Assembly: GCA_016188785.1 (NCBI GenBank) | Contig: JACPHD010000001.1 | Coordinates: 26,300 to 90,299 of the forward strand | From: Parcubacteria group bacterium | Lineage (GTDB): Bacteria > Patescibacteriota > Patescibacteriia > Patescibacteriales > GWC2-42-12 | Direction: 5' to 3' | Length of the DNA stretch: 64,000 bases | Shown here: positions 1 to 64,000 of the stretch, in pieces | Position numbering within the stretch: the first letter of the stretch is position 1 | Layout: each line of letters starts with the position of its first letter | Position numbers and translations under genes: made by a program | The notes under the pieces: generated by a model | Told to the model about the DNA's origin: nothing | The model's database searches: none | The model's input: only the letters and a program-made list of their open reading frames with translations

Positions 1-96
1 GAAGGAATTTTTCTAATTTTATTTTTGTCTTGGCGTAGGGGCAGAGGGGCTGGGGGTGAATGCCCCGAAGCCAAGACTCCTTATTTGTATTATTTT

Positions 97-2247
97 TTAT
101 ACTGTTTCTTCTGCAAAAATAGTAACTTCTGTGTTCTGCGGAGTCATTAGTACTGGCCACCAAAATTCGGCATCCTTCCAACCATTATCTTTTCTACCGT
201 TTTGGCGAAACAACATAAGCGAAGGAGTATCAATTGAAACCTTTTTAGCTATGGCGTCATCGGTTTTCGAACCATCGGGTGCATCTGAAAATGTTCCGTC
301 ATCTTTAAATCGACTTAGGTTTCTTCCTTTTCTTATTAAAATCCATACTTTCCCTGTTTCTGAGTTATTTCGAGAGTGCAAAGACAGGTGTTCCAAACTC
401 GCTTTGAAAGTTTTCCAATTAAATGAATAAAACTCGTCGAGCTCAAGAGTTTTGGAAATTAGATCAATAATTTCCATGCAATCATTTAGTTTAATAAGCA
501 CTGGCTTATTTTCGTCCTTCCCTGGAAACCACCCGTCAATAATTGAATCGAGTTGTTCAACAATACCTCCGATATTTGTTTTATATTCTGTTTGAAAACC
601 AATTGGGAGTAATCTTTTATGCGGCCGTAATGTCGCGAGAGATGAAAGCAAGAGTTTGTTCGGAGAACAAGGTACAAGTCGTCCGGTAACATCTTTTCGT
701 ATGAAATAAACTCCGTTGGAGTGATCTCCTTTTTCAAAAGCTTCTCTTAACGCAGAATCAAATTCATGAATACGTCTCATAACTTCATAAATGTCTCTCG
801 TTGTATAGAACCGAGTTACGGCCAAATCATTGCGTGGCCGCGCACCATACATTCTTGCGTGTTGTAAAACCGTATCTTGCTGAAATCTTTTCGGTTTTCT
901 GCCGTAGTAAAATCCAATCAAATTATTTACCGTAACACCCCGGTCTAAAATCTGCCCGCCAATAAAAATATTCATTGGGTTACGCAGTTTAAGTTGTCCT
1001 TTATCATCCAATAATTCCTCGACTTCCTTATCAGAGTTTACTGTTGTAATCATTATATGTTCTTCAAGTAAAGATGTTATTACTCCATCCATCACTTCTT
1101 CTTTTGTCGGCATTTCTAAAGAATTAATTTTATCTACGGATTTTTTCATATCATCATATGATTCTTCAATGAGAAGATTTAGCGACTGTGGACTATCCTC
1201 TGCAATTTTTGCTAGCTCAGTTATTAACATGCGTATTATTTCAAGCTGCCATCCATGCGAATTCCTGTGTATTTCGCTGTGTGCAATAAAGGCATACTTC
1301 TGCTGAGTTTCCCCATTTTTGGCTTGTTGTTTGCGTCGAATAATCGCACCAACCAAAAAATTTACTATCGCTTTTCTTAAGACACTTATTTTACTCGACG
1401 AAACAACATCATCTAATTTTAATCGACGCGCATCAGGTTCTTTCAGTACAGCTCTCTCCTCGACAGAGACTTCTTCAAAAATAAAATGTGCAATGGAATT
1501 TTCATCCTCACTTTCATTAAAATAGAATTCACCACCAATATAATCATTGTGTTTTGGTAATAAAACCGTAAATGCTGGTCGTTTTGGCAAGAACTCGACT
1601 TTATCCTCGACCATGCTTGGCTGAAGATAAAGTGAATACGGGGTTGCAGTTACTTGGAGATAATCTACTTTTTTAACAATGCTTCTCAATTCATCAATTT
1701 GTGATGATATGCGACCAACCTCTATTGCCTCTGCATGTTTGCGGAAACTAATACTCGCGTAATCTGCCTCGTCATCAACTATCAGAACTTTTTTCTCACG
1801 AAGATCAGGGTAAACACTAGCTAATTTATCTAAAATCCGCTTCATATTGTTTACCTCTTTTTTCACAATTATTATGAGTTTCTTATTTCTCTCATATGCA
1901 GTTAGGTTATCTGGCATTACCATAACATCAAAAACATCAGCCTTGTCATATTGTATGAAATCTGCGAAATCACCCTCCATGCGCTGCACAGTTTGTTTTA
2001 GTAATGCCTTTGTACCTTTCGTGAGAATAATTGCCGCGTCATAGCCGTTGTCAAATGAAAGAGCCATTATTCCAATAAATGCCCGCGTCTTTCCGCTCTG
2101 GATTTTTCCAAGCAATATCCCCGGACTTTGTGAAGAGGTCTCTTTTTGCAAAAGCTTATTTACGGCATCTTCCATGCATAAAATTAAGTCTTCAGCGTCA
2201 TTTCGCTTCTTAATGAGTTTATTAAACATTTCTCCGCGAGTTGTCAT
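97..2247 (-). CDS. Z1-domain-like P-loop NTPase (Walker A GKIQSGKT, DEAD-like LIVDDEAD), R-M associated
   Basis: Motifs read in the 716-aa translation. Start lies 5 nt after the stop of the upstream REase, so same operon. Z1-family assignment is from memory of motif layout only. Confidence 0.45.
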   Translation of the reverse strand: MTTRGEMFNKLIKKRNDAEDLILCMEDAVNKLLQKETSSQSPGILLGKIQSGKTRAFIGIMALSFDNGYDAAIILTKGTKALLKQTVQRMEGDFADFIQYDKADVFDVMVMPDNLTAYERNKKLIIIVKKEVNNMKRILDKLASVYPDLREKKVLIVDDEADYASISFRKHAEAIEVGRISSQIDELRSIVKKVDYLQVTATPYSLYLQPSMVEDKVEFLPKRPAFTVLLPKHNDYIGGEFYFNESEDENSIAHFIFEEVSVEERAVLKEPDARRLKLDDVVSSSKISVLRKAIVNFLVGAIIRRKQQAKNGETQQKYAFIAHSEIHRNSHGWQLEIIRMLITELAKIAEDSPQSLNLLIEESYDDMKKSVDKINSLEMPTKEEVMDGVITSLLEEHIMITTVNSDKEVEELLDDKGQLKLRNPMNIFIGGQILDRGVTVNNLIGFYYGRKPKRFQQDTVLQHARMYGARPRNDLAVTRFYTTRDIYEVMRRIHEFDSALREAFEKGDHSNGVYFIRKDVTGRLVPCSPNKLLLSSLATLRPHKRLLPIGFQTEYKTNIGGIVEQLDSIIDGWFPGKDENKPVLIKLNDCMEIIDLISKTLELDEFYSFNWKTFKASLEHLSLHSRNNSETGKVWILIRKGRNLSRFKDDGTFSDAPDGSKTDDAIAKKVSIDTPSLMLFRQNGRKDNGWKDAEFWWPVLMTPQNTEVTIFAEETV

Positions 2248-2251
2248 ATTT

Positions 2252-2920
2252 TTAAAGTATTATTGTTTGCTTTTCGTATAACATTGGCAAAGCATCCTGC
2301 CTCATACGAAATTTTGTACCGTGATTGTGTCCGGTGCGAGCGTCAAAATCTACAAGAATTTTCCCCTCGTCTAATGCTTTCAAAAACCCTTCAAAATCGA
2401 ATTTCTGCAACATCATTACTTTTGTGTAATGATAAAATTCTTTTTTACGCCTAATTTCTACTTCAGCTTGAACATAAAACGCGTTAAGTAGTTTTGTTCC
2501 AGCTTTGTGTTCTAAATCATCAAAACCCCAATATGGTTGCGGGTTAAGTTCGTCAAGCCCTACATGTTTTTTGACTTGTTGTAGCCACTTTTTATGTCTT
2601 TTATCTACACATTTTGAGTCAAATGAAATCAAAATTTTTCGTTCTTTGCGGTCAATTACTACTTTGAAACCGCGATCACTACAAGAATTGCCGTGAATAG
2701 TCTGGCGGAAACTCATTTCACCTTTTGGATACTTTTTGCCGTCTTCTTGATGCGCCCAGCCATAAAATGGTAATAAGACTTGTGGCACAAATCGGATTGC
2801 TCGTGGCGAGGGCTCAATATGAAAAAGTGTTGTGAGAGATGTTGAATTCAAATGTTGAGCTTTCAATTCCCATTCGGCGGCATTTGGGATTGGTAGATTG
2901 TTTTCCTTAATTCCAAGCAA
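2252..2920 (-). CDS. Type II restriction endonuclease, MvaI/BcnI-like (tentative family)
   Basis: 222 aa, directly downstream of a beta-class SPPY methyltransferase. Size and context fit MvaI/BcnI. No in-frame ATG near the 5' end, so the start is TTG at 2920. N-terminal region has repeated IPNA. Confidence 0.45.
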   Translation of the reverse strand: MLGIKENNLPIPNAAEWELKAQHLNSTSLTTLFHIEPSPRAIRFVPQVLLPFYGWAHQEDGKKYPKGEMSFRQTIHGNSCSDRGFKVVIDRKERKILISFDSKCVDKRHKKWLQQVKKHVGLDELNPQPYWGFDDLEHKAGTKLLNAFYVQAEVEIRRKKEFYHYTKVMMLQKFDFEGFLKALDEGKILVDFDARTGHNHGTKFRMRQDALPMLYEKQTIIL

Positions 2921-3050
2921 ATCTTCAAGAGTGTTGCCGATTCCGCCGCTATTTCCTCGGCGAGCGTTTGGAATAAAATCCCACGTTAGATATTTCTTTT
3001 AGTTTAGCTATCAAGGCCGGTTTAGTGTAAATTTTTGGTTTTGACATAAA

Positions 3051-3797
3051 TTAAAATAATTTAGTTTGTGCTTGATGATTTTTTATTCTTTTTTTTGCTG
3101 ATTCGCAATATTCCGGCGAAATTTCAATACCAACAAAATTTCGTTTAAAGTTTATGGCAGATATTGCAGTCGTGCCAGATCCCATAAACGGGTCTAAAAT
3201 TATTTTTGCGTCTGTTGCTGAAACAATGCGATCAATTAGTTTGACCGGAAATGGTGCCGGATGTCCGTTTTTCATTTCTTGCGGTATTTCCCAAATGTCG
3301 CCATGTGCGTTGGCTTTCGGTAAAAGTTTGAATTTCGGTTTAGCAATTAAATAAATTACTTCATAAGTAGGCAAAAAATATCCAACATTAAAATTTAATC
3401 CGCCGGCGCGCTTCCAAATAATAATCTGGCGAATCGGAAAACCGCTAACAATATCTTGTCTATCTTGCAAAAGTCCAGCCTGAACACGCCACTTGTGATT
3501 ATAAAAAATTGCTCCATTTTCAGAGATCAACCTCATCATTTCGGTCAAACAATCTCTTTGCCACTTCACATATTCTTTGTGCGGCATATTATCGTTATAG
3601 TTAGAATAACCTTTTTGCAAGGCAGCGTTTGCCCATTTTCCGCCCCGGCCGTCTTTCATGCCGTTGCCAGTAGAATTTTTAAGATTATAAGGTGGTGAAG
3701 TCACGATTAAATCAACCGATCCGTCCGGCATTTTTTTCATTATTTCAATCGTATCTCCGCAGATTATTTTGTCTATAAATTTTGTTATATCTGACAT
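3051..3797 (-). CDS. DNA methyltransferase, beta class (TSPPY then DPFMGSGTT), probably N4-cytosine
   Basis: Motif IV 'IVTSPPYN' precedes motif I 'LDPFMGSGTT'. SPPY favours m4C. Likely start at MSDITKF (3797) rather than the ORF-track start 3869. Confidence 0.8.
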   Translation of the reverse strand: MSDITKFIDKIICGDTIEIMKKMPDGSVDLIVTSPPYNLKNSTGNGMKDGRGGKWANAALQKGYSNYNDNMPHKEYVKWQRDCLTEMMRLISENGAIFYNHKWRVQAGLLQDRQDIVSGFPIRQIIIWKRAGGLNFNVGYFLPTYEVIYLIAKPKFKLLPKANAHGDIWEIPQEMKNGHPAPFPVKLIDRIVSATDAKIILDPFMGSGTTAISAINFKRNFVGIEISPEYCESAKKRIKNHQAQTKLF

Positions 3798-3949
3798 ATC
3801 TTGATTATAGCTTGAAAAAATTATAAATAAATCGTTTTCTGAGCGACGAAAGGAGCGAAGAAAACACAATAGCCCCTTCTTAAAAAATAAAAATAAAATT
3901 TGTTCATTATAGAAAAGTGTTAGGCGTTAGCCGTAAAAAGAAAAGCATA

Positions 3950-4135
3950 TTTCAGCTAATGCGGCGGACTATGCGATGCGTCCGGAGCCCCGCATTTTGC
4001 GGGGCGACTGGCATTTCGCCTATCCCGGAGTTCTGCGAAGTCGCGACCCCGCGCTTGATGCGGGGGAGCGGCGGAGCAGAACGGAGGGGCACCCGCGCGT
4101 ATTCTGCAAATTTGCAGAATTGTATATTATGCGAA
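3950..4135. repeat. GC-rich structured intergenic element with a 20-bp perfect palindrome ATTCTGCAAATTTGCAGAAT and hairpins CCCCGCATTTTGCGGGG
   Basis: About 65% GC in an AT-rich context. Palindromes read directly. Overlapping ORFs on both strands look like GC artefacts. Confidence 0.5.
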
Positions 4136-4214
4136 ATCATGATATTATTTATTCAAAATAATGTTGCTAACTTTATCTATATCATAACAAAGAATCGTTA
4201 AAATTTACAAGTAT

Positions 4215-5372
4215 TTATAACTCCATTGCTTCTTCCAGCTTTTTAATATAATTTTCGGTTTTAAAAGCCGCGGCTTGACGCTTACCGGCTTCAATCAAAG
4301 CGCTTAAATTATTTTTATTGGCAATCAGCCAGGCCATTTTTTCAGCCAGATCATTAGCATCTGCCGGCTTAAATAAAACGCCGGCGCCGTCATTTAACAG
4401 TTCCGGAATGCCGCCCAGATTGCTGGCTAGTACGGGCAAACCGGCGGCCAGCGCCAACTCTATCGCGTTAGGGCAGTTTTCATAAACTAACGACGGATAA
4501 ACCAGACAATGACTGGAACTTAACAATCTATTAGCTGCTTCATCTGCTTGCCAACCTAAAAATTTAATATTTTTATTGCCCGCGGCTTGCCGTCGCGCTC
4601 TTTCTGTTTGCGAACCGTTGCCAGCCAATAGCAATTCTACGTCCGGATATTTTTCTTTAAGTTTATTTAAAGCGTTAATCAATAAAAATACGCCTTTATG
4701 CTTCTCAATTTGGCCTAAAAACAGGAATTTAAAATTACCGGCCAACTGCTTTGGCCGCGGCGTGGTTTCCATCGGATTAGGCAAAACATAAATTTTTGCT
4801 TGCGTGAAAAAATTCCTTTTTACATACAAATCTTTGAGCCAGCGCGAAGGAAAAATCACGGCAGGATATGTAAAAAGCCGGCGACAGAGACTTGAATAAA
4901 TTTCAGCAAAAAAACTGTCTACTGTCCCCTCTTGGCCATAATACATTAAACCTGACGGATGAATTAACTGAAGGTCATGCGCGATATGCAAATGGCTAAT
5001 GCCCAGTTTTCTAATGGCCAGCGGCGTTAAAAAACCCAGACCCATTAAATTATTAGTTATTACCGCCTCGCATTTATTTTCTCGCAGAATTCTTTTAATC
5101 TTAAAATAACTGATAATATTAAATAAATCCCAAACATGCCAAAATATCCGCAAAAATTTAGGCAGTTTATTTAAATTATAATAACCAGAATTTAAATAGT
5201 AAATTTGGGATTTGGGATTTGGGATTTGGGATTTTCTACCCCGTGGCTTGGTGGTAATTATTAAAACTTCATGGCTAGCCTGCCGCAAACCAGCCGCAAT
5301 CGTTTCGCAGACTTTCTCCGCCCCGCCCCGGTTAAACGGCTTATACAGATTATTTATCAGACAAATTTTCAT
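4215..5372 (-). CDS. Glycosyltransferase family 4 (GT1-fold, group 1)
   Basis: C-terminal EX7E-like 'ELALAAGLPVLASNLGGIPELL'. Carries an in-frame GGGATTT x4.5 repeat (5200-5236). Confidence 0.8.
   Translation of the reverse strand: MKICLINNLYKPFNRGGAEKVCETIAAGLRQASHEVLIITTKPRGRKSQIPNPKSQIYYLNSGYYNLNKLPKFLRIFWHVWDLFNIISYFKIKRILRENKCEAVITNNLMGLGFLTPLAIRKLGISHLHIAHDLQLIHPSGLMYYGQEGTVDSFFAEIYSSLCRRLFTYPAVIFPSRWLKDLYVKRNFFTQAKIYVLPNPMETTPRPKQLAGNFKFLFLGQIEKHKGVFLLINALNKLKEKYPDVELLLAGNGSQTERARRQAAGNKNIKFLGWQADEAANRLLSSSHCLVYPSLVYENCPNAIELALAAGLPVLASNLGGIPELLNDGAGVLFKPADANDLAEKMAWLIANKNNLSALIEAGKRQAAAFKTENYIKKLEEAMEL
5200..5236. repeat. Heptamer microsatellite (GGGATTT)n inside the GT4 coding sequence
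   Basis: gggatttgggatttgggatttgggattt encodes PKSQIPNPKSQI. Confidence 0.8.
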
Positions 5373-5388
5373 AAAAAGATAAACGTTT

Positions 5389-6570
5389 TTATTTCGGACT
5401 GTATTTTACATAATGATAAATAGAATTCAATTTTTTACCGACTTTAGTCCAGGTATATTTACTCTCAACTAATGCCCGGCCGGCCCGCCCCATGCTTTCC
5501 GCTAATTTTTTATCCTTTAAAATAATTTTTATCTTGTTAGCCAGATCATCAACGTCGCCAGGCTTAACCAGTAAGCCTTCTCGGCCGTTTTTAAAAATGC
5601 TCCTGACGCCGGGCAAATTCGAGGCAACCACCGGTTTAGCGCAAGCCATGGCTTCAAGTAGAACTAGACCAAAAGCTTCGGCTTTATTAACCGACGGCAA
5701 AACTAAGCAGTCCGAGCCGTTATAAAAATCAGTTAGTTGGCCGCTATCCACCTTGTCATAAAACTCAACGTTTTTTTCCACGCCAAAATTAAACGCGCAA
5801 TCTTTATAATAAGGCAGTAAGTTTCCCCGGCCAATCACTTTTAAAACAGTTGAACTTAATTCCTGATCTTTAATAATTACAGCCAAAGCTTTAAGTAAAA
5901 TTTCCAAACCCTTAAAATAATGGGCTTTATCCAGGCCGCCCACGAATAAAATAACTTTATTCGCTCGCTGTTTATTTATGTCGTCATGGTAAGTGACGAA
6001 CCGCTCAAGATCCACGCCGAATAATATTTGCCGAAATTTATTCGGTTTGATCAGATAATATTTTTTTAAATTAGAGTGTTTAACATAATCAAGCGAAGCG
6101 CAAGTAATAATTTCCGCCGCCCTGGCTAAAAGCGGCAAAATTAAAATACTGTATAAATAAAAAATCGCGCCCTTTAGTCCTCGCGCCTGGCTATCCATGT
6201 GATAATGCAAAATCAATTTCATTTTGCGGCTGGAAAATAACTTTAAAAAAAGTATGGCCTTAAGCGCGCCATAAAACGGGTAATGCAGATGAACTATGTC
6301 AAAATTTCTTAATTTCCAGGCCAGCTGAGGCACTAAAGCGGCGTTGCCATATTTAACCAGCGGCTTCAGACGAAGAACCGCAAATTTGCCTTCAGGCTGA
6401 CCGGCGCAGGCAGGCCGGTTAAATTCATTTTCAATTTTATGATTATAGTTAGGAGTGAAAACCGTCACTTCATGGCCTAAATCAGCCAGACTTTCGGAAA
6501 TATTATAAACACTATTGCCGATGCCGCTCCGATACGGCGGAAAAGCGCAGACGATTTGGGCTATCTTCAT
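5389..6570 (-). CDS. Glycosyltransferase family 4
   Basis: 'LEAMACAKPVVASNLPGVRSI' group-1 GT signature. Confidence 0.8.
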   Translation of the reverse strand: MKIAQIVCAFPPYRSGIGNSVYNISESLADLGHEVTVFTPNYNHKIENEFNRPACAGQPEGKFAVLRLKPLVKYGNAALVPQLAWKLRNFDIVHLHYPFYGALKAILFLKLFSSRKMKLILHYHMDSQARGLKGAIFYLYSILILPLLARAAEIITCASLDYVKHSNLKKYYLIKPNKFRQILFGVDLERFVTYHDDINKQRANKVILFVGGLDKAHYFKGLEILLKALAVIIKDQELSSTVLKVIGRGNLLPYYKDCAFNFGVEKNVEFYDKVDSGQLTDFYNGSDCLVLPSVNKAEAFGLVLLEAMACAKPVVASNLPGVRSIFKNGREGLLVKPGDVDDLANKIKIILKDKKLAESMGRAGRALVESKYTWTKVGKKLNSIYHYVKYSPK

Positions 6571-6574
6571 GTTG

Positions 6575-6901
6575 TTATAATTTATCTTTCAAGGCTATAT
6601 TTTGCACTATTTTAGTAATATCTTTTTCAATTTTTTCCAATTTTAACCGCAAGCGGAAAACGAAATAAAATAATACGGCCACGCTTAAATATAATAAAAC
6701 TTCAATGCCTGAACCGCTAAAACCCAGTCCGGCCACTAATTTATCAATAAATTTTAAAGCCATGATCAGGCCGGCGGCCAAAAGCCAAAAAATCAGCCAG
6801 AACAAAAATTCATTTATGCCGATATAATTTTTTTGTTTTTGCCAATAAAGCCGGGCGAGAATTAAAGCGATGATTATAAACGCGATTATTTGCTGCAGCA
6901 T
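6575..6901 (-). CDS. Small membrane protein (DUF2304-like, GT2-associated)
   Basis: 108 aa with 3 TM helices, directly downstream of a GT2. Confidence 0.45.
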   Translation of the reverse strand: MLQQIIAFIIIALILARLYWQKQKNYIGINEFLFWLIFWLLAAGLIMALKFIDKLVAGLGFSGSGIEVLLYLSVAVLFYFVFRLRLKLEKIEKDITKIVQNIALKDKL

Positions 6902-6905
6902 AAAT

Positions 6906-7595
6906 TTATTGATTAACCAATATAGCGATAAACAGCTCTTTTAAAATTTTCAAGCCGCTGAAAAAACTTTGTCCGAAATTATGGTAAATAACCCTGACTG
7001 GTATTTCTTTAACTTTAAAATTATGTTTTTTGACTTCAAACATTATTTCCGAGCAGTGCGCCATCCGATCCTGCTGCCAGCTAATCCGGCGCGCCGCCTC
7101 GCGCGACATGGCCCTAAAACCGCTCTGCGGATCAGTCAAATTAATGTTAAAAAATACTTTATTCACCGCTCTGGCCAAAGGCATGATAAAATATTTTTTA
7201 AAAACTGGCATGGCCGAACTATGCTCGCCATTAAGAAAACGGGAGCCGAAAACAACCTCGGCCGCGCCGGCTTTAATCGGTGCCGCGATACATTCTAGGT
7301 CGCGCGCTAAAAACTGGCCATCAGCGTCAAAATGAATAATTATGTCAGCGCCCTTAGCCAGACCATAGGCCGTGCCGGTTCTTAAAGCCGCGCCCTGGCC
7401 GCGGTTGATTATATGCTTAAGTAAAACCACGCCTTCTTCTGTAATAAAATCAGCCGTTTTGTCGGTTGAGCCGTCATCAACAATAACAAGTTTATCAACC
7501 AAGGGGTATACCTGGTTGATTATTTCCGCTATATTTTTTTCTTCATTAAACGCCGGAATAACGCAAAAAATTTTTACCCCATTAGAAGTTCGCAT
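6906..7595 (-). CDS. GT2 polyprenyl-phosphate glycosyltransferase (DPM1-like)
   Basis: 'VIPAFNEEKNI...VIVDDGSTDKT' motifs. Start taken at MRTSNGVK (7595). Confidence 0.8.
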   Translation of the reverse strand: MRTSNGVKIFCVIPAFNEEKNIAEIINQVYPLVDKLVIVDDGSTDKTADFITEEGVVLLKHIINRGQGAALRTGTAYGLAKGADIIIHFDADGQFLARDLECIAAPIKAGAAEVVFGSRFLNGEHSSAMPVFKKYFIMPLARAVNKVFFNINLTDPQSGFRAMSREAARRISWQQDRMAHCSEIMFEVKKHNFKVKEIPVRVIYHNFGQSFFSGLKILKELFIAILVNQ

Positions 7596-7657
7596 AAAAA
7601 TTATTCTACAGAACATTATCTTATTCTTTCCCGTTAAAATTATAACTTCTAACGGGG
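7577..7657. repeat. Inverted-repeat element ACCCC(A/G)TTAGAAGTT...AACTTCTAACGGGG enclosing the GT2 start codon (copy 1)
   Basis: Arms at 7577-7590 and 7644-7657. Near-identical to the copy at 20897-20978. Confidence 0.7.
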
Positions 7658-7665
7658 TTCATATT

Positions 7666-8679
7666 TTACACTACAGTTTTTAAGCCTTTGCTGGCCCGCA
7701 GATCATCAATGGTTTTCTTTAGGCCATTTTCCAGGGTAACGATCGGCGCCCAGCCCAGCTCTTCCCGCGCCTTAGTTATATCAGGCAAAGCTAACTCGCT
7801 AATAAACAAATGCCTAGCCGCGTATTTTATGTTTGACTTTGAATTTAAAATTTTTATAATCAGTTCGCAGATTTTCGTTAAATTAGCATCAACATCCGAA
7901 CCGATGTTAACCGGCGCAAGGACATCGCTAGCCATTAATTTTAAACAGCCGTCAAGGCAGTCGCTGATATAACAAAGCGAACTGGAAAAATTTTTATCTC
8001 CCGGAATAACCAGATCGGAATTTTCCAAAGCGCTATTTATGAAATCAGGAATTAAATTACCTTCGTTTAATTTCATCCTGGGGCCGTAGACGCGGAATAA
8101 ACGAATCACCCTTGAATTAACGCCGTAGACTTGGCGGTAATTTTCTATCATAGTTTCAGCAAACCTTTTACCTTCGTCGTATGAGCTTCTGGCCGAAAGA
8201 AAATCAACCTGGCCGATGTCGCTTTCCTTAATTTTACTCTGGCCGTCCCGCCTGGGGCCGTAGACTACGGAGGAAGAAAAATGCATAATCTTGGCCTGGT
8301 ATTTTACGGCCAAATCCAGCGCGTTCTTTAGTCCGTAAGACGAAGCCAGGATAGCGGGAATTTTATTTTTGTCAAAATCTTTAGGCGAAGCCGGGCAGGC
8401 CAAATTATAAATTTCTTGCAGGCCCTGAAATTCTATTTTAAATTTTTGCAATTCCGGCAATTTTTCCAAATCAATCGGCTCGGTAATATCATGTTTTATA
8501 AATTCAAAATTAGGCTCTTGCAGTAAATGATCAATATTCCTTTCGTCGCCGGTAGAAAAATTATCCAAACAGATAACTTTGCTGTCGGCAATCAGCCGAT
8601 CGCATAGATGCGAACCGATAAAACCGGCGCCGCCAACCACTAAAACATTTTTCTGGTCAAAAATCGCTCTTCTGCTCAT
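7666..8679 (-). CDS. NAD-dependent epimerase/dehydratase (UDP-sugar epimerase/dehydratase-type Rossmann enzyme)
   Basis: N-terminal 'VLVVGGAGFIGSHLCDRL' Rossmann motif; SDR-extended family. Confidence 0.8.
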   Translation of the reverse strand: MSRRAIFDQKNVLVVGGAGFIGSHLCDRLIADSKVICLDNFSTGDERNIDHLLQEPNFEFIKHDITEPIDLEKLPELQKFKIEFQGLQEIYNLACPASPKDFDKNKIPAILASSYGLKNALDLAVKYQAKIMHFSSSVVYGPRRDGQSKIKESDIGQVDFLSARSSYDEGKRFAETMIENYRQVYGVNSRVIRLFRVYGPRMKLNEGNLIPDFINSALENSDLVIPGDKNFSSSLCYISDCLDGCLKLMASDVLAPVNIGSDVDANLTKICELIIKILNSKSNIKYAARHLFISELALPDITKAREELGWAPIVTLENGLKKTIDDLRASKGLKTVV

Positions 8680-8746
8680 ATATTTTAAATTATAATTTAG
8701 AAGTGAAAAGTATTTAATTTTTTTCTCACTTCTTACTTCTAACTTC

Positions 8747-10870
8747 TCACTTCTTAATTCTTATACTGCCGACGTTTACTCCGCCGCTAAAGTTTTCCTC
8801 ATAAGCGTAAAACGAACCCACAATTTTGCCATTAGCTTTAAAAACGCGGACATGAGGCGCTCCTCCCGGGCCGGCGGCGGCCACGATTTCGTCCAGGCCG
8901 TCGTTGTCAACATCAGCTTTGGCTAAATTGACGCCGCCGCGGAAATTACTGTTAAAAGCAAAAAAATGCGACAGCAAATTTCCTTTACCGTCAAAAAATT
9001 TAACATGCGGCCCGCCGCCTTTTTCCGGCGCGGCCACAATGTCTTCATGATAGCTGCCGGAGCCGTTTCTGATTCTGGCTGAAGCAACCTTAACGCCGCC
9101 GCGGGAAGTTTTAGGATAAGCTAAAAAGCGCCTGGCTAAAACGCCGCTGGCTTTAAAAATTCTGATTTCGGGAATCTTTCCGGCCGCCAAGCCGGTTATA
9201 ATTTCAGCTTGGCCGTCGCCGTCTAGATCGCCGGCCGCGATATTCAAGCCGCCTCTGAATTTACTGTCGTAAGCGTAAAACGAACCCAAAAACTGGCCGC
9301 GGCCGTTAAAAATTTTTACTTCTGAATCCCCGCCCTGAGCCTCTACGGCGATAATTTCATCACTACCGTCATTATTGATGTCGGCGCTGGCGATATTTAC
9401 GCCGCCGCGGAAATTATTCTTAAAAGCAAAAAATTGCCTAAGCAGTTCTCCTTTAACATTAAAAATTTTTATATGCGGCCCGCCGCCTGATCCGGCCGCG
9501 GTGATAATTTCTTGAGTGCCATCGCCGTTTATATCTCCGGCGGCAAAATTGACGCTGCCTTTAAAATTGCCGTAAGCCTGAAATTCAGTATCTTTTTTAC
9601 CATCCTGATTAGTAATTTTTACCGGGCCGGCTGAACCAATTTTCGGACCGACTAATAATTTTTCAATTTTATTATTTAATAAGCTCTTGACGTAATTAAC
9701 CGCCGCCGCTAGGTTTAATCGGCCATTGCCCAGGCGGCCTAAATAATTCGGATTTACCCGGCTGATATTATCCGCGTTAGCCAATAGCGCTTGGATGATT
9801 TCGCTTCTATTTAGCGCCGGGTTGGCCGCGGCTATTAGCGCCAGAGCGCCGCTCACCATAGGCACGGCTACGGAAGTGCCGGACCAATAGCCATCATAAT
9901 ATTTATTAAAAGGCTGATCTTTTATATAATTATCAGGCGAATAGACCACGGCGCTAAAAACGCTGACTCCGGGCGCGGCAATATCAATGCATTTACTGCC
10001 AAAGCTGGAAAAGGCTGTTTTCTGGTCCATGGTATCGGTCGCGGCTACGCCAATTACCCGATTTTCGCCGCTCGAGCCGTCCAGACAAACCGGATACATG
10101 GGAGTTTCATCTAAATTATAACCATCGCTCTGCCCGACTTCATTGCCTCCGGCGGCGACTACGATTAAGCCGGCGTCATAAGCGCGTTTAATCGCTTCAT
10201 CAAGCCCCTGGCTATAGCCAAAGCCGACAAAACTTAAATTGATAATATTGGCGCCGTTGGCAATGGCGTAATCAATCGCTTTAATAACCTTGGAAGCGCT
10301 GCCCTCGCCCGTATCATCTAAAATTTTAAGCGGCATAATTTTAGCTTGCCAGGTTATACCGGTAACGCCGGCGGCGTTATTACCAGCCGCCGCGGCAATG
10401 CCGGCAATAATAGTGCCGTGTAAAACGCCATCTTCGGAAAAACCCGGCTTAAACTTTGGCGCCGGATCAGGTACATTATTGACAAAATCCCAGCCATTGA
10501 CATCATCAATAAAACCGTTCTTATCATCATCAATCTTATTACCGGCGATTTCTTTTTTATTCAGCCAAATATTGCCTTGTAAATCAGGGTGATTGATTTG
10601 CACGCCTGAATCCAAAATCGCGATAACAACGTCCGGGCTTTCCCTGATATTATCCCAGGCTTCAGTGGCTTTAATTTTCTGCAAATACCATTGATTATTA
10701 AAAAAAGCGTCAGACGGTATTATGGAAGCATGATAAGTCTGGTCTGGCTCGGCGGATAAAGCATGGTAGCCGGAAAATATAACAAATATAATTATTACGA
10801 CTAAAAATATAATAAAAAAAGATGTTTTTTTATTCTTCACCCCGTTAGATATTACTGATAATTTTTGCAT
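8747..10870 (-). CDS. Secreted S8 subtilisin-like peptidase with C-terminal FG-GAP/VCBS repeats
   Basis: Catalytic triad D ('DSGVQINHPDL'), H ('HGTIIAGI'), S ('GTSVAVPMVSG'). N-terminal TM/signal. Repeated 'DINGDG/DLDGDG...GGGPHIK(I/F)F' motifs. Confidence 0.75.
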   Translation of the reverse strand: MQKLSVISNGVKNKKTSFFIIFLVVIIIFVIFSGYHALSAEPDQTYHASIIPSDAFFNNQWYLQKIKATEAWDNIRESPDVVIAILDSGVQINHPDLQGNIWLNKKEIAGNKIDDDKNGFIDDVNGWDFVNNVPDPAPKFKPGFSEDGVLHGTIIAGIAAAAGNNAAGVTGITWQAKIMPLKILDDTGEGSASKVIKAIDYAIANGANIINLSFVGFGYSQGLDEAIKRAYDAGLIVVAAGGNEVGQSDGYNLDETPMYPVCLDGSSGENRVIGVAATDTMDQKTAFSSFGSKCIDIAAPGVSVFSAVVYSPDNYIKDQPFNKYYDGYWSGTSVAVPMVSGALALIAAANPALNRSEIIQALLANADNISRVNPNYLGRLGNGRLNLAAAVNYVKSLLNNKIEKLLVGPKIGSAGPVKITNQDGKKDTEFQAYGNFKGSVNFAAGDINGDGTQEIITAAGSGGGPHIKIFNVKGELLRQFFAFKNNFRGGVNIASADINNDGSDEIIAVEAQGGDSEVKIFNGRGQFLGSFYAYDSKFRGGLNIAAGDLDGDGQAEIITGLAAGKIPEIRIFKASGVLARRFLAYPKTSRGGVKVASARIRNGSGSYHEDIVAAPEKGGGPHVKFFDGKGNLLSHFFAFNSNFRGGVNLAKADVDNDGLDEIVAAAGPGGAPHVRVFKANGKIVGSFYAYEENFSGGVNVGSIRIKK

Positions 10871-10918
10871 AGAATATAAAATTTACTAAGTTTAAATAAA
10901 GACGATATCTAACGGGGT
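10839..10918. repeat. Inverted-repeat element ACCCCGTTAGATAT...ATATCTAACGGGGT enclosing the S8 start codon (copy 3)
   Basis: Arms at 10839-10852 and 10905-10918. Confidence 0.65.
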
Positions 10919-10932
10919 AAATAACATCTTTA

Positions 10933-12204
10933 CTATAACATATTTTCCATTAACGCCAAAGTTTCTTGAGCGCATTTAGTCAGGCTGAAATCTTTTGCTC
11001 GCTTAAGGCCGCGGCTGACTAATTGGCCGGCCAACTGCTTATCTAATAATATTTTTGCCATTTTTTCCGCCATATCATGCTGATCCTGCGGATTAAAAAG
11101 ACAAGCAGAATCTTTAACAACTTCCGGTATGGAGGCAATATTGGAAGCCGCCACCGGCACGCCGCAAGCCATGGCCTCTAAAACAGGTATGCCAAAGCCC
11201 TCATAAAGCGAAGGCAAAACAAATAAATCAGCGCCGTTATAAATGTAAGGCATGTCAGCTTCCGGAATCCAGCCGGTGATGATTATGCTATCATCAAGAT
11301 TAAATTCCTTAATGACGTATTTGACCTCATCAAAACCCAGCCCGGCCCGGCCCACTAAAACTAATTTATGTTTTATTTCCCTGAATTTTTGCCTCATAAT
11401 CGCGTAAGCTTCAACTAACTTAGCGGTATTTTTCTTCTTTTCCAAACGGCCGGCATAAAAAATATAAGGAGTGGTAAGACCATATTGGCTTAAAACCGGT
11501 TTGACTTTTTTTTGATCGCTAAGCCGATGATAAAGCTCGCTGTTAAAGCCGTTATGAACAACTTTAATTTTTTTCCCGTCAGCCTGATAGAATTCAATCA
11601 TTTCTTGTTTGGTAAATTCAGACACCGCGATAATCATTTTAGCTTTTTTAAGCGCGAATTTCGTTGACCAGCTATGGTAGTCAATAATATTAGGATGAAA
11701 TTTGCCCCAAGTGAGCAATCTGATTAAAAAGCTAAACGCGTCTGAAGTTAAGCCGCTTACCGGGCCGATTTTATCTAAGCTGTAAAGCTCGGCTTGGCGC
11801 TCAAAGCCGATGTCATGAATAGTAACGATTGATTTTCTGGGATAGATAATCGGCAGAGCGTGGGCCGGAATAAAAAGGAGATTGGGCCGATGCGCGATCA
11901 TTTCATAAGACAGGCGGATTTGCGTCCAAAAATAAGTAAACGGCCATTTTAAAATTTTAACGCGAAAATTTCCAAACGGACTTTTAATTTCTTGCCAGCC
12001 ATAACTATCTATTTTGCCCGGCGGAGCCGAATGATTTTCCTTGGTTAAATCAGCTAAACCGCCGACCAAGGGTTTGTCGCTATATAAAATATAACGATTT
12101 TTAGAATCAAGTTTAGCCAGCTCTCTTATTAAATAATAAGAATACCACTCGGTGCCGCCTTTAAATTCTCTATTCGCCCTTGAGGCGTCAATGCCTATAA
12201 GCAT
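10933..12204 (-). CDS. Glycosyltransferase family 4
   Basis: 'LEAMACGVPVAASNIASIPEVV'. Confidence 0.75.
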   Translation of the reverse strand: MLIGIDASRANREFKGGTEWYSYYLIRELAKLDSKNRYILYSDKPLVGGLADLTKENHSAPPGKIDSYGWQEIKSPFGNFRVKILKWPFTYFWTQIRLSYEMIAHRPNLLFIPAHALPIIYPRKSIVTIHDIGFERQAELYSLDKIGPVSGLTSDAFSFLIRLLTWGKFHPNIIDYHSWSTKFALKKAKMIIAVSEFTKQEMIEFYQADGKKIKVVHNGFNSELYHRLSDQKKVKPVLSQYGLTTPYIFYAGRLEKKKNTAKLVEAYAIMRQKFREIKHKLVLVGRAGLGFDEVKYVIKEFNLDDSIIITGWIPEADMPYIYNGADLFVLPSLYEGFGIPVLEAMACGVPVAASNIASIPEVVKDSACLFNPQDQHDMAEKMAKILLDKQLAGQLVSRGLKRAKDFSLTKCAQETLALMENML

Positions 12205-12214
12205 AAATAATACA

Positions 12215-12450
12215 TGTCATTGCGGGCTCCCGCCCGTTTCGCAAGCGAAGCGTTGCGGGCGGGTGACCCGCAATCCCCGCCCGCCTTGACTTCGCGGTTT
12301 AAAATTAAGATGAATATAATATTTTATACTAAATATTTAATCTTAATAAATAGGCTATACGGTCAAGGCGAAGTCGGGCGCGGCAGAAACTTGTTCTAAG
12401 CGAAAAAATCTGGATTCCGGCTCGCCTTCGGCTTAAAGGCCGGAATGACA
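12215..12450. mobile_element. MITE-like GC-rich element with TGTCATTGCGGG...CCGGAATGACA termini (family copy 1)
   Basis: Shares the GTCATT/AATGAC termini and internal GC palindromes with copies at 41779-41994, 45329-45473 and 48144-48258. Confidence 0.55.
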
Positions 12451-12459
12451 AGAAAAAAA

Positions 12460-13467
12460 TTACTTCGTCGCAAAGATGCTCCTTTTATACGAATCCAAGT
12501 TTTCTAAGGCAATGCCCGTGCCTTTGGCCACGCAAAGCAAAGCATCATCCGCTACGTAAGCCGGCACGTCGGTCGTGCGCGACAGCAATTGGTCAATATT
12601 TCGCAGTAGCGAACTGCCGCCGGATAGCACCATGCCTTTGTCCATTATATCGGCAGCTAATTCCGGCGGCGTTTCCTGAAGCACTCTTTTAGCCGCGCTG
12701 ATTATGGCTTCCAGCTCATTCTGAATCGCTTCGGTCACGTCATCGGAATTAACCATAATATTTCTAGGCAGGCCGGTTATCATGTCGCGGCCGCGGATTT
12801 CCATAGTCAGTTTGTCTTCAAGGTATAAAGCGCTGCCGATTTTAATTTTTATTTCCTCAGCCGTTCTTTCGCCGATGGCTAAATTATATTTGCGCCTGAT
12901 AAATTCCTGGATGGCCGCGTCAAATTTATTGCCGCCGATTCTAACCGAAGTTGAAGTCACCACGCCGCCCAAAGAAATTACCGCCATTTCGGCCGTGCCG
13001 CCGCCGATATCAATAATCATATGCCCGGAAGCCGAGCCGATGGGAATATCGGCGCCGATGGCCGCGGCAATCGGCTCTTTAATAATATAAGCCGCTCTGG
13101 CTCCGGCCGCGATGGTCGCGTCTATGACCGCGCGCCGTTCGGTTGAAGTAATGCCGGCCGGCACCGCCACCATAACTTCCGGCCGGAATAATCTAATGCC
13201 ACCCAAAGCTTTATTGATAAAGTATCTTAACATGGCTTCAGTCGTGTGATAATCGGCGATCACGCCGTCTTTTAGCGGCTTGATGGCGATGATCGTGTCC
13301 GGCGTCCGGCCCAGCATGTCTTTAGCTTCATTGCCCACGGCTAAAATCTTTTTGTCAATTAAAGAAACCGCCACCACGCTGGGTTCGTTAATAATAATGC
13401 CTCTTTTCGGCAAATGCACTAAAATATAAGTTGTGCCCAGATCTATGCCTAGACGTTTGATGAACAT
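12460..13467 (-). CDS. mreB: Rod-shape determining actin homologue MreB
   Basis: 'GIDLGTTYILV', 'DIGGGTAE', 'LSGGSSLL' actin-fold motifs. Start taken at MFIKRLG. Confidence 0.9.
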   Translation of the reverse strand: MFIKRLGIDLGTTYILVHLPKRGIIINEPSVVAVSLIDKKILAVGNEAKDMLGRTPDTIIAIKPLKDGVIADYHTTEAMLRYFINKALGGIRLFRPEVMVAVPAGITSTERRAVIDATIAAGARAAYIIKEPIAAAIGADIPIGSASGHMIIDIGGGTAEMAVISLGGVVTSTSVRIGGNKFDAAIQEFIRRKYNLAIGERTAEEIKIKIGSALYLEDKLTMEIRGRDMITGLPRNIMVNSDDVTEAIQNELEAIISAAKRVLQETPPELAADIMDKGMVLSGGSSLLRNIDQLLSRTTDVPAYVADDALLCVAKGTGIALENLDSYKRSIFATK

Positions 13468-13479
13468 AAGATAAAATAA

Positions 13480-13619
13480 AATTTTCAAATCACAATTTTC
13501 AATTTTCAATGAATTTTCAATGTTATAATTTTCAAATGTATTAATGCGTTACTTTAATTGTTTGTAAATTGGTTTATTGGAATTTCATTGAAAATTGGGA
13601 TTTGAAAATTGAAAATTTT
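13480..13619. repeat. Octamer repeats ATTTTCAA x5 then TTGAAAAT x3 (inverted blocks) upstream of mreB
   Basis: Read directly. The same octamer recurs at 15624-15660, 47378-47408 and 58446-58615. Confidence 0.7.
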
Positions 13620-15623
13620 TTAGAACCTTATCTCAAAGCTCCTGTCTATATTCAAATCCCCTTCCCACTTAATCCTAACCGGACCCAGTTTCTGCGTTGA
13701 CAGATTAGCCGGGCTATATGATTTTATAACATTTGCAAAGCTTAAGTCAACCGTAAGATTAGCTAGCTCTTTACCCGGCTGTTTCTGGATATAAAGATTG
13801 TAGTTATTATTTAATCTAAGGCCCGGCGGCAGCTTGTACTCAACCGTAATATTATTGATTTTTCCCGGCTCCACGGTTAAATAAAAACCAAACCAGGTTT
13901 TACCAGCCTCGCTACCAGTAGCTATGTCTTCAGGCTTATAGCCGCTAATTTTAATCAATTGACTGCCTAATGGCGCGTAGACTCTGGTATAACTTTTATA
14001 AGCGCTAGTTTTCCAGTCAAGCCGGCCGTTATGCGCGTAGTTAAGAGTTAATTTAGCGGACAGGCCGCGGCCAGCTTGCTCGGTTATTTTATAATTTAAG
14101 CTCCGGCTCATAACCGCGTCGGTTTTTAAAGCCGCTAAATTAGCGTCCACCACCATAAGATAATCGCCGTAATAATTTTTTATTTCTCCGGCCCAGCCGT
14201 TTTGCGCCGCCAGGCTTTCTAATTGGCTGTCGGCCAAATAAAGCAATAAATTTTTTTCAGTTAAGTTATTGATGGCGGTATTTATAATCTCCGACCATTG
14301 GCGCGCCGGCAAATCAAAAATTTTAATTTTTAATTGTTTGAATATTTCGCCGATAACTTCTTTTCTCTGCCAGGCCGAAACACCCAAAACCAGGTAGCCT
14401 TTTTCCACCCGATATTGCAGTAAATCTTGAAAATTATTTTGATCATAAGCTTGCCCTTCAATCGTTACCGGACCGGTTATTTTTAAAAAATCAGTAACTA
14501 ATTTCGGCGTGACGGCCAACAGGCCGCTAAATTCAGGAATTTTTTCCGCTGCCGGATTTAAAAAACTTTCGGTTTGATAGAATTTATTTATCGTCCTGGC
14601 CGCGGTTGGCCAGTCAGGCGACCAGTTAGCGTCGCGCAAATACCATTTGTCGTTTAAATATTTTTTAATCGGCTCCGGCGGCGCGATATTTATTTTTTTC
14701 TGCACCGGCATATCCAGATGATAAATATCATGTGTAGTAAAACTTAAGATATCGCCGTCTTTAATCCGTGAAATTCCATAAGTGCCTAAAAATCCTCCGG
14801 TTGGCCTTAACTCGTCGTTATTCTGCAACATCACTAAATAATTAGCTTGACTAGGGTAGCCGGCTAAGGCCGGAATTAGCTGCGACAACGGGACGGCTTT
14901 ATCTAAAATAAGGCCGGCTTGATTAATTTGTGTTTTAACCTGATTGATTTTATCTTTTAAGGCGAAAAAAATACCCGAGCCGTCAGCCCGCTCTAAATTG
15001 ATAGAGGCCAGGGCCAAATCAGCTTTTATGCCGTTTAATTCCGGCGCTGATTCAAATATTTTTTTAAGGATAAGGCGCTTGGTTTCAGGACTTAACCGGG
15101 AAAAACTGGTTTTTCTGTCTCCGGCCGAAAGGGCCGCCAGGCTTTGGCCGAAATTAGCGCCGCCGTGAACCGCCTTGCTTAAGAACAGCGCGCCGGTAAG
15201 CAGATTTTCTGCCTGGTTAAGCTGTCTTGAAATTATGGGCAAATTACTTATCAAATTACTTATTAAGAACTCTATTTTTATTTGCTCAATCGTGTCAAGG
15301 GAAACCGTAAAATTATTTTCCGCCTGCCTGGCCATGGTCGCGGCTAAAGTAAAATTATCATGTTGGACAAACTCCAGGGCCTGCTCCAGATTGCTTTTGC
15401 CTAGAGCGGCCTGATCATAAATTTGTTTTAAACTAAAAATTTTAGATGATAATAAAATCAAGAGCAGCAAAAATAAAAAAACTATCGCCAAACCGAAATA
15501 TTTTAAAATTTTATAAGACAAACGCAAGCGCCGGCGCCTTTTAACCGCCGGAAGACGGCCGATCAGGTTGTCGGCTTGCTCATACCAGGCTTTGAAATTT
15601 ATATGTTTTGAAAATTTAATCAT
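13620..15623 (-). CDS. Membrane-anchored DUF4012-like protein
   Basis: N-terminal basic stretch plus TM, then a large periplasmic domain. Family assignment from memory only. Confidence 0.4.
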   Translation of the reverse strand: MIKFSKHINFKAWYEQADNLIGRLPAVKRRRRLRLSYKILKYFGLAIVFLFLLLLILLSSKIFSLKQIYDQAALGKSNLEQALEFVQHDNFTLAATMARQAENNFTVSLDTIEQIKIEFLISNLISNLPIISRQLNQAENLLTGALFLSKAVHGGANFGQSLAALSAGDRKTSFSRLSPETKRLILKKIFESAPELNGIKADLALASINLERADGSGIFFALKDKINQVKTQINQAGLILDKAVPLSQLIPALAGYPSQANYLVMLQNNDELRPTGGFLGTYGISRIKDGDILSFTTHDIYHLDMPVQKKINIAPPEPIKKYLNDKWYLRDANWSPDWPTAARTINKFYQTESFLNPAAEKIPEFSGLLAVTPKLVTDFLKITGPVTIEGQAYDQNNFQDLLQYRVEKGYLVLGVSAWQRKEVIGEIFKQLKIKIFDLPARQWSEIINTAINNLTEKNLLLYLADSQLESLAAQNGWAGEIKNYYGDYLMVVDANLAALKTDAVMSRSLNYKITEQAGRGLSAKLTLNYAHNGRLDWKTSAYKSYTRVYAPLGSQLIKISGYKPEDIATGSEAGKTWFGFYLTVEPGKINNITVEYKLPPGLRLNNNYNLYIQKQPGKELANLTVDLSFANVIKSYSPANLSTQKLGPVRIKWEGDLNIDRSFEIRF

Positions 15624-15662
15624 TGTTTGAAAATTGAAAATTTGTAAATTGAAAATTAAACC

Positions 15663-16919
15663 TCATTCTTGCCTTAAGGCTTCAATCGGGTCAAGCCGCG
15701 CGGCTTGGCGCGCCGGATAAAGGCCGAAGCCTAAGCCGAAAATTACGGCAAAAGCCAAAGAAATGTAATAAGCGCGCCAGGGAACAAAAAATTTCCAGCT
15801 TAAGCCATTGTAATTGGCCGCGTAAGCGATTAAGTAAGCCGCGCTCAGGCCGATTAAAACGCCGAGCGCGGCGCCAATCAAGGTTATTATCAACGATTCA
15901 ACCAAAAATTGCAACATGATATCCTTAAATCTCGCGCCCACGGCCTTGCGCAAACCGATTTCGCTAGTCCTCTCGGTAACTATAACATACATTATGTTCA
16001 TTACGCCCACGCCGCCCACGATCAGCGAGATTGCCACGATGGCTAAAAGCAATAAAGTTATGGCCCCGGTTATGGTGGAAACCGTTTTCATGGCTTGGGC
16101 CATCGTGGTCACGCGAAAATCATCTTTAGCCGGATCAGCGATATTATGATTTTGTCGCAAGGCTATTTTTACGTCATCCGCGGTTAAATCAGCCAAGCTT
16201 ATATCGTTTAACTGGCTCATGATAAAATTAGCCTTATCCAGTCCCATTAATTTTTTTTGCAGTGTGCGCAAAGGCAAATAAATAAAATCATCAAAATCAA
16301 CGCCCGTGACCTGGCCTTTTTCTGCCATCGCGCCGATGATCAGAAATTTTTTTTGGCCGATTTTAAGGCTGGCACCGATTGGTTCGGAATCGCCGAACAG
16401 CTTATTCTTCATCCTATAGCCCAAAACAGCGACTTGAGTCAGGGATTTTTCTTCCGCGTCAGAATAAAAACGTCCGGACGCGACTTTGGTTTTATCAATC
16501 TCAATAAAATTAGCGCTAACGCCGTATAAAAAAGCTTTTCTAAACTCACTGCCATAGCTTACCGGCTGCTGGCTTAAAATGCCGGCGTAACTTTTCTTGA
16601 TGTTAGGCAGTTTGTCAATATCAGCCAGGTCTTTAAAAGTTAAATTAGCCGCCTGAATGCCTTGGACCGCGGCAATCGCGCTTTGAACGTCGCCGGCCGC
16701 GCCTTTTTTAGCGCTCGGAATTCTTGATTCAACATGAAGAGTATCCGTGCCAAAACTTTGAATTTGCCCTAAAATCAAAGCGCGCACGCCTTCGCCGGCG
16801 GCAAAAACAATTATCACCGCGCTAATGCCGATAATAATACCCAAAACCGTTAGCGCGGTTCTTAATTTATTGGCCATAATTGACCGCAGAGAAATTTTTA
16901 TAACTGATAAAATACTCAT
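15663..16919 (-). CDS. ABC transporter permease, MacB/FtsX family
   Basis: N-terminal TM, large periplasmic domain, C-terminal FtsX 3-TM with 'ERTSEIGLRKAVGA'. Confidence 0.85.
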   Translation of the reverse strand: MSILSVIKISLRSIMANKLRTALTVLGIIIGISAVIIVFAAGEGVRALILGQIQSFGTDTLHVESRIPSAKKGAAGDVQSAIAAVQGIQAANLTFKDLADIDKLPNIKKSYAGILSQQPVSYGSEFRKAFLYGVSANFIEIDKTKVASGRFYSDAEEKSLTQVAVLGYRMKNKLFGDSEPIGASLKIGQKKFLIIGAMAEKGQVTGVDFDDFIYLPLRTLQKKLMGLDKANFIMSQLNDISLADLTADDVKIALRQNHNIADPAKDDFRVTTMAQAMKTVSTITGAITLLLLAIVAISLIVGGVGVMNIMYVIVTERTSEIGLRKAVGARFKDIMLQFLVESLIITLIGAALGVLIGLSAAYLIAYAANYNGLSWKFFVPWRAYYISLAFAVIFGLGFGLYPARQAARLDPIEALRQE

Positions 16920-18173
16920 TTATTCATGTCTTAAGGCTTCAACCGGCTCTAACCGGCTAGCCTTAAACGCCGGGTACAAGCCGAAAATTAAACCGATCGC
17001 TGCCGACACGGCCACGGCTAAAGCGATTGACAGCCAGGAAATAACCAAATCCCAGCTATAGCCTAAAAATCTGGCGGCCAGGGAAATTAAAACCGCGGTT
17101 AAAACGCCAAGCGCGATGCCGATCAAGCCGCCCAGCAAAGTAATAATTACGGCTTGGGTTAAAAATTGCCGCCTGATGTCTTTATTGCTGGCGCCAACGG
17201 CCTTGCGTAAACCGATTTCGCGCGTCCTTTCGGTAACGCTCACTAACATAATATTCATAATGCCGATGCCGCCGACTAACAGCGACAAAGCGGCCATGGC
17301 GGCCAGAAAAAATCTAAGCGCGTCGGTGACCGTAGCGATGGCGCCCAGCGCCTGCGCCGCGCTGCGGACCGTAAAATCGTCCGACGCGCCGCTTTGATCA
17401 ATGATGTTATGCCGCTCGCGCAAAGTCAGGCTGATATCATTGATGGCGCGATTGATATTTTTTCCATCATCAACTTTAGCCCGGATAAAGCCTAAATAAT
17501 CCACGCCGGAGATAACTTTTTGCACCGTGGCCAGCGGCATGAAAATTTGGTCGTCGTAATTTTGAAAAGCGGCCAAACCCCGTTTTTTCATCACGCCGAT
17601 AACTTCAAATGATTGTTTTTTAAATTTTATTCTGGCGCCCGCCGGGTCGGAAGCGCCGAACAGCCGAGCCTTAACCTCACTGCCCAAAACCGCCACCCGC
17701 GCTAAATTTTTTTCTTCGTCAGCCGTAAAAAAACGGCCTTGTTCTAACTCACCGCCTTCAACGTCCAAGTACGAGGCCGTGGTGCCGCTGATGTTGGTGT
17801 CATAGCTGTCCGCCCCCCAGCTTACCGTGCCGATGGCTTTGCTGTAAGCGGCCACAGCCGTTAAGTTAGGAACATTGTTTTTATCGGCTAAAGCTAAAGC
17901 GTCGCCATAGTTTAAAGTGGTAATTATAATGCCCAGGACTTGCGCCGGCGGCCCCTTGTCTTCAGACTTGCCCGGCAGAACGCCGATTAAATTCGTGCCT
18001 AAATTTTTAATCTGCGATAAAATTAAGCCTTGCGCGCCCGCGCCCACGGCCATAATCACGATCACCGCGGCCACGCCGATAATTATGCCCAGCATGGTTA
18101 AAAAGCTCCTGGCCTTATTGGCTAAAAGCGCGCCGGCAGAAGTCTTAACCGATTGCCTAAAAAATTCTAACAT
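16920..18173 (-). CDS. ABC transporter permease, MacB/FtsX family (paralogue)
   Basis: 'ERTREIGLRKAVGA'. Stop/start abuts the next permease. Confidence 0.85.
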   Translation of the reverse strand: MLEFFRQSVKTSAGALLANKARSFLTMLGIIIGVAAVIVIMAVGAGAQGLILSQIKNLGTNLIGVLPGKSEDKGPPAQVLGIIITTLNYGDALALADKNNVPNLTAVAAYSKAIGTVSWGADSYDTNISGTTASYLDVEGGELEQGRFFTADEEKNLARVAVLGSEVKARLFGASDPAGARIKFKKQSFEVIGVMKKRGLAAFQNYDDQIFMPLATVQKVISGVDYLGFIRAKVDDGKNINRAINDISLTLRERHNIIDQSGASDDFTVRSAAQALGAIATVTDALRFFLAAMAALSLLVGGIGIMNIMLVSVTERTREIGLRKAVGASNKDIRRQFLTQAVIITLLGGLIGIALGVLTAVLISLAARFLGYSWDLVISWLSIALAVAVSAAIGLIFGLYPAFKASRLEPVEALRHE

Positions 18174-18332
18174 AAATACGAATTACAAATCCTATACGAA
18201 TTTACAAATTATTAAAGTAAAATATTTAATATCATCAACAGTATTAGAATTATATTTATTCGTAAATTTGTAACAGATTTGTAATTTGTATCCCTTTTAT
18301 TCGTAAATTCGTAACAAAATTCGTAATTCGTA
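18174..18332. repeat. Dispersed 8-9-mer repeats ATTCGTAAATT / TTGTAATTT in the intergenic region
   Basis: 'attcgtaaattcgtaacaaaattcgtaattcgtattac' and similar. Confidence 0.6.
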
Positions 18333-19046
18333 TTACTTAAGAATTTCTCCATCTTTAGCTATCCGCCTCTGCCCGACTTTATAATCATCAATAATCAAGC
18401 CGTCTTTTACTTTGATAATTCTTTTGGCATGCTCCGAAGTGTAAGTTTCGTGGGTTACCAAAACTATGGTATTGCCCGAATCGTTTAAGCCCTGCAGAAT
18501 TTCCATAATTTGTACGCCTGATTTTGAATCAAGATTGCCAGTCGGCTCGTCCGCGAAAATTACGGCCGGCTCGTTGACTAAGGCGCGAGCGATGGCCACG
18601 CGCTGTTTTTCACCGCCGGAAATCTGGTTGGTAAAATAATTTAAACGATGGTCTAAACCCACGCTGGCTAAAATTTTTTTAGCGCGGCGCTCCGGCGCTT
18701 CTCTATTTTTAGCATAAGCCAAAGGCAGCATGACATTTTCTAAAACCGTGGTGCGCGGCAAAAGATTAAAGGCCTGAAAAACAAAGCCGATTTTCCGGTT
18801 TCTTAACCCGGCCAACTCGTCATCCGAAAGCTCGGTCACATCTTTGTCCTCAAGATAATATTGACCGCCGCTCGGCCGGTCTAACAGCCCGAGAATATGC
18901 ATTAAGGTTGACTTGCCAGAGCCGGAAGGCCCCATAATGGCCACGAACTCGCCCTGGTCAATACTAAAAGTCAGCCCGTTTAATACCGGCGTAACCACCT
19001 CGCCGCTTGCATAATTTTTAGTTAAATTATTAACTTGGATTAGCAT
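18333..19046 (-). CDS. ABC transporter ATP-binding protein (MacB/LolD-type)
   Basis: Walker A 'GPSGSGKST', signature '[15 protein letters not shown]', Walker B '[11 protein letters not shown]'. Start taken at MLIQVNNL. Confidence 0.9.
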
Positions 19047-19112
19047 AATCAGAAAATTTTCAATCCGCCAACTGGCGGAGCGGACAATTTTCAAACAATT
19101 AAAAACCAAACA

Positions 19113-20915
19113 TTATTGATTCTGTTGAATAAATGTCACAACAATATCACCCTCGCTTAATCCTGACAAAACTTCAACCAAGCCGTTATCGCCGCGCAAA
19201 CCCAGGCTTACCGGAACTTCTTTAAGCTCCTGGCCGGACAGCAGTCTGGCGAATCGGCCATGGTTTTTTTCAACCACCGCCCGCGCCGGTATGATTAAAA
19301 CCCCGGGGTTTTTCGCTGTGATGATATTAGTGTTAGCGGTCATGCCTGATTTTACGGCCAGCTTTTTTCCGTCAAAATTAATTTTCACTTTGTAATAGAC
19401 TACCTCCTGAATCACGGTTTCAGCCGGCTCAATAAAATTAACCTGGCCGGCGAATTTAATATCCTGGCCGAAAGCGTCCAAGGTAATTTCCACCGGATTA
19501 TTGATCGCCACTTTGGTTATGTCAGCTTCGGAAACATTAACTTCAATTTGAAAATTACTTGCGCCCAAAAGAGAGAAAACCGTCTTACCTGGCGCGAACT
19601 GTTCGCCGGCTTCATAATTTTTTTTAGTAATAGCGCCGTCCGCCGGCGCTTTAATGATATTATTGGCGATTTGATTTCTTATTAAATCCAGGGCGGCTTG
19701 GGCCTGGCTTACTTGCGCCTGGCTCAAATTTATATCTTGAGCGCGCGCACCGGCCTTAAGCTGATTGAGCTGGGCTAAGGCCACCTGCCAGGCGCGGTAA
19801 GCATTATCAACCTTGGCGCTGGCCCCGGCCAGCTTTTCGGCCGCCTGGGCCTCGGCCGTAGCCAGCGCGTCTTTAGCCGCCGCCAGCGCATTGTTTAAAT
19901 TATTAAGCGCATCATTTAAATTATTCTGCGCGGTCTCTAAAGCGGAAATTCCGGTTGTCACGTTGGTTTGCTGGGCGCTCACATTGGTTTTGTAAGTATC
20001 AAGTTTAGTTTGCGTAAAACTGCCGCCGGCAATACTGGCTTCCAGCAAACTATAGCCGTCTTTTAAAGCGCTAAAAGTCTGATTTAGAGCCTTTGCAGTA
20101 TTATCCAGCGCCTGATTTATAGCCGAGCTGGACTGATTTAATTTAGCCGAAATTAAACTGACTTTAGCCGCGGCTAAAGCCGTATTAGCCTGGCCATAGC
20201 TATTCTTGGTGACGGCTAGCAGAGCGGCATTACCCGCGCCTAAAAAATTTTTAGCGTCGTTGTCTGTTAAAATAGTGTTAATATTATCCAGGGCGTTAGC
20301 GGCCACGGGAATTTTCGCCTCCATCACGGTTAAGGCCGCTACCTGGTAGTTTTTCACGGTTTGCTGTTCTTTAGTAATAAGGCCGCCTGAAGTTAAAGAC
20401 AAATCATCAAGATTTTTCTGCGCTTGAACTATACTTAAGGCAGTCGTGTTTTTTATTTTTTCCGCTTCATTCACGGCCGAAGCATAAGCGGTTTTCGCTT
20501 GGTCTACGTTGGCCTGGCTGACGGCTAACTCGCTGGCCGTGGCGCCGGCTAAAAGTTTGGCTAAATTAGCCTGGGCCACGCGCAGATTAGCTTGGGCTTC
20601 TTTGTCTTTTAAGGCCAAATCGCTTAAATCCAGCTCGGCCAAGACCTGATCTTTTTTAACTTTATCCCCGACCGCGACGTATATTTTAGCGATTTTACCC
20701 GTGGCCGGAAAATTCAAATCTATTTCCTGGTTAGATTTAACCGTTCCGGTCTCGCTCACGGTCTGGATTAAATCGCCGCGCGCGGCTTTAGCCGTAATAT
20801 ACTGGACGGCCGGTTTTTTATTTAAAAAGAAGTAAAAGCCAGCGCCCGCGGCTAGTAAAACTAAAATTATAAAATATTTATTTTTAAAAATTTTTACCCC
20901 GTTAGAAGTTTGCAT
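19113..20915 (-). CDS. HlyD/MacA-family periplasmic adaptor with a long Ala-rich coiled coil
   Basis: N-terminal TM, biotinyl-lipoyl-like 'VKSNQEIDL...GDKVKKDQVLAEL', long coiled coil, C-terminal beta-barrel. Confidence 0.7.
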   Translation of the reverse strand: MQTSNGVKIFKNKYFIILVLLAAGAGFYFFLNKKPAVQYITAKAARGDLIQTVSETGTVKSNQEIDLNFPATGKIAKIYVAVGDKVKKDQVLAELDLSDLALKDKEAQANLRVAQANLAKLLAGATASELAVSQANVDQAKTAYASAVNEAEKIKNTTALSIVQAQKNLDDLSLTSGGLITKEQQTVKNYQVAALTVMEAKIPVAANALDNINTILTDNDAKNFLGAGNAALLAVTKNSYGQANTALAAAKVSLISAKLNQSSSAINQALDNTAKALNQTFSALKDGYSLLEASIAGGSFTQTKLDTYKTNVSAQQTNVTTGISALETAQNNLNDALNNLNNALAAAKDALATAEAQAAEKLAGASAKVDNAYRAWQVALAQLNQLKAGARAQDINLSQAQVSQAQAALDLIRNQIANNIIKAPADGAITKKNYEAGEQFAPGKTVFSLLGASNFQIEVNVSEADITKVAINNPVEITLDAFGQDIKFAGQVNFIEPAETVIQEVVYYKVKINFDGKKLAVKSGMTANTNIITAKNPGVLIIPARAVVEKNHGRFARLLSGQELKEVPVSLGLRGDNGLVEVLSGLSEGDIVVTFIQQNQ

Positions 20916-20978
20916 AATAATTTAATCCTAGAAATATTACTTTATTCTTTCCCGTTAAAATTATAACTTCTAACGGGG
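20897..20978. repeat. Inverted-repeat element ACCCCGTTAGAAGTT...AACTTCTAACGGGG enclosing the HlyD start codon (copy 2)
   Basis: Arms at 20897-20910 and 20965-20978. Confidence 0.7.
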
Positions 20979-20996
20979 TTCCTCCTTGTAAAAGAT

Positions 20997-21404
20997 CTAG
21001 CTATGGCCGGCGGTTAAGTCCAGGTTGGCAATAATTTTTTTAAATTTAACCACGAATTCATCAAGATTAAAATCGGTTTTTATCAGATAAAAATCCGCTC
21101 CCAGCGCCTGGCCGCGTTGCCGGCTGTCCGCGTCGCTCAAATTGGTGAAAATAAAAACCGGTATCAGAGAAATCTCCGGCTCGGCTTTAATTTCGGCCAG
21201 CAAATCAAAACCGTTCACTTGCGGTAGAATAATATCCAAAATAATATAATCAGGCTTAAGAGTTTTTATCTTTTCCATCACCTCGGTTTTATCCGCGCCT
21301 TCATCGGTTATAACTTCAAAACCGGCCACTCTGAATTTAGCCTGCAGGCCGTAAAGCAGATTAGCCTCGTCTTCAATTATTAGAATTTTTTTGTTTTGGC
21401 TCAT
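20997..21404 (-). CDS. Stand-alone response regulator receiver (CheY-like)
   Basis: 'ILIIEDE', phosphoacceptor 'YIILDIILP', 'FTNLSD'. Confidence 0.8.
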   Translation of the reverse strand: MSQNKKILIIEDEANLLYGLQAKFRVAGFEVITDEGADKTEVMEKIKTLKPDYIILDIILPQVNGFDLLAEIKAEPEISLIPVFIFTNLSDADSRQRGQALGADFYLIKTDFNLDEFVVKFKKIIANLDLTAGHS

Positions 21405-21416
21405 AAAGTAATTATA

Positions 21417-21809
21417 CTAATTTTTCAATGATTTTACAACTCTAGCCGCTTTGGCCGCGCCCCGCTCGTCCGAGCCGAAATGATGCGCGATTTCATGCCT
21501 GACCGTGGCAATAATTTTTTGCTTTAGTTCGTTTTTAGTCACGCATTGGCTTAAAATGGCTTTCCTAAAGATAGTAATCCGGTCAGGCAAAACCGGGCCA
21601 AAATTCAATCTTTTAGCTTGAGCATAACCTTCAAACAAACCAAATAATAAATCGCCGCGCTTTAATTTCATTTTATTAAGTTGCGCGGAAGTCGGTTTGT
21701 CTTGAACGAAAATTGCCGCGTTATTCAGCTTGCTCTTAAATTTAGCCGGCAAGCCGTCCAGCGCTTGTTCAACCAATTTTTCAAATTCTTGTTTGCTTAT
21801 ATTTAACAT
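21417..21809 (-). CDS. Zincin-like metallopeptidase (HExxH: HEIAHHFG)
   Basis: Single HEIAHH motif near the C-terminus; 130 aa. Confidence 0.5.
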   Translation of the reverse strand: MLNISKQEFEKLVEQALDGLPAKFKSKLNNAAIFVQDKPTSAQLNKMKLKRGDLLFGLFEGYAQAKRLNFGPVLPDRITIFRKAILSQCVTKNELKQKIIATVRHEIAHHFGSDERGAAKAARVVKSLKN

Positions 21810-21893
21810 AATTTTTTGCTGATTTATAGCTTTATTTTAATAAAAATGCCCTCTTTAATAAAGGGAGCTACATAAATAATCTAAATAATTTTT

Positions 21894-22892
21894 TTAAAGG
21901 CAAGGCGAATATGATAATGATTTAATATAATTTTCCATAAATTCAAAATTAGGCTCGCCTTTTTTATTCACAGGCAAAAAGATTTTTTCTTGCATAATCC
22001 TTGTTCGCGATCTTTTTCTGCCAAAACTATATCTAAACGTTTGCATGTTTAATATTGAAGTAAAAAATAAGGCAATATATTTATTTAGAATAAAATTTAT
22101 TGGTTCTAAAATATTTGGATCACCCGAGGAGCTAAATCTATTTTCTTGATAAAAAGCTTTTCCATCTGTAGCGCCGTCAATCGTGATAACATTTCCATTT
22201 TCAACATACTTGTCAGAAGTACAAACAACCCCATTATTTTTATTGCTGGCTGTTATATATAAATACTCGCCAGAACAAATTTCATCCCTAGTAAAACTTT
22301 TTTTTGTTTTTCTTACATTAAATAATTTTGACAAATCAAATTCTTTAAATTCATTCTTTTTTAGTTTTAAAGCTTTATTTTTAATGATTTTACTATCATA
22401 TCTTATTTCTTTAGATAAACCTTTAATATAATTTTCCATAAATTCCCAATCAGGTAATTTATTTTTGGTAGCCGGAAGCAGTATTTTTTCTTTTTTTAAT
22501 CTCTCATTATTTATTTCTCTGGCAAAATTATATTTGCTTTTCATTGATTCAATGATTGGCTTAAGAAATAATGAAATATAATTATTTAATTTTATTTTTT
22601 TGTCTTTAATTTTAATTACTGTGCAATGGTCAGAGGCAACAAACTTGTAAGGGTGATAAAAACAATAACCAACGCTCCCGCTATTATTTAGTGTTAGTGC
22701 ATTCTTATATATCTTCATAAAACTCGGAGGAAGTATATAATTATCAACCCCATTATTTTTTTTGCTTGAAGAAATATACGATATATCACCCATAACTTGA
22801 TCTATTTTTACTAATCTCTTTCCCCGTGATATGGTAAAAACTTTAGCAAAATTAAATTCTTGCCAATTATTTTTATTAATCTTCATAATCAT
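21894..22892 (-). CDS. Specificity (S) subunit, HsdS/BcgIB-like with two TRD+CR halves
   Basis: Internal duplication: 'K(I/L)(F/L)LP..K...P(N/D)(F/W)EFMENYIK(S/G)LS' occurs twice. Confidence 0.6.
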   Translation of the reverse strand: MIMKINKNNWQEFNFAKVFTISRGKRLVKIDQVMGDISYISSSKKNNGVDNYILPPSFMKIYKNALTLNNSGSVGYCFYHPYKFVASDHCTVIKIKDKKIKLNNYISLFLKPIIESMKSKYNFAREINNERLKKEKILLPATKNKLPDWEFMENYIKGLSKEIRYDSKIIKNKALKLKKNEFKEFDLSKLFNVRKTKKSFTRDEICSGEYLYITASNKNNGVVCTSDKYVENGNVITIDGATDGKAFYQENRFSSSGDPNILEPINFILNKYIALFFTSILNMQTFRYSFGRKRSRTRIMQEKIFLPVNKKGEPNFEFMENYIKSLSYSPCL

Positions 22893-23295
22893 CGCCGTTA
22901 TTATTTAAAATTTCAGCCGCCCTAATATTATTCTCATTAAGAATTTCTAGTAATGTAATTTCATCAATATCCTTATCTAGCAAATCTAATTTTAGTTTTG
23001 TAGAGAAAATAACATACTCTTTAATGCTTTTTTCAAAAGTCTTTTCTGATAAATTATCATAATTTGTTTTTGCATGTGCTTGAATTATCCACTCGTCATT
23101 TCCTATTATTTCTTTATAGACTAAATTTATAAAATCTTCGTTTTCTTTTGGACGGTTAAGTTTTTTTAATAAATCTTTTTTTATACCATTCCATTTGTCT
23201 AAAACATCTGTTCTTCCTTTATTTTTAGATAAAACAAGACCATCATTTTTTAAATCATAAAAGACAACTTTGTTGTTATTATGAGGTTTATTTGT
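22876..23295 (-). pseudogene. Met-less 140-codon ORF, in-frame continuation of the upstream RM gene after a TAA
   Basis: Translation after the TAA at 23296-23298 reads TNKPHNNNKVVFYDLKNDGL...NNGDDYED with no stop until it overlaps the S-subunit start. Confidence 0.5.
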
Positions 23296-24858
23296 TTAAA
23301 AAACTGCTATGGCGGTATGCGTTGAGGCATTTGGTTGAAATAACTCAATCGGCATATTAATAACATATTTTAATGTGTGTTTTGATAAAATTCTATTTCT
23401 ATCAATATCATCTTTAAAATATGTGGAGAGCGGGGCAATTATAACCCCGTATCTACTAGAATTATCTAGCATCTTTTCTAAAAATTGAATTTCTTTTTTA
23501 GTGGGATTTTTTTTATTATCTTTACCGCCATACGGAGGATTTACAAATCCTATTGTAGGTTTATTCGGTAACTTATTTAAAATATTGTTTGTTTCATTTG
23601 AGAAAAAATCTTCATTAAAAATTTGAGATTTTCCATCTCCCCTAAAAAGCATGTTAGAAATCGCCAATGAATACATTGTACTACTTTTTTCAAGTCCAAT
23701 CAGTTGTTTGGTTTTTATATTTTTAATTCTTTCTTTTTTATCTGATAAATTTGATTTTTCAATTTCATCAACAAGTTTATTCATTCCCGCGATTAAAAAC
23801 GCCCCCGTTCCGCAAGCCGGATCAAAAATTACATCGTTTGTCTTAATATCAATTAATTCTGTAAATAAAGTAGTGATATGATTTGGAGTTAATATAATTC
23901 CTTTTTTTACACTTGTTATCCCCGCGTATCTTAAAAATTCTTCATAAAATTTTCCTATTATATCGTATGAAGTTTTTTTATCAAAAAGAGGTATTACTTT
24001 TTCTTCAAGTTCTTTTAAAATATCTTTTAAAATATTTGTGGAATTTAAATCATTATCAGTTTTTATAAAAGTTAATTCATTGGTTAATACCTCTATCTTA
24101 TTTTTATCAATTTTCTCACTTTCTAAAATATCGCTTATGGTCGTAGGCATATTTCTAATAATTGTTTGGGTATTCCATAAACTATAACTATTTTTAAAAT
24201 CTGACCCGCTATCTTTTGGGTATAGACAAATCATTAAAGCGCTTAAAAGCACCGGTCTTTTTTGAGAATCTAAGTTTCTTAACAACCTATTGATTTCGCT
24301 TGATGATTTTGAAATATCATTAGATATTTTTTCTAAATCAATGTTCTCAAAAAAAGCTAAATAATCTTCTTCGTCTAAAATTTCACTCTTACTAATATTT
24401 TGAATAAAGTTATTTTCAATAATATAAGTATCAAGTCTATGATTATATTCATCATTAATATCTCCAGAAAAAGCAATTCCTACTATTTTCCAATTTTTTA
24501 AATATTTTTTTATTGTTTCTTTTTCTTGACTTAATTTTTCGCTTGTGAAAAAAGATAAATAATGTTTTATTCCGTCAACGGCAAAATCCACAGGATCATC
24601 TTCATTTTTAGAAACATGGTTTTTTATTTGATCTTTATTTTCAATTAAAATCAATAATTTTTTTATTTCATTTACATAAATCAAATCCGGATAACCATGT
24701 TTTCCAGTTTCTTTTTTGCTTGTTTTATCTAAAATTTCTTGAATATATTTATTATTTTGTTTCTGGACATTCCAGCTATTAGTATACCGCCTATTCTCTT
24801 TAATAAAATTAAATAGATTAATATCTGTTTTTGCTTCGTTTTTTCTCAAATTTGCCAT
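23296..24858 (-). CDS. Type IIB/IIG (BcgI-A-like) restriction-modification subunit: N-terminal PD-(D/E)xK nuclease plus gamma-class N6-adenine MTase
   Basis: 'YPDLIYVNEIKKLLILIENKD' (PD...ENK). MTase motif I 'FDPACGTGAFLIAG', motif IV 'NPPYGG'. Confidence 0.7.
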   Translation of the reverse strand: MANLRKNEAKTDINLFNFIKENRRYTNSWNVQKQNNKYIQEILDKTSKKETGKHGYPDLIYVNEIKKLLILIENKDQIKNHVSKNEDDPVDFAVDGIKHYLSFFTSEKLSQEKETIKKYLKNWKIVGIAFSGDINDEYNHRLDTYIIENNFIQNISKSEILDEEDYLAFFENIDLEKISNDISKSSSEINRLLRNLDSQKRPVLLSALMICLYPKDSGSDFKNSYSLWNTQTIIRNMPTTISDILESEKIDKNKIEVLTNELTFIKTDNDLNSTNILKDILKELEEKVIPLFDKKTSYDIIGKFYEEFLRYAGITSVKKGIILTPNHITTLFTELIDIKTNDVIFDPACGTGAFLIAGMNKLVDEIEKSNLSDKKERIKNIKTKQLIGLEKSSTMYSLAISNMLFRGDGKSQIFNEDFFSNETNNILNKLPNKPTIGFVNPPYGGKDNKKNPTKKEIQFLEKMLDNSSRYGVIIAPLSTYFKDDIDRNRILSKHTLKYVINMPIELFQPNASTHTAIAVF

Positions 24859-24945
24859 ATCGTTTTATTGATATAAACTAGGATTATTTAAAGCTCTCTA
24901 TAATTATAGCGTAATTTAGCTTAAAATAAAAATTAGAATCAAAGT

Positions 24946-25560
24946 TTAAGCGAATTTTCTAATCACTCCCCTGACCACTCCCTGAATTAGCGGGTCGGCC
25001 GCGTAAATCGGCTTCATGGCTGAATTAGCCGGCTGCAGTCTGATGCGCGCCTGCTCGCGGTAAAATTTTTTCAAAGTGGCATAAGCATTGTTTAAAAGCG
25101 CTACCACCACATCGCCGTTTTGCGGCGACGGATTGCGCTCCACGATTACATAATCGCCGTCTAAAATTCCGTCTTCAATCATTGATTCGCCTTTAACTTT
25201 TAAAACGTAACTATTGGCGCTGTCGGTTACGAAATCAGCCGGCACGGCGATCGTGTCTTGTTCTTCAACCGCTTCGATCGGTTCGCCGGCTGTTATCAGG
25301 CCGACTAACGGCAATTCTAAACTGGCGGTCCAATTCACGGCCGTGGGAATAATTTCAATTGAGCGCGCTTGATTAAACGAAGTTTTTAGCATCTGCTTTT
25401 TCTCCAAAGTTTGCACATGCGCGTGAATCGTGGCCGGACTGGCTAAATTAAAATGCCGGCCGATTTCTCTTAAGCTGGGCGCGTAGCCGTTATCGCGCGT
25501 AAATTCAGTTATAAAATCCAGAATTTGCCTTTGTCTTTTGGTTAAATTGTTGCCCATATA
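24946..25560 (-). CDS. lexA: LexA repressor (HTH plus S24 peptidase)
   Basis: 'ITAG' cleavage site, Ser in 'KGESM', Lys in 'ATLKK'. Start taken at MGNNLTKRQRQIL. Confidence 0.85.
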   Translation of the reverse strand, partial: YMGNNLTKRQRQILDFITEFTRDNGYAPSLREIGRHFNLASPATIHAHVQTLEKKQMLKTSFNQARSIEIIPTAVNWTASLELPLVGLITAGEPIEAVEEQDTIAVPADFVTDSANSYVLKVKGESMIEDGILDGDYVIVERNPSPQNGDVVVALLNNAYATLKKFYREQARIRLQPANSAMKPIYAADPLIQGVVRGVIRKFA

Positions 25561-25597
25561 GTTTATGTTAAAAATTAGTTTTCCACAATACTCTTTT

Positions 25598-25626
25598 ATC
25601 ATACACGAACAAAATACGAAAGTCAA
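25598..25626 (-). promoter_or_regulatory. lexA promoter: TTGACT-N17-TATGAT with direct repeat TTCGTA-N5-GTTCGTG in the spacer (putative operator)
   Basis: Read on the minus strand: TTGACT TTCGTATTTTGTTCGTG TATGAT. Confidence 0.55.
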
Positions 25627-25727
25627 GAGCTTGCGCTATTTTGACTATTTTTTTTATTTATGCTTTAATAAATATTAACTGGCTCTGTCACCTTTTAACT
25701 TCAAAACTCTTAACAGGGGGATGAAAA

Positions 25728-26222
25728 ATGTTAGAGGAAAAAGCGGTAAGAGAGTTCTTTTTAGAAACTAACAAATGGATCTTAGAGGAAAAACCTACTC
25801 CAATAATGAACACGTATTCCTGCTTTTCCCAGGCGCTAATACATAATAATGGCGCGCTTCATTATATGAATGTCTGGACAGAAACAGAAGAAAAGAACGT
25901 TAGTCAGATCATTGGCCAGGTTCTTATCTGGCACCGAAAAAAAGGACCGCTTTGGGGAATGAATTACGACGGTTGGCAAAAGAATGACGAAAAGATAAAC
26001 GATCTGCGGAGCAATCTTCTGATAAAAACTTTATCAGGGGAAAAATATTTTCAACGTTCGGTCTCTGGATCTACAGTTGATGGGTTGTTGTATCAAAACG
26101 AAATAGAAGGAGGATTTCAATTATTTGAAATTAAAACCTCAATTTTTCCTAATAACGACCATGTTAATCCTGTAACCCGCTTCACCTATCACGGCCGCGC
26201 CTTAGTCAACCTCGGTCTCTAA
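25728..26222 (+). CDS. Hypothetical protein
   Basis: 164-aa ORF; no motifs recognised. Confidence 0.35.
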   Translation: MLEEKAVREFFLETNKWILEEKPTPIMNTYSCFSQALIHNNGALHYMNVWTETEEKNVSQIIGQVLIWHRKKGPLWGMNYDGWQKNDEKINDLRSNLLIKTLSGEKYFQRSVSGSTVDGLLYQNEIEGGFQLFEIKTSIFPNNDHVNPVTRFTYHGRALVNLGL

Positions 26223-26323
26223 CCCTTTCTTCCCGCCGGCTTGAACGTTCGGCGGGAATTTTTTTAAAAGAAAAGACTGGACGCGGTTAATAGCATCCAG
26301 TCCTGATTTATTGGCAAGCAAAA

Positions 26324-27811
26324 TTATTTAATGTGCAATTCGGTTACCTTGCGAAAATGATAACCGTTAATAGCCGACTCCACGGCCAAAGGAAATAGAC
26401 GCGGCCGGCAGAATAAAACCCAGGCCAATAGGGCCCAAAATTGCCGCCGTCCACCCGATTCTGCCAACCCCAAATGCCAGCAGGCGCGGAAAAAGGCTAA
26501 AACACGCTGGCAATTGATCGGCTGACTAACTTTCGGAGTTGGAAATTCTCTTAAAAACGTCCTTACCCGCCGGTAGTAATTGGGCGGCGAGTATAAGTAC
26601 TTCATCACGAAACCATAACCGTCGCGCAATACCTTAAAACCCATAAGCGGCACGATGTTGGTACTGCCGTCCACGTTGTCGCCGGACATTTGCCCGGTAA
26701 GCCGGTTAGCCAGCTTAAGCCTCTGCCAAAGCTTAGTGCCATAAGGCGCGCTAAGCATGCCAACCATAGCCATAGTAATACCGCTGCGCATGACAAAGAC
26801 AATCTGGCGATTGAAAATAGTAGCCGGATCATCCGGGTCAAAGCCGACGATAAAACCGCCCATTACTAAAAGGCCGGCCCGCTGTAAAGTTTCCACATCA
26901 GTCGCCAGATTACGCCCCATATTCTGCGTCTTGCGACAGTCTGATAGGGCCGCTTGATTCGGCGTCTCAATGCCGATGAAAACCGAATCAAATCCGGCCT
27001 CCACTATCAGGCTAACTAATTCGTTGTCTTGAGCCAGATTGATAGAAACTTGAGTGAAGAAAGGCGCGCGATAGTTCACTTTTTTTTGCCAAGCAATAAG
27101 CGCCGGCAGAAGTTCAGCCTTGAGACGCTTCTTGTCGCCGATTAAATTGTCATCAACGAAAAACACCTTGCCTCGCCAGCCGGCGGCCCATAATTGGTCA
27201 AGCTCGGCAATTACTTGCCTGGCGGTTTTAACGCGCGGACTATGGCCGAACAGCCGGGTCACGTCGCAGAATTCGCACTGAAACGGACAGCCGCGCGACC
27301 ATTGCACGCTCATGGAAGCGTAAGCCTCCATGTCTAAAAGGTCCCAGCGCGGAATAGCCGCCTGCTCCATGTCAGAAAATTCGCTGGAAGCATAGAGGCG
27401 CTTTAGTCTGCCTTGCGCCAAGTCGGCTAAAAAAAGCGGCAGGGTGATTTCCGCCTCATTAAGCACAAAATGATCCACCGCGGCAAAGGCCTCATGATCA
27501 ACCGTGAACAAGGGGCCGCCGGCCACGATTTTTTTTCCGGCTGAACTACAGCGAGCGATCAGCCGCTCGGCCGATGTTCGCTGTACCGCCATGGCGCTAA
27601 TAAAGACATAGTCAGCCCAATTCAGGTCATCATCAGTTAACGGTTCAACATTCAAATCAACTAAGCGCGCCTGCCAATCCGCGGGCAACATCGCCGCCAC
27701 GGTAATAAGACCAAGCGGCGGAAAAGCCGCCCGTTTGCGGATAAAGCGCAGAGCATACTTAAAACTCCAAAACGTGTCCGGATACTCCGGATAAACCAGT
27801 AAAATTTTCAT
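26324..27811 (-). CDS. B12-binding radical SAM enzyme (class B, CxxxCxxC = CPFQCEFC)
   Basis: N-terminal cobalamin-binding-like domain, rSAM cysteine triad, C-terminal DUF4070-like region. About 55% GC, far above neighbours. AGGAG Shine-Dalgarno. Confidence 0.85.
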   Translation of the reverse strand: MKILLVYPEYPDTFWSFKYALRFIRKRAAFPPLGLITVAAMLPADWQARLVDLNVEPLTDDDLNWADYVFISAMAVQRTSAERLIARCSSAGKKIVAGGPLFTVDHEAFAAVDHFVLNEAEITLPLFLADLAQGRLKRLYASSEFSDMEQAAIPRWDLLDMEAYASMSVQWSRGCPFQCEFCDVTRLFGHSPRVKTARQVIAELDQLWAAGWRGKVFFVDDNLIGDKKRLKAELLPALIAWQKKVNYRAPFFTQVSINLAQDNELVSLIVEAGFDSVFIGIETPNQAALSDCRKTQNMGRNLATDVETLQRAGLLVMGGFIVGFDPDDPATIFNRQIVFVMRSGITMAMVGMLSAPYGTKLWQRLKLANRLTGQMSGDNVDGSTNIVPLMGFKVLRDGYGFVMKYLYSPPNYYRRVRTFLREFPTPKVSQPINCQRVLAFFRACWHLGLAESGGRRQFWALLAWVLFCRPRLFPLAVESAINGYHFRKVTELHIK

Positions 27812-27862
27812 CTGTCTTACTCCTCTTGGTTGTTAGTTAACTCAATATTCCAGCGAACATAA

Positions 27863-28043
27863 TTTGAGATGGTTTCAAAACTCTTTCGTCGCGAAATTTC
27901 AGTTTTTCCGGCGAGACGAGGAAGGCGAGTAAAAAGGATTGAACCGTAATAGAATTACGGCGAAAGCCTTTTTACGAAGCCTGACGAAGTCGCAGCCGAA
28001 AAAATGAAATTGCAGCAGAAATGAGTTTTGAAACCATCTCATT
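27863..28043. mobile_element. MITE-like element with 18-bp perfect terminal inverted repeats GAGATGGTTTCAAAACTC
   Basis: TIRs at 27866-27883 and 28023-28040. Internal hairpin CCGTAATAGAATTACGG. Confidence 0.6.
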
Positions 28044-28151
28044 ATCTTACTAAAATTTAAACTGAACAACAAGGCGGCTGTTATTTATTCAGCTACACTA
28101 AAATAAAGAAGAACGCGCCCTTGGGAATTTATCCGAGGGCGCGAAACTGGT

Positions 28152-28448
28152 CTAGCCATGCCACTTTTTTGCCGTCCTCGGCGGCATTGATGGCTTTGCT
28201 TCTCTTAAAGCTTTAAGAAAGTTTTCCCTTTTTTCTTCGGTTCTTTCAACTATTTCCCGAAGCAGAAAAAATTTTTCTTCAAGCGAAAGTATCACTTGGG
28301 CAAGAGTGAGAAATTGTTCCACCCTTACCAATCTTTCTTGAGAAGACATTGAACGTCCGATAGAAAAAAGAGAAGTTAACTCCGAGCTAACACGGTCAAC
28401 AAATTGGAGCAATTTGTTGACCGTTTCTTCTAATAACCCTTTTTCCAT
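28152..28448 (-). CDS. Hypothetical helical protein
   Basis: 98-aa ORF downstream of the NYN gene. Confidence 0.3.
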   Translation of the reverse strand: MEKGLLEETVNKLLQFVDRVSSELTSLFSIGRSMSSQERLVRVEQFLTLAQVILSLEEKFFLLREIVERTEEKRENFLKALREAKPSMPPRTAKKWHG

Positions 28449-28573
28449 TTTATCTCCCTCCTTGTTCCATAATTATATTATAGCAGAAAAATTATTATTT
28501 TTCCATTAAAATTTTTGATTTTCCCTTTAATTATTTTATGGAAATATTACTTATTTAGCCGTCTTGATAAGAA

Positions 28574-29128
28574 TTATAATGGTAATTTTAAAACAATAAA
28601 TTCCTCTAAGTCATCTTTTATTAATAATCGTGATAACGATGATACTTTCTGCAATGAATAGCAAGGATTATGAGAAAATCCTATATATTCCACATTTTTA
28701 TTTAAATGTTTTACTTTTTTTATCGCTGGGTTTAAATCAGAATCAGATGAAATAATTATAGCCGTATCCCAGATATCGTCATACGCCCCAACCAATAAAT
28801 CAACTGCCAATTTAACATCAACGCCTTTTTCATGATAACCGCCACTGTTAAATAAAAAATTTCCTTTCTTAATAACAAATCCTTGCGCTGTTAAATTATT
28901 AAATAACCTTAACTGATTGGCTCGAAGATTTTGGCCTTTTTGATCGTTGTCTTTAGCTCTAATGGCCCCGACATAATAGCGGCAGGAAATAATTTCCCTG
29001 CCCCTGGCAAGTTTTTTACATAGCCCGACATAACTAAAATTAATAGTGTTAGTAATTTGTAGTTCCTTTAGTTTATGATATAAATTACTGCCATCAATAA
29101 AAACGGCCACTCTTTCATTTATTAACAT
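28574..29128 (-). CDS. NYN-domain (LabA-like) RNase
   Basis: 'VAVFIDGSNLY', 'KGVDVKLAVDLL', 'DTAIIISSDSDL'. Confidence 0.8.
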   Translation of the reverse strand: MLINERVAVFIDGSNLYHKLKELQITNTINFSYVGLCKKLARGREIISCRYYVGAIRAKDNDQKGQNLRANQLRLFNNLTAQGFVIKKGNFLFNSGGYHEKGVDVKLAVDLLVGAYDDIWDTAIIISSDSDLNPAIKKVKHLNKNVEYIGFSHNPCYSLQKVSSLSRLLIKDDLEEFIVLKLPL

Positions 29129-29333
29129 AATATCAAAAACCCACCGTGCCCCCGAAGGGAGCAGAGTGGGTGATTTTAGCTAAATAAAGGAATTTCATCC
29201 ATTTTTCTGCGATACTTCCATGCGATACTTCCAATAGGGTAATACTACTTTAAAAAATTTCACTTGTCAAGACTTATCCACAGATAATATCTATTATAGC
29301 ATAAATTTTTATGATAACGAAATTCAGACATAT

Positions 29334-29897
29334 TTATTTTATTTCATACTCCCAGCCCGGCCGCCACGACTTTGTCTTGCGCCAATCTTGGGCAAAAGCC
29401 TCGGTCCAGGTCTTACCATTCAGTAAAACATCAAGCGCGAGTTGCGGAGCTTTATGCCCTACTATGGCAATATTTTTCCCGTCATAATTTTGCTTTAAAA
29501 AATTAAGAAAATCAGCAATTCGCTTCTTTACATCCTCATAGCTCTCGCCATCAGGAAACTTCTCGGTTATCATTTTTTCTTGCATTGGTTCAACAATACT
29601 GGATGGCTGGTTATTATATTTGCCATAATTACATTCGCGCAAGCGCGCATCAGCAATAATTGGCGTTATGCCCTCAAAAGTCAATTTTGCCGAATCAACC
29701 GCTCTTTTTAAATCAGAACAAAACGCCACGGCAAATTTTTTACCTGCCTGCGCAGGCAGGTCTTTAATTTTATCTTTTAATTCAACTGCCTGTTTTTCGC
29801 CTAATTTAGAAAGTTCAGCATCAAACCAGCCGGATGAAATTTCTTTCTCGTTGTCTATTGTTGTCCCATGAACAAAATAAGTTATTTTTATGGCCAT
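29334..29897 (-). CDS. Histidine phosphatase superfamily (phosphoglycerate-mutase-like)
   Basis: N-terminal 'ITYFVHGTT' RHG-like motif; 'AIVGHKAP'. Confidence 0.7.
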   Translation of the reverse strand: MAIKITYFVHGTTIDNEKEISSGWFDAELSKLGEKQAVELKDKIKDLPAQAGKKFAVAFCSDLKRAVDSAKLTFEGITPIIADARLRECNYGKYNNQPSSIVEPMQEKMITEKFPDGESYEDVKKRIADFLNFLKQNYDGKNIAIVGHKAPQLALDVLLNGKTWTEAFAQDWRKTKSWRPGWEYEIK

Positions 29898-29939
29898 AGC
29901 GATAAAACTTTTTAATTTATTACCCTCTCCGGTTAAACG

Positions 29940-30131
29940 CTAACGTAGCGATAGAAACCATAATGGCTGAAAAAATATGCCAAAATTGCCTTTAGTCAAA
30001 GTACTGCCTAAGCCGGCGCCGTTAGGCCCTAAAAAACCAAACACCTCGCCTTTGCCCACTGAAAAAGAAATATTATCCACGGCCGTAAGCGCGCCGAATT
30101 TTTTAGTTAAATTTTTTACTTCTATTATCAT
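29940..30131 (-). pseudogene. Remnant of the N-terminus of an ABC ATPase gene
   Basis: '[38 protein letters not shown]' then a frameshift: Walker A broken ('GAGLGSTL'). Confidence 0.5.
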
Positions 30132-30253
30132 AGAAGCATCATAGCATTAACCAATTAAAGCTGGCAAAATCTATTGCCCTAATTACTGCCATGAGGTAAA
30201 ATGAAAAATAACAAAGGTCGGGAAAAATAAATTTATAATAATTTACAAATCAT

Positions 30254-30727
30254 ATGCTTAAAAAACTAACTATTTCAACATTAAGCCTGGCTCTGGCGGC
30301 CAGTTTGTCTTTGCCGGCCTTAGCCGAGGTTGACTATTCGGTCGCAACTTCGACTAATACAAAAAACGCGGCCGTAAAAGTCTGTAACCAAGCCTTTACT
30401 GCGGCAGTTAAAGCGGCCAACCAGACCTATAAAGCCGCGGTTAAAACGGCTAATGACGCTTATAAAACAGCTATTAAAGCCGCGGCTGACGCCCATAAAA
30501 CCGCAGTTCAAGCGGCCAATGACGCTTTTAAGGCTTCGGCCAAAACCAAAGATGACAAAGACGCTCTAAAAACCTCTAAAGCAGACGCTAAAAAAGCCCT
30601 TACTAAAGCGCTCAAAGATGCTAAAACCGCTCGCGGCGCGGCTCTAAAAACTGCTCGTGAAACGCAAAAAGCGGCTAAAAAAACCGCGGCCGACACCTTA
30701 AAAACCTGCCGCCAGAGCGCTAAGTAA
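30254..30727 (+). CDS. Secreted Ala/Lys-rich repetitive helical protein
   Basis: Signal peptide 'LSLALAASLSLPALA'. Repeats of 'AxKxAxxxYKxA'. Confidence 0.6.
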   Translation: MLKKLTISTLSLALAASLSLPALAEVDYSVATSTNTKNAAVKVCNQAFTAAVKAANQTYKAAVKTANDAYKTAIKAAADAHKTAVQAANDAFKASAKTKDDKDALKTSKADAKKALTKALKDAKTARGAALKTARETQKAAKKTAADTLKTCRQSAK

Positions 30728-30782
30728 TTGGCGATTCGCAAACTATAACAAAAATACCGGCTATAAAATCGGTTTGGCCATA

Positions 30783-31556
30783 TTATTTTATCAAAATTAT
30801 GGTGTGGCCTTCGGCATAACTATCGTCGCCCACATTCTCAATCGTATTCCAATCGCCCCACAGCTCCATGGCTTTGCCTACGTTAAAAGATTCTTCATTA
30901 AAGATCCAATGTTTTTTGTTGTCCGCGCCGATAGCGTAAATTTTTTGCGAAGACGGATTTTTGATAAGTTTCATAAGATTATTGCTAGTTATTATTGAAC
31001 TATTATATTCGCTGACTATGTCTTTAAGCAATTGCTCATAGGTGCGTCCGCTGGCCGCTAAGCCGCTTTTCGGGTCGGTTTTACGCGCCGGATCTAAAAT
31101 AAAATGCCCGGCCACGGCCGTGGCTGGATTTAACTTGAACTTATAGCAGACATAAGCCAAGACCCAGACATATCTTTTGTAGCTTTCAGCCGCGTTAATA
31201 TTAGAGCCATAGCAATATTCCACGCCGATGGCCGCGTCATTAGCGTCATAACCGTATAGTTCATTGTCTTTACTTACATTATATAGAACCTGCCAGGCTT
31301 TTTCCGGTTTGTCGCTCGTCAGGGCCGGAATGCATTCAATGATTTCTTTGTCATCGGTAAAAATATGGGCCGAGGCGTTAGCGTCATTGGCGGTTCTTTC
31401 ATAATATGCCACGTTGCCGGCCGCGGTTGAGTTGGGATTGCCCGTGTCATGCGCCACGACGAATTTAACGCCAGGAGATATTAAGAGACCTGACCGGCGG
31501 TTGGTATTATTAGTAAGATATCTGGTTATAATTGGGTATTTTTGTTTAAAGCTCAT
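30783..31556 (-). CDS. N-acetylmuramoyl-L-alanine amidase (Amidase_2/PGRP-type, lysin-like) with a C-terminal extra domain
   Basis: 'VVAHDTGNP', 'ASAHIF', 'GHFILDPARKTDP'. Confidence 0.7.
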   Translation of the reverse strand: MSFKQKYPIITRYLTNNTNRRSGLLISPGVKFVVAHDTGNPNSTAAGNVAYYERTANDANASAHIFTDDKEIIECIPALTSDKPEKAWQVLYNVSKDNELYGYDANDAAIGVEYCYGSNINAAESYKRYVWVLAYVCYKFKLNPATAVAGHFILDPARKTDPKSGLAASGRTYEQLLKDIVSEYNSSIITSNNLMKLIKNPSSQKIYAIGADNKKHWIFNEESFNVGKAMELWGDWNTIENVGDDSYAEGHTIILIK

Positions 31557-31590
31557 AAATTATTGTGTTAATTTGCTAGTATTTTATGAA

Positions 31591-31760
31591 TTAGCTCGAA
31601 CTGAATTCAAAAAAAGGTTTTAAACCAGCTTTTAAAAGCAAGAAATTCATTCACGGGCAAAGCCCGACTTTAGGCGACCGCGCCCGCCTTGACGCCGCAA
31701 GGCAGTCGGGCGGGTTTCAAGTTTTGGCGGCAAATTTTTTTAACACTAGGGCTTTTCAGT
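31591..31760 (+). repeat. ~170-bp repeat family, copy A
   Basis: 'GAATTAGCTCGAAC(T/C)GAATT(C/T)AAAAAAAGGTTTTAAAC...' is shared with 34360-34580 and, inverted, 39745-39972. Confidence 0.7.
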
Positions 31761-31840
31761 TACAATTATAAACTTTTTTAAATCATCAACTGGGATAATT
31801 CTTTGTATATCCGAATGATAGATCATGCTATTTGTCGGTT

Positions 31841-32212
31841 TTAATTCCTCTCTGTGGCTAATTTAACATCAATACCTTTAGCTAAAATATTTTGATAATC
31901 TTTAAAGCGATCGTCAACTTTAACAGTTTCTGTTCTGGTTCTAAGCTTACTGGTTTTAATAGTCCAACCGTAACTTTCCAGGGTGTTAAATAAATATGTT
32001 TGATTTGACATTGCCTTGGTGGTTTCATGATTACCGCCCCTTTCTCTAACGGTCCCAATGTAAAATCTTTTGCCTGGATATGCCAATTCTCTAACGCCAA
32101 TTAAAAATTTAGCGAATTCATCATAATTAAAATCACTATCATGACAACCAATCCGTTTTAATGCGAGATTATAAAAATTACCGCCGTCAATAAATATTTG
32201 TACTTTGTCCAT
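31841..32212 (-). CDS. NYN-domain protein, probably C-terminally truncated
   Basis: 'VQIFIDGGNFY', 'KGIDVKLAT' then a stop. An SDxxxxxPVDDLKK-like continuation is in another frame. Confidence 0.6.
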   Translation of the reverse strand: MDKVQIFIDGGNFYNLALKRIGCHDSDFNYDEFAKFLIGVRELAYPGKRFYIGTVRERGGNHETTKAMSNQTYLFNTLESYGWTIKTSKLRTRTETVKVDDRFKDYQNILAKGIDVKLATERN

Positions 32213-32315
32213 ATTTTAATGTTACACTGCAAGTAATTTTTTGGCAATAAAAAAACCTGCACACCACCCCGAAGGGCAGGCGCAGGCGACTTCTATAATT
32301 ATTATAGCAAAATGC

Positions 32316-33660
32316 CGGCGCGTGTCAATGGTTTGCACTCGTCCATGTCATACTTAACACCAGGGAGTGCAAAATATGTTAAACCATAGTAATATCTGTA
32401 GATTTGGCCATTTAAGCCAAACTAAAGCTACAGATATTATGCAAACACAAGCTGAAATAAAATTAAACCCTTTGCGGTGTTATCTTTCGCCGGAGGCGAA
32501 AAAAAGATTAAAATGGATGTATCTTGTAAAATACGAATGTGCCAATAATATTTCGCAGGCGGCCAACCGCCTCGGCATTTCTCGCGTCTGGCTGTCTCAA
32601 ATTCACAGCCGCTGGCAGAAACATCGCGAAGACCCCAGGAGTCTGGAGCCGGAGTCAAAAGCGCCGCATGACACGAGCAACCGTAAACGGATTGATGAAA
32701 AAGTTGAAAATAAAATTGTTGAAATCAGAAAAAAATACCAGCCCTGGGGCAAAGACAAATTATCGGTCATTTTAAAAAGGGATTATCAATTAATGGCCGG
32801 AGCCTCCACCGTCAATCGCTATCTCGTAAAACATAACCTGATTGATCCGAAACTATCCGAGAAAAATAAACTGGCCTGGCAGAGAAAAAAAGAAAAGGCA
32901 AATCTGAAATTTAAAATGAGGCCGCCGGCGGTAATCAAAGATTACAAACCCGGGGCGCTCTTAGAAAAAGACATGAAATTAGTCCTGAAAATGGGTATAT
33001 TCACTAACATGAATAAGCATCGCGCTAAAGAAAACTTCTGGTATCAGCATACCTTAATTGATTCTTTTACCCGCGTCAGAGCCGTTGGTTTAGCCGAGGA
33101 TTCTAACAGCCAAACAGCGGTAGCGGTTCAGGAGCAGGCGGTAAGCCGCCTGCCCTTCGCCATCGCGGCGATAAACAACGACAACGGCGGTGAGAATGAA
33201 AAAGATTTCTCTGTTTATCTGGAAAAAGAAAAAGTGGCTCAATTTTTTTCCCGCGCCGGCACGCCGACAGATAACCCGCGTGTTGAACGCTCTCATCTAA
33301 CGGACGAACTGGAATTTTACGCCCAAGGCAATCTGCATAAAAATTTTAACGATCAGGCTAAGGCAATATCAGAATGGGAACACACTTACAATTTCGTCCG
33401 GCCGCATCAGGCTCTCGGCTATCTAACACCCATGGAATTTTACAGGCTCTGGCAGAAAAACCCCGAAGAGGCCCATCGGATTAAAAATAAATACAGCGCT
33501 TATCTTAAAAAACAAAGTCGTCGTTTGGCTAAATCCAGACAAATGAAAAACAAGGAACAAATTGAAAATCTAATGAAATTTATTGATAAAAAATTGTCAA
33601 AATCTAATTCTTAAAAGTGTTAATTATGTTCGTGGACTTGAACATGTTATCAATGTTAAA
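32316..33660 (+). mobile_element. IS481-like insertion sequence (approximate ends, imperfect TIRs)
   Basis: Left end 'TGTCAATGG...CATACTTAACAC' versus right end 'GTGTTAATTATG...CATTGATAACA' gives partial inverted identity. Higher GC than the flanks. Confidence 0.45.
32367..33614 (+). CDS. DDE transposase (rve integrase core, IS481-like) with N-terminal HTH
   Basis: 'ISQAANRLGISRVWL' HTH. rve core '...NDNGGENEKDF...', 'RPHQALGYLTPMEFY'. Confidence 0.8.
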   Translation: MQNMLNHSNICRFGHLSQTKATDIMQTQAEIKLNPLRCYLSPEAKKRLKWMYLVKYECANNISQAANRLGISRVWLSQIHSRWQKHREDPRSLEPESKAPHDTSNRKRIDEKVENKIVEIRKKYQPWGKDKLSVILKRDYQLMAGASTVNRYLVKHNLIDPKLSEKNKLAWQRKKEKANLKFKMRPPAVIKDYKPGALLEKDMKLVLKMGIFTNMNKHRAKENFWYQHTLIDSFTRVRAVGLAEDSNSQTAVAVQEQAVSRLPFAIAAINNDNGGENEKDFSVYLEKEKVAQFFSRAGTPTDNPRVERSHLTDELEFYAQGNLHKNFNDQAKAISEWEHTYNFVRPHQALGYLTPMEFYRLWQKNPEEAHRIKNKYSAYLKKQSRRLAKSRQMKNKEQIENLMKFIDKKLSKSNS

Positions 33661-33716
33661 TTTGCTTTTCTCTATATCATCGTCATTATTAAGGTTTTTA
33701 ACCACTAAAAATACTT

Positions 33717-34286
33717 TTATTTTATCCTGAAAATTTCCTTGATTTTATTAACATTTTCTTTGGCCGCGAAAAAAGCTTCAATAAAAGCTGATTTAGGTAT
33801 CATTCTGCCTTCTAAGGCTTCTCTCTTTTTCGTAAAATCCCAGGCAATTATTGGATCCTGGTATATATAGAATATCACAACCGGCCGCGAATGGTCTAAC
33901 GATCTTTTAACATTTTTATAAGAAACATCATACTTGGAAAACGTCCCATCAACTATCGCCTCTAATTTCTTGGCGAGAATATGGTCATACAGCTTTTCAA
34001 CTCCAATTGAAGAAGCACCTTGGACAACATCAGAATTCTTACCATTATATTGAGGCATAATTTCTTTGATTTCATCGGCGTCGATCCTAACTAATTTCTT
34101 ATCCAATATTTTGGCTAAATTTTTAGAGAATTCGGTCTTGCCCGCCCCCGGCGAACCGGCCATAAAAATAGTAACTGGATTTACAATCGATTTATAAAAA
34201 TCAGGCTTAGCAAATTTTTCAATTAACAACTTTCTATTTTTCTTTATAAATTTTTTTGCTTCTTCCGCTTCTTTAATATTTATCAT
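33717..34286 (-). CDS. Zeta-toxin/AAA_33-like P-loop kinase
   Basis: Walker A 'MAGSPGAGKT'. 189 aa. Confidence 0.55.
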   Translation of the reverse strand: MINIKEAEEAKKFIKKNRKLLIEKFAKPDFYKSIVNPVTIFMAGSPGAGKTEFSKNLAKILDKKLVRIDADEIKEIMPQYNGKNSDVVQGASSIGVEKLYDHILAKKLEAIVDGTFSKYDVSYKNVKRSLDHSRPVVIFYIYQDPIIAWDFTKKREALEGRMIPKSAFIEAFFAAKENVNKIKEIFRIK

Positions 34287-34359
34287 GCTTTTATTATATC
34301 ATAAAATAATAAAAATATTAAAGAAACCAAAATATCACTTTATATTGGGAGCTTTGCTC

Positions 34360-34580
34360 AAGTTGGCTGGCATTTTACGAATTAGCTCGAACCGAATTTA
34401 AAAAAAGGTTTTAAACTATCTTTTAAAAGCGCCTCTGCCGGCAGGCAGGCGCCCCCGCTTTTAAAAGCAAACATTTTCCCGCGGGCAAAGCCCGATTTCA
34501 GGCGATTTCAAGTTTTTCTGCAGGCGAAAGCCCTCTCCGCCCCGCTTCTGCTGGGCGATTTGGCGGCAAATTATTTTTTG
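34360..34580 (+). repeat. ~200-bp repeat family, copy B (left flank of the R-M module)
   Basis: Begins 'AAGTTGGCTGGCATT' (like the tRNA-Gln 3' end). Core is near-identical to the inverted copy C. Confidence 0.75.
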
Positions 34581-34613
34581 TTTTATATCTACATTTGGAA
34601 CTAAGATTATAAA

Positions 34614-36131
34614 TTAATAATTGATAATTGGAAAACCTCTTGAACTTAAGATATTATTGAACTCTTTTCGAAATAAGAATACCGCGTTTTTTCTTTCTTT
34701 CTTGTAAAGAGTATTCACAAAAGGGTCAAAATCCCAATTCGTGTATTCTGGCGTAGCAAGTTTACTTTTCATAAATTTTTTAATACCAACAGCCTGCATT
34801 ATTTGCACTATTTCCTCGAATTCACGAATACCACATAAGGAATAAGGCATTTCTTCTAACCACTCTTTAGGCAATCCATTTTGTCTTAATTTTTCTATGA
34901 CTTTATTTTTTATTTCTTGGTAAATAGGATCTGCAAATGAATACCACTCCTCTAATGTCAAAATAACTGGATAAATTTCCCTTTTTTTGTCATATGGAAA
35001 ACTTGGATACTGTTTATCTATATGATCTTTTATGGTTTTATAAACCTGAACTATCGCATCAGAAATCTTTTCAAGTTCTTTGTCTAATAATAAAGTATCA
35101 TTTAATTCTATTTTTGCTGGTACAATTAGCCTTTTTGTCTTACATTCAATAAATAATGCGGCATCTTTTTCGTCTAATATCCAATCAACCGTATTTTTTT
35201 TATTTTTCTTCGGCCCATATTCTTCTTCGGGATAAATTGTCATTTTCTTATTGGCTTTATTTAATACCTCGCCAACATATTTCTGGAAAGTAAATCCAAA
35301 AGGTTTGTCAAAATCTTTTTCGCGACAAATCTCATAATAAATTCCGCTGGTAAACCGCCAATATAATAAAGTAGTCAATGGACAAAAGTAAACATTATCT
35401 CCTTTTAATTTATTTTTTATTATTGGGTATAATCTTAACATATAAGTATTATAAGCAAATTTTTCATCAACTGAGTGTTCACTTTGTATAATTTTTTTAA
35501 AATCATCCAGATCAATAGAAATTATGTTAAATAATTTTTTTATCTCATCATTAGTTATCCCTTTTATATTCGTACTAAATGGTTCTTTGATGATAAAATT
35601 ATTCTTGTAATGACCAAGTAGTGATGCGCCCATTAAAAATAAATTTTCGTAGTGTAAGCCGACTTTTTTATATAATATTTTATCAATGTCCAGTTCGTTA
35701 AAAATTCTATAATATCTATAAAAATACATGAGATTAATATTTAATTGCCACGGGAACTGTCTATGCGCAAGTCTAAACAATTCCTTTAAAACATTATTTT
35801 TATCAACATGACATAATTTATTTTCAATTTCCTTGATTTTATTTATTGCGCCAATAAAGTAATTCCATTTTTTTAATGTTTCCAATCCCTTTTCAGTATC
35901 TTGCGAATTAAGTATAATTTCACGCAATAAAAGTTCTAATTCCCATTGGTAAATCCTTTTTTCAGGTAAAGTTTTTGCATTAATAAATTCTGGTATAGTC
36001 TCGATATCGTTAGGAAACGAATTTCCAAATTGCAGATGGTTCGAATAAGCCCATATTACACAAAATGATTCATTTATGCTAAGTTTTCTTAAATGATTTT
36101 TCAATGGTTTGTATAATGAGTAATTATCCAT
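34614..36131 (-). CDS. Hypothetical protein with a possible PD-(D/E)xK motif (LDEKDAALFIECKTK)
   Basis: 505 aa, divergent from the LexA-MTase gene with an 88-bp shared promoter region. Confidence 0.4.
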   Translation of the reverse strand: MDNYSLYKPLKNHLRKLSINESFCVIWAYSNHLQFGNSFPNDIETIPEFINAKTLPEKRIYQWELELLLREIILNSQDTEKGLETLKKWNYFIGAINKIKEIENKLCHVDKNNVLKELFRLAHRQFPWQLNINLMYFYRYYRIFNELDIDKILYKKVGLHYENLFLMGASLLGHYKNNFIIKEPFSTNIKGITNDEIKKLFNIISIDLDDFKKIIQSEHSVDEKFAYNTYMLRLYPIIKNKLKGDNVYFCPLTTLLYWRFTSGIYYEICREKDFDKPFGFTFQKYVGEVLNKANKKMTIYPEEEYGPKKNKKNTVDWILDEKDAALFIECKTKRLIVPAKIELNDTLLLDKELEKISDAIVQVYKTIKDHIDKQYPSFPYDKKREIYPVILTLEEWYSFADPIYQEIKNKVIEKLRQNGLPKEWLEEMPYSLCGIREFEEIVQIMQAVGIKKFMKSKLATPEYTNWDFDPFVNTLYKKERKNAVFLFRKEFNNILSSRGFPIINY

Positions 36132-36153
36132 AATATTTATAAAATTAAATGTT

Positions 36154-36182
36154 TTGACTTCGGTAAATCTTCGGTATATACT
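36154..36182 (+). promoter_or_regulatory. Promoter of the LexA-MTase gene: TTGACT-N17-TATACT with direct repeat CTTCGGTA-N3-CTTCGGTA in the spacer
   Basis: Read directly; same architecture as the lexA promoter at 25598-25626. Confidence 0.6.
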
Positions 36183-36219
36183 ATAAATATAACATGTGGA
36201 TAAATAATGTCAAATAACT

Positions 36220-38712
36220 ATGCCTACTCTAACGAAGAGACAAAAGCAAATTTTAGACTTCATTCGTGAGTATATTAATAAACATAATATATCCCCTACC
36301 TTTGAAGAAATTAAAAAACATTTTAGATTATCTGCGCTATCTACCGTACATCAGCATATTGAAGCATTAATCAAAAAGGAATTTTTAGTAAAAAATAATA
36401 ACTTATCAAGAGGACTCGAGTTAAAAACAAAAGGGGAAGACATAGTTGAAATTCCTTTACTCGGCGTGATTGCTGCTGGTCAACCGATCGAAGTCTTTGA
36501 AGAACACGAGACTATAACCGTTCCGCGCACCAATTTATCTAACGCCGGTGAACATTTCGCATTGAAAGTACAAGGCAATTCCATGATTGATGAAGGAATT
36601 TTTAATGGCGATACTGTAATTATCAGAAAACAAAATACGGCCAGCAACGGAGAAACTATAGTGGCTATAATAAATGGCAATGAAGCGACATTAAAAAAGA
36701 TATATAGATTTCAAAATGGTTTTAGGTTACAACCGGCGAACCCAGAAATGAAACCGATCTTTGTAAAAAGTTTGCTTGTCCAAGGTAAAGTTGTAAGTGT
36801 TATAAGAAACTTTGAAAACAATACTATCATTGAACAAATTTCTAGCAATGAAGAATATATTGTTTCCAAAGAATATTCGGAAAAAGGTATAAATTTAGAT
36901 CAGCTCATAAGTGAGCTGGTAAATTTTAGAGATATTATAATATTTAAATACGGCTTTAATACAGCAGATGATTTTTTAAAAACACAAATTATTGACGGCT
37001 TAATTCTACAAGAAATTTTTAAGCACATCGCAAATAAAAAAAATGTAAATACTAACATCCAAGCAATAAACGAAATACTGAAAGAACTAAACCTAAATCA
37101 TGTAGAATTTACAAAGGATGATATAAAAATTTTTGGGGATATTTTAAAAAAATACAATTTTAGTAGCTGCGATGATGATGTGCTTGGTTTTATATATCAA
37201 AGCATTAGGCCCCAGAGTGGCAGAAAAGATGATGGCCAATATTACACCCCCAAAAAAGTAGTTAAATATATTTTAAATAATGTAAAAATAAATTTAAAAG
37301 AAAACAAAAATTTAAAAATTTTAGACCCAGCCTGTGGATCCGGACAATTTTTGCTGGAAACATACGATATTTTGTATAACCAATACAAAACAATGGGTGA
37401 AAAAAACGAAGCGGACATCCATTACAAAATCATTAATAATCACTTACTTGGCTTTGATATAGATAAAATCGCCGTGAGTTTGGCTAAACTTAATTTATTT
37501 CTAAAATCAAAAGGTACGTATACAGAAAAATTTAATATTTTAATAACAAATACGCTTAAGCGAGATTCTAACTTACTAGAACCAAATCAATTGGACAAAT
37601 ACAAAGGCAGTATTGATTTTGTAGTGGGCAACCCTCCCTGGGGAGCAAATTTAAATGAAGAACAAAAAAAATATTATAAAAAGCATTATGATATAGGAAA
37701 AAATGGATTAAACACATTTACTCTTTTTATTGAACGTGCTTTTGATTTTCTTAAAAAAAATGGAAAATTAGGATACTTAATACCTGAGGCCTATCTAAAA
37801 ATTAAAGTGCACCAACTTTCTCGCCTGCAAATATTAAATAGAGCCAAGATACTACTCCTTGGAATTAGCGGGGATATATTTCAAAAAGTTTACGCTCCTT
37901 GTTTAGTAATAATTTTCCAACAAGAAAAAGATAAAACAGCCAGGGAAAAAAATGAAATAAATATAGAAAATGGAGTTTTCAACGGACATGAAGAACATAA
38001 GACGATAATTCAAAAAAATTTTGAAAAATCCGCTGAAAATATTTTTAACATCAACCAAGTCGGCGAAACTGAAGAAATACTAAACCATATCCTTGAACAA
38101 AAAAATTATTATCTTAAAGATAACGCATTATTTATATTAGGTATCGTAACCGGTAACAATAAAAAGTATCTAATCCGAGAAAAGAAAGACAATAAATATT
38201 CCCCTATTATAGTGGGCAAAGATATAAGCAAATATAAAATCAACTTCAGCGGCAATTATTTTATCTATGACAAAAACATACTCCAGCAAATTGCTCCGAA
38301 AGAATATTATACCGTACCTGAAAAAATTATTTACAAGTTTATTGGAGAAAAAATCACATTTGCTTATGACGATAAACAATATTTTACTTTAAACAATGCT
38401 AATGCATTCGTGCCTAAAATAGAAAAAATAAAAACCAAATATATTTTGGCCTTATTAAATTCAAAATTGATGCAATTTTTTTACAATAAATCTTTTTTTA
38501 CCGTAAGAGTACTCCGTGGCAATTTAGAAAAATTGCCTTTAGTTTACGCGGATCAAAAAAAACAAGAACAAATTATCAGCCTAGTTAATCAAGCAATAAA
38601 TTCAGAAGAAGATAGAATACTAAAAATAATTTTAGACAAAATTGACGACGAGGTATTCTCTCTTTATAAAATATCAAAAAAGTGGCAACAATATATTTGT
38701 AAAGAGACATAA
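36220..38712 (+). CDS. Fusion protein: complete LexA (HTH plus S24 peptidase) fused to a gamma-class N6-adenine DNA methyltransferase with a C-terminal TRD
   Basis: aa 1-200 are LexA-like ('VIAAGQPIE', 'QGNSM', 'ATLKK'), a close paralogue of the lexA at 24946. Then 'LDPACGSGQFLL' (motif I), 'GNPPWG' (motif IV) and ~300 aa TRD. No stop or frameshift between the parts. Confidence 0.8.
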   Translation: MPTLTKRQKQILDFIREYINKHNISPTFEEIKKHFRLSALSTVHQHIEALIKKEFLVKNNNLSRGLELKTKGEDIVEIPLLGVIAAGQPIEVFEEHETITVPRTNLSNAGEHFALKVQGNSMIDEGIFNGDTVIIRKQNTASNGETIVAIINGNEATLKKIYRFQNGFRLQPANPEMKPIFVKSLLVQGKVVSVIRNFENNTIIEQISSNEEYIVSKEYSEKGINLDQLISELVNFRDIIIFKYGFNTADDFLKTQIIDGLILQEIFKHIANKKNVNTNIQAINEILKELNLNHVEFTKDDIKIFGDILKKYNFSSCDDDVLGFIYQSIRPQSGRKDDGQYYTPKKVVKYILNNVKINLKENKNLKILDPACGSGQFLLETYDILYNQYKTMGEKNEADIHYKIINNHLLGFDIDKIAVSLAKLNLFLKSKGTYTEKFNILITNTLKRDSNLLEPNQLDKYKGSIDFVVGNPPWGANLNEEQKKYYKKHYDIGKNGLNTFTLFIERAFDFLKKNGKLGYLIPEAYLKIKVHQLSRLQILNRAKILLLGISGDIFQKVYAPCLVIIFQQEKDKTAREKNEINIENGVFNGHEEHKTIIQKNFEKSAENIFNINQVGETEEILNHILEQKNYYLKDNALFILGIVTGNNKKYLIREKKDNKYSPIIVGKDISKYKINFSGNYFIYDKNILQQIAPKEYYTVPEKIIYKFIGEKITFAYDDKQYFTLNNANAFVPKIEKIKTKYILALLNSKLMQFFYNKSFFTVRVLRGNLEKLPLVYADQKKQEQIISLVNQAINSEEDRILKIILDKIDDEVFSLYKISKKWQQYICKET

Positions 38713-38716
38713 ACGA

Positions 38717-39349
38717 TTAAATAATTGCCGAGAATAAATTTCTTGGTTCGGTAGCAGATTCTTTCATCTGCTCGTAACCTGGGTGCCATTGATAAGTCGC
38801 ATTTGAACCTGTGGTACTGTGCTGTGGAGAAAATTTTGCGCCAAAAATCGGTTTGCCGGCCCTAATATCTCTTTTATTTAAAACCCAATAAAATTTTCCC
38901 TCTGGCGTTATTCCTAAAAAAATATAGTAATTAATCCTTGGGTCTTTTAAACGTATTTGTTCAAAAATAAACTTATTGCCTTGATAAATAGTGGCTGTTT
39001 TAACTTCTATATATTTATTCTTTTTCAATTCTAAAAAATCAGGATTCAATTGATTTTGGTTTCCTCTCTCGAACTTTTTAAGTGCATCTTTACCAGCAAC
39101 ATTCTCGTAATCGGCTCGAAATAAATCCTCTCCGGCACAACCTATTTGGCGTGAACGCAAAAGTTTAAATCGTAAATACAAATCAGCATCCTCAACTTCT
39201 TTGGTTATAGAGATACCTTTTGTCATGGCGAAACCCAAAACAAATTGATAGTTACCTTCATTAATTTTATCTTTCAATAAATCATCCACATCAACGCCTT
39301 TCAGGTGAGCGTCATAAAACCGATTAAATATTTCTTCAATAGTTTTCAT
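38717..39349 (-). CDS. Putative type II restriction endonuclease (PD-(D/E)xK: NPDF...YIEVK)
   Basis: Convergent with the MTase (4-bp gap). Start overlaps the upstream XRE gene (ATGA). Confidence 0.45.
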   Translation of the reverse strand: MKTIEEIFNRFYDAHLKGVDVDDLLKDKINEGNYQFVLGFAMTKGISITKEVEDADLYLRFKLLRSRQIGCAGEDLFRADYENVAGKDALKKFERGNQNQLNPDFLELKKNKYIEVKTATIYQGNKFIFEQIRLKDPRINYYIFLGITPEGKFYWVLNKRDIRAGKPIFGAKFSPQHSTTGSNATYQWHPGYEQMKESATEPRNLFSAII

Positions 39350-39564
39350 AAAAAATAGCTAATTTGTTTTTTATATAAACCCGCAAAATTTTTTAATTCA
39401 ATAATATCTATTCTCTGCTCACCGGCCTCAACTTTAGAAACATAAGACTGAGGTTTTTTTGTTTTTTCCGATACCTCTTTCTGGGTTAAACCCGCATCTA
39501 ATCTGGCCTGTTTAAGGAGTCCTATAACTCGTTGATATTCACTTGTTCGTATTGTTTTAGGCAT
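39346..39564 (-). CDS. XRE-family HTH protein, likely R-M controller (C protein)
   Basis: 72-aa HTH_3-like 'LTQKEVSEKTKKPQSYVSKVE', overlapping the downstream nuclease gene. Confidence 0.6.
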   Translation of the reverse strand: MPKTIRTSEYQRVIGLLKQARLDAGLTQKEVSEKTKKPQSYVSKVEAGEQRIDIIELKNFAGLYKKQISYFL

Positions 39565-39577
39565 TTATATATTATAT

Positions 39578-39607
39578 ATTCAAATCAAGAATATTCAAAG
39601 TTTGAAT
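39578..39607 (-). promoter_or_regulatory. Tandem C-box-like palindromes ATTCAAAGTTTGAAT (perfect) and ATTCAAATCAAGAAT (imperfect) upstream of the C gene
   Basis: Read directly, 14-45 nt upstream of the XRE start codon. Confidence 0.55.
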
Positions 39608-39744
39608 AGTATGATATAATACAACTGGGCATTAAGAAAAGTTTGCTTTTGGCTTAAAATATTCAGTAGATATAATCTGCACTCGCTCGGAAATAAAAAA
39701 AATGAATTTTTTATTTCTCTCGCTCGTTTGATTATAAAATTCGA

Positions 39745-39972
39745 GCCGATATTTTTTACAGGCTCGGCGCCTGTCCCGTTGCATAACGGGAGCAGTTTTT
39801 TAAAGCCGGGCTTTGCCCGCGGGGAAATTTTTACCCCGTTGAATAACTGGGGATTACTTTTAAAAGCGGGGGCGCCTGCCTGCCGGCAGAGGCAGAGGCG
39901 CTTTTAAAAGATAGTTTAAAACCTTTTTTTAAATTCGGTTCGGATTAAATCATACATTGCCAGCCAATTTGG
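39745..39972 (-). repeat. ~200-bp repeat family, copy C (inverted; right flank of the R-M module)
   Basis: The reverse complement matches copy B. Terminal 'CCAGCCAATTTGG' is an inverted copy of the tRNA-Gln 3'-end region 'CCAAATTGGCTGC'. Confidence 0.75.
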
Positions 39973-39988
39973 AATAAGCCTAAAATTT

Positions 39989-40017
39989 AAAGCCAAACCC
40001 CATTCGGGTTTGGCTTT
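39989..40017 (-). terminator. Rho-independent terminator downstream of tRNA-Gln
   Basis: Minus-strand read: AAAGCCAAACCCGAATGGGGTTTGGCTTT followed by a T-run. Confidence 0.6.
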
Positions 40018-40039
40018 AAATTGGGAGCGTTGTCCAAAT

Positions 40040-40113
40040 TGGCTGCGGGACCTGGATTCGAACCAAGATAACATCCTCCAGAGGGATGTGTCCTACCATT
40101 AGACGATCCCGCA
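40040..40113 (-). tRNA. tRNA-Gln (anticodon CUG)
   Basis: Minus-strand sequence TGCGGGATCGTCTAATGGTAGGACACATCCCTCTGGAGGATGTTATCTTGGTTCGAATCCAGGTCCCGCAGCCA. U1-A72, T-loop TTCGAAT, anticodon loop CTCTGGA. 3' half nearly identical to the E. coli tRNA-Gln 3' half. Confidence 0.75.
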
Positions 40114-40116
40114 AAA

Positions 40117-41715
40117 TTACCCCACCACCTTTCCGCCAAACGTCTTTAACAGATTGTCAATCATATTACCCGGCTCGCCTTGCGCCGGGGCCGCCGAGGC
40201 CTCTTTTTTCGCGGCTAACGGCTCATCTGAAACTAATTTATTAGCCGCCACTTCTAAATTTTCATCAATCACCGCTTCAATCATAATCGGCGCGCCATAA
40301 ACCTGATGCAAAACTTTTTCTATGACATTTTTTATGGCGGCTTCGCTTACCCGGTCTTTATGAAATTTATATTTAAAAGCTAAACAAAGCTGATTGCCGC
40401 TTAAATCTCGCGGCTGGCAGACGCGCAAAATAAATGATAAAGAATGATTATACTGCTTGACCTTGGCTAAAACTTCGTTCCATTTTTCCTGGATTTGGCT
40501 ATTAGTAAAATTTACCGGCTGGCCGGCTTCGGCTGATTGCTTAACTTCTATTTTAGCCGCGGCCGGCTGACTTTTAGGCAAACTGAATTTTGAGCCGGCG
40601 GAAAAACCCGGGACCGCGGCTTGAGCCGTGCAAATTTCGGCGATGGCCATTTCTAAAACTAACTGCTGGATAAAATCAGCTTTTAATTCAGCCGAAACCC
40701 TAATGAATTTTTCTAAAAATTTAAGCGCCTGTTCAACATTTAAATCCGCGGCCAGCTTATTTATCTTTAGTTCAAAGGTTTCGCCCAGCTCCAGGGATAA
40801 TTTATTTACCAGGCCAGGGCTTATTTTCATGAGCATAAGCTTTCTTAAAATTTCAATCGTGTCTTTAACAAAGGTTTTAAGATCAACGCCGTCGTCCATT
40901 AGTTTATTGACTAGCCTGATGCCGCCAGCCGCGTCTTTTTTTATTAAAAATTCCAGCAAATTTATAACTTCATTTAAATCCGAGCGCGGGATGACTAAGT
41001 CAGCTTCGGCTTGCGTTATGTCCGCGCCGCCGATAGCGATAATTTGACCGAGCAGGCTTTCCGCGTCCCGCATATGGCCGTCGGCCTGGCGGGCGATCGC
41101 TTCTAAAATACTTTTATCAACCTTTATTTTTTCCGCCTGAACTATATAAGTTAATTTTTTAACCGCGTCGTTAACCCCGATTCTTTTAAAATCAAAGCGC
41201 TGACAGCGGGAAATTATCGTAGCCGGCACTTTATGCGCTTCAGTCGTGCATAAAATAAACACCACGTTGGCCGGCGGCTCTTCAATCACTTTTAAGAGCG
41301 CGTTAAAAGCCTGAGCCGAGAGCATGTGCGCTTCGTCAATGATAAAAACTTTATATTTTGAGCGCGACGGCGCCACGTGCGCGCTGGCGATTATGTTATC
41401 CCTTACATTATCCACGCCAGTGTTGGAAGCCGCGTCAATTTCAATAATGTCCAAAGCCCGGCCCTGGGCAATTTCCCGGCAGCTTAAGCATTTATCGCAA
41501 GGATCGGCCGTATCACTTTTGCGCTCCAGACAGTTGATTGATTTAGCCAAAACTCTGGCTAAAGTGGTTTTGCCTACGGCCCGCGGCCCGCAAAACAGAT
41601 AAGCATGAGCCATTTTATCGGTCTTAATTTCCTGTTCCAGAGTTATTTTTATGTGATTTTGCCCGACCACTTCGCTAAAATTCTGGGGCCGGTACTTGCG
41701 GTATAAGGTTGACAT
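40117..41715 (-). CDS. dnaX: DNA polymerase III subunit gamma/tau
   Basis: 'YRPQNFSEVVGQ', Walker A 'GPRAVGKTT', zinc module 'CDKCLSCREI', 'FIIDEAHML'. Confidence 0.9.
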   Translation of the reverse strand: MSTLYRKYRPQNFSEVVGQNHIKITLEQEIKTDKMAHAYLFCGPRAVGKTTLARVLAKSINCLERKSDTADPCDKCLSCREIAQGRALDIIEIDAASNTGVDNVRDNIIASAHVAPSRSKYKVFIIDEAHMLSAQAFNALLKVIEEPPANVVFILCTTEAHKVPATIISRCQRFDFKRIGVNDAVKKLTYIVQAEKIKVDKSILEAIARQADGHMRDAESLLGQIIAIGGADITQAEADLVIPRSDLNEVINLLEFLIKKDAAGGIRLVNKLMDDGVDLKTFVKDTIEILRKLMLMKISPGLVNKLSLELGETFELKINKLAADLNVEQALKFLEKFIRVSAELKADFIQQLVLEMAIAEICTAQAAVPGFSAGSKFSLPKSQPAAAKIEVKQSAEAGQPVNFTNSQIQEKWNEVLAKVKQYNHSLSFILRVCQPRDLSGNQLCLAFKYKFHKDRVSEAAIKNVIEKVLHQVYGAPIMIEAVIDENLEVAANKLVSDEPLAAKKEASAAPAQGEPGNMIDNLLKTFGGKVVG

Positions 41716-41778
41716 GAATATATATTAAACTTGTTTAAATTAAAAGGCAAACTTTTTAGATTTTTGCCAAATAAAAAT

Positions 41779-41994
41779 TTTCATTGCGAGGAGCGTCTTC
41801 TTTTGTCATTCCGGCCTTGAGCCGGAATCCCCGCCCGCCTCGCCTTGCGGCTCGCATGGCGGGCGCGGCAGATTAAGCCCGTAGTTAGTTTGGTTTACTC
41901 TGATGATTATAAATTCAGAGGTTCGTGGCGCTTAAACCTGGATTGCGGGTCAAGCCCGCAATGACAATTAAAAAATTATTGCTCGCAATGACAA
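41779..41994. mobile_element. MITE-like element TTTCATTGCGAGG...GCTCGCAATGACAA (family copy 2)
   Basis: Nested palindromes GTCATTCCGGCC/GGCCGGAATCC and GGATTGCGGGTCAAGCCCGCAATGAC. Confidence 0.6.
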
Positions 41995-42001
41995 TTTAAT
42001 T

Positions 42002-42646
42002 TTACTCCGCCTTTCGCACAATATTCTCTACCGCCGCCCACTTTGATTCGCCGTTTTTAGGCACTAAAACGACCACTTCGTCGCCGCTTTCGCCTTTATA
42101 ATAAGTTACGCTAGCGGTTAAAAGTCGCCATCTTTTGCTATCGGCCAGAGCAAAATATTCGCCGCCTAAAGAACGCTCTAAAATGCCGACCAGACGCGCC
42201 CGTTCAATCGGACCGATCTGCTTATAAACGAAAGTACCGGTAGCGGTGATGGTAAGCTTTAAAATATCACCTTCAACTAATTTTGATTTTGAAGCATAAT
42301 TGGCCGGCACGCTGTACTGCTTGCCGTCCGGGCCGATCATATTTTCGCCGTCAAACACGCCTTCAATAATGCGGGCTTGATCAGAATTTTCTTCGCCTGA
42401 CTGAAAATTTTCCTCGCTTAACTGGGCAATGCTGATAGCCGCCTCGTCTTCGGCTGATAAATTGTCGGCTAAAAGCTGAATTAAACGTTCATTATTTTCT
42501 TTGATGTTAGCTAATAATTTTTTTGCTAAAACCATTTTTGATTTAGCAATAATAATATTATCTTCTTTTTCAACCGGCCGCTTAAGCGGCTCGACGTCAA
42601 TTTCTAAAGTTAAATCATCGTTTAAATTTTTGTTTTGATCTGGCAT
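42002..42646 (-). CDS. Hypothetical protein
   Basis: 214-aa ORF downstream of the VirD4-like gene; no motifs recognised. Confidence 0.4.
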   Translation of the reverse strand: MPDQNKNLNDDLTLEIDVEPLKRPVEKEDNIIIAKSKMVLAKKLLANIKENNERLIQLLADNLSAEDEAAISIAQLSEENFQSGEENSDQARIIEGVFDGENMIGPDGKQYSVPANYASKSKLVEGDILKLTITATGTFVYKQIGPIERARLVGILERSLGGEYFALADSKRWRLLTASVTYYKGESGDEVVVLVPKNGESKWAAVENIVRKAE

Positions 42647-42708
42647 AAATTTTGTTTTATTAGTTATTTAATTTGTCATAATCTTATCTAAAAAATTATA
42701 ATTTGTAA

Positions 42709-42763
42709 ACCCCGTTAGAAAAAGTGCTGCTTGCCCCGCTTAGAAATTTATTTCTAACGGGGT
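42709..42763. repeat. Inverted-repeat element ACCCCGTTAGAA...TTTCTAACGGGGT (copy 4) upstream of the 214-aa gene
   Basis: Read directly. Confidence 0.65.
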
Positions 42764-42773
42764 AAAGACAGGC

Positions 42774-45320
42774 TTAAAATTCAGCTTTTTTCGCCCGCCT
42801 CATAATCTCCGCTTCAATTATGCTCCGGTCCTGGCCGTATTTAAGCCGGGACAAAGTTTTAATTTTAGCGGCCGCGTCCAGGCGCTCAATTCCGGGTAAG
42901 GGCCAAATGGTTGACATGGAAAAAGGCCGCGTGGCCGTATTGTCTATTAACAACTTCACATAAGCCGTGTATTTTTCAATGTTAATCAAATCATACTGGT
43001 TAAAAACTGGCGCGAATTCTTTAGCCATGATTTCGGCGTCTTCGGAGCCGATTTTAAATAATAGCCAGGTGCCGACATTGCCGAAAACCGCGTTTTTAAT
43101 GGACGTGTCCTGGCCTTTGACTAACTGGCCCAAATATTGATGCGCGATAATTAAGTTCAAATTATATTTTCTGGCCTCGCTTAAAATTGAATTAATCGAG
43201 TCAGTGGTAAAATTCTGAAACTCGTCTATGTATAAATAAAAATCTAGCCGTTTTTCTTGTGGCATATCCGTGCGCGACAAAGCCGACATTAAAATTTTGC
43301 CCACTAGGATCATGCCCAATAGATGAGCGTTCATCTCGCCAATTAAGCCTTTAGACAGATCAACCAACAAAATTTTCCTTGAGTCCATAATATCGCGCAA
43401 ATTAAACGAGCTATCCTGCTGGGCGATAATCGGCCGCATGGTATCATTAGAAATAAACGAGGTTAATTTTGAAGTTACATACGGCACGACATTGGCTAAC
43501 GCCGCTTCGCCGCCGGCCTTTTCCGCCTCTTTGCGCCAGAAATCAACCACGGTCGGGTCAGAGCATTTTTCTAATTTCATTTTCCTGAATTCCGGATCGG
43601 CTAAAACTTTCGGTATTTCCATTAAAGTTGAACCGCTGGCCGGATCGCTCATAACTAGGAGCATGGCGTTTCTCATATACTGCTCAAAAATCGGCCCGCC
43701 GGTCGCTTTCAGATCGTATAATTTATCAAAAATTTTTATCATCTCATTGATGACGAAAGTTTTTTGCTCCGGATAGCGCGCGTCAAATTCCAATAAGTTT
43801 AAAGCCAACGGCCGGCTAATATCGGCCGGCGCGAATAAAATAACGTCGCCAGCGCGTTCCGGCGGAATACGACTGATGATGTCGCTAATTAAATCGCCGT
43901 GCGGATCAATGACCGCCACGCCTTCGCCGTTAGCAATATCTTGAATCGCCATGGAAGCCAGTAAAACCGATTTACCCACGCCGGATTTGCCGATGATATA
44001 ACTATGCCGCCGCCGGTCTTCGCGCTTCATTTTTATTTCCGTGGTTACGCCGCGGTAAATATTATTGCCTAAAATTATGCCTTGGTCAGGCATGTTGGAT
44101 GGCGCGGCCGAATATTTAGCCATGAGCCATTGGATATTGGGCGTTTCCGCGCTCGCGAGCGGCGGATGATAAAGGCTGGCTAGTTCTTCGGTATTTAAAA
44201 TAAAACCGAGCCTCGGCTTAAAGCGCCGATAAATAAAATCTTTGATTAAAAATTTCTGGATTAGCTGATTATAAAACGGCAATTTATTGGTTAAAATATT
44301 GCCATACTGATAATAATTATACTGGCTGAAAGCGCCAATTAGGTTGTTTAAAAAAACTTTGGCCCGCGGCAAGTCTTTAGCGCTGGCCACCAGTCTAATA
44401 TTCGTGTCCAATCCGGCTTTAGAATTTTTTTCTTCAATCAATTTTAAAACTTCCTGTTCCATAGCGGTTAAGCGGTTTTCTTTTTCTAGTTTGCCCGGTT
44501 CGGTTTTAGGCTGGGCCGCTTTAGTTAAATCGCCTAAAAAAGTTAAAATTCTGGCCAGCGAATTGACTTTTAAGCCGTCAGATAATTTCTTACCCTGATT
44601 AACCGCCGAAACTACGCGATTGACTTTATTGTGCCAGCCGGGTTTAGCGCTTCTAACCACATATTGGATGGCCAGGCTTTCGTCACGGCCTAATTTTGAC
44701 ATGGCATTAACCAAAGAATTTAACGGATCAGCTTCCATCTTATTGTAAGTTTTCAAGGGAAATAAAAAACTGCGCTTGGTCTTAATAAAACCGGCCACGG
44801 TTTGGCCGTGGGCGCTAAAAATATTATAGTCAGGCACAACTTCCAAAACCGCTTCCGGATAATAGGCTTGGATTTGCTGTTCCAGATAGCGGCCCATGGC
44901 GCGCGGCGCGATCGCGTAAAAGGAAATATATTTATGATCAGCCACTATTTCAAAAGAAAAATGATCGTTCCGGCCTAACAGCCAGGAAAAATTTTTATGC
45001 CAGGCCTCGGCTTTTAAGCCGCCGATGGCTTTAAAAATAGTTTCGCCGCGCGCGATATCTTCGCGCAATTTCTGCAGATAATTTTGCGTGTTCGGCTGCT
45101 GCTTTTCTTCAGGCTTTTCTTTGGGCAGGCGCAAAAGATAAATTATATGCTCATGGTATTTGGAGTTGAGCGACCAATATAATATCAGCTTGCGCGCGAG
45201 CAGAGCCAGAACGGCCAAAATCAGACCGGCCAATAAAAAAATCAGCCAGCCGTCAATATTAACGTTAAAGCTTAAATTGTTTATGACATTATCGTTTTGA
45301 CCGGATAAACCATAATCCAT
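42774..45320 (-). CDS. VirD4/TraG-like type-IV-secretion coupling ATPase
   Basis: N-terminal TM. Walker A 'IIGKSGVGKS', Walker B 'LYIDEFQNF'. ORF-track N-terminus (MTSVF) is probably contributed by the MITE end; start taken at MDYGLSG. Confidence 0.65.
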   Translation of the reverse strand: MDYGLSGQNDNVINNLSFNVNIDGWLIFLLAGLILAVLALLARKLILYWSLNSKYHEHIIYLLRLPKEKPEEKQQPNTQNYLQKLREDIARGETIFKAIGGLKAEAWHKNFSWLLGRNDHFSFEIVADHKYISFYAIAPRAMGRYLEQQIQAYYPEAVLEVVPDYNIFSAHGQTVAGFIKTKRSFLFPLKTYNKMEADPLNSLVNAMSKLGRDESLAIQYVVRSAKPGWHNKVNRVVSAVNQGKKLSDGLKVNSLARILTFLGDLTKAAQPKTEPGKLEKENRLTAMEQEVLKLIEEKNSKAGLDTNIRLVASAKDLPRAKVFLNNLIGAFSQYNYYQYGNILTNKLPFYNQLIQKFLIKDFIYRRFKPRLGFILNTEELASLYHPPLASAETPNIQWLMAKYSAAPSNMPDQGIILGNNIYRGVTTEIKMKREDRRRHSYIIGKSGVGKSVLLASMAIQDIANGEGVAVIDPHGDLISDIISRIPPERAGDVILFAPADISRPLALNLLEFDARYPEQKTFVINEMIKIFDKLYDLKATGGPIFEQYMRNAMLLVMSDPASGSTLMEIPKVLADPEFRKMKLEKCSDPTVVDFWRKEAEKAGGEAALANVVPYVTSKLTSFISNDTMRPIIAQQDSSFNLRDIMDSRKILLVDLSKGLIGEMNAHLLGMILVGKILMSALSRTDMPQEKRLDFYLYIDEFQNFTTDSINSILSEARKYNLNLIIAHQYLGQLVKGQDTSIKNAVFGNVGTWLLFKIGSEDAEIMAKEFAPVFNQYDLINIEKYTAYVKLLIDNTATRPFSMSTIWPLPGIERLDAAAKIKTLSRLKYGQDRSIIEAEIMRRAKKAEF

Positions 45321-45328
45321 AAAAACAC

Positions 45329-45473
45329 TTGTCATTGCGAGGAACGTTATTTTAATTTGTCATTGCGGGCTTGACCCGCAATCCAGGACGATGGAAATAT
45401 TGACCAACGTGGTTTTTCTGGATTCCTGCCTGCGCAGGAATGACGAAAGAAATTTGCTCGCTCGCAATGACAA
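45329..45473. mobile_element. MITE-like element TTGTCATTGCGAGG...CTCGCAATGACAA (family copy 3)
   Basis: Inner hairpins GTCATTGCGGGCTTGACCCGCAATCC and GGATTCCTGCCTGCGCAGGAATGAC. Confidence 0.6.
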
Positions 45474-45581
45474 TAAAAAAACATTACCCTTTTAACTTAA
45501 TCAATTCGTCCGCCTTGAGCTTGGCTTCTTGCTCTAAAAAATATTTATTTATACCCGGAATTAAAGACAGCCATTTTTTTA

Positions 45582-45992
45582 TCAATTTAATAATTTCTTA
45601 ATAATTTCACCGATATTTATTTTAGCCTTAGTTAAAAGCCGGCTGATTTTTTTCGCGGTTTCTTCGCCGGCTCGCTTAAATTCCTGCTGTTTTTGCGGCG
45701 CCAAATTCAAATATATATCTCTTAAATCTTGGGCTAAGATATTTTCCACCTGCTTTTGCCGCTTGGCCGGCGGCGCAGTCACGCCCCCGACCGGACCAAT
45801 CGCGGCCGGCGCCATGGTTTCGGTTTGGCTGATTTTTTCAGTCGCGCCAATTTTATCTTGCTCCAGGCTTTTCGCCTGCTCGCCATTAGCCAAGCGCTCC
45901 GGGTTTTGTTTTAATTTCTCGCCTTGAACTAACGGCCGCTCATTGGCCGCCGCGGCCTTTTCATTTGGCTGATCCAATTTTATGTCAGGCAT
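45582..45992 (-). CDS. Hypothetical low-complexity protein
   Basis: 136-aa ORF. Confidence 0.3.
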   Translation of the reverse strand: MPDIKLDQPNEKAAAANERPLVQGEKLKQNPERLANGEQAKSLEQDKIGATEKISQTETMAPAAIGPVGGVTAPPAKRQKQVENILAQDLRDIYLNLAPQKQQEFKRAGEETAKKISRLLTKAKINIGEIIKKLLN

Positions 45993-46098
45993 ATAACATT
46001 ATTATAACATAAAATAAAATAAATAAAAATACACTCTATTTTTATAAAATAAAATATATGCTATAATAAAAACAATTAAATCTCTTACTCCCATTTCT

Positions 46099-47067
46099 AT
46101 GTCTAACTCCAAAAAAATTTCTAAAAATATTCAGCAAATTGCCATCGCCAATCCGCAAAAAACTAATTACATTAACTGGGTTAATATCAATAGCGCGGGC
46201 AAAGCGGAAATTGAATTTTTAAGAAAAACCTACGGCTTTAAATTATCGCAATTAGCGGCCTCGGCGGCCAAAGCCAGCTCCCAAAGGCCGATTATTGCCC
46301 GCGAAGCCGATTATATTTTTATAATTTTACATTTTCCGGTTGAAACTAACGGCCGGATTATGGCCGCGGAAATTGAATTTTTTATCGGCCATGGCTTTTT
46401 AATAAGCCTGCCTGGCGCGGCGGTTAAACCGCTTAATGATTTTTTTAACTTATGCAAAAAAGATTCTAATTCGCTCTTATCTTATAAACTTGAATCTTCA
46501 GCCATCCTGCTTTATGAAATTTTAAACCAACTGCTTAAACATAGCTACGCGCTGTTAGATAATAACAGCCTGGCTATCAGCCAGGCCGAACAAACCGTCT
46601 TAAAGAGCCAAGACCAAAAAAAATCAGCCGCCTTAATTTTAAGCCTGCGCCATAATCTGATTAACACTCGTAAAATCATGCAGAATCATAAAAATATCAT
46701 TAAGCGGCTGATGGTCATGGAAAGCAGTCTGATCGCGCCGGAGCAGCTTAAAAAATATTATAGCCAGCTCGTGGATCAGACAAAAAATATTTGGGAAACT
46801 TTAGAAAACCAGCGCGACATGGTTGAAGCGCTGTCCGCCTCTTACGAGTCGCTCTCTAATTATCGCTTAAGCGCTATCATGAAAACTTTAACTATTTTTT
46901 ACGTGATCTTTTCTTCTCTGTCTTTAGTGGCGGCGATTTTTAGCCTGAACGTAGATAAAAATATGCCATTTATAAATCAGCCCAACGGTTTTTGGCTGGT
47001 GATTATTATTATGAGCCTAGTCGGCTTAAGCATGCTCTATTTATTTAAAAAGAAAAAGTGGCTGTAA
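46099..47067 (+). CDS. CorA-like divalent cation transporter (GMN motif not conserved)
   Basis: 322 aa; two C-terminal TM helices after a long cytoplasmic domain. 'LNV' sits in place of GMN. Confidence 0.5.
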   Translation: MSNSKKISKNIQQIAIANPQKTNYINWVNINSAGKAEIEFLRKTYGFKLSQLAASAAKASSQRPIIAREADYIFIILHFPVETNGRIMAAEIEFFIGHGFLISLPGAAVKPLNDFFNLCKKDSNSLLSYKLESSAILLYEILNQLLKHSYALLDNNSLAISQAEQTVLKSQDQKKSAALILSLRHNLINTRKIMQNHKNIIKRLMVMESSLIAPEQLKKYYSQLVDQTKNIWETLENQRDMVEALSASYESLSNYRLSAIMKTLTIFYVIFSSLSLVAAIFSLNVDKNMPFINQPNGFWLVIIIMSLVGLSMLYLFKKKKWL

Positions 47068-47145
47068 AAATATAAAATTACAAATAACAAATTACAAACA
47101 AATACTAATGACCAAAATTAAAATTATAATCCGTTTAAAATTAGG

Positions 47146-48117
47146 TCATTTGAATTTATAATTTGTTTGTAATTTGGTGTTTGTAATTTGGGATTTAATA
47201 ATGTTTTTTACATCCGATAAACTCTCTACTTGAATTAACTTTTTCCTTAATTCAGACGCATTATCCAGTCCCCTGACGTACCAGCATAAATGCTTACGCA
47301 TTTCTATTATTCCCTGCTTGCCTTTTAATTTATGAGCCAAACTCGTATGCTTTAAAGCTGTTTCAAAAATTTCTTTATTTGAAAATTGAAAATTGAAAAT
47401 TGAAAATTGTTTGAATATCCACGGCCGCCCCAGCGCGCCTCGGCCGATGCCAAGACCATCGGCTTCAGTCTTTTTCAACATCTCTTCGGCGCTGGCTTCA
47501 TCCTTAACTCCGCCATTGGCTAAAATAATACCGGAAAAATATTTTCTAGCTTGCTTAATTATTGTAAAATCCACTTCGCCCGAATGGCCTTGAGCTAAAC
47601 TGCGGCCATGAATCATAACCGCGGCCACTGGCAAATCTTTTATAGTTTTTAAAAAATCCAAAACCGTTATTGCCCCGACCCGCGAGCGGCATTTTATAGA
47701 CACTGGCAGATTAGTCGCGCCTAAAACCGCTTTAACAATTTCACGAGCTAATTTTAAATCATTCATTAAAACCGCGCCCGCGCCCTGCCGCGCTACTTTT
47801 TTTACCGGACAGCCGAAATTTATATCCAGGCCGTCCGGTTTTATTTTTTTAGTAATAAATTCAGCCGCGTAAGCGAAATGCTCCGGCTTACTGCCGAAAA
47901 GCTGGGCCACAAACGGCCGCTCTGCCTTACGATCAAACCGCGCCAACTCTAAAGTTTTTTTTGAATTATAAACAATAGCCGTAGCGCTAATCATTTCGCT
48001 GAAAACCGCGTCCGCGCCGAACGACTGGCAAATTTGCCTGAAAGCCGAATCGCTTATTCCGGCCATGGGCGCTAAAGCATAGATCGGTTTTTTAAAAGTT
48101 ATCCAAAAATTTCTCAT
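47146..48117 (-). CDS. dusB: tRNA-dihydrouridine synthase
   Basis: 'LAPMAGISDSAFRQ', 'DINFGCPVKKV'. In-frame (GAAAATT)4 encodes FSIFNFQFS. Start taken at MRNFWITF. Confidence 0.85.
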   Translation of the reverse strand: MRNFWITFKKPIYALAPMAGISDSAFRQICQSFGADAVFSEMISATAIVYNSKKTLELARFDRKAERPFVAQLFGSKPEHFAYAAEFITKKIKPDGLDINFGCPVKKVARQGAGAVLMNDLKLAREIVKAVLGATNLPVSIKCRSRVGAITVLDFLKTIKDLPVAAVMIHGRSLAQGHSGEVDFTIIKQARKYFSGIILANGGVKDEASAEEMLKKTEADGLGIGRGALGRPWIFKQFSIFNFQFSNKEIFETALKHTSLAHKLKGKQGIIEMRKHLCWYVRGLDNASELRKKLIQVESLSDVKNIIKSQITNTKLQTNYKFK

Positions 48118-48143
48118 AAAAACATCAGACCGCCAAAAAAATA

Positions 48144-48258
48144 CCGTCATTCCTGCGGAGGCAGGAATCCAGAAATTCCACGAACATTTTTTCTCCCCGC
48201 ATATGCGGGGCGGATTCAGGGGAATGACGATACTTTTCGGACAGTCTTGAAATGACAA
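48144..48258. mobile_element. MITE-like GC-rich element CGTCATTCCTGCGGAGGCAGGAATCC...GAAATGACAA (family copy 4)
   Basis: Includes palindrome CCCCGCATATGCGGGG. Lies between the cysS stop and the dusB start. Confidence 0.55.
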
Positions 48259-49686
48259 TCATTTTTTACTTACCCTCTGCCCGCTTTTAGTATCTTCCAC
48301 TCTATAGCCTTGTTTTTCAATTTCTTGCCGCAATTTATCCGATTCTTGAAAATTATTTTCTTGTCTGGCTTTTTCTCTGGTCTTAATTATAGCCTGAATA
48401 TTTTCAGGCAGGTCAATGTTTTGCAATTCCTCTTTAATATTTAAACCTAAAACTCTATCAAAATCTAAAATCGTGGCCAATTTCTCTTTACCAGATAACT
48501 TTGACTTTAAAACTTCCTGCGCTACTGCCAGCGCTTGCGGCGTATTCAAATCGTCATTTACAACCGATAAAAATTTATTTTTAAAATTTTCATTTACATT
48601 CCTAATTCCTAATTCATGATTCCTAATTCCTAATTCTCTTATTTGATTATATAAATGCTTTAGCCCTTTTTCCGCGTTTAAAATAGTTTCTTCACTATAC
48701 TCCATAGTCTTGCGGTAATGCGTTCCTAAAGCCGCGAACCTAAAGGCCAGCGGATCAATGCTCTTTTTTATTAAAGCATTTTCCAGCGTCAGGAAATTCT
48801 CTTCCGACTTAGCCATTTTCTTGCCGCCGGCGATATTTAAAAACGCGCCATGCAACCAAAAATTAAAAAACTTCTTGCCCGTGGCCGCCTGGCTTTGCGC
48901 GATTTCGTTGGTATGATGCACGTTGATATGATCAATGCCGCCGCAATGAATGTCCAATTGACTTTTGAGAATTGCCAAACTCATAGCCGAGCATTCAATA
49001 TGCCAGCCGGGAAAGCCGACCCCCCAAGGTGAATCCCATTCCATCTGCCTTTTTGCTATTTTCACCCCCCTGATAAGGGGGGTAAGGGGGGTTGAAAACT
49101 TCCATAAAGCAAAATCCGTTGGATTCTTTTTTTCCTCATTCTTTTCCACCCTGGCGCCTTCTTTTAAAGCCGCTAAATTTTGCCGGCTTAATTTAGCATA
49201 ATCTTTAAATTTAGCCGTATCATAGTAAAGGCCGTCAGTAGTTTTATAAGTATAGCCTTTGGTTTCTAAAATTTTTATTAAATCAATCTGCTCTTTAATG
49301 TAATCAGTGGCTTTGCACCAAACCTCCGGTTCTAAAATATTTAATTTTTTAATATCTTTTTTAAACTCTTGGGTATAAAACTCGGCGATTTGCCAAGCCG
49401 TCTTATGCTCCCGTTTAGCCCCGATTTCTAATTTATCCTCGCCCATATCGCGGTCGCCGGTTAAATGGCCAACATCGGTTATGTTCATGACGTGCCGTAC
49501 TTTGTAGCCGTTATAAATTAAAACGCGCTTTAAAATATCTTCAAACAAATAAGCGCGCAAATTGCCTAAATGCGCGTAATTATAAACCGTGGGCCCGCAA
49601 GTATAAAGTCCGACTTGTCCTTTTTTAATCGGCTTAAATTCCTGTTTTTTCCGGCCTAAAGTATTGTATAAAAATAGTTTGTTCAT
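48259..49686 (-). CDS. cysS: Cysteine--tRNA ligase
   Basis: 'HLGNLRAY' HIGH, 'GFPGWHIEC', 'KMAKS' KMSKS. C-terminal in-frame (CCTAATT)n encodes ELGIRNHELGIRN. Confidence 0.9.
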   Translation of the reverse strand: MNKLFLYNTLGRKKQEFKPIKKGQVGLYTCGPTVYNYAHLGNLRAYLFEDILKRVLIYNGYKVRHVMNITDVGHLTGDRDMGEDKLEIGAKREHKTAWQIAEFYTQEFKKDIKKLNILEPEVWCKATDYIKEQIDLIKILETKGYTYKTTDGLYYDTAKFKDYAKLSRQNLAALKEGARVEKNEEKKNPTDFALWKFSTPLTPLIRGVKIAKRQMEWDSPWGVGFPGWHIECSAMSLAILKSQLDIHCGGIDHINVHHTNEIAQSQAATGKKFFNFWLHGAFLNIAGGKKMAKSEENFLTLENALIKKSIDPLAFRFAALGTHYRKTMEYSEETILNAEKGLKHLYNQIRELGIRNHELGIRNVNENFKNKFLSVVNDDLNTPQALAVAQEVLKSKLSGKEKLATILDFDRVLGLNIKEELQNIDLPENIQAIIKTREKARQENNFQESDKLRQEIEKQGYRVEDTKSGQRVSKK

Positions 49687-49833
49687 ATTTTCTCACTTAT
49701 AAGGGGGGAAATTCCCACCCCCTTGACTTTTATTTTAAATTTGCTATATTGATATTAACATTGGCCGAACACTGTCCGTATGGCAGGTTTCCCTCGCGGG
49801 ATAGGCCATTCCCCCTTTAATGGGGGTTTTTTG

Positions 49834-50409
49834 TTACAATTCTTCCGAAATCTTATTTTTAATAAGCTCATCAACCGCCTTTTTCGCCCAATTATTTTTT
49901 TCTTCCCTAGAATCTCTGATTAAACCGCAAACCGCGTCAACCAATCTGATAAAAACATTATTTTCATCTTTTTTTACGCCCCTGACTTTTTTAGTCTTAA
50001 TTTTTAAATCTCTTAAACCCTTAATAAAAATCGCCAGTTCTTTTTTCCTTAAGCCGTCCACAAAAACCGTCGCTTTATAATCACCGCCGGATTTTTTTAA
50101 AATGGCTTTAGCCGTCACGTAGGCAGTAAGCTCCAAATATTTTTTCGTATCGCTGAAAATCTCAAAAAATATTTTATTGCGCAAAATATCAAGCCGGGAA
50201 ATTCCTTTAATATATTCTTGGCGGCATTCGCGCCGCGCTTTATGCCATTTAAGATTATTCTTGCCGCTGGCTTTTTCTATATTTTCCAATTTATCCGCCA
50301 AATTTTCCCTTTCACGCTCCATGATCAAAACGCTTACCACAAAGACTAAACCTTTAGTATCTTGGCCGGACTCATCCACATAAGCGTAGATTTTCTTTTT
50401 ATCTGCCAT
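49834..50409 (-). CDS. DUF3800-like protein
   Basis: N-terminal 'IYAYVDESG'. Confidence 0.5.
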   Translation of the reverse strand: MADKKKIYAYVDESGQDTKGLVFVVSVLIMERERENLADKLENIEKASGKNNLKWHKARRECRQEYIKGISRLDILRNKIFFEIFSDTKKYLELTAYVTAKAILKKSGGDYKATVFVDGLRKKELAIFIKGLRDLKIKTKKVRGVKKDENNVFIRLVDAVCGLIRDSREEKNNWAKKAVDELIKNKISEEL

Positions 50410-50558
50410 AAATTTAACCGCCCATTAACAAAGGGAATTATCTTGTATTTATTCTACCCCAGCCTATTTTTTTAGGCAAGAAAATTATAAAAAAGAAGCG
50501 GGTTATGGTATTTGCTTTTTTAGCATTTGCTTTTAGCATTTACCATAACCCGCCTAGA

Positions 50559-50816
50559 TTAAATTTCCGCGAGATTCCACTCACTCTCAAGGCAGTCCGC
50601 AGACTCCTTGTCAAAAGTCCGCGCCCTTCCGTCTCTCAGACTGTACTCCCAGGTACCGTCCGCTGTCCGCCGAAGAGAGTATTCAACTCTCTGACCCCAT
50701 CCAGCCGAGAAACCCCGTTCCGTCTTTTTGAGACAAAAACAGTACTGTTGATCAGTGACGAGCCAAAGGCGCCCGTCTACCTGGCTTTTTTGCACGCGCG
50801 TTTTTACCTTTTCCAT
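50559..50816 (-). CDS. Small hypothetical protein (85 aa), high GC, strong AGGAGG Shine-Dalgarno
   Basis: SD AAGGAGGAAGG 8 nt upstream. About 55% GC. Confidence 0.45.
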   Translation of the reverse strand: MEKVKTRVQKSQVDGRLWLVTDQQYCFCLKKTERGFSAGWGQRVEYSLRRTADGTWEYSLRDGRARTFDKESADCLESEWNLAEI

Positions 50817-50874
50817 TTTCCTTCCTCCTTTTTGTTTTTTATTCGCAAGCCGGGCGAGGTCGGCTTGCCTTTAT

Positions 50875-51399
50875 TTACTTTTTAGGCCTATAATCCTGCA
50901 TTTCTGGTGATACGGAAAAACCAAGCGACCAAGCAAGATTATGCGCACGCCAAAATTTTTCCCTCAACGCCATAAGTTTCGCGACATCGGGGCTCTTATC
51001 CAAGAACTCCTTCGCCAGCTCTTTTAGCTTGGCGTCTACCTTTTTTTGGTAGTGCTTAAACTCCCAAAACTCACATCTTGTTCTGATAACAAAAATTCTT
51101 CCATAACCTGCCCCAATTTCAAAAGTGGTTTTCCAGCCATAAGTATTCGGCAACTGAAAAAACATTTCTGAAAACTCCTGCTTGGCGCGTTTAAAAAAAC
51201 TCTCGGCGTAAAGGATAATTCCCAGGCAGATGAGGAGGGGAAGAGTTGCTGCCACAACAAAGTTTATTTCATAAATCTCCACAAAGGGCGGTGGAGACAG
51301 TAATGTAATCACCGTCAATACCTCTACTAAAAACCCTATGAACAAGGTAAATCTCTGGATTCCGCAGAGGTACCTTACGACCTTGTCCTGAAATTTCAT
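50875..51399 (-). CDS. Hypothetical 2-TM membrane protein
   Basis: GGAGGAG Shine-Dalgarno before MKFQDKVV. Higher GC than the flanks. Confidence 0.4.
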   Translation of the reverse strand: MKFQDKVVRYLCGIQRFTLFIGFLVEVLTVITLLSPPPFVEIYEINFVVAATLPLLICLGIILYAESFFKRAKQEFSEMFFQLPNTYGWKTTFEIGAGYGRIFVIRTRCEFWEFKHYQKKVDAKLKELAKEFLDKSPDVAKLMALREKFWRAHNLAWSLGFSVSPEMQDYRPKK

Positions 51400-51591
51400 G
51401 ATAACTCCTCCTGGCCGTTTTCCGCGGCAAATTTTTTCCTCCGTTAAAAACAAAATTAACTCCAACCCCACAACTCTGACTATTCTTTTTAAGAATCCTC
51501 GCCTATTCTTTAAAGATCAGCCAGCAGTAAACTGACTATAAAACTTATAGCCAATTTACTGCTGACTCATCTTATTTTTTAAAGTACAATC

Positions 51592-54348
51592 TTAATCAGC
51601 CTCGTCAACATTAAATACAACGGTATCGGTGGGCGCGCCGTTAACTATGGCGTTAACGCCTGAAAGCTGACCCCGGGCAGTTATGTCCCGGATAAATAAA
51701 CTAATCTGGTCGCCAACCGCGGTTTTATCCGCGTCTAAAAACAAATCTAAAATAAGGTTTTCCCCCGGATCTAAGCTAAGGCCGCCAAAACTTATTTCAT
51801 TAACATCCGCCACCGGCCGGGACAGCCGCGAGCCAGCTTGCCTTAACCGGCCATTATCATCAGTAAAAGCAAACTTTAAATTACTAAAGCCATTATTGTT
51901 GGATAAATTGCCGGCCGAACCGAAAGAATTTATAATAGCGCGGTCTAATCTTACTTTCTCCGCCGCATTATTACTAAGATTGAAACTGGCGATTTTATTT
52001 TCTTTCTGCCCTTTAACCGCGTTGCCGCCGCTCAAACTTTTAATCTGTAAAACCGTCTGCGTAATCTCAACTTCCGGGCTGGCCACGCCCCGATTATTAA
52101 TCGCGGCCGGAATTTTACTATTCTCCCCCATGGCCCTGGCGCTTTCTACAAAAAATTTCACCGTGCCGTCCGCGCTAAGGTCCAGATCAGCTTTAACAAA
52201 AATGTCAACCGAATCGCCGGCTCTTACCCCGGCCCTTAAATCGGCGAACTTATATGAATCCGCGTTTGGCTCGGCAATTATTTCGCTAATTCTGGAGCCG
52301 CCGCGATACAGGGCTAAATTACTGAAACCATTGGCAAAATTTACCGGCGTAAAACCGGCCACATTGGCCACGGTTAGGTTGGTGATAATTAAATCTTCCT
52401 CTTTGACCGCTTCGGCCTTAAAGGCCGCCAAGACCACCTGCTTTCTGCCGGCTACGGCTAATTCATTATCGCTGATTCGGCCGGCGAATAAATGAAGCGA
52501 AGGTTCAATTACCTGTATTTTCGGCCCGGCCAATAAAACATTATCACGGCGCAAAACATTATCATCAGCAATATTATAATTTACACTTTTAATCAAAATC
52601 TGATAGCTGTCGCCGGACAAAGCCGTTTCCGGAATATGCGCCCTTAACTGGAATTTAATAGTTTTGCCTTTAGGCGCGTTAAAACCGCTTAAACTGATTT
52701 CCGCAAAATTACCGTCAACTTTTCTGCCGTCAACCAGGCCCAGCTCGGCCTTGTTTTGCGCGTCAAAAATTTTTACCGACTTGTCTAAAGCCGGCGTTTC
52801 GCCTGATCTTACGACTTGCAAAGTCAGGGAAGAAAGTTTTATGTCGCTGGTATTATTACGCAGTTCAAGCGAGCCTAAAAGCGCCTCTTCCTGGCCGGCA
52901 TAAATTAAACGTTCATTATCTTTTAAAGGACTGGCGGTTAAGAAAACCGGCGCCCGCTTGATTAAAAAATTATTAGCTTGGCCGCTTAAGGCCGGGTCAA
53001 TTTCCGTGAAAATGTCATAATTATTATCATCAAAAGCGCTTAGATCATATTTGCTGGCAAGAATAAATTTTACCGTGCGGTCTTCGCCGTTTATAATATC
53101 AACTTTAAGAGTTAAATCCAGGGAATTATTTTTGCCTAAAAACAGGCCCCTAATAAAAACAAAGTCGGCTTTTTGGCCAGTCATGTTTCGGACTTGACCT
53201 ACGGTCCGTCCGTTGGCCGAGACTAAAGTTAAATTTTTTAAATCTTCCGGCCGGGCCGAACCCACGTTAGTTAAAGTGATTCTTTCAATCACGATGTCTT
53301 CGTTGCCGCTTACTTCGGTCAAGCGGAAAGCCGCCACGGCCTTATTAGTTGAACCGATAACCGCTTCCTGGCTGTTTGAATTCAAAACCAAAGGCGAGGC
53401 CTTAAGCCGGCCTAAATTATTAACCCCGTCAATTAGCTTGAATTCCGGGCCGAACTGAGGAAAATCTCCATTTAACGGAGCGTCAGCGTCAACCTGGCTA
53501 GCCTTGAGCAAACCGAATTTTAAAGTCTGGCCGAAAACGCCGCTAACCGGTTTTATATCGGCTTTTAAATAAAATATTTTCGCTTGACCGGCCGGAATAA
53601 CTAAAGGCTCGGCGCTTAAATTAAGATACAAGCGGCCATTGGTTAAACTATTTTTTTCGCCTTTAACCTGGCCGGCTTGATCAGTTAAATAAAGCGCGTC
53701 AATAATATCGTCCGCGGACACGCCCTGGCGGGTAAAAGTAAGCGCCCTGACTTTAATGTCGCGCGCGAAAGATTCAAATATAAATGCCGCCACTATATTA
53801 GCGCGGCTGCTGGTCGGCAGATACGGTGAAGCCAGGGCCAGCGGCTTGGAAGTAATTACTAACCGGCCATTAGCCTCTTCGCCGGTTAATTCGCGATCAA
53901 GCGCGCCGGCCGCTTTAAGCCCGGAAAAATCAACCGGTTTATATTCATTAAGATCAGCGGCCAGAACAGTGACAATCTGATTCCATTTAAAGCCGGAGTC
54001 AATAAACTGCTGTTCGGATTTAATCAAGGCTTTTTGGCCGTTAACAATATAATAAACCGAACGGCTGTTCTTGATTTTAACTAATTTCAGTTCCGGCCAT
54101 TTATTTAATTCCGCGCTGCTGATAATTTTAATGTCGCTCCATTTATTGCCATAAGCCAAAAAAGCTTTACTGTTCACATAAGCTTTTTTAAGCCCGCGCG
54201 CGTGATCCAAATAATATACTACCGGACTATCAGCGGTTTTAACCTGTTTAATTTTAGGATTAACAACGCCATAAGCCGCCCAGGCATTTGGCGCGCTAAT
54301 AAGCAAATAAATAATAGTAATTATGGCTAATTTTAAAAAATTTAACAT
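51592..54348 (-). CDS. Large secreted surface (S-layer-like) protein
   Basis: Signal peptide 'IIYLLISAPNAWA'. 918 aa, beta-rich repetitive. Confidence 0.55.
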   Translation of the reverse strand: MLNFLKLAIITIIYLLISAPNAWAAYGVVNPKIKQVKTADSPVVYYLDHARGLKKAYVNSKAFLAYGNKWSDIKIISSAELNKWPELKLVKIKNSRSVYYIVNGQKALIKSEQQFIDSGFKWNQIVTVLAADLNEYKPVDFSGLKAAGALDRELTGEEANGRLVITSKPLALASPYLPTSSRANIVAAFIFESFARDIKVRALTFTRQGVSADDIIDALYLTDQAGQVKGEKNSLTNGRLYLNLSAEPLVIPAGQAKIFYLKADIKPVSGVFGQTLKFGLLKASQVDADAPLNGDFPQFGPEFKLIDGVNNLGRLKASPLVLNSNSQEAVIGSTNKAVAAFRLTEVSGNEDIVIERITLTNVGSARPEDLKNLTLVSANGRTVGQVRNMTGQKADFVFIRGLFLGKNNSLDLTLKVDIINGEDRTVKFILASKYDLSAFDDNNYDIFTEIDPALSGQANNFLIKRAPVFLTASPLKDNERLIYAGQEEALLGSLELRNNTSDIKLSSLTLQVVRSGETPALDKSVKIFDAQNKAELGLVDGRKVDGNFAEISLSGFNAPKGKTIKFQLRAHIPETALSGDSYQILIKSVNYNIADDNVLRRDNVLLAGPKIQVIEPSLHLFAGRISDNELAVAGRKQVVLAAFKAEAVKEEDLIITNLTVANVAGFTPVNFANGFSNLALYRGGSRISEIIAEPNADSYKFADLRAGVRAGDSVDIFVKADLDLSADGTVKFFVESARAMGENSKIPAAINNRGVASPEVEITQTVLQIKSLSGGNAVKGQKENKIASFNLSNNAAEKVRLDRAIINSFGSAGNLSNNNGFSNLKFAFTDDNGRLRQAGSRLSRPVADVNEISFGGLSLDPGENLILDLFLDADKTAVGDQISLFIRDITARGQLSGVNAIVNGAPTDTVVFNVDEAD

Positions 54349-54360
54349 ATAATATAATTT

Positions 54361-54424
54361 ACCCCGTTAGAAAAATCTTTGACCAAACCAGGATAAACCC
54401 TGTTAAAAAAATTTCTAACTGGGT
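54361..54424. repeat. Inverted-repeat element ACCCCGTTAGAAAAAT...ATTTCTAACTGGGT (copy 5) upstream of the surface-protein gene
   Basis: Read directly. Confidence 0.6.
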
Positions 54425-54480
54425 AAATAATTTTAATAACTTATTACTATATCATATATTCAATATTATGTCAAACGAGC

Positions 54481-54509
54481 TTGACATAATACGCTGCTTT
54501 TACTAATAT
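54481..54509 (+). promoter_or_regulatory. Promoter TTGACA-N17-TAATAT, with two leader hairpins downstream (54521-54540, 54551-54571)
   Basis: Read directly; -35 lies inside palindrome ATGTCAAACGAGCTTGACAT. Confidence 0.55.
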
Positions 54510-54597
54510 TTATAGCAAAAGCGGCGAATGATGCCGCTTAACAAAAACAACCGGGCGTAAAAAATGCCCGGAAAATTTAATTTAGGAGGGTTAAAAA

Positions 54598-54798
54598 ATG
54601 AAGGAGAATAAGGAGAATAAGGTAGACGTTGTCTTGGCTCTAAACGCCGATCGGAAAAACACGGAACAAGCCACCGCGCCAGATCAGTGTACCTGCGGCA
54701 ACGATTGCTCTTGCCAGAAAAAAAACAACCAGCAAACCACAAGAGTAATCATAAGACGGCTAGGGTCACCGCTCGACGTGCCGCTCTTTTACCAGTAA
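54598..54798 (+). CDS. Small Cys-rich protein (CTCGNDCSC), 66 aa
   Basis: AGGAGGG Shine-Dalgarno 7 nt upstream; intrinsic terminator follows. Confidence 0.5.
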   Translation: MKENKENKVDVVLALNADRKNTEQATAPDQCTCGNDCSCQKKNNQQTTRVIIRRLGSPLDVPLFYQ

Positions 54799-54815
54799 AA
54801 TAAATAAGACTTCAA

Positions 54816-54856
54816 GGCCGGCAGTTCTTCTCTGAACTGCCGGCTCGCTTTTTTTG
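54816..54856 (+). terminator. Rho-independent terminator
   Basis: GGCCGGCAGTTC-TTCTCT-GAACTGCCGGC then a T-run. Confidence 0.7.
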
Positions 54857-54950
54857 ATTGGGTAGTATTTATAAAATTTTCGTGCGAGGACTGTTTGAGA
54901 CTGCCGCAGGCAGACGAGTTCCGCAGTAGAAAATTTTATAAATACTACCC
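54851..54950. repeat. 100-bp element bounded by 22-bp inverted repeats GGGTAGTATTTATAAAATTTTC
   Basis: Arms at 54851-54872 and 54929-54950. Confidence 0.6.
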
Positions 54951-54980
54951 AATAATCAAATGTCAATAATCTCTTGCCAT

Positions 54981-55595
54981 TTAACTTAATCCAACCTCAT
55001 CAATCACCACTAATTTTCGGCTGTCTAAAATGCCGTAAAGAAATATGTCCGTGATATCGCGGCGGTACTTAAACTCCTGGCTGTCAAAAACCGTGAAATT
55101 AATTTCTTTGCCCAACTCAACTTCCAGCTCCCTAATTAGTTTTACTAACTTGATTTTATTAATCTTGCCGACAATCAGTATATCAATTAAAGTATTTGGA
55201 TTATTAACAAAAATACCGGTCAAAATCAATAATTTTACTTTGCCGATGGCATTAAGCTTGCGCACAAAATCTTTTTCATACAAAATCTGCGCCTTAACGA
55301 TTAAAGCCTTAATCTCGTCAAACAAAACAAAATTAGGATTAGCGCGAAAATATTTTTTTTCCTGGCCGCCGGCCGCTTCTTTCTCGCCTTTCGTCGCTTC
55401 TTCTTTCATATCTGATTTTATATCTGACGTTAAAATGCCGAACTTTTCCAAGTTCTCCAGTTCGCGGCGCACCGAATTAAGCTGCAGTTTTAAGTCGCGC
55501 GATAATTGCCTGATATAAAACTTTTCCGCCGGATTAAGCAGAAATAATTTTAATATTTTAACCCTGGAATTTGAGCCGAATAATTTTTCAAGCAT
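54981..55595 (-). CDS. Winged-helix transcriptional regulator-like protein
   Basis: N-terminal 'RVKILKLFLLNPAEKFYIRQLSRDLKLQLNSVRRELENLEKFGIL'. Confidence 0.45.
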   Translation of the reverse strand: MLEKLFGSNSRVKILKLFLLNPAEKFYIRQLSRDLKLQLNSVRRELENLEKFGILTSDIKSDMKEEATKGEKEAAGGQEKKYFRANPNFVLFDEIKALIVKAQILYEKDFVRKLNAIGKVKLLILTGIFVNNPNTLIDILIVGKINKIKLVKLIRELEVELGKEINFTVFDSQEFKYRRDITDIFLYGILDSRKLVVIDEVGLS

Positions 55596-55702
55596 GTCTT
55601 AATTGCTTATGGCTTAACTTATTTACAGTTTTATTGTATAATAAATATGTTATTTAGTCAAAAACAAATAACTTGATTTTATATTAACTAAATTCGCCTT
55701 TT

Positions 55703-57988
55703 ATGAATTATAAAATAGCCCAGTTTATCATAACTCCGGGCCAGCGCCATGACTTAATCCATGAAATTTATATCGCTCAGCCGGACGCGGACAAAGAAGC
55801 TTTGGCCGGAAAGCTGTTTGCTTTAATCGAGCTTCAAGCGAAAAAAACCGACAGCCTTAAAATTATTAATTTTTTAATTAGCGCTCTTAACCATGATTAT
55901 TATCAAAACGAGAAAATGATCTTGCGCGAGCGGGTGGCCAGCATAAAGATAGAACATATTTTTGAATCGGCTCTGGCTAAAACCAATAAAAAACTGGCGG
56001 AATTTTTGCTAAGTGAAAAAATCAGGCTAAACCCGGCGCGAGCCAATATCACTATCGGCGTAATTTATAATGACAGCCTGCATTTTTCCAATTTAGGGAA
56101 AAATAAAGCCCTACTGATATATAAAAGCAAAACCGAAAACAGTCTAAAATATAAACTAGCCGATATCACCGAGCAAACGGACAAGGGCGAGACAAAAAAA
56201 CCTTCAAACATAATCAAATTATTTTCTAATGTCGTTAGCGGCGCTCTGCCGCCGGGCGGCTATTTTATTTTCTCAAGCGAAACTCTCTCCGAGTACCTTT
56301 CAGCCAAGCAGATTATTGGCATTATAACGGCCTTACCGCCGGGCGGCGCGGCCGAACAAATTAAAAATACCCTAAGTAAAATTAACGCTTACGTGCCCTT
56401 TTTGGGCATTATCATAAAAAATACCGCCGGCGCGGACCTGGCGGAAATAAAAATTAAAAAGCCGATCGCCTCAACCAGGGCTTCAATTGATAATTTAATC
56501 GCCACCGAAGAGCAAACGGAAAAATTACTTACTCCTTCCGGCTTAGTCAACGGTAAAACCTGGTCATCTTTTTTTAACGGCCTAACCGGCCGCTTTAGCT
56601 TTAAGCCGACCCATCAAATCGGCGGAAAAACGTTTTTACTTAAAGATAAAATTTTTTCCGGAAAAAGAACCAGCTGGTTTTCTCTTAAAAAAATCTTTAA
56701 CCTTTTAAAAAGCTATCTAGTCTGGCTTATCGGCTTATCGGCTTACCTGTTTAAAATATTATCCAACAAAGAAAAGCTGGCCGCATTGTTTAGCCAGTTA
56801 ATTTTAAGCGCGAAAAATTCCTATCGAAAAATCAAGACAGCTTCATTCAGGCTGTTTTTCTGGTACAAAAATCTTAACCGAATGAATAAAATTTTATTAT
56901 CGGCTTTTTTAGTTTGCCTGATAATTCTTTATTCCGGCTTAACCTGGCAAAATATAAAAAATAAACAAGTAAAAAACCAAGCCGCCCTGGGCGGTTTAAT
57001 CGCGGCGATTGAGCAGAAACAAAACCAAATTGACGCCAGTTTATTATATAATAATGAAGCCGGTGCCAAAAAACTGCTTGAAGAAGTTAACGAGTTGATA
57101 GCGGAACTGCCGCGAAAAAACCAAGCGCAAAAAGACCAATATAATATATTAACGGCCAAACAGCGGGTACAAACGGAAAAAATAAGCCGGGTTGTCCGCA
57201 CCGAGGCGGTGGAAGTGGCTAATTTTATAAACCTTAACGCCGGCGCCAAGCCGGCTAATATTACCCTAACGCAAGAAAAAATATTTGCCGCTGACGCGGC
57301 GCAAAAAACCATCTACAGTATTGATTTAAAAAGCAAACTTACCACGGCCATAAGTTTAACCGGCCAAACTATAAGCCGGCTTGATTTTCCAGGCCTTGAC
57401 AAAAACAATAATATCGCTTATTTTAATGTCGGCAGTATTATCGTTTTTGACGCTAAAACCGAAAAATTATCCGCCCTAGAAATTGACTATCCGGCCAAGC
57501 CGCAAAAAATAATTGGCTTTAAACAATACAATAACCGCTATTATCTGGCCGACCAGATTAACCGGCAAATTTATCGTTTTAATAAAAACGGCTCTAAGCT
57601 AACCGGCGCCGCCTGGCTAAACTCGCCGGAAGATTTAACCGGCGCGGCCAGTCTTGATATTGACGGCAATGTTTATCTCTTAAAAAATAACGGCGAGATT
57701 TATCAGTACAGCAAAGGTAAAAAGCAAGAATTTCTCCTGGCCGAGATTGAACCGAATTTTAGCCAAGCGGCTAAACTCGCTCTTTCAGAAAAACAAGATC
57801 GCCTTTATATCTTTGAACCAGCCGGCAAAAGATTGGTTGTCTTTGATAAAAAAGGCAATTTTATCAATCAATACGTGAATGATAAATTAGATAACTTAAA
57901 AGATTTTCAAATTGATGAAGCTAATAAAAAAATATATTTCTTAAATGGCGCCGCGGTTTATTCTGTTGATATGATTAACACCAAATAA
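55703..57988 (+). CDS. Membrane protein: N-terminal cytoplasmic domain (possibly degenerate PP2C-like), one TM, C-terminal beta-propeller-like repeats
   Basis: TM 'ILLSAFLVCLIILYSGL'. Repeated 'YxF/IY' beta-strand motifs at the C-terminus. Confidence 0.45.
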   Translation: MNYKIAQFIITPGQRHDLIHEIYIAQPDADKEALAGKLFALIELQAKKTDSLKIINFLISALNHDYYQNEKMILRERVASIKIEHIFESALAKTNKKLAEFLLSEKIRLNPARANITIGVIYNDSLHFSNLGKNKALLIYKSKTENSLKYKLADITEQTDKGETKKPSNIIKLFSNVVSGALPPGGYFIFSSETLSEYLSAKQIIGIITALPPGGAAEQIKNTLSKINAYVPFLGIIIKNTAGADLAEIKIKKPIASTRASIDNLIATEEQTEKLLTPSGLVNGKTWSSFFNGLTGRFSFKPTHQIGGKTFLLKDKIFSGKRTSWFSLKKIFNLLKSYLVWLIGLSAYLFKILSNKEKLAALFSQLILSAKNSYRKIKTASFRLFFWYKNLNRMNKILLSAFLVCLIILYSGLTWQNIKNKQVKNQAALGGLIAAIEQKQNQIDASLLYNNEAGAKKLLEEVNELIAELPRKNQAQKDQYNILTAKQRVQTEKISRVVRTEAVEVANFINLNAGAKPANITLTQEKIFAADAAQKTIYSIDLKSKLTTAISLTGQTISRLDFPGLDKNNNIAYFNVGSIIVFDAKTEKLSALEIDYPAKPQKIIGFKQYNNRYYLADQINRQIYRFNKNGSKLTGAAWLNSPEDLTGAASLDIDGNVYLLKNNGEIYQYSKGKKQEFLLAEIEPNFSQAAKLALSEKQDRLYIFEPAGKRLVVFDKKGNFINQYVNDKLDNLKDFQIDEANKKIYFLNGAAVYSVDMINTK

Positions 57989-58024
57989 AAAAAGACGTAT
58001 CATAAAAAACGTCTTTTTTATTTT
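57987..58024. terminator. Bidirectional intrinsic terminator between convergent genes
   Basis: AAAAGACGT-loop-ACGTCTTTTTT. Confidence 0.65.
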
Positions 58025-58028
58025 ACGC

Positions 58029-58445
58029 TTATTTAAGAGTAACTTTGGCGCCAACCTCTTCCAGCCTCTTTTTCATGGCTTCAGCGTCTTCTTTCTTAAC
58101 GGCCTCTTTTAAAATTTTAGGAGCGGCATCAACTAAGTCTTTAGCGTCCTTTAAGCCCATTTCGGTTAATTCACGGACCGCTTTAATAACCGCGATCTTG
58201 TTGGAGCCAGCTTCGGTTATTTCAACGTTAAAGCTGGTCTTCTCTTCCGCCTCGGCCGGAGCGGCGGCCCCGCTTGGCGGGGCCATCATCATGGCTGGAG
58301 CCGCGGCGGAAACGTCGAATTTCTTTTCTAAAATTTTAACCAACTCGGCTAAATCTAAAACCGACATTTTCTCAATAATTTCCACCAACGTTTTAAACTT
58401 TTCCGGCACTTCAATTTTTTCCTCCTGATTTATTTCTTCTGGCAT
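58029..58445 (-). CDS. rplL: 50S ribosomal protein L7/L12
   Basis: '[10 protein letters not shown]', Ala-rich hinge, '[17 protein letters not shown]'. Confidence 0.9.
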
Positions 58446-58615
58446 ATGTTTTTTAAATTTCTAATTTTCAATTTTTAATTTCTAAACAATTTTTTAGTTC
58501 TCCAATTCTCAATGATTTTTTTAATTTGAAAATTTCATCATTGAAAATTGTTTGAAAATTGAGAATTGAGAATTGAAAATTGAAAATTTTAATTATTATT
58601 TAATTATATAAATTA
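58446..58615. repeat. Octamer repeats (TTGAAAAT/ATTTTCAA) in the rplJ-rplL intergenic region
   Basis: 'gaaaattgagaattgagaattgaaaattgaaaatttt'. Confidence 0.7.
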
Positions 58616-59143
58616 TTATCTATCGCTAACGGCCTTTAAAACTTGAATTAAATTCCTAATATTACCGGCCAAAGCATTAACCAAACCGGAAACCGGGGCG
58701 TTAATGGCGCCGACGACTTTACTGTATAGCTCCTGCTTGCTCGGTAAAATCGCCAGATTAGCGACTTGGTCCATATCGATATATCTGTTTTCTAAAACGC
58801 CGCCGATAAATTCAATTTTTCCCTCCTTATCCTTATCTTTTTTAAACTGGCCGACTATCTTGGCCGGAGAAACTTCATCGCTATAACCGAAAATCGCGGC
58901 TACTTGCCCGGTAAATTTTTTTACATCCAAACCGGTAATTGCCTTGTCTTTTAAGGCCAGGCTGAATAAAGTCTTTTTAGCCACATAATATTCATTATTT
59001 TCTTGGCGCAATCTTAACCTTAAATCTTCATTTTCTTTTACTGTCAAACCGCTATATTTAGTAAAAATAATTGACTTGGCTTTGGTTATTTTATCGTTTA
59101 GCTGTTTTAAAATTGTTCTTTTCTGCTCTTTTGTTTTAGGCAT
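58616..59143 (-). CDS. rplJ: 50S ribosomal protein L10
   Basis: Typical L10 sequence, adjacent to rplL. Confidence 0.9.
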   Translation of the reverse strand: MPKTKEQKRTILKQLNDKITKAKSIIFTKYSGLTVKENEDLRLRLRQENNEYYVAKKTLFSLALKDKAITGLDVKKFTGQVAAIFGYSDEVSPAKIVGQFKKDKDKEGKIEFIGGVLENRYIDMDQVANLAILPSKQELYSKVVGAINAPVSGLVNALAGNIRNLIQVLKAVSDR

Positions 59144-59284
59144 AGAATAAGTTTATTAAACAAAAAATCTGCTAAAACGCAGACTAAAAGATTAGCTAAA
59201 ATTAGCTTTGTCTCGGCAGGATTTATCGGGTTTAATCCCCTACCCGCTGTCTGCGACTTGGTTATTATATATAATATACTAAAC

Positions 59285-59662
59285 TTATTTAGATGGCAAG
59301 ACCCTTACCTGATTTTCCAGTTGAACAACTCTTTTCTTCAAATTTTCAATTTCATTATTCATAACTAAAATATCTTCATTCAATGCTTTGTTAATTCTGT
59401 CCATTTTCTCTTCAAGCCGTTTAATATCCTGCCTGATAGAGCGTAATTCCTGCCAAATCGGACTTAATTTTTCTTCCAGCTTAGATTCCAGTTTTTCTTC
59501 CAGCTTAGATTCCAGTTTTTCTTCCAGCTTAGATTCCAGTTTTTCTAATTTTTCGTCCAATTTCTGATCAATCATCGTCCCTACCGCCGGTAGTAAAACT
59601 TCTTCGGTGAATTTACCAAGATCTTCCAAAGTTAATGGTTTTTGCAAATTATTTTCTATCAT
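59285..59662 (-). CDS. Coiled-coil protein with 24-bp tandem repeats (ESKLEEKL x3)
   Basis: Nucleotide tandem repeat at 59462-59540. Confidence 0.5.
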   Translation of the reverse strand: MIENNLQKPLTLEDLGKFTEEVLLPAVGTMIDQKLDEKLEKLESKLEEKLESKLEEKLESKLEEKLSPIWQELRSIRQDIKRLEEKMDRINKALNEDILVMNNEIENLKKRVVQLENQVRVLPSK

Positions 59663-59692
59663 AATAGTAGTTTAACACAGCTAAAAATTATG

Positions 59693-60140
59693 TCAATTTT
59701 TATCAGCTTTTTTCTTTTCTCGATCATCTTTGATAATGTTAGCAATTTCTGCCATAACCTCTCTCGGCGTGCAGTCGCGCTTGAAGATATAGGCTTCGGC
59801 TCCCATTTTCTCGCTTTTATCCCGATCTTGAGGCGTGTCTAAATTAGTAAAAACCACGATGGGAATATTTTTGGTTTTAGGATTTTTCTTGACCGCCGCC
59901 AGATATTCCCAGCCCTGTTCGGCAACGGCGTTGTCCGGCTTGGGAATAATAATGTCCAGGAGCACTAAATCAGGCTGTTCTAGCTCGGTTAGCATTAGGG
60001 CTTCGTTGATGTCTTTGGTTGATAAAAAATCATAGCCATGGCTTTCTAAAAAATAATGGTAAATATTTACCAATTCTTTTTCATCCTCAACAAAAAGGAT
60101 TCGGCCTTTGTCCGACTTCATAACGTTGGTTGGTTTCATA
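59693..60140 (-). CDS. Stand-alone response regulator receiver
   Basis: 'ILFVEDE', 'LVLLDIIIP'. Start taken at MKPTNVM. Confidence 0.75.
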
Positions 60141-60149
60141 TGGTTATAG

Positions 60150-62426
60150 TTAAACTTTTTTAAATCTGACGATCTTTTTCCGCGAGACCGGTTTTTCCTG
60201 ACTGGCGTCAGGTTGCTGATTCTTATAAATTGGCAGGGTAAAACTAAAAGTTGCGCCCTTATCCTGGCCTTGGCTAATACCGGCCAGCTCCCCCCAATTG
60301 CCCTCCACAATTTTTTTGGCGATGAAAAGGCCTAAACCTGAACCATCCGGCCGTAAATCCGTGGCGTTATTGCCGCGAGAAAATTTTTGAAATAACTTCT
60401 TTTTGTCTTCCTCGGAAATTCCGACGCCAGTGTCTTTAACATTGACTTGCAAATAATTGTCATCAAGCAGTTCATAGTATAGCGTGACTTTGCCTTGCCG
60501 AGTGTAGTAGACGGCATTGTCCAAGAGGTTGGAGACAACGTGAGCGATTTTTTTGTAGTCGCACCAAACTATCGGCATCTTGAATTTAGGTTCTAAAACC
60601 TCAATGGTTAAGTTTCTTTCCCGCGCCAATTGCATTTTTTGTTTTTCCGGAATAAGTCGGCTGACTATTTCAGTAATATCGGTTTTTTGCGGCTGCATTT
60701 TCATCCGTTCGCCTTCCAGCTCATAGGCGTCCCAGAAGTCGGCCACGGTTGAGCTGATTCTCTCCAGGCCGGCTTTAATTGACGGCATGGCTTTATCGGC
60801 CGGATATGAACCTTCCTCCATCATGGAAAAATAGCCTTTCATGACGGATAGCGGCGTATTGAGCTGGTGATTAACTGTTCGCAAAAAATCGGATTTCATT
60901 TCCAGCAGTTCTTGAAGGTATTTATTCTTTTCCTCAATTTCTCCGCTTTTTGTTCTGATGTCTTTAGTCTGTTCATCCACCTTGCCTTGCAAGGTCTTAC
61001 TGAAATCCTGAACTTGTTTATACAGCAGAGCGTTTTCTAAAGCGATGGCGGCTTGATAAGTAAAAACGTTTAAAAGCTGGATGTCGTCGATAGAAAACAC
61101 GTCACCCGATTGTTTGTCGCCTAACGCTAAAACTCCTATAAGAATATTATTTGAAATAATAGGAAGGCACACGGCGATATCAAGATTTTGCATCTCGCGC
61201 ACAATTGACTCCGCTTGCGCCATCGGCATTCTTAATTTACCACGCTCTATCTCAATCTTTAATTCTGCACTAACTAATTCCATTTTACTATCGGATAGAT
61301 ATTTAATTAAGGGTTTTTTCTTTGAAAAATAAATATCAAAAAGTATATTTAAATTAACCTGCTTAATCTCGGCTGGTAAATCTTTTCCGTTGTTCCACAA
61401 CACTATGGCAATTTTTTCCACCTTTAAGGCGTTTTTAATGGTAGCTGTGGTCGTATCCAGTAGATTCTGCAAATCCATTATCCGAGTCATTGATTCGGTC
61501 AATTCTCTAAAAATTTTTTGATAGTTATATTTTTCCTGAAAAAAATAACGGTCGGTAACACGACGAAAAAAATGGATAAGCGGCTCAAGACCTAGAGAAA
61601 TTACAACTGAACCAAGAATAATTCCCCGGAAAGTACTGCCTAAAATATTTTGGCCAAGAAAAAAAACAACAAAGATAAATATCATTCCAACCGCAACAAC
61701 TGTTAAGGTGTAAAGAATACTGCGAACAACAAAAAGGCGAATATCAAGAAGACGGTGGCGCATGATAGCGTAAGCAATTGAACTACTCCATATTATAGTA
61801 AATATCGGGCCTATCCAAATATATTGAAAATTGTGAAAAAGGGGAGAGGGTAAAATTAAATTAAATAACATTCCTAAAATACCAGCGATAGAACCACTTG
61901 ATACAATATAAAATATTTGTTTTGCCACTATTCCACTACTCGTAAAATATTTCTTCCAAAAAATTATCATCCCCCCTAAAAAAGTAAGTGTAAAAAATAA
62001 AGAAAAAATGTAATATCCAAAAGAATTTAACATCACATCGTTTCCCCAATTTTTTGCAACAATACTTTGAACTAAAAAACCAGGAATAAAAACTAAAAAT
62101 AATAGAAACAATGATACTAATAAAAGTATTATTCCCGTAAACCTATATTTCTTTTTCTTTAAAGGAAAAACCAAAGACATATAATAAAAAGAGGCGCCGA
62201 TTACAACAGCCGCCCCATAAGAACTTCTCATTAACAATTCATCAGTATTTAAACTTATAGATAGATGATAAAAACCTAACACTAATGCCCAAAGTCCAAC
62301 CGCGAAAGCAAAAATCGAAAAAAAAATATTAATCTGGCTTTTCTTGTTCCTAAAATACACAATCCAAGCAAGAAAAATATTTACTATAGCAACTATTATT
62401 AATAGAATAGCTTTGAAATTAAACAT
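60150..62426 (-). CDS. Sensor histidine kinase: multi-TM N-terminus, GAF-like, HisKA, HATPase_c
   Basis: H-box 'VNHQLNTPL', 'DTGVGISEE', 'GSGLGLFIAKKIVE'. Confidence 0.8.
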   Translation of the reverse strand: MFNFKAILLIIVAIVNIFLAWIVYFRNKKSQINIFFSIFAFAVGLWALVLGFYHLSISLNTDELLMRSSYGAAVVIGASFYYMSLVFPLKKKKYRFTGIILLLVSLFLLFLVFIPGFLVQSIVAKNWGNDVMLNSFGYYIFSLFFTLTFLGGMIIFWKKYFTSSGIVAKQIFYIVSSGSIAGILGMLFNLILPSPLFHNFQYIWIGPIFTIIWSSSIAYAIMRHRLLDIRLFVVRSILYTLTVVAVGMIFIFVVFFLGQNILGSTFRGIILGSVVISLGLEPLIHFFRRVTDRYFFQEKYNYQKIFRELTESMTRIMDLQNLLDTTTATIKNALKVEKIAIVLWNNGKDLPAEIKQVNLNILFDIYFSKKKPLIKYLSDSKMELVSAELKIEIERGKLRMPMAQAESIVREMQNLDIAVCLPIISNNILIGVLALGDKQSGDVFSIDDIQLLNVFTYQAAIALENALLYKQVQDFSKTLQGKVDEQTKDIRTKSGEIEEKNKYLQELLEMKSDFLRTVNHQLNTPLSVMKGYFSMMEEGSYPADKAMPSIKAGLERISSTVADFWDAYELEGERMKMQPQKTDITEIVSRLIPEKQKMQLARERNLTIEVLEPKFKMPIVWCDYKKIAHVVSNLLDNAVYYTRQGKVTLYYELLDDNYLQVNVKDTGVGISEEDKKKLFQKFSRGNNATDLRPDGSGLGLFIAKKIVEGNWGELAGISQGQDKGATFSFTLPIYKNQQPDASQEKPVSRKKIVRFKKV

Positions 62427-62464
62427 AAAAAATAACTAATTCTATTTTTATTATAAACTATTTT

Positions 62465-62523
62465 ACCCAAAATACAAGAGAAGCCCGGTGAAATGTTTTC
62501 TTAAAAAACAACATTTCACCGGG
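62465..62523 (-). terminator. Hairpin terminator after the KAS-III-like gene
   Basis: 14-bp perfect stem CCCGGTGAAATGTT/AACATTTCACCGGG. Confidence 0.45.
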
Positions 62524-62588
62524 CTGGTGGCTTCCTTATTATCGTCATAAGATCACCTCTCTTCCATAAATTATATAAAGAGTAGTGA

Positions 62589-63614
62589 TTATAGACGAAC
62601 CAGAAAAGCGCCATAATGTGCACCTGCGCCAACAGCGCAGAATAGCACTAAATCATTCTCCTTAACGATACCGTTACGCCGATCCTCATTGAGAAGTACT
62701 AAGGTGCTTGCGGCCGACAAATTGCCATACTTATCTACATTAACGGCCACTCGCTCAAATGGCACCTCTAGAAAGTTGGCGAAACTTTTCAGGACCCAAT
62801 AATTAGCCTGGTGAAAATAAAATCGTTTGACTTCATCTAATTCAAACGAGTATTTTTTCATCAGACCGTTAAGGCTACGCTTCATCAAGGCGGGAAATAA
62901 TTCTTTTACCGCCTTTGCGTCAATCTCGTAAACGGGAGTATCTGCCCCGCTCTTTTTGTGATAATACATGAGCGGATGAGATCCGTCCGCTCCATAATAA
63001 GTGGCAATAATTCCCGTTTTGCCATTTAAACTTCGTTGCAGAATCATGGCCCCGGCACCATCACCAAAAACATAGGCACTCAGCCATGCTCCCGTCTTGA
63101 TATAAGAATCAAGATTATTAAATTGGCCCGACGGTTTATTACTGGCCACCACAAGGATGTTTATCTTATCATCTCCTTTAATCATATCATTGGAAATACC
63201 AATCGCTTGCATGGTACCACCACATCCACTGTCAATTTCAAACGCAAACGCATGAGAACTGAGTTCAAGTCGGCTATGAAGCTCAATTGCCGCTCTACTA
63301 AAATGACAGTATTCCTCAAGATCCTGAGTACAGGTGACATACCATAAACCATCAATTTCGTCAGGTTTCAAGTCCGCATCCTTGATGGCTTCGAGAGCAG
63401 CGAAATATGCCATATCCAGGTCGCCGATCTCGTGTTTATCAGCAGTACCAATCAGCGATTCTATCCTGCCTGCAAACCTCCTTTCTTTTATACCAAGATT
63501 CTTATAGATCCACTCGGAATTTTTCTGTTTTACAATTGAAACCATTTCTTCATTTGTATAAATCTCCTTGGGAATAAAACTACCAGTTCCTGCAATCCTG
63601 ACTCTTTTACACAT
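62589..63614 (-). CDS. 3-oxoacyl-ACP synthase III-like (FabH/KAS III or type III PKS-like thiolase fold)
   Basis: Active-site Cys in 'EIDSGCGGTM'; His/Asn region 'FHQANYWVL'. AGGAGG Shine-Dalgarno. Confidence 0.7.
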   Translation of the reverse strand: MCKRVRIAGTGSFIPKEIYTNEEMVSIVKQKNSEWIYKNLGIKERRFAGRIESLIGTADKHEIGDLDMAYFAALEAIKDADLKPDEIDGLWYVTCTQDLEEYCHFSRAAIELHSRLELSSHAFAFEIDSGCGGTMQAIGISNDMIKGDDKINILVVASNKPSGQFNNLDSYIKTGAWLSAYVFGDGAGAMILQRSLNGKTGIIATYYGADGSHPLMYYHKKSGADTPVYEIDAKAVKELFPALMKRSLNGLMKKYSFELDEVKRFYFHQANYWVLKSFANFLEVPFERVAVNVDKYGNLSAASTLVLLNEDRRNGIVKENDLVLFCAVGAGAHYGAFLVRL

Positions 63615-63916
63615 TGTATACCTCCTTTTATATTATATACAAACTTCCTTAGAATTGTTAGCCAGAACATTTTAACGAGCCAACCGCTACCGCCCACGGC
63701 TTTAACCAAAAGCCATCAGCCAATAACAATTTTTATCTTAATTTTAACGGCGTTGCGTTAAAACTAAATTAAAAAGCGTTATTATAACGCTTTCACCATA
63801 GCCGAAAATGTTGGTTTTGTCAAAAATTTTTAATTTTTGGCTAAAATTTTATTAGGATCTATTTTTATTTTTAAGTTTTCATGATATTATATTAACATTA
63901 AGAATAAACCCAACAA

Positions 63917-64000
63917 CATGAAAAAAGAAAAAATTGTAATTTGTTCCAGCATGTCTTTTTTGGAGGAGATAAATCAATGGAGAGAAAAATTGGAAAAAAA
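63917..64000 (+). CDS. 5' end of an ORF running off the window (MKKEKIVICSS...)
   Basis: Partial ORF only. Confidence 0.25.

Follow-up and report, generated by a model that had tools for sequence, protein, structure and literature searches.

Two LexA-type genes of a Parcubacteria group bacterium share a promoter plan: evidence for separate LexA-operator pairs, one of them on a probable restriction-modification methylase

Within the window (the whole 64-kb stretch of DNA analysed here), two genes for LexA-type proteins stand behind promoters of the same design, each with a direct repeat between its -35 and -10 hexamers. Does a single operator place both genes under one LexA, or does each protein control its own promoter? 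The first gene is the housekeeping lexA (24946..25557, minus strand; true start the ATG at 25557), which encodes 203 aa with Pfam LexA_DNA_bind and Peptidase_S24 domains. At 191 bits its product lies above the NCBIfam lexA equivalog cut-off of 111, and the best 120 of more than 7,900 homologues are 76-100% identical to it and named LexA in Patescibacteria/Falkowbacteria records. The second gene (36220..38712, plus strand) encodes a LexA-methylase fusion of 830 aa, in which a DNA-binding domain (aa 1-70) and an S24 domain (aa 75-198) precede a methylase (aa ~260-830); the Pfam domains are LexA_DNA_bind at 1-65, Peptidase_S24 at 79-192, N6_Mtase/Eco57I at 319-606 and TaqI_C at 662-774. The methylase is of gamma-type N6-adenine class with a TaqI-like target-recognition domain, and the C-terminal part of the fusion matches PADLOC MTase_II (E 4.5e-106). 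The N-terminal 198 aa pass the lexA cut-off as well (179 bits vs 111) and are 44% identical to host LexA.

The lexA promoter (25598..25626, minus strand) consists of the -35 hexamer TTGACT (25626-25621), the 17-nt spacer TTCGTATTTTGTTCGTG and the -10 hexamer TATGAT (25603-25598). At the fusion (36154..36182, plus strand) the order is TTGACT, the 17-nt spacer TCGGTAAATCTTCGGTA and TATACT, and a consensus scan gives both promoters 10 of 12 matches. The repeat has a period of 11 in both cases: the host LexA box TTTCGTATTTTGTTCGTG (25604..25621, minus strand) contains TTCGTA and TTCGTG, and the candidate operator of the fusion, CTTCGGTAAATCTTCGGTA (36158..36176, plus strand), contains an exact 8-mer, CTTCGGTA, twice. 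The first-pass annotation, which described this common plan and saw in the repeat the expected autoregulatory position of both LexA-type genes, is confirmed by the sequence on each point, including the placement of the two strings upstream of their genes. The string TTCGGT-N5-TTCGGT is unique in the 64-kb window. The bare TTCG-N7-TTCG motif is not enriched there (3 observed, 3.8 expected), so the window by itself is weak proof and conservation becomes the deciding evidence.

Of 69 patescibacterial lexA loci, about 60 have a direct repeat of the form [G/T]TTC-N7-[G/T]TTC ahead of the gene, and TTTCGTATTTTGTTCGTG itself recurs identically or nearly so in five of them (L001-L004 and L016). The [G/T]TTC-N7-[G/T]TTC box (25.7 bits) also directly precedes the Y-family polymerase genes of L021 and L022. 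Most of the 20 fusion-ortholog loci carry period-11 repeats at the same promoter position; the exceptions are a palindrome in L131/L147 and a merely degenerate repeat in L081/L174, and L164 has its repeat inverted and farther upstream. The annotation had proposed to abandon the idea if the repeat was not enriched upstream of SOS genes elsewhere in the genome or not conserved in orthologous promoters; since it is conserved in the latter and precedes Y-family polymerase genes, neither test refutes it.

Judged from this conservation, the direct repeat at lexA is the SOS box of Patescibacteria, and it is of an already known non-palindromic type. The idea that a LexA box made of direct repeats would be unusual is not supported, as GTTC-N7-GTTC boxes are established in Alphaproteobacteria (PMC4951493, PMC8565304). 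According to a passage in PMC7739468, recognition of direct repeats by LexA evolved several times, a Patescibacteria study (Sanchez-Osuna et al. 2017) being among the works cited. The lexA half of the observation is thus known. As in Alphaproteobacteria, and in the motif ascribed to Patescibacteria by that study, tandem GTTC-type half-sites with an 11-nt period overlap the lexA promoter, and as in the known direct-repeat systems the box also precedes translesion polymerase genes (PMC4951493, PMC8565304). The housekeeping lexA shows no essential difference from these; its site in the window is a local variant, TTTCGTA...GTTCGTG. Housekeeping LexA would repress its own gene through the [G/T]TTC-N7-[G/T]TTC box, and we propose that bound LexA would block RNA polymerase, because the repeat fills the spacer.

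Both promoters have a further element in common. The DnaA-box-like nonamer TGTGGAAAA (25579..25587, minus strand) lies 34 nt downstream of the start of the lexA operator, and a similar one, TGTGGATAA (36195..36203, plus strand), lies 37 nt downstream of the start of the fusion operator. TGTGGAWAA occurs only 3 times in the 64-kb window, TGTGGAAAA being one occurrence. In 55 of 69 lexA loci a box of this type lies no more than 300 nt ahead of the gene, and in 53 of 62 it is at most 70 nt from the operator; exact matches are present in 16 of 20 distinct fusion-ortholog promoters. The uvrB gene of E. coli is co-regulated by DnaA and LexA and has a consensus DnaA box beside its LexA sites (PMC6015884). 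The likeness is in the joining of a DnaA-type box and a LexA site in one promoter region. Unlike in uvrB, the genes concerned here are lexA itself and LexA-methylase fusions, and the DnaA-box-like pairing is kept across a phylum-level group.

Do these similarities mean, as the annotation suggested, that host LexA binds both promoters and the methylase is an ordinary SOS gene? In such a regulon the fused LexA would be superfluous, or be needed solely for dimerisation or for cleavage triggered by damage. The promoter plan, the -35 hexamer, the 11-nt period and the TTCG core are indeed common to both promoters, as are the DnaA-like boxes at +34 and +37. To compare the sites, a matrix was built from 56 orthologous lexA sites and used to score the 128,000 positions of the window. 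The fusion operator takes 11th place among them, and 4th with spacer columns ignored, but it reaches 6.2 bits against 15.5 bits for lexA's own site, which is the best match; besides the latter, no host-type box was found in the window with this matrix. The half-sites differ too, TTCGT[A/G] with a T-rich spacer at host lexA versus CTTCGGTA with an A-rich spacer at the fusion.

These differences agree with the recognition helices. Host LexA proteins with the helix ASPSTVH[AVTL]H are associated with GTTCTAT-type sites (21 of 21 have GTTC[T/C].., the second half-site being GTTCGAT in two), SSPATIH[AS]H goes with TTCGTG in 6 of 6 cases, and H[EDQ]H mostly with TTCGG[T/G]. In the window, host LexA has HAH and TTCGTA/TTCGTG, the fusion HQH and TTCGGT, as this code assigns them. 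Among the fusions, the helix SALSTVHQH accompanies CTTCGGTAAAT (window, L085, L176), and [RK]A[IV]GTIHEH accompanies TTTCGGGAAA[CT] (L086, L087, L161, L163, L175); in fusion loci with such a different DNA-binding domain, TTTCGGGAAA(C/T)TTTCGGG takes the operator's place. The class of the DNA-binding domain predicts the operator type in 8 of 8 distinct fusion loci (9 of 9 with the near-duplicate L162). Since both helix classes are found on both methylase backbones, the predictor is the DNA-binding domain and not the methylase. For example, the fusion of L085 is 90% identical to that of the window in the DNA-binding domain and 28% in the methylase, whereas for L161 the values are 54% and 84%. 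Further, L085 and L176, whose methylases are only 26-28% identical to that of the window and whose DNA-binding domains are of the same class, have operators nearly identical to CTTCGGTAAATCTTCGGTA.

The same exchange is visible in the nucleotide sequence. By blastn, L085 has only 36142-36817 in common with the window, whereas L161 and L164 have 36484/36469-39355 in common with it but not the segment 36142..36483 (plus strand), a mosaic cassette of promoter, operator and DNA-binding domain. The breakpoints lie at ~36470-36484 and ~36817. On these alignments, the methylases between which promoter and DNA-binding domain travel as a single cassette are only 26-28% identical. A site for host LexA would have no reason to follow the fused domain from one methylase backbone to another. 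The idea of a common operator is not supported: each half-site fits the helix class that its own protein belongs to, and the covariation points to two separate self-regulating pairs instead of membership in the host regulon. We find the single regulon improbable, although host LexA might bind the fusion operator too, given the common TTCG core and 11-nt period.

The fused LexA appears complete. Alignment with host LexA places the predicted self-cleavage site at Ala86-Gly87 (codons 36475..36480) and the catalytic residues at Ser121 (36580-36582) and Lys159 (36694-36696), all on the plus strand; among 38 fusion proteins G87, S121 and K159 show no variation and A85/A86 hardly any. With its cleavage residues kept, the fusion is probably induced by DNA damage. 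The unrelated methylase family PF01555 also has members joined to LexA modules, which are 58-63% identical to this one, so the fusion is recurrent and no accident.

Could the fusion act as a decoy or competitor of host LexA? It would then sit on host SOS boxes, dimerise with host LexA through S24 or draw off RecA-ssDNA, and the host SOS response would be retuned to the benefit of the restriction-modification (R-M) element. The relatedness of the two S24 domains, seen in the 44% identity of the whole module, and the cleavage residues kept in both would allow it. However, in the window lexA's own site is the sole host-type box to compete for, and the fusion operator type is confined to its own promoter. 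The S24 domains of the fusions have 64-87% identity with each other, more than the whole module has with host LexA, and may therefore form a dimer family of their own. No data presented here call for such a mechanism, and we regard it as extremely unlikely.

Another possibility arises from the 5´ leader of the fusion, where a promoter-like site facing the other way, TTGACA-16-TATATT with TG (36186..36213, minus strand; 11 of 12 in the scan), is the strongest consensus match of the region. Of the first 16 fusion loci, 11 have a minus-strand site of at least 10/12 in the corresponding position, and L175 and L176 have one too, which makes 13 of 20; the promoter scan found none at host lexA. In the window this promoter would transcribe a divergent 505-aa ORF (34614..36131, minus strand), which matches the NCBIfam antiphage family GapS1 below threshold (93 bits vs a cut-off of 320) and has no Pfam or PADLOC match. 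Leftward from the ~81-bp control region lie a CBASS cyclase and a 2TM effector in L173 and a 1TM effector and a cyclase in L165-167; L176 has a DUF4238 gene ~97 bp leftward and L164 a ThsB TIR gene nearby. The predicted facing promoter is directed at adjacent defence genes, which in two lineages are those of CBASS. CapH and CapP control CBASS and are damage-responsive, and the LexA module might in a similar way be mainly a damage-sensing repressor of divergent defence genes, with self-control of the methylase secondary. The operator just downstream of the predicted start of the facing promoter would suit this role. Nevertheless, the facing promoter is a consensus match only, the 505-aa ORF is not a conserved neighbour among the fusion loci compared, and left neighbours in general are unconserved, with housekeeping genes among them (for example release factor 1 in L169). 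Moreover, the partner fused to the LexA module is always a methylase, which speaks for the methylase as the primary cargo. This role as the main one is quite unlikely in our opinion.

We suggest as the likely explanation, from sequence comparison, that two separate LexA-operator pairs use one promoter plan and that the fusion is the self-repressing, damage-responsive methylase of a type II R-M system. Besides the methylase, this system would comprise a convergent gene for a putative PD-(D/E)xK restriction endonuclease of 210 aa (38717..39349, minus strand) and a controller (C) protein candidate of 72 aa (39346..39564, minus strand; Pfam HTH_3, E 1.5e-11), whose gene overlaps the nuclease start (ATGA). 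A candidate C-box-like pair of 15-nt imperfect palindromes, ATTCAAACTTTGAAT / ATTCTTGATTTGAAT (39578..39607, minus strand), lies immediately upstream of the C gene, and the C gene/nuclease arrangement recurs in L163, L165-167, L173, L174 and L176. The methylase would have gained a complete LexA, with DNA-binding and S24 self-cleaving domains, as an N-terminal regulatory module. The fused LexA would bind its cognate repeat CTTCGGTA-N3-CTTCGGTA in the promoter spacer and limit methylase synthesis. After DNA damage, including that from self-restriction, RecA-ssDNA would cut off the DNA-binding domain, as we propose from the conserved Ala-Gly site and Ser/Lys dyad. Derepression of the promoter would then raise methylase levels. 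Because the operator lies just downstream of the facing promoter, the fusion may also gate its leftward neighbours. In this picture the domains, the conserved repeats, their covariation with the DNA-binding domain and the mosaic cassette come directly from comparison of sequences; binding, repression, cleavage and damage induction are inferred.

The arrangement of C gene, nuclease start and palindromic boxes is that of PvuII-type R-M systems, in which the methylase is unregulated or under C control. Here, unlike there, the methylase carries a different repressor of its own, which makes two regulators in the system. A helix-turn-helix repressor fused to the N-terminus is known from the methylases M.SsoII, M.Ecl18kI and M.EcoRII (PMC12707154, PMC3874152), and the fusion resembles them in having an N-terminal DNA-binding domain joined in frame to an R-M methylase, with a predicted site in the methylase promoter and a facing promoter adjoining. 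There are important differences. Firstly, with a whole LexA and its S24 domain as the module, DNA damage should be able to lift repression. Secondly, the operator consists of a direct repeat, the methylase belongs to the gamma-type N6-adenine class, and the LexA module recurs on unrelated methylase families. Thirdly, in systems with known regulatory methylases the nuclease gene is transcribed from the facing promoter, whereas here the nuclease belongs to a separate C-controlled operon, so that the logic differs. In the searchable literature we found no description of a LexA-fused, self-repressing R-M methylase, and LexA is absent from a 2025 review of R-M biology.

As in restriction alleviation (PMC12707154) and in CapH/CapP control, DNA damage would shift the balance toward protection of self-DNA or induction of defence. 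Type I restriction alleviation by ClpXP is a matter of HsdR proteolysis, not of transcription, whereas the LexA-methylase would reach a similar end by inducing modification. If our reading is true, an R-M methylase has come under damage-reversible self-repression through a fused LexA with an operator of its own.

The first-pass annotation had noticed that both lexA-like genes use one promoter design, with a direct repeat in the spacer, and asked whether they share an operator and a regulon. Its promoter strings are exactly where it had placed them. The host lexA promoter (TTGACT-TTCGTATTTTGTTCGTG-TATGAT, minus strand, 25626 to 25598) precedes the gene for a LexA of 203 aa (24946-25557, ATG start set from homology), and the promoter of the LexA-methylase fusion gene (TTGACT-TCGGTAAATCTTCGGTA-TATACT) lies on the plus strand at 36154-36182. 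Both were recognized by sequence and promoter consensus scan, both have 17-nt spacers and both carry a direct repeat with a period of 11 nt. We regard the observation as confirmed and the interpretation then attached to it as partly supported. Within the window, TTCG-N7-TTCG occurs three times against 3.8 expected, which is no enrichment, and GAAC-N4-GTTC occurs once against 0.4 expected. Because such bare patterns are uninformative within the window, comparative evidence was preferred and proved decisive.

We read 110-300 nt upstream of lexA at each of 80 loci around lexA relatives in species-representative genomes, 69 of them patescibacterial. A tandem [G/T]TTC-N7-[G/T]TTC is present at about 60 of the 69 patescibacterial loci and usually fills the -35/-10 spacer; the repeat is thus kept in orthologous promoters. 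Its main forms are TTTCGTATTTTGTTCGTG (closest relatives), GTTCGGTTTTTGTTCGGT, TTTCGGTTAACTTTCGGT and GTTCTATTTTTGTTCTAT (Uhrbacteria). The repeat is also found upstream of other SOS genes in relatives, since GTTCTATTTTTGTTCTAT (25.7 bits) immediately precedes genes for Y-family translesion polymerases in two loci (L021, L022). In a third (L024), lexA is followed on the same strand by an 88-aa ORF and then by a Y-family polymerase gene. Conservation at lexA, together with presence at polymerase genes, therefore identifies the repeat as an SOS box, and both refutation checks named by the first-pass annotation, as judged from relatives, speak for the finding. The direct repeat had been considered anomalous for a LexA operator, which it is not: GTTC-N7-GTTC is the established box of alphaproteobacterial LexA (PMC4951493; PMC8565304). 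Recognition of direct repeats by LexA is stated to have evolved several times, with a study of SOS in Patescibacteria among the sources cited (PMC7739468). As direct-repeat boxes are already published, the lexA half of the observation adds an instance to a known class of operator. It is an ordinary case, one more genome where patescibacterial LexA reads a tandem GTTC-type box.

Type I-like hsdM and hsdS genes (21894-24858, GC 0.27) are situated between lexA and a Zincin_1 gene. An SOS-controlled lexA-hsdM-hsdS operon was considered and rejected: the Zincin_1 gene directly follows lexA in four relatives (L001, L002, L003, L077), so the 3-kb hsdM/hsdS block is an insertion. The methylase domain of HsdM (520 aa) reaches the C-terminal end of the protein and spans the first ~230 of 311 profile positions; hsdM may be truncated.

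A position matrix (the host matrix, consensus GTTCGATTTTTGTTCGGT) was derived from 56 orthologous lexA sites, with the three closest relatives excluded. The lexA site is its best match in the whole window (15.5 bits). The two half-sites, TTTC...GTTC, stand in tandem 11 nt apart from start to start, which fits the geometry of the GTTC-N7-GTTC class. There is no second strong host-type box in the window; the runners-up reach 10.8, 10.5 and 9.8 bits, and those two of them that were placed (31927, 38552) are inside coding sequence. The fusion site, CTTCGGTAAATCTTCGGT, obtains 6.2 bits and rank 11 of 128,000 positions, or rank 4 in the window once the spacer columns are ignored. It reads CTTC...CTTC, so that the geometry fits and the first base departs; the low score results from the C preceding each TTC and from the A-rich spacer. 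An exact search found TTCGGT-N5-TTCGGT to be unique in the window, which therefore holds no second fusion-type box. Judged by its sequence, the fusion site clearly belongs to the same motif family as the host-type boxes. The supposition of a common operator is not supported: the half-sites differ, and the host matrix gives the fusion site only the 6.2 bits.

The protein encoded behind this second site (830 aa, ORF 36220-38712) contains a complete LexA module. Its LexA DNA-binding domain (aa 1-65) is followed by an S24 peptidase domain (79-192) and by an N6-adenine methylase with a TaqI-like specificity domain. With the NCBIfam model of LexA repressor (TIGR00498, cut-off 111), host LexA scores 191 bits and residues 1-198 of the fusion score 179 bits. 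Pfam finds the winged-helix DNA-binding domain and the C-terminal S24 domain in both, the two are 44% identical, and both sequences contain the Ala-Gly cleavage site and the Ser/Lys catalytic dyad. Gly87, Ser121 and Lys159 do not vary among 38 fusions, and Ala85/Ala86 hardly do. A search through 1.8 billion cluster representatives with subsequent Pfam annotation retrieved LexA modules 58-63% identical to that of the fusion and joined to a different methylase family, PF01555 (P0308, P0337, P0364), as well as such modules on other Eco57I-type architectures. That LexA modules were captured repeatedly by methylases of unrelated families speaks for selection on the combination. In the literature searched we came upon no account of LexA-methylase fusions, which is not proof of absence. 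Public annotation calls these 800-900-aa proteins just "transcriptional repressor LexA", a label that would mislead reconstructions of SOS regulons in Patescibacteria.

Promoters were read at 20 distinct loci with full-length LexA-methylase fusions. Most of them carry a period-11 repeat in the spacer, and the half-site changes along with the recognition helix in the fused domain. The helix SALSTVHQH[IV]EAL goes with (C/T)TTCGGTAAAT (window, L085, L176), [RK]A[IV]GTIHEH with TTTCGGGAAA[CT] (L086, L087, L161, L163, L175), and ASVST.. with TTTCTAT or TTCTAG (L084, L090, L091). Proteins with SSLS[ST]VHYHL have TTCGA/TTCTA repeats in two loci (L165, L173) and only a degenerate repeat in two others (L081, L174). 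The helix VSNQSV is accompanied by a palindrome, CCCGAC-N6-GTCGGG, with no direct repeat (L131 at 2930-3060, probably also L147); a single fusion family therefore contains both operator geometries. Host LexA proteins are similarly ordered: the helix ASPSTVH[AVTL]H comes with GTTCTAT-type sites (GTTC[T/C].. in 21/21), SSPATIH[AS]H with TTCGTG (6/6) and H[EDQ]H mostly with TTCGG[T/G]. In the window, the half-sites of host LexA (HAH) and of the fusion (HQH) are those predicted from their own helix classes, and we read host lexA and fusion as two separate, presumptively self-regulating pairs, between which cross-binding may still occur.

The helix classes SALSTVHQH and [RK]A[IV]GTIHEH each occur on both methylase backbones (~827-830 aa and ~888-892 aa), which share 26-28% identity. 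Compared with the window fusion, the protein of L085 is 90% identical in the DNA-binding domain and 28% in the methylase, and that of L161 is 54% identical in the DNA-binding domain and 84% in the methylase. In nucleotide comparison, L085 and the window agree over 36142-36817 only, i.e. in the promoter, DNA-binding domain and S24, while the matches of L161 and L164 begin at 36484 or 36469 and continue onward. From these limits it follows that the DNA-binding domain travels together with its promoter and operator as a single cassette, whose breakpoints fall in the hinge and at the S24/methylase junction. Taken together, position, conservation and covariation strongly imply that the DNA-binding domain of the fusion has its own operator in the methylase promoter. 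The cassettes offer a natural series of matched repressor-operator pairs, with at least five helix classes, for studying how LexA reads a direct repeat.

Both promoters share another element, a nonamer resembling the DnaA box. Downstream of the fusion promoter stands TGTGGATAA (36195-36203, plus strand), the exact reverse complement of the DnaA-box consensus TTATCCACA, and downstream of the lexA promoter TGTGGAAAA (25579-25587, minus strand), one difference away from that consensus. In the general form TGTGGAWAA, the element lies 34 nt (lexA promoter) and 37 nt (fusion promoter) beyond the start of the operator. The third copy in the window (TGTGGATAA, 29274-29282, minus strand) is directly upstream of a TTGACA-17-TAGTAT promoter of an NYN-domain gene (28574-29128). 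Next comes a different exact tandem repeat, GGAAGTATCGCA-T-GGAAGTATCGCA, with a period of 13 (within 29215-29300, minus strand), a possible operator for another regulator. Across relatives, 55 of the 69 loci have TGTGGAWAA in the 300 nt preceding lexA, and 53 of 62 have it no more than 70 nt from the operator, in three fixed positional classes; 16 of the 20 fusion promoters have an exact match. A general promoter element is rejected by the distribution of the nonamer, with three copies in 64 kb of window, two of them at the lexA and fusion promoters, and with 58 of the 83 found over 404 kb falling inside the 300 nt that precede lexA. Nor is it supported as a part of every SOS promoter, being absent near the polymerase-gene boxes of L021 and L022 (two cases). 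L024 contains four TGTGGAWAA/TTATCCACA boxes within 230 nt (4950-5190). This cluster was rejected as an origin, as it occupies coding sequence (the 3´ end of the Y-family polymerase gene and the inside of an HTH_17 gene), and identification of the nonamer as a putative DnaA site is consequently made from sequence alone. Joint control by DnaA and LexA has a precedent in E. coli uvrB (PMC6015884); on TTATCCACA in Patescibacteria, nothing relevant was found in the literature searched. The conserved DnaA-like box of lexA promoters is a lead in its own right, towards coupling of replication and SOS in organisms with very few regulators.

Within the 5´ leader of the fusion gene, a promoter-like site opposes the methylase promoter (TTGACA-16-TATATT with extended TG, minus strand, 36213 to 36186). 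With 11/12 matches it is the best in the fusion control region, and the DnaA-like box falls into its spacer. The promoter scan detects a comparable facing site in 13 of 20 fusion loci and none at host lexA; the reverse complement of the -35 motif, [AT]GTCAA, stands just ahead of the ATG in nearly all fusion loci. Transcripts from such a promoter would run leftward over the operator. In two lineages the genes on that side form CBASS operons, with cyclase and 2TM effector in L173 (176-1699) and with 1TM effector and cyclase in L165-167 (L165, 2693-4918). Both operons are divergent from the LexA-methylase gene, with which they have a common control region of 81-82 bp. Elsewhere the neighbours are a DUF4238 gene (L176), a gene with a weak GapS1-like match (window) or, in other fusion loci (L169), unrelated housekeeping genes; a ThsB TIR gene is nearby in L164.

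The C-terminal part of the fusion is recognized by PADLOC as a type II methylase (E 4.5e-106). All 14 fusion loci with gene tables have a convergent ORF of 210-238 aa beside it (38717-39349 in the window) with an invariant PD...E-V-K motif. Its structural model is of moderate confidence (pLDDT 67, the D104 stretch <50), and its best structural matches are without exception PD-(D/E)xK nucleases, the restriction enzymes NhoI and PvuII among them. A divergent 505-aa ORF was dropped as nuclease partner, since fusion loci do not retain it as a neighbour, as they do the convergent ORF. In many loci, the window among them (39346-39564), a 70-73-aa HTH_3 gene overlaps the start of the nuclease ORF. 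Just upstream of it are adjacent imperfect palindromes of 15 nt, ATTCAAACTTTGAAT and ATTCTTGATTTGAAT (39578-39607, minus strand), a candidate C-box. Methylase, putative nuclease and HTH_3 gene have the predicted layout of a C-protein-controlled type II R-M system.

As to the neighbourhood, inverted repeats of ~135 nt (83-98% matching) at 34338-34470 and 39854-39992 bracket the entire R-M module together with the GapS1-like gene. A further copy, the third, flanks transposase and zeta-toxin genes (31570-31686). The bracketed block adjoins tRNA-Gln (40040-40113), and GC is 0.30-0.32 across 34-40 kb; an Rfam scan returned tRNA only. The island is flanked by a zeta-toxin gene (33717-34286), an rve-family transposase gene (32367-33614) and a gene for a type IV secretion coupling protein (42774-45335), and L163 and L164 preserve the synteny of dnaX and the coupling protein next to this module.

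The mechanism that we propose can be outlined as follows. A dimer of the fused LexA would bind the tandem repeat in the methylase-promoter spacer and limit methylase synthesis. DNA damage, including breaks from self-restriction, would activate RecA; such breaks are known to induce SOS (PMC3874152). The fusion would then be cleaved at Ala86-Gly87, the promoter would open, and extra methylase would be made while repair yields unmodified DNA. Fused helix-turn-helix domains limit methylase synthesis in M.SsoII, M.Ecl18kI and M.EcoRII (PMC12707154), and the fusion resembles them in having a sequence-specific DNA-binding domain at the N-terminus of an R-M methylase. In those systems, however, the facing or overlapping promoter, relieved by methylase binding, drives the nuclease, whereas the facing promoter-like site of the fusion points to variable non-nuclease neighbours, and the putative nuclease here is convergent, downstream and behind the C gene. 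In type I systems, ClpXP proteolysis accomplishes restriction alleviation (PMC12707154); the mechanism of the fusion would reach the same end by a different route. The LexA-fused methylase, with a portable predicted operator of its own, extends the theme of regulatory methylases by a further variant.

We tentatively propose a broader scheme, which we hold possible rather than probable. In Patescibacteria, a LexA clade would have been captured repeatedly, each module with its own promoter-operator cassette, by R-M methylases of unrelated families. It would serve as a damage-cleavable switch that induces the methylase and, via the facing promoter, adjacent defence operons such as CBASS, and the DnaA-like box would tie lexA and the modules to replication status. 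The trigger would be RecA-ssDNA, arising for example from self-restriction or phage attack, which would cut off the DNA-binding domain. If our assumptions are true, this would be to our knowledge the first R-M methylase carrying a self-cleaving SOS repressor, and it would represent a transcriptional, type II counterpart of restriction alleviation. Methylase dosage, and possibly neighbouring CBASS-type defence genes, would then be tied directly to DNA damage, and type II systems would gain a route to protection of self DNA after damage or autoimmunity.

Follow-up and report, generated by a model that had tools for sequence, protein, structure and literature searches.

SCCmec and pseudo-SCC elements are inserted at the 3′ end of rlmH by Ccr large serine recombinases, and build composite, tandem islands bounded by repeated att sites, in which some elements have no recombinase. 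BOX and Correia repeats are modular (a head, a variable number of hairpins and a tail), have promoter- and terminator-like content and are dispersed genome-wide; we know of no dedicated site-specific recombinase or tRNA link for them. Among serine integrases, the attP and attB sites of the Listeria enzyme differ by a 5 bp shift of the zinc-ribbon-domain motif (PMC3783163). In streptococcal ICEs resident in rumA, the att site lies within the serine integrase gene, which therefore has one 3′ end when integrated and another when excised (PMC4701971). Among tycheposon-like elements, 27 of 937 have a large serine recombinase (LSR), the targets of those 27 being unstated there (10.1101/2020.12.28.424599).

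Here we describe a repeat family, apparently undescribed so far, from a 64 kb stretch of DNA of a Parcubacteria group bacterium (the window). We propose, with a probability of roughly 0.75, that these repeats form the conserved, non-coding ends of integrative elements mobilised by an LSR, with the CCA end of tRNA genes as its insertion site. In using an LSR to enter the 3′ end of a conserved gene, in building tandem composite islands and in having members without a recombinase, these elements recall SCCmec, from which they differ in target and att sequences, in having a single LSR gene rather than a ccrAB pair, and in being far smaller (about 3-6 kb), with XRE-led cargo. The modular build resembles that of BOX and Correia repeats, whereas copies here are island ends and not dispersed. 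As in the A118/Listeria, phiC31 and Bxb1 integrases, the LSR has three domains (Resolvase, Recombinase and Zn_ribbon_recom), and the inferred attP arm likewise has the inner bases of the attB arm; the offset of the outer motif is exactly 5 bp, as for the Listeria enzyme (PMC3783163). In contrast to phage serine integrases, with which sequence identity is at most 27.5%, the target would be the CCA end of tRNA genes, the LSR ORF ends inside that tRNA, and the proposed attP is not dyad-symmetric and is accompanied by an extra inverted attP-like copy inside the element. Nor did the elements yield a recognisable recombination directionality factor. Tyrosine-integrase islands (Islander-type islands and Prochlorococcus tycheposons) are alike in inserting at tRNA 3′ ends and piling up in tandem at one tRNA, and tycheposons also in their integrase-less, degraded remnants with repeated partial att sites and defence or niche cargo (10.1101/2020.12.28.424599). 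Here, however, the recombinase is of the serine type, and the duplication covers only 4-6 nt of the tRNA rather than a 3′ gene fragment. Overlap of att with the end of the integrase ORF is shared with the rumA ICEs, which differ in being conjugative, in targeting a protein-coding gene and in lacking tRNA mimicry.

Three repeat copies beside a tRNA-Gln gene

The window holds three copies of a modular repeat, A (31575-31747, +), B (34338-34585, +) and C (39634-39995, −). The first-pass annotation had recognised all three, with limits that are corrected here; copy C in particular is far longer than had been drawn, its distinct, longer tail extending to the promoter of the XRE gene. Their likeness is far above chance, with 87% identity between B and C over 118 nt (E 8e-38), 88% between A and B over 68 nt (E 5e-20) and 81% between A and C over 70 nt (E 5e-14; all by BLASTN within the window). 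As had also been noted, A and B run in the same direction and C in the opposite one, B and C forming an inverted repeat pair of 102 nt (83%). Copies B and C do flank the restriction-modification module (XRE regulator, 210-aa protein, LexA-methylase and 505-aa protein), and A and B the genes for zeta, an IS481-like transposase and a truncated NYN protein. A search of the whole 64 kb window found no fourth copy; the three lie inside 8.5 kb, with none in the remaining 55 kb.

In all copies of the family, here and elsewhere, the head has a sharp boundary at GCT and is followed by one of two alternative tails (type 1 or type 2). The repeats appear to be modular end regions of ~170-330 nt, the first ~30 nt of which resemble a serine-integrase attP half-site. 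Copy A (31575..31747, +) is of type 1 and the most decayed. Copy B, also of type 1 (34366..34585, +), comprises a head or P arm (34366-34416), GC hairpins, a core (34478-34495), an X piece antisense to recombinase codons ~30-38 (34501-34518) and an end motif, TTTGGCGGCAAATT (34559-34577). Copy C, of type 2 (39634..39964, −), has its head or P arm at 39914-39964, GC hairpins with CTTTTAAAAG between them, a core hairpin (39801-39823), segments with similarity to the recombinase ORF (Y and one C-terminal segment; 39736-39800), a 76-nt insert (39660-39735) and a leader, AAGCCAAAAGCAAACTTTTC (39634-39659).

Such composition might suggest that the repeat is no recombination site but either the gene of a structured non-coding RNA or a terminator/promoter cassette with a purely regulatory role. 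T and A runs flank the GC-rich hairpins; the reverse strand of the head carries TTGAAT-18-TAAAAT, with a gene start 15-80 nt beyond it in several copies; and a leader, GCCAAAAGCAAACTTTTC, lies upstream of XRE and LSR genes alike. We consider this very unlikely, since a search of Rfam with E values up to 10 gave no match, copy B as RNA folds no more stably than shuffles (z = +0.31), which speaks against the structured RNA that had been raised as a possibility, hairpin variants lose pairs without compensating changes, and the tRNA-specific inner nucleotides of the head and the 5-nt register described below are not explained by expression control alone. Regulatory roles are compatible with integrative-element ends as secondary functions. 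With the palindrome CTTTTAAAAG on either side, the GC hairpins would most likely be two-way terminators, and the promoter-like match would read outward over the junction; in copy A (31610-31581, −) it is aimed at the amidase gene.

The probable integration target, and B arm of attL, is a tRNA-Gln(CTG) gene with an encoded CCA (40040..40113, −; ARAGORN; Rfam tRNA 58.5 bits), its T-loop TTCGA lying at -23 counted from the CCA end. The match of the repeat to this tRNA end is larger than had been claimed: the 32 nt left of B (34338-34369) are 84% identical (E 1e-4, BLASTN) to + strand 40014-40045, that is, to the last 6 nt of tRNA-Gln plus its 3′ flank. The tRNA-flank-like sequence beside B and C is probably element DNA, a remnant of the recombinase 3′ end, and not host flank. 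Thus the P′ arm of attL (40006..40039), homologous to the P′ arm of the orthologous locus L048, would be the leftover 3′ end of a lost recombinase ORF on the + strand, reading antisense into the tRNA; residues 448-489 of the L048 LSR match window positions 39956-40072 (tblastn, E 1e-3). An inverted P′ copy (39965..40000) adjoins the head of copy C and forms with 40006-40045 a 40-nt inverted repeat (I11, 83%). The resulting palindrome of tRNA end and inverted P′ copy (39961-40045) has a 40-bp stem and a DNA fold of -31.9 kcal/mol (z = -6.4). In intact elements two P′ copies lie ~1.5 kb apart with the LSR gene in between, and the palindrome is presumably what stayed after loss of that gene. The window P′ copies have 7 mismatches in 22 positions, against none in six intact elements and 4/22 in L004, a decay that fits loss of function.

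Related elements, empty sites and the missing recombinase

We collected 56 copies of the repeat, 45 of them distinct, from the window and from other genomes and metagenomes. Across other genomes and metagenomes of Patescibacteria the family is present in at least 45 distinct copies, and its range reaches Nitrospira and Brocadia. Comparison with other genomes, which the first-pass annotation had proposed, found copies widely and systematically tied to tRNA-adjacent recombinase elements, rather than strewn without relation to tRNA genes or island boundaries. In these relatives, the repeats adjoin an LSR gene whose 3′ end overlaps that of a tRNA gene. LSR homologues with 72-95% amino acid identity stand beside heads in 14 loci, several of which are duplicate records of one and the same contig, so that they represent about 11 distinct copies. 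Their ORFs end inside tRNA-Asn (L025), tRNA-Trp (L004, L056), tRNA-Gln (L048, L055) and tRNA-Ser (L053, L054), and a 37%-identical homologue likewise ends in tRNA-Gly (L005). The best named NCBIfam matches of the LSR are CcrB and XisF, well under cutoff. Two LSR copies (L001, L019) adjoin just 8-9 nt of tRNA-like sequence, and one type 2 head lies 37 nt downstream of a tRNA-Asn without P′ (L003). A P′ copy outside the head accompanies 14/20 type 2 copies versus 3/18 of type 1 (Fisher p = 0.0013).

Locus L048 is syntenic with the window, its DnaX being 73% identical, and has the order dnaX, tRNA-Gln, LSR, head, XRE. The intact LSR gene sits between the tRNA and a copy-C-type repeat, whose head is the same rare variant as that of copy C (94.5% over 73 nt). 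The window is colinear with L048 except for ~1.58 kb (the LSR gene and its flanks, from tRNA end to head), and this alignment shows, at the level of sequence, a ~1.6 kb deletion in the window at tRNA-Gln. This deletion accounts for the missing recombinase; the earlier observation that only a DDE transposase is present is accurate. Four closer relatives (L045, L047, L049 and L050, DnaX 83-85% identical) have the empty sites that had been sought: host genes come immediately after tRNA-Gln, and heads and P′ sequence are both absent. The outer flank of copy A matched no empty site, so the left island boundary is only putative, as is the role of copy A as the attR (P-O-B′) that closes the island on its outer side.

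These loci also bear on whether the repeat could be a MITE- or BOX-like non-autonomous sequence, spread by a transposase such as the IS481-type DDE enzyme with no specific tRNA link. It is indeed multi-copy, intergenic and modular, with GC hairpins in varying number between head and tail; many contigs from metagenomes end within it, and a DDE transposase gene lies between A and B. Nevertheless, there are no target-site duplications, a single copy is without terminal inverted repeats, and no IS481 lies near copies in other loci. Copies cluster in islands, as in the window, rather than being dispersed, 21.6-kb stretches of the four empty-site relatives contain none, and the association with LSR genes and tRNA ends is strong. 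We therefore disfavour this origin as very unlikely.

The suggestion that the repeats are att scars of tRNA-targeted integrative elements is supported by the tRNA-abutting LSR genes beside the repeats in relatives, by L048 and by the empty sites. It holds as regards tRNA targeting, but not in the form of direct duplications of a tRNA 3′ end by a tyrosine integrase.

Proposed attachment-site logic and moving unit

At each of eight loci compared (four tRNA identities, five isoacceptors), the P arm and its cognate tRNA end share 4-6 nt, and the distance between the junction and TTCGR in the P arm exceeds by 5 nt that between the junction and TTCGA in the tRNA T-loop. The positions are -28 and -23 in seven loci, and -26 and -21 in L055, where the tRNA is annotated 2 nt shorter, with no encoded CCA. 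Identity between repeat and tRNA is limited to these 4-6 nt plus the register-shifted T-loop motif. The 5-nt register matches the published attP/attB rule for serine integrases (PMC3783163), although the common TTCGR motif is set back from the junction by several bp more than is the ZD motif of the Listeria enzyme. From this anatomy we infer that the LSR recombines these sites. The head would be the P half-site, its inner 4-6 nt copying the tRNA acceptor/CCA end and its TTCGR copying the T-loop 5 bp further out.

Read in the tRNA direction, an intact element would begin with the tRNA, the crossover and the P′ arm, made up of the 3′-terminal part of the LSR ORF as it runs antisense into the tRNA. 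The LSR gene would be followed by an inverted attP-like copy (P′ copy plus head) with its type 2 tail, by an XRE regulator and cargo, mostly restriction-modification or toxin genes, and finally by a type 1 repeat in reverse orientation, its head adjoining host DNA (attR). L055 contains such a complete element, with attL, attP-like site and attR all carrying GAACAA; its type 1 head ends in ...GAACAA, followed by a hairpin-plus-T-run resembling the tRNA's own terminator. Two features sit less easily with a simple model: the proposed attP (P-O-P′) is not dyad-symmetric, unlike typical serine-integrase sites, and the third, internal, inverted attP-like copy of intact elements is superfluous. Neither excision nor a circular junction was found anywhere.

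The data also fit two separable units, an LSR mini-element of ~1.6 kb with near-perfect palindromic ends (P′ plus inverted copy) and a cargo unit that lacks a recombinase and has inverted heads at its limits; joined to each other, the ends of the cargo unit would give a symmetric attP. In that case the cargo unit would have B and C as its terminal inverted repeats, and what was lost between the tRNA and C would be the LSR unit. In six loci the LSR gene lies inside perfect inverted repeats (0 mismatches in 22-40 nt); the figures are 77 nt at 98.7% in L055 and L056 and 87 nt at 100% in L054. A second inverted pair surrounds the cargo (113 nt, 100% in L055; B/C, 102 nt, 83%), and the 6.1 kb contig L014 has inverted heads at both ends. 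The head/head junction would be dyad-symmetric, as is usual for serine-integrase attP, and the LSR gene can point either way with respect to the head (L015 and L011 versus L025 and others). Against this, no P′-free tRNA-head junction and no head-to-head junction occurred in any locus examined, and conservation of P′ may reflect only the coding of the LSR C-terminus (FPNW). LSR, head and XRE recur together at different tRNAs and in different phyla, with head inner nucleotides matching each, for which a single moving unit is the simpler account. We regard two units as unlikely, while giving them some weight.

An integron-like cassette array, with the repeats as attC sites between one-directional cassettes, is hardly credible. 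In L048/L002, three type 1 copies in one orientation do separate short, co-oriented gene groups (NYN, methyltransferase, SocA). Yet the loci examined contain no IntI-type tyrosine recombinase or attI, the repeats lack the R″-L″/L′-R′ organisation of attC, and the associated enzyme is a serine recombinase.

Two probable tandem elements and their cargo

The window most likely contains two recombinase-less elements in tandem at tRNA-Gln, E1 (34366-40039), with restriction-modification and defence cargo between C and B, and E2 (31575-34365), probably the older insertion, with zeta, NYN and IS481 genes and copy A at its end. Copy B would be the distal end of E1. The P′ copy outside its head (34338..34365, +) and the head itself appear to form an attP-type (P-O-P′) junction, as expected where two elements sit in tandem, and this type of flank recurs at L023, L028 and L018. 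Copy C, as the internal inverted attP-like copy, is no island boundary.

The first cargo gene of E1 encodes an XRE-family HTH regulator (39346..39564, −; Pfam HTH_3, E 1.5e-11), homologues of which regularly follow type 2 copies in other loci. The next gene, for a 210-aa protein (38717..39349, −) with no Pfam or NCBIfam matches, occupies the position of RE_MamI in L056 and of a 305-aa protein in L025, and may encode the restriction endonuclease or effector of an XRE-controlled module. It is followed by a fusion that joins a LexA DNA-binding domain and S24 peptidase to an N6 adenine DNA methyltransferase bearing a TaqI_C specificity domain (36220..38712, +; Pfam, with NCBIfam lexA and PglX/MAD2-like matches), comparable to fusions in L025 and L056, and by a 505-aa GapS1-like antiphage protein (34614..36131, −; NCBIfam antiphage_GapS1, E 1.8e-26, under the curated cutoff).

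The cargo of E2 includes a Zeta toxin (33717..34286, −; Pfam Zeta_toxin, E 9e-36) and a truncated NYN-domain gene (31841..32212, −), whose product and the NYN protein at 28574-29128 are 29% identical (E 7e-12); in L048, too, NYN genes adjoin type 1 copies. The IS481-like DDE transposase (32367..33614, +; Pfam rve/rve_3/HTH) was rejected as the maker of the repeats, being unassociated with the family in other loci, and is a secondary insertion. The first gene past copy A encodes an N-acetylmuramoyl-L-alanine amidase (30783..31556, −; Pfam Amidase_2), which starts 19 nt from the repeat boundary. A 67%-identical amidase homologue is present in the element-rich locus L030.

The repeat copies and their anatomy

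We propose, at a probability of roughly 0.4, that the repeats beside tRNA-Gln belong to an undescribed cross-phylum family of small elements. In this tentative model, a large serine recombinase (LSR) would act at the CCA end of tRNA genes through a register-shifted mimic of the T-arm and acceptor, and an internal attP copy could be an autoregulatory decoy site or a basis for inversion or cargo exchange. The window itself holds remnants only.

BLASTN within the window recovers the three copies that the first-pass annotation had described, with B matching C at 87% over 118 nt (E 8e-38), A matching B at 88% over 68 nt (E 5e-20) and A matching C at 81% over 70 nt (E 5e-14); no fourth copy was found in the 64 kb. 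The limits had to be redrawn, to 31575-31747 (+) for A, 34338-34585 (+) for B and 39634-39995 (-) for C. The reported likeness to the end of tRNA-Gln(CTG), located at 40040-40113 (-), is present and proves longer, at 32 nt and 84% identity with the tRNA 3′ flank included. The inverted copy beside C and the tRNA end form a palindrome with a 40-bp stem (fold z -6.4). The remark that no serine recombinase is present also holds for LSRs, none of which occurs in the 64 kb. Consequently, the window copies are recombinase-less derivatives.

Every copy begins sharply at GCT with a head of ~51 nt, of which there are two main variants, GCTGGCATTTTATAAATTAGCTCGAACTGAATTCAAAAAAAGGTTTTAAAC and GCTCCGATTTTACGCCGAAGTTCGAACGG... 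Next are between one and three GC-rich hairpins, spaced by the perfect palindrome CTTTTAAAAG. A core hairpin, CGCGGGCAAAGCCCGACTTTA, lies 3′ of these, before one of two alternative tails. The type 1 tail (A, B) ends in GGCGATTTCAAGTTTTTC...TTTGGCGGCAAATT, beyond which a convergent gene has its 3′ end. The type 2 tail (C) reads AAAAACTGCCAAAGAACCTG-TAAAAAATATCGGCTCGAACTTTATTTT-AAGCCAAAAGCAAACTTTTCTTTTTT, with a co-directional XRE gene ~100 nt further on. With their CTTTTAAAAG arms, the hairpins resemble terminators acting in both directions, and may insulate the cargo from its flanks. On the reverse strand, the head carries TTGAAT-18-TAAAAT, reading outward over the junction (seen for copy A), towards the LSR gene in intact elements and towards the displaced host gene at outer ends; in empty sites, the host gene starts just 9-12 nt past the tRNA. 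A sigma-54 promoter in the head was rejected from the sequence, as the GG/GC spacing is wrong.

Both tails match parts of the LSR gene. The type 1 tail is antisense to LSR codons ~26-38, and the type 2 tail holds codons 43-49 and a C-terminal piece, both in sense. Two such pieces, X and Y, are adjacent in the LSR ORF, where a small palindrome between them varies by compensating changes, and sit split on two head copies. The split and both pieces are kept from Falkowbacteria-like genomes to Magasanikbacteria; in Nitrospira, the Y piece is conserved and the contig carries the internal copy only. The end of the type 2 tail, AAGCCAAAAGCAAACTTTTC, was at first taken as a recombinase C-terminal remnant. 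That reading was dropped because it precedes the XRE and LSR start codons in all lineages, and we now interpret it as a shared leader or operator. A GCCAAAAGCAAACTTTTC motif 5′ of both start codons likewise suggests a shared operator or leader.

Neither a transposable repeat nor an RNA accounts well for this anatomy. Reading the copies as MITEs is disfavoured, since single copies lack terminal inverted repeats, there is no target-site duplication (flanks are not duplicated), and copies are clustered rather than dispersed. A structured RNA, for which a covariance-model search had been suggested, is disfavoured as well: nothing in Rfam matched at the gathering score or at E up to 10, the fold is no more stable than shuffles (z = +0.31), and the hairpins lack compensating changes. 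A degenerate tRNA or tRNA 3′ half was also rejected; ARAGORN and the Rfam tRNA model detect the real tRNA-Gln only, and T-arm parsing by hand fails.

Intact elements, recombinase and proposed attachment sites

The family extends well beyond the window. One 23-mer of the head has 13 exact occurrences in eight other Patescibacteria/Parcubacteria/Falkowbacteria genomes, a 22-mer matched 33 metagenome stretches (3 by chance), and a profile search of the head returned 56 copies, 45 of them distinct. Elements were seen in Falkowbacteria-like and Magasanikbacteria Patescibacteria, Nitrospira and Brocadia; Thermodesulfovibrionales appears by name in the list of LSR homologues. A phage or plasmid origin was rejected, as no heads were found in IMG/VR and the identity of the LSR to phage integrases does not exceed 27.5%.

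The recombinase became apparent in a related locus, L025, where a convergent protein of 491-506 aa is encoded next to tRNA-Asn; its domains are Resolvase, Recombinase and Zn_ribbon_recom, and its ORF extends into the tRNA. Homologues at 72-95% identity adjoin heads in 14 loci, several of them repeat records of one contig, so that ~11 copies are distinct. Intact members (L025, L048, L053-L056) encode the LSR. The wider clade is large: the LSR has roughly 8000 homologues, thousands of them at 56-74% identity. Each of the four distant members examined lies against a tRNA, and the upstream architecture is the same. The recurrent order is tRNA, convergent LSR, a short inverted copy of the LSR 3′ end, head, type 2 tail, XRE gene, cargo and, last, a reversed type 1 copy. 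LSR ORFs end in a conserved FPNW across the junction (L025 4871-4912, L048 11707-11742, L053 1871-1885), the Trp codon TGG being the antisense of the tRNA CCA end.

Near-perfect inverted repeats lie on both sides of the LSR gene, and a second inverted pair bounds the XRE-led defence cargo. These two pairs place a complete inverted attP-like copy inside intact elements, between the XRE and LSR genes, which could possibly serve autoregulation, recombinase-driven inversion or modular cargo exchange. A serious alternative parses the same arrangement as two units, an LSR mini-element with palindromic ends and a head-bounded cargo unit; its sites and enzyme are identical to those of the single-element reading. 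An integron-like cassette array does not fit, since no IntI integrase, attI or attC sites were seen and the associated enzyme is a serine recombinase.

Putative attachment sites were compared at eight loci in Falkowbacteria-like genomes, Magasanikbacteria, Nitrospira and Brocadia, where the tRNAs are those for Asn, Trp and Gln and two for Ser. In each, the last 4-6 nt of the head's reverse complement are identical to the cognate tRNA 3′ end. The motif TTCGR shows a 5-nt offset at 8/8 loci: it is more distant from the junction in the P arm (the head) than in the tRNA, at -28 versus -23 in seven and -26 versus -21 in L055, for which the annotated tRNA is 2 nt shorter. In a Listeria serine integrase, the zinc-ribbon-domain motif is 5 bp nearer the centre in attB than in attP, with inner contacts shared (PMC3783163). 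The displacement of TTCGR, a putative protein contact, would follow this attP/attB register rule. The head thus shows the features expected of a P half-site that imitates, in stretched form, the T-arm and acceptor end of the tRNA; the LSR would be predicted to contact its bases.

The locus L055 offers both element ends. Its LSR overlaps tRNA-Gln, XRE and methylase/HEPN cargo run divergently from the LSR, and a perfect 113-nt inverted copy of the head region stands 3.6 kb away. The distal head copy adjoins a hairpin and T-run resembling the tRNA's original terminator. Here attL reads ..CGGAACAA/CGTTGG.. and attR ..GTGAACAA/ATTAAAATCACC.. (a terminator-like hairpin), and GAACAA is common to attL, the internal attP-like site and attR. 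On paper, attL and attR could recombine into attB and attP with a short common core. The contigs contained no circular junction, and comparing the P and P′ arms (P′ being the LSR ORF 3′ end) by hand revealed no convincing dyad symmetry. A P′ copy lies outside the head in 14 of 20 type 2 repeats, and the flanks are unrelated in 15 of 18 type 1 heads (Fisher p = 0.0013), which fits type 1 as the outer end (attR).

Transfer RNA genes are classic landing sites of tyrosine integrases. The repeats do not look like the scars of a classical island of that kind: no tyrosine recombinase was found in neighbouring ORFs (Pfam scan) or in precomputed Pfam gene labels of related loci, and identity to the tRNA spans only 4-6 nt, as against a direct repeat of typically tens of nucleotides in such scars.

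The orthologous locus, empty sites and the window

The window resembles Falkowbacteria DNA: between it and a Candidatus Falkowbacteria MAG, DnaX identity is 74% and dnaX/tRNA-Gln synteny is shared. In L048, an intact locus with the same gene order and a DnaX 73% identical to the window's, dnaX and tRNA-Gln are followed by an intact LSR, head, type 2 tail, XRE, cargo and three reversed type 1 copies. The head there is copy C's rare variant GCTGGCAATGTATGATTTAATCCGAACC (94.5% over 73 nt). The window is colinear with L048 minus ~1.58 kb between tRNA end and head, comprising the LSR gene and flanks, which explains the absence of the recombinase. The C-terminal 42 LSR codons persist as a remnant across 39956-40072 (tblastn E 1e-3).

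Empty sites in relatives, proposed earlier as a check, do exist. In four relatives (L045, L047, L049, L050) with DnaX 83-85% identical and right-hand synteny shared with the window, tRNA-Gln is immediately followed by a host gene or terminator, and no heads occur within 21.6 kb (three relatives) or 17.5 kb (L050). In the window, the insert begins immediately after the CCA of tRNA-Gln. The apparent tRNA flank repeated beside the tRNA, B and C is missing from all four empty sites, and is therefore element DNA: the P′ arm, or LSR ORF end. Its homology to the LSR ORF 3′ end, with that absence, excludes a displaced native tRNA flank (B′). Genes after tRNA-Gln differ among all relatives examined (HD, GlnA, thioredoxin, DnaJ). 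In a close relative (L051/L052, ~11800-12215), a tRNA-Gln-like sequence in the tRNA-Gln region is broken behind the anticodon-loop CTCTG, where structured DNA and an ORF for a GIY-YIG endonuclease intervene; a second tRNA-like copy lies beyond. The tRNA may have been invaded by an intron or a homing endonuclease.

Read in the tRNA direction, tRNA-Gln is followed by a P′ remnant (40006-40039), 5 nt, and an inverted P′ copy with copy C. Next come XRE, a 210-aa protein, a LexA-S24-N6 methylase, a 505-aa GapS1-like protein and reversed copy B. From there, a second P′ copy at 34338-34365 leads on to a zeta toxin, an IS481-like transposase, a truncated NYN, reversed copy A and an amidase. The gene content first annotated between the copies is thereby borne out. 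Of the att parts, attL lies at 40040 and an attP-type junction at B, with A as the putative attR. As a P-O-P′ junction such as that at B is expected between tandem elements, we read the locus as two recombinase-less elements, E1 (C to B) and E2 (B to A), of which the defence element E1 probably arrived second, beside the tRNA. Decay shows in the window's P′ copies, which differ at 7 of 22 positions; six intact elements have no mismatch.

No empty site among the relatives examined matches the outer boundary of copy A. To its left, 29994-30128 holds a 45-codon remnant of an ABC-transporter gene that stands a few kb past tRNA-Gln in L045 and L047. At 28568-29324, an NYN gene with 200 nt upstream shows 84-87% DNA identity to cargo between type 1 repeats in L002/L048 and L008; no repeats surround it in the window. 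The variable region thus reaches left of copy A.

The methylase gene at 36220-38712 encodes a full LexA (DNA-binding domain and S24 self-cleaving peptidase) fused to an N6_Mtase/TaqI_C methyltransferase; the host lexA is separate (~24949-25572). Such fusions are recurrent element cargo, adjoining an XRE gene and a putative nuclease, and also occur at L025 419-1885 and L056 1624-3183, where the methyltransferase family differs (N6_N4_Mtase). This suggests restriction-modification wired to the SOS signal.

The window contains further repeats. An unrelated family of short palindromic intergenic repeats (type GTCATTGCGGGCTTGACCCGCAATCC / GTCATTCCTGCG..GCAGGAATCC) occurs at 41798-41827, 41937-41974, 45350-45387, 45408-45445, 48145-48182 and 12427-12456, and beside dnaX in L047, L050 and L051. 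Three direct repeats of ~150-170 nt, 60-74% identical, lie at 8878-9513, with GC-rich segments and TTAAAAGC-like motifs.

Relation to known integrative elements

Few mobile elements are known in Patescibacteria, whose genomes are tiny. The family would account for the exchange of restriction-modification, toxin and antiphage genes and for their stacking beside tRNA genes, and its repeats provide a sequence signature for locating such islands even where the recombinase is gone. The tRNA T-loop and CCA end are near-universal, so such enzymes might serve as integration tools with sites ready-made in many genomes.

Several components are familiar. Large serine integrases and their attP/attB register rule are known as an enzyme class, as are tandem, decaying islands at tRNAs from tyrosine integrase islands and tycheposons (10.1101/2020.12.28.424599), and an att site overlapping the serine integrase ORF from streptococcal ICEs (PMC4701971). 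According to Islander (2014), serine recombinases specifying tRNA genes were not known (PMC4383910). In the literature searched, we found no serine recombinase clade dedicated to tRNA 3′ ends, and nothing relevant on the repeat or on LSRs in Patescibacteria. A widespread tRNA-targeting clade would widen the target range of serine integrases, and an attP arm copying the T-loop in a 5-bp-shifted register would be a natural multi-target illustration of attP/attB discrimination.

At L034 117-3222, the family LSR gene is interrupted between residues 93 and 94 by an insert of ~1.57 kb. A second LSR, 26% identical to the main one, is encoded at L011 397-1893 (also in L019 and L038), and its ORF passes through a hairpin directly into a head of the same family, so unrelated recombinases may share the head arm.

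Follow-up and report, generated by a model that had tools for sequence, protein, structure and literature searches.

The window analysed here, a 64-kb stretch of a Parcubacteria genome, contains between 34.6 and 39.6 kb a segment with a GC content of 0.27-0.34, compared with 0.42-0.45 in its flanks. A left repeat (34338-34510, + strand) and its inverted copy on the right (39787-39992, - strand), which are 87% identical over 118 nt, bound the segment, and the right copy adjoins a tRNA-Gln gene (40040-40113, - strand), the only feature that came up when the window was scanned for Rfam families and tRNAs. Because of its low GC relative to the flanks and the bounding inverted repeats beside tRNA-Gln, the segment was regarded as an island. 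Four genes were recognised in it: a 505-aa nuclease gene (34614-36131, - strand), the divergent methylase gene M (830 aa, 36220-38712, + strand), the nuclease gene R (210 aa, 38717-39349, - strand) and the XRE/HTH_3 controller gene C (72 aa, 39346-39564, - strand). Every sequence feature listed in an earlier note on this DNA, from the open reading frames and their ATGA overlap to a PD...EVK motif and palindromes, was found to be present.

The M protein carries the Pfam domains LexA_DNA_bind, Peptidase_S24, N6_Mtase/Eco57I and TaqI_C. Its LexA module (36220-36795, + strand) comprises a winged HTH (residues 1-65; LexA_DNA_bind, 1e-13) and an S24 peptidase domain (residues 79-192; Peptidase_S24, 2.3e-29) with an Ala-Gly cleavage site at A86-G87 (36475-36480, + strand) and a Ser/Lys dyad of S121 and K159; residues 1-198 passed the lexA equivalog model TIGR00498 with 179.3 bits against a cutoff of 110.95. 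The remainder contains a gamma-class N6-adenine DNA methyltransferase domain (37174-38712, + strand; N6_Mtase, 5.5e-28; Eco57I, 2.9e-22) with DPACGSG followed by NPPW, including a TaqI-like C-terminal specificity domain (38203-38541, + strand; TaqI_C, 2.6e-28). PADLOC matched M to MTase_II (4.5e-106), and PDB matches included the adenine methyltransferases 8cxz/7lni (7e-19) and M.TaqI (7e-8). Judged from these domains and motifs, M joins in one reading frame a complete LexA, with its HTH, Ala-Gly cleavage site, Ser/Lys autopeptidase and dimerisation domain, to an adenine methylase of the gamma class, and it provides the adjacent DNA methyltransferase with catalytic motifs that a Type II restriction-modification (R-M) system requires. 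The NCBI label for the fusion protein is 'transcriptional repressor LexA'.

R lies tail-to-tail with M across a 4-bp gap, in which no terminator was found. The protein contains LNPDFLELKKNKYIEVKT, and across 21 homologues P103, D104 and K117 of its PD-(D/E)xK motif are invariant and E115 nearly so. Sequence searches of Pfam, NCBIfam and PDB returned nothing for R, while PADLOC gave a REase_II match at 3e-4. When an AF2 model (pLDDT 88) was submitted to Foldseek, the top PDB matches were DpnI, Eco15I-N, NhoI, EcoRV, Hjc and HinP1I, these fold matches being weak by TM-score (0.34-0.38). The restriction-endonuclease fold and the conserved motif uphold the earlier proposal that the 210-aa protein is a nuclease, and they point to a separate, M-linked endonuclease as expected of a Type II system. 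Close homologues numbered only 22, all Patescibacteria-type; an exhaustive profile search of 1.8 billion cluster representatives gave only six matches, none informative, and comparing its profile with candidate R proteins from remoter fusions (L008, L010) gave no significant similarity. R adjoins LexA-M tail-to-tail in every related locus whose contig reaches the neighbouring gene, in differing genomic contexts, and is predicted to be a rare restriction endonuclease convergent with M. The recognition site of the system is possibly TCGA, which is depleted more than any other 4-mer both in the host DNA (O/E 0.31, palindrome avoidance) and in a control locus bearing RE_TaqI (0.22); this depletion does not discriminate, since it was also seen (0.12-0.49) in loci with other R families.

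C (Pfam HTH_3, E 1.5e-11) lies just upstream of R and is translationally coupled to it, the TGA stop of C overlapping the R start codon in an ATGA at 39346-39349. The C/R promoter P_CR (39571-39598, - strand; TTGAAT-16-TATAAT) has the same layout in L004, L091 and L095, and because 6 nt separate the end of its -10 from the start codon of C, a leaderless C-R mRNA is implied. Two adjacent 15-bp boxes lie directly upstream of C (39578-39607): a distal perfect palindrome, ATTCAAAGTTTGAAT (39593-39607), an arm of which supplies the -35, and a proximal imperfect copy, ATTCAAATCAAGAAT as read on the + strand (39578-39592), in the promoter spacer. On its own, the palindrome was not beyond chance in the AT-rich window, where 14 palindromes of the 7+1+7 type were found against 9.7 ± 3.3 expected; the chance of one within the 76 nt upstream of C was ~ 1.4%. 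The main support for reading the pair as putative C-boxes is comparative. The two-box layout was present in all six C-bearing related loci (five distinct, L093 and L094 being near-identical) and in 0/4 distinct C-less loci, and in L093 and L094 the boxes have changed symmetrically in both arms, from ATTCAAA/TTTGAAT to AT(G)CCAA/TTGGAAT. The earlier note had taken the XRE protein and palindromes for a C protein with its operator and had staked this on the palindrome persisting in related elements; it is kept in every locus with C and gone from those without, and this strict co-occurrence suggests that protein and boxes behave like a C-protein/operator pair. What the earlier note did not anticipate is that C is optional: it was present in 5/9 distinct related loci, and as it is missing in about half of them, it is not essential to the design.

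C-controlled Type II systems such as PvuII, AhdI, Esp1396I and BclI (for the roles of C proteins see PMC3874152) likewise have a gene for a small HTH_3 protein that immediately precedes R and is coupled to it, a pair of neighbouring dyad operators upstream of C and an apparently leaderless C, and in Esp1396I R is convergent with M, as here. Unlike in those systems, C resembles the solved C proteins only weakly (E 2e-3 to 0.8; C.BclI 1.9e-3, C.Esp1396I 4.9e-3), being closer to the uncharacterised XRE proteins 3eus and 3f6w, with a PADLOC Control_protein match at 1e-3, and about half of the sister loci do without it. A further difference lies in the position of the two boxes, which extend over the -35 and the spacer of the core promoter; this placement suits repression better than the classical scheme, in which activation comes first and repression follows.

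The 505-aa protein matched the NCBIfam GapS1 model NF047931 (E 1.8e-26, 93 bits, 370 model positions), as did 40 of 41 homologues; as the curated cutoff is 320 bits, this indicates homology with GapS1 as a distant sister family and not membership. A PD-(D/E)xK active site lies C-terminally, as in the GapS1 family, according to both sequence and model, with D316, E329 and K331 invariant in 41 sequences, and Foldseek matched the AF2 model (pLDDT 92.7) to PD-(D/E)xK defence nucleases. Its homologues of ~ 500 aa number more than 260 and are spread over several phyla. The GMT-island antiphage system 1 (GAPS1) of Vibrio parahaemolyticus, which is triggered by a capsid protein, likewise consists of one protein whose PD-(D/E)xK site is C-terminal. 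The distance between its catalytic D313 and K328 is 15 residues, the same as between D316 and K331 here (bioRxiv 10.1101/2023.03.28.534373). Unlike GAPS1, the 505-aa gene resides in CPR, opposite a promoter predicted to be LexA-controlled. We predict that the protein is a distant GapS1-family, single-gene antiphage nuclease and not an R-M subunit. Of the two proteins for which the earlier note had suggested a fold check, the 210-aa one thus has the restriction-endonuclease fold, and the 505-aa one, which it had placed in the R-M module as a PD-ExK candidate, has a nuclease fold of the defence type and stands outside that module.

M and the 505-aa gene are divergent and share an 88-bp control region. 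The M promoter P_M (36154-36182, + strand; TTGACT-17-TATACT), whose position is conserved in related loci, contains within its spacer a candidate LexA operator (36158-36176, + strand), a direct repeat CTTCGGTA-AAT-CTTCGGTA with a period of 11, which occurs only once in the 64-kb window. An autoregulatory LexA site would be expected in M's own promoter, and a putative one is present there. Among related loci, the repeat was found in one copy per locus, always at the M promoter, and its half-site co-varied with the LexA recognition helix across 80 loci (HQH with TTCGGT, HEH with TTTCGGG, NHY/SHY with TTCTAG). Facing the GapS1-like gene is an opposing promoter (36186-36213, - strand; TTGACA-16-TATATT with a TG extension), the best promoter match in the region (11/12). 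Equivalent antisense promoters (≥ 10/12) were seen in 48/80 lexA-fusion loci versus 6% of shuffles, the -10 hexamers of the two promoters usually lying 3 bp apart. The spacer of the opposing promoter contains a DnaA-box-like 9-mer, TGTGGATAA (36195-36203, + strand), which on the opposite strand reads exactly as the DnaA-box consensus TTATCCACA; the exact 9-mer was found in 58/80 lexA upstream regions versus 0.2% of shuffles, with 12 matches in 511 kb of flanking DNA and only two copies in the window. A repressor on the candidate operator would cover +3 to +22 of the transcript that starts from the opposing promoter, and could block this promoter instead of freeing it.

Direct-repeat LexA motifs of the form GTTC-N7-GTTC are known (PMC8565304), and LexA of Patescibacteria has been reported to use a direct repeat (PMC7739468). 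As with these SOS repressors of Alphaproteobacteria and Patescibacteria, the fusion gene lies behind its own candidate operator of (G/T/C)TTC repeats with an 11-bp period (PMC8565304, PMC7739468). It differs from known LexA in being joined covalently to a DNA methylase, in being a second, island-borne paralogue and in its diverged half-site. The window also holds a stand-alone lexA at 24946-25557, with host-like GC and its own, different repeat (25605-25620); the fused module is 44% identical to this host LexA and, given the separate host gene, was taken to be a dedicated paralogue. That the fused copy might be the cell's sole LexA was rejected for the present genome when the host gene was found. 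A search of the 64-kb window for further LexA operators that might define a regulon revealed none besides those at the two lexA promoters.

Comparison was extended to the 80 best LexA loci, which came from 80 different assemblies of other genomes. The fused form was found in 77/80, with C5, N4/N6 beta-class, Dam-like and gamma-class methyltransferases (at least four families) as partners, and A86, G87, S121 and K159 were invariant in 80/80, at LexA-domain identities down to ~ 52%. Neighbouring genes, mostly convergent, encoded MvaI/BcnI (12), Bsp6I (6), HNH (5) and BsaWI (3) enzymes, as well as AccI, AlwI, TaqI, EcoRI and NgoFVII endonucleases. Genes upstream of the fusions did not form a conserved partner class, being heterogeneous and including housekeeping genes, with defence genes (Vsr, ThsB-TIR, DUF4238, PIN, SspH) upstream of some. 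LexA-methyltransferase fusions are widespread in the candidate phyla radiation (CPR) group. We found no description of such fusions in CPR in the searchable literature, although one might exist in the single study devoted to LexA of Patescibacteria (Sanchez-Osuna et al. 2017, Environ Microbiol 19:3465). Besides the optional C gene, the very large class of fusions, the direct repeat and opposing promoter at M and the second lexA are observations that go beyond the earlier note.

We consider it fairly probable that this segment of a Parcubacteria (Patescibacteria/CPR) chromosome is a defence island gained by horizontal transfer, in which a Type II R-M system and a GapS1-like nuclease, two nuclease defences independent of each other, are arranged around one LexA-type control region that works in the following way. 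In a naive cell without repressor, P_M would fire and the genome would be methylated, until a LexA-M dimer binds the direct repeat in its own promoter spacer and caps M synthesis, much as the SsoII, EcoRII and MspI methylases do through their N-terminal HTH. R would come late, the leaderless C-R operon awaiting the build-up of C on the two C-boxes. The domains of M and the behaviour of C and its boxes bear out the earlier suggestion of two regulators, a C protein for R and a LexA domain on M. We further infer that RecA, when activated after self-restriction or phage attack, would trigger self-cleavage of the LexA module at A86-G87; the HTH would be released and M derepressed, so that methylation would rise as DNA breaks appear. 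The strong opposing promoter may compete with P_M much as P_R does in Ecl18kI, and such competition would tie expression of the GapS1-like gene to occupancy of the M operator.

HTH-methylases (M.SsoII/Ecl18kI, M.EcoRII, M.MspI, M.ScrFIA) likewise carry an N-terminal DNA-binding domain on M and have an operator in the M promoter, and both their autorepression and the competing promoter of Ecl18kI provide precedents (PMC3874152); here the opposing promoter faces the GapS1-like gene and not R. Unlike them, M contains an entire LexA, including the dimerisation domain and an intact autoproteolytic switch, has a putative direct-repeat operator and belongs to a fusion class spanning at least four methyltransferase families.

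The proposed SOS response is open to another reading. HTH-methylases repress their own synthesis without cleavage (PMC3874152) and the S24 domain doubles as a dimer interface, so the LexA module could be only a dimerisation or DNA-tethering domain, or a plain autorepressor, that undergoes no RecA-triggered cleavage. We regard this as unlikely, because the invariance of the Ala-Gly site and Ser/Lys dyad in all 80 relatives, spanning at least four fusion classes, is hard to explain other than by selection for self-cleavage. Conversely, the NCBI name of the fusion, the DnaA-box-like element at most fusion promoters and the recovery of the 80 best loci from as many assemblies would suit a general SOS regulator whose methylase is an orphan with an epigenetic or cell-cycle role, the 210-aa gene being unrelated. 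With a stand-alone lexA of host-like GC and different operator in the same window, island GC in the fusion gene, recognised restriction enzymes as the usual convergent neighbours and no other operator copy in 64 kb, this appears decidedly improbable.

The composition of the island can also be read differently. The 505-aa protein has a PD-(D/E)xK core, and its gene, divergent from M across the 88-bp region, occupies the position of R in SsoII/Ecl18kI-type systems (PMC3874152), as would befit a single R-M module of all four genes with this protein as second endonuclease or subunit. Its homology to a stand-alone defence family found in several phyla speaks against that, as do one distant homologue in a context without R-M genes, the lack of the gene in L001, L004 and L005, where it is missing next to the same pair of M and R, and its occurrence in L097, where the adjoining LexA fusion has an unrelated methyltransferase and is accompanied by a TaqI-family R; a single module is very unlikely and largely refuted already. 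A toxin-antitoxin pair of XRE protein and 210-aa nuclease, independent of the methylase, might be suspected from the overlap of the small XRE gene with the nuclease gene, a weak NCBIfam match to HipB/Y4mF-type antitoxins and the uncharacterised XRE proteins that are its nearest solved structures. As the nuclease stays with LexA-M where the XRE gene is missing, and none of the related loci has the XRE protein but not the nuclease, we deem this pairing extremely unlikely.

The preferred reading, a LexA-controlled Type II system beside an independent GapS1-like defence, invites a wider one, which we put forward tentatively as quite possible: that Type II R-M systems of Patescibacteria are routinely wired to RecA/SOS through a portable cassette (promoter, direct-repeat operator, opposing promoter, DnaA-box-like site, LexA HTH and autopeptidase) fused in frame to whichever methylase is at hand, with methyltransferase and endonuclease payloads swapped behind it. 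If this holds, breaks from self-restriction or phage attack would cleave the fusion and yield more methylase, an autoimmunity-sensing feedback for restriction systems, and defence genes nearby, that of the GapS1-like nuclease for instance, could be gated by the LexA hub as well. Since public annotation gives the fusions no other name than 'transcriptional repressor LexA', they could be misread both in surveys of SOS regulons and in surveys of defence systems in CPR. R-M systems must hold methylation ahead of restriction; they are known to achieve this through C proteins, through antisense RNA or through methylases that carry a simple HTH at the N-terminus. With a complete and apparently cleavable LexA on its methylase, an R-M system would gain a further layer of control that responds to a signal: it could sense DNA damage, including damage of its own making, and answer with more protection.

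The 830-aa fusion protein M (36220–38712, + strand) joins an amino-terminal part that passed the LexA equivalog model (residues 1–198, 179 bits vs a cutoff of 111) to an adenine methylase of the gamma class (residues 319–774), which has a specificity domain of the TaqI type. The 210-aa ORF R (38717–39349, − strand) was found to carry LNPDFLELKKNKYIEVKT, in agreement with the PD...EVK motif described in the earlier note. The R family is very small: every one of its 22 close homologues came from a Patescibacteria-type metagenome, and just six matches turned up among 1.8 billion cluster representatives; P103, D104, K117, E130 and Q131 were invariant and E115 nearly so. The restriction-endonuclease fold proposed for this protein was borne out by an AlphaFold model (pLDDT 88.2, pTM 0.83) resembling DpnI, Eco15I-N, NhoI, EcoRV, Hjc, I-Ssp6803I and HinP1I, with low TM-scores (0.3–0.4) suggesting a divergent PD-(D/E)xK enzyme, and PADLOC returned a weak REase_II match. 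R was positioned tail-to-tail with the LexA-methylase in all related loci with enough sequence, and the chromosomal contexts of these loci differed. Judged from sequence and predicted structure, the 210-aa protein is the putative restriction endonuclease of the system.

TCGA, the most under-represented 4-bp palindrome in host DNA (30 observed vs 96.8 expected, O/E 0.31), is a candidate recognition site. Strong depletion also marks a number of other Patescibacteria loci, one of which encodes a TaqI-family enzyme (L001, L004, L005, L009 and L097, from other assemblies, were examined); it is not specific to genomes with this system.

The M promoter (TTGACT-17-TATACT, 36154–36182, upstream of M) contains within its spacer a direct repeat, CTTCGGTA-AAT-CTTCGGTA (36158–36176), which occurred once in 64 kb and once per related locus, always at the M promoter position. 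The highest-scoring promoter of the region was antisense (TTGACA-16-TATATT, 36213–36186, − strand), and a DnaA-box 9-mer (TGTGGATAA / TTATCCACA) was located at 36195–36203. Opposing promoters stand face to face at the start of the LexA-methylase, as in Ecl18kI, where such promoters compete and the methylase autorepresses via an N-terminal HTH (PMC3874152).

A LexA-domain scan of species-representative genomes yielded at least 560 relatives; among the top 80, drawn from 80 separate assemblies, 77 were long fusions. Fusion partners in this set included C5 cytosine, N4/N6 beta-class, Dam-like and gamma-class methylases, among them an M.Eco57I-type variant. Most fusions had a convergent, abutting ORF, and these neighbours included MvaI/BcnI, Bsp6I, HNH, BsaWI, AccI, AlwI, TaqI, EcoRI and NgoFVII endonucleases, which marks the fusions as the M subunits of Type II systems. 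In 80/80 the Ala-Gly site, Ser and Lys were invariant.

Nearly all promoters in this set carried an 11-bp-period repeat, the half-site of which tracked the recognition helix (HQH with TTCGGT, HEH with TTTCGGG, NHY/SHY with TTCTAG, STAH-type with TTTCTA or TTTCGA). Direct repeats of the GTTC-N7-GTTC type are established LexA sites (PMC8565304), and Patescibacteria LexA has been cited as a direct-repeat binder (PMC7739468). An exact DnaA-box 9-mer was present in 58 of the 80 upstream regions (130 nt) vs 0.2% of shuffles, usually just upstream of the −35 and constant across LexA helix types. Since it is independent of the helix, its reader is probably a host factor rather than LexA; the pattern suggests that DnaA feeds into the expression of lexA or the methylase in Patescibacteria. 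An antisense sigma-70 promoter (score ≥ 10/12) was detected in 48 of the 80 loci vs 6% of shuffles; in most cases 3 bp separate its −10 from the forward −10. A conserved AAGTCAA near the start codon represents the −35 of this antisense promoter on the other strand, and the upstream genes that it would drive were heterogeneous. In two of the 80 loci (L045, 3498–4883; L035, 3220–4617) lexA is of stand-alone size, and the next gene on its strand encodes a DpnI-family methyl-dependent endonuclease in L045 and a NOV_C-domain protein in L035; restriction-type genes thus lie behind lexA even where the two are not fused.

A second, stand-alone lexA (24946–25557, − strand, 203 aa) has a host-like GC content (0.476) and is 44% identical to the fused domain. 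Its promoter (~25590–25630) bears its own direct repeat, TTTCGTATTTTGTTCGTG (25605–25620), together with a TGTGGAAAA element; the two TTCGK-N6-TTCGK sites in 64 kb lie one at each lexA promoter. Given this second lexA with its own repeat, the fused LexA is an additional paralogue that resides on the island and has a diverged operator. Directly behind the stand-alone gene, after an 87-nt gap, lies a low-GC (0.26) Type I-like M/S cassette (21894–24858, − strand), in which an N6_Mtase ORF ends at an in-frame TAA, HsdM-like sequence continues in the same frame and a Type I S-subunit ORF is present. The cassette resembles an M/S unit of foreign origin, possibly decayed, that is docked unfused at the lexA 3′ end.

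The reported coupling of a 72-aa XRE HTH protein to the nuclease was confirmed: C (39346–39564, − strand) matched HTH_3 (E 1.5e-11), and its TGA stop overlaps the ATG of the following gene. Likewise, the perfect palindrome ATTCAAAGTTTGAAT (39593–39607) and the adjacent imperfect copy (39578–39592) are present upstream. Comparable palindromes are not uncommon in the AT-rich window (14 found vs 9.7 expected; chance of one within 76 nt upstream of C ~ 1.4%), and the functional case for the boxes therefore rests on comparison of related loci. C occurs in the window and in L004, L091, L093/L094 and L095; L001/L003/L096, L005, L006 and L092 lack it, and R has a promoter of its own there. The two-box layout occurred in exactly those loci that carry C. 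In L093/L094 both arms had undergone a complementary change (ATTCAAA/TTTGAAT to AT(G)CCAA/TTGGAAT), with the proximal right arm changed alike, as expected of a dyad bound by a dimer. In the C-less L005, two tandem AACGTT hexamers (TAACGTTTTAACGTTT) lie in the R promoter spacer upstream of R (~7960–8000) and may form a regulator site or a methylation-sensitive site.

The best match to a C/R promoter (TTGAAT-16-TATAAT, 39598–39571, − strand) has its −35 inside the distal box and its spacer filled by the proximal box; 6 nt separate the end of the −10 from the ATG, which makes a leaderless mRNA probable. The 72-aa protein is filed here as working like a C protein, with weak sequence resemblance to solved C proteins (C.BclI, 1.9e-3; C.Esp1396I, 4.9e-3); two uncharacterised XRE structures were closer.

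The earlier note had also placed the divergent 505-aa PD-ExK protein (34614–36131, − strand) in the R-M module. This assignment is contradicted by a match to the NCBIfam GapS1 model (E 1.8e-26, under the family cutoff), shared by 40 of 41 homologues, and by L001, L004 and L005, where the same M/R pair lacks this neighbour. D316, E329 and K331 were invariant, with the D-to-K spacing of the residues GAPS1 needs for defence (bioRxiv 10.1101/2023.03.28.534373), and the structural model (pLDDT 92.7) resembles PD-(D/E)xK defence nucleases. An 84–88% identical protein again lies opposite a LexA fusion in L019 and L097, with ~ 95% identical intergenic DNA. Taken with the absence from L001, L004 and L005, this shows the GapS1-like gene to accompany the control region rather than the R-M payload. 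In L097 (4715–8518; also in L098) the GapS1-like gene and near-identical control region are joined to a LexA domain of 62% identity, fused to an unrelated beta-class N6_N4 methylase, and a convergent TaqI-family endonuclease as R, a layout suggesting that R-M payloads are exchanged behind a conserved LexA/promoter unit.

GC content of the module was 0.28–0.34, vs 0.42–0.45 in flanking genes such as dnaX, and a tRNA-Gln adjoins it. Inverted repeats of ~ 170 nt (34338–34510 and 39787–39992) bracket the R-M/GapS1-like island, and a third copy (31570–31690) lies ahead of a segment that carries a truncated NYN-like ORF, an rve transposase (32367–33614) and a zeta toxin (33717–34286). Within the window this GC-hairpin-rich repeat (120–200 nt) is confined to these three positions. 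The island is adjoined by dnaX and a TraG/VirD4-like 853-aa ATPase (40117–45335), a neighbourhood repeated at L004 2481–6711 and L005 3229–6820. By this matching synteny, the LexA-M/R unit recurs at one chromosomal position in related organisms.

Control by C proteins and autorepression by HTH-methylases are already known; the searchable literature, itself incomplete on Patescibacteria LexA, yielded no description of a complete LexA that is fused to several methylase families and has a conserved bidirectional control region. In a regulatory model assembled from anatomy, conservation and precedent, the LexA domain would autorepress the methylase, RecA would trigger its derepression, R would be delayed through C, and the promoter of the GapS1-like gene would compete with that of the LexA-methylase.
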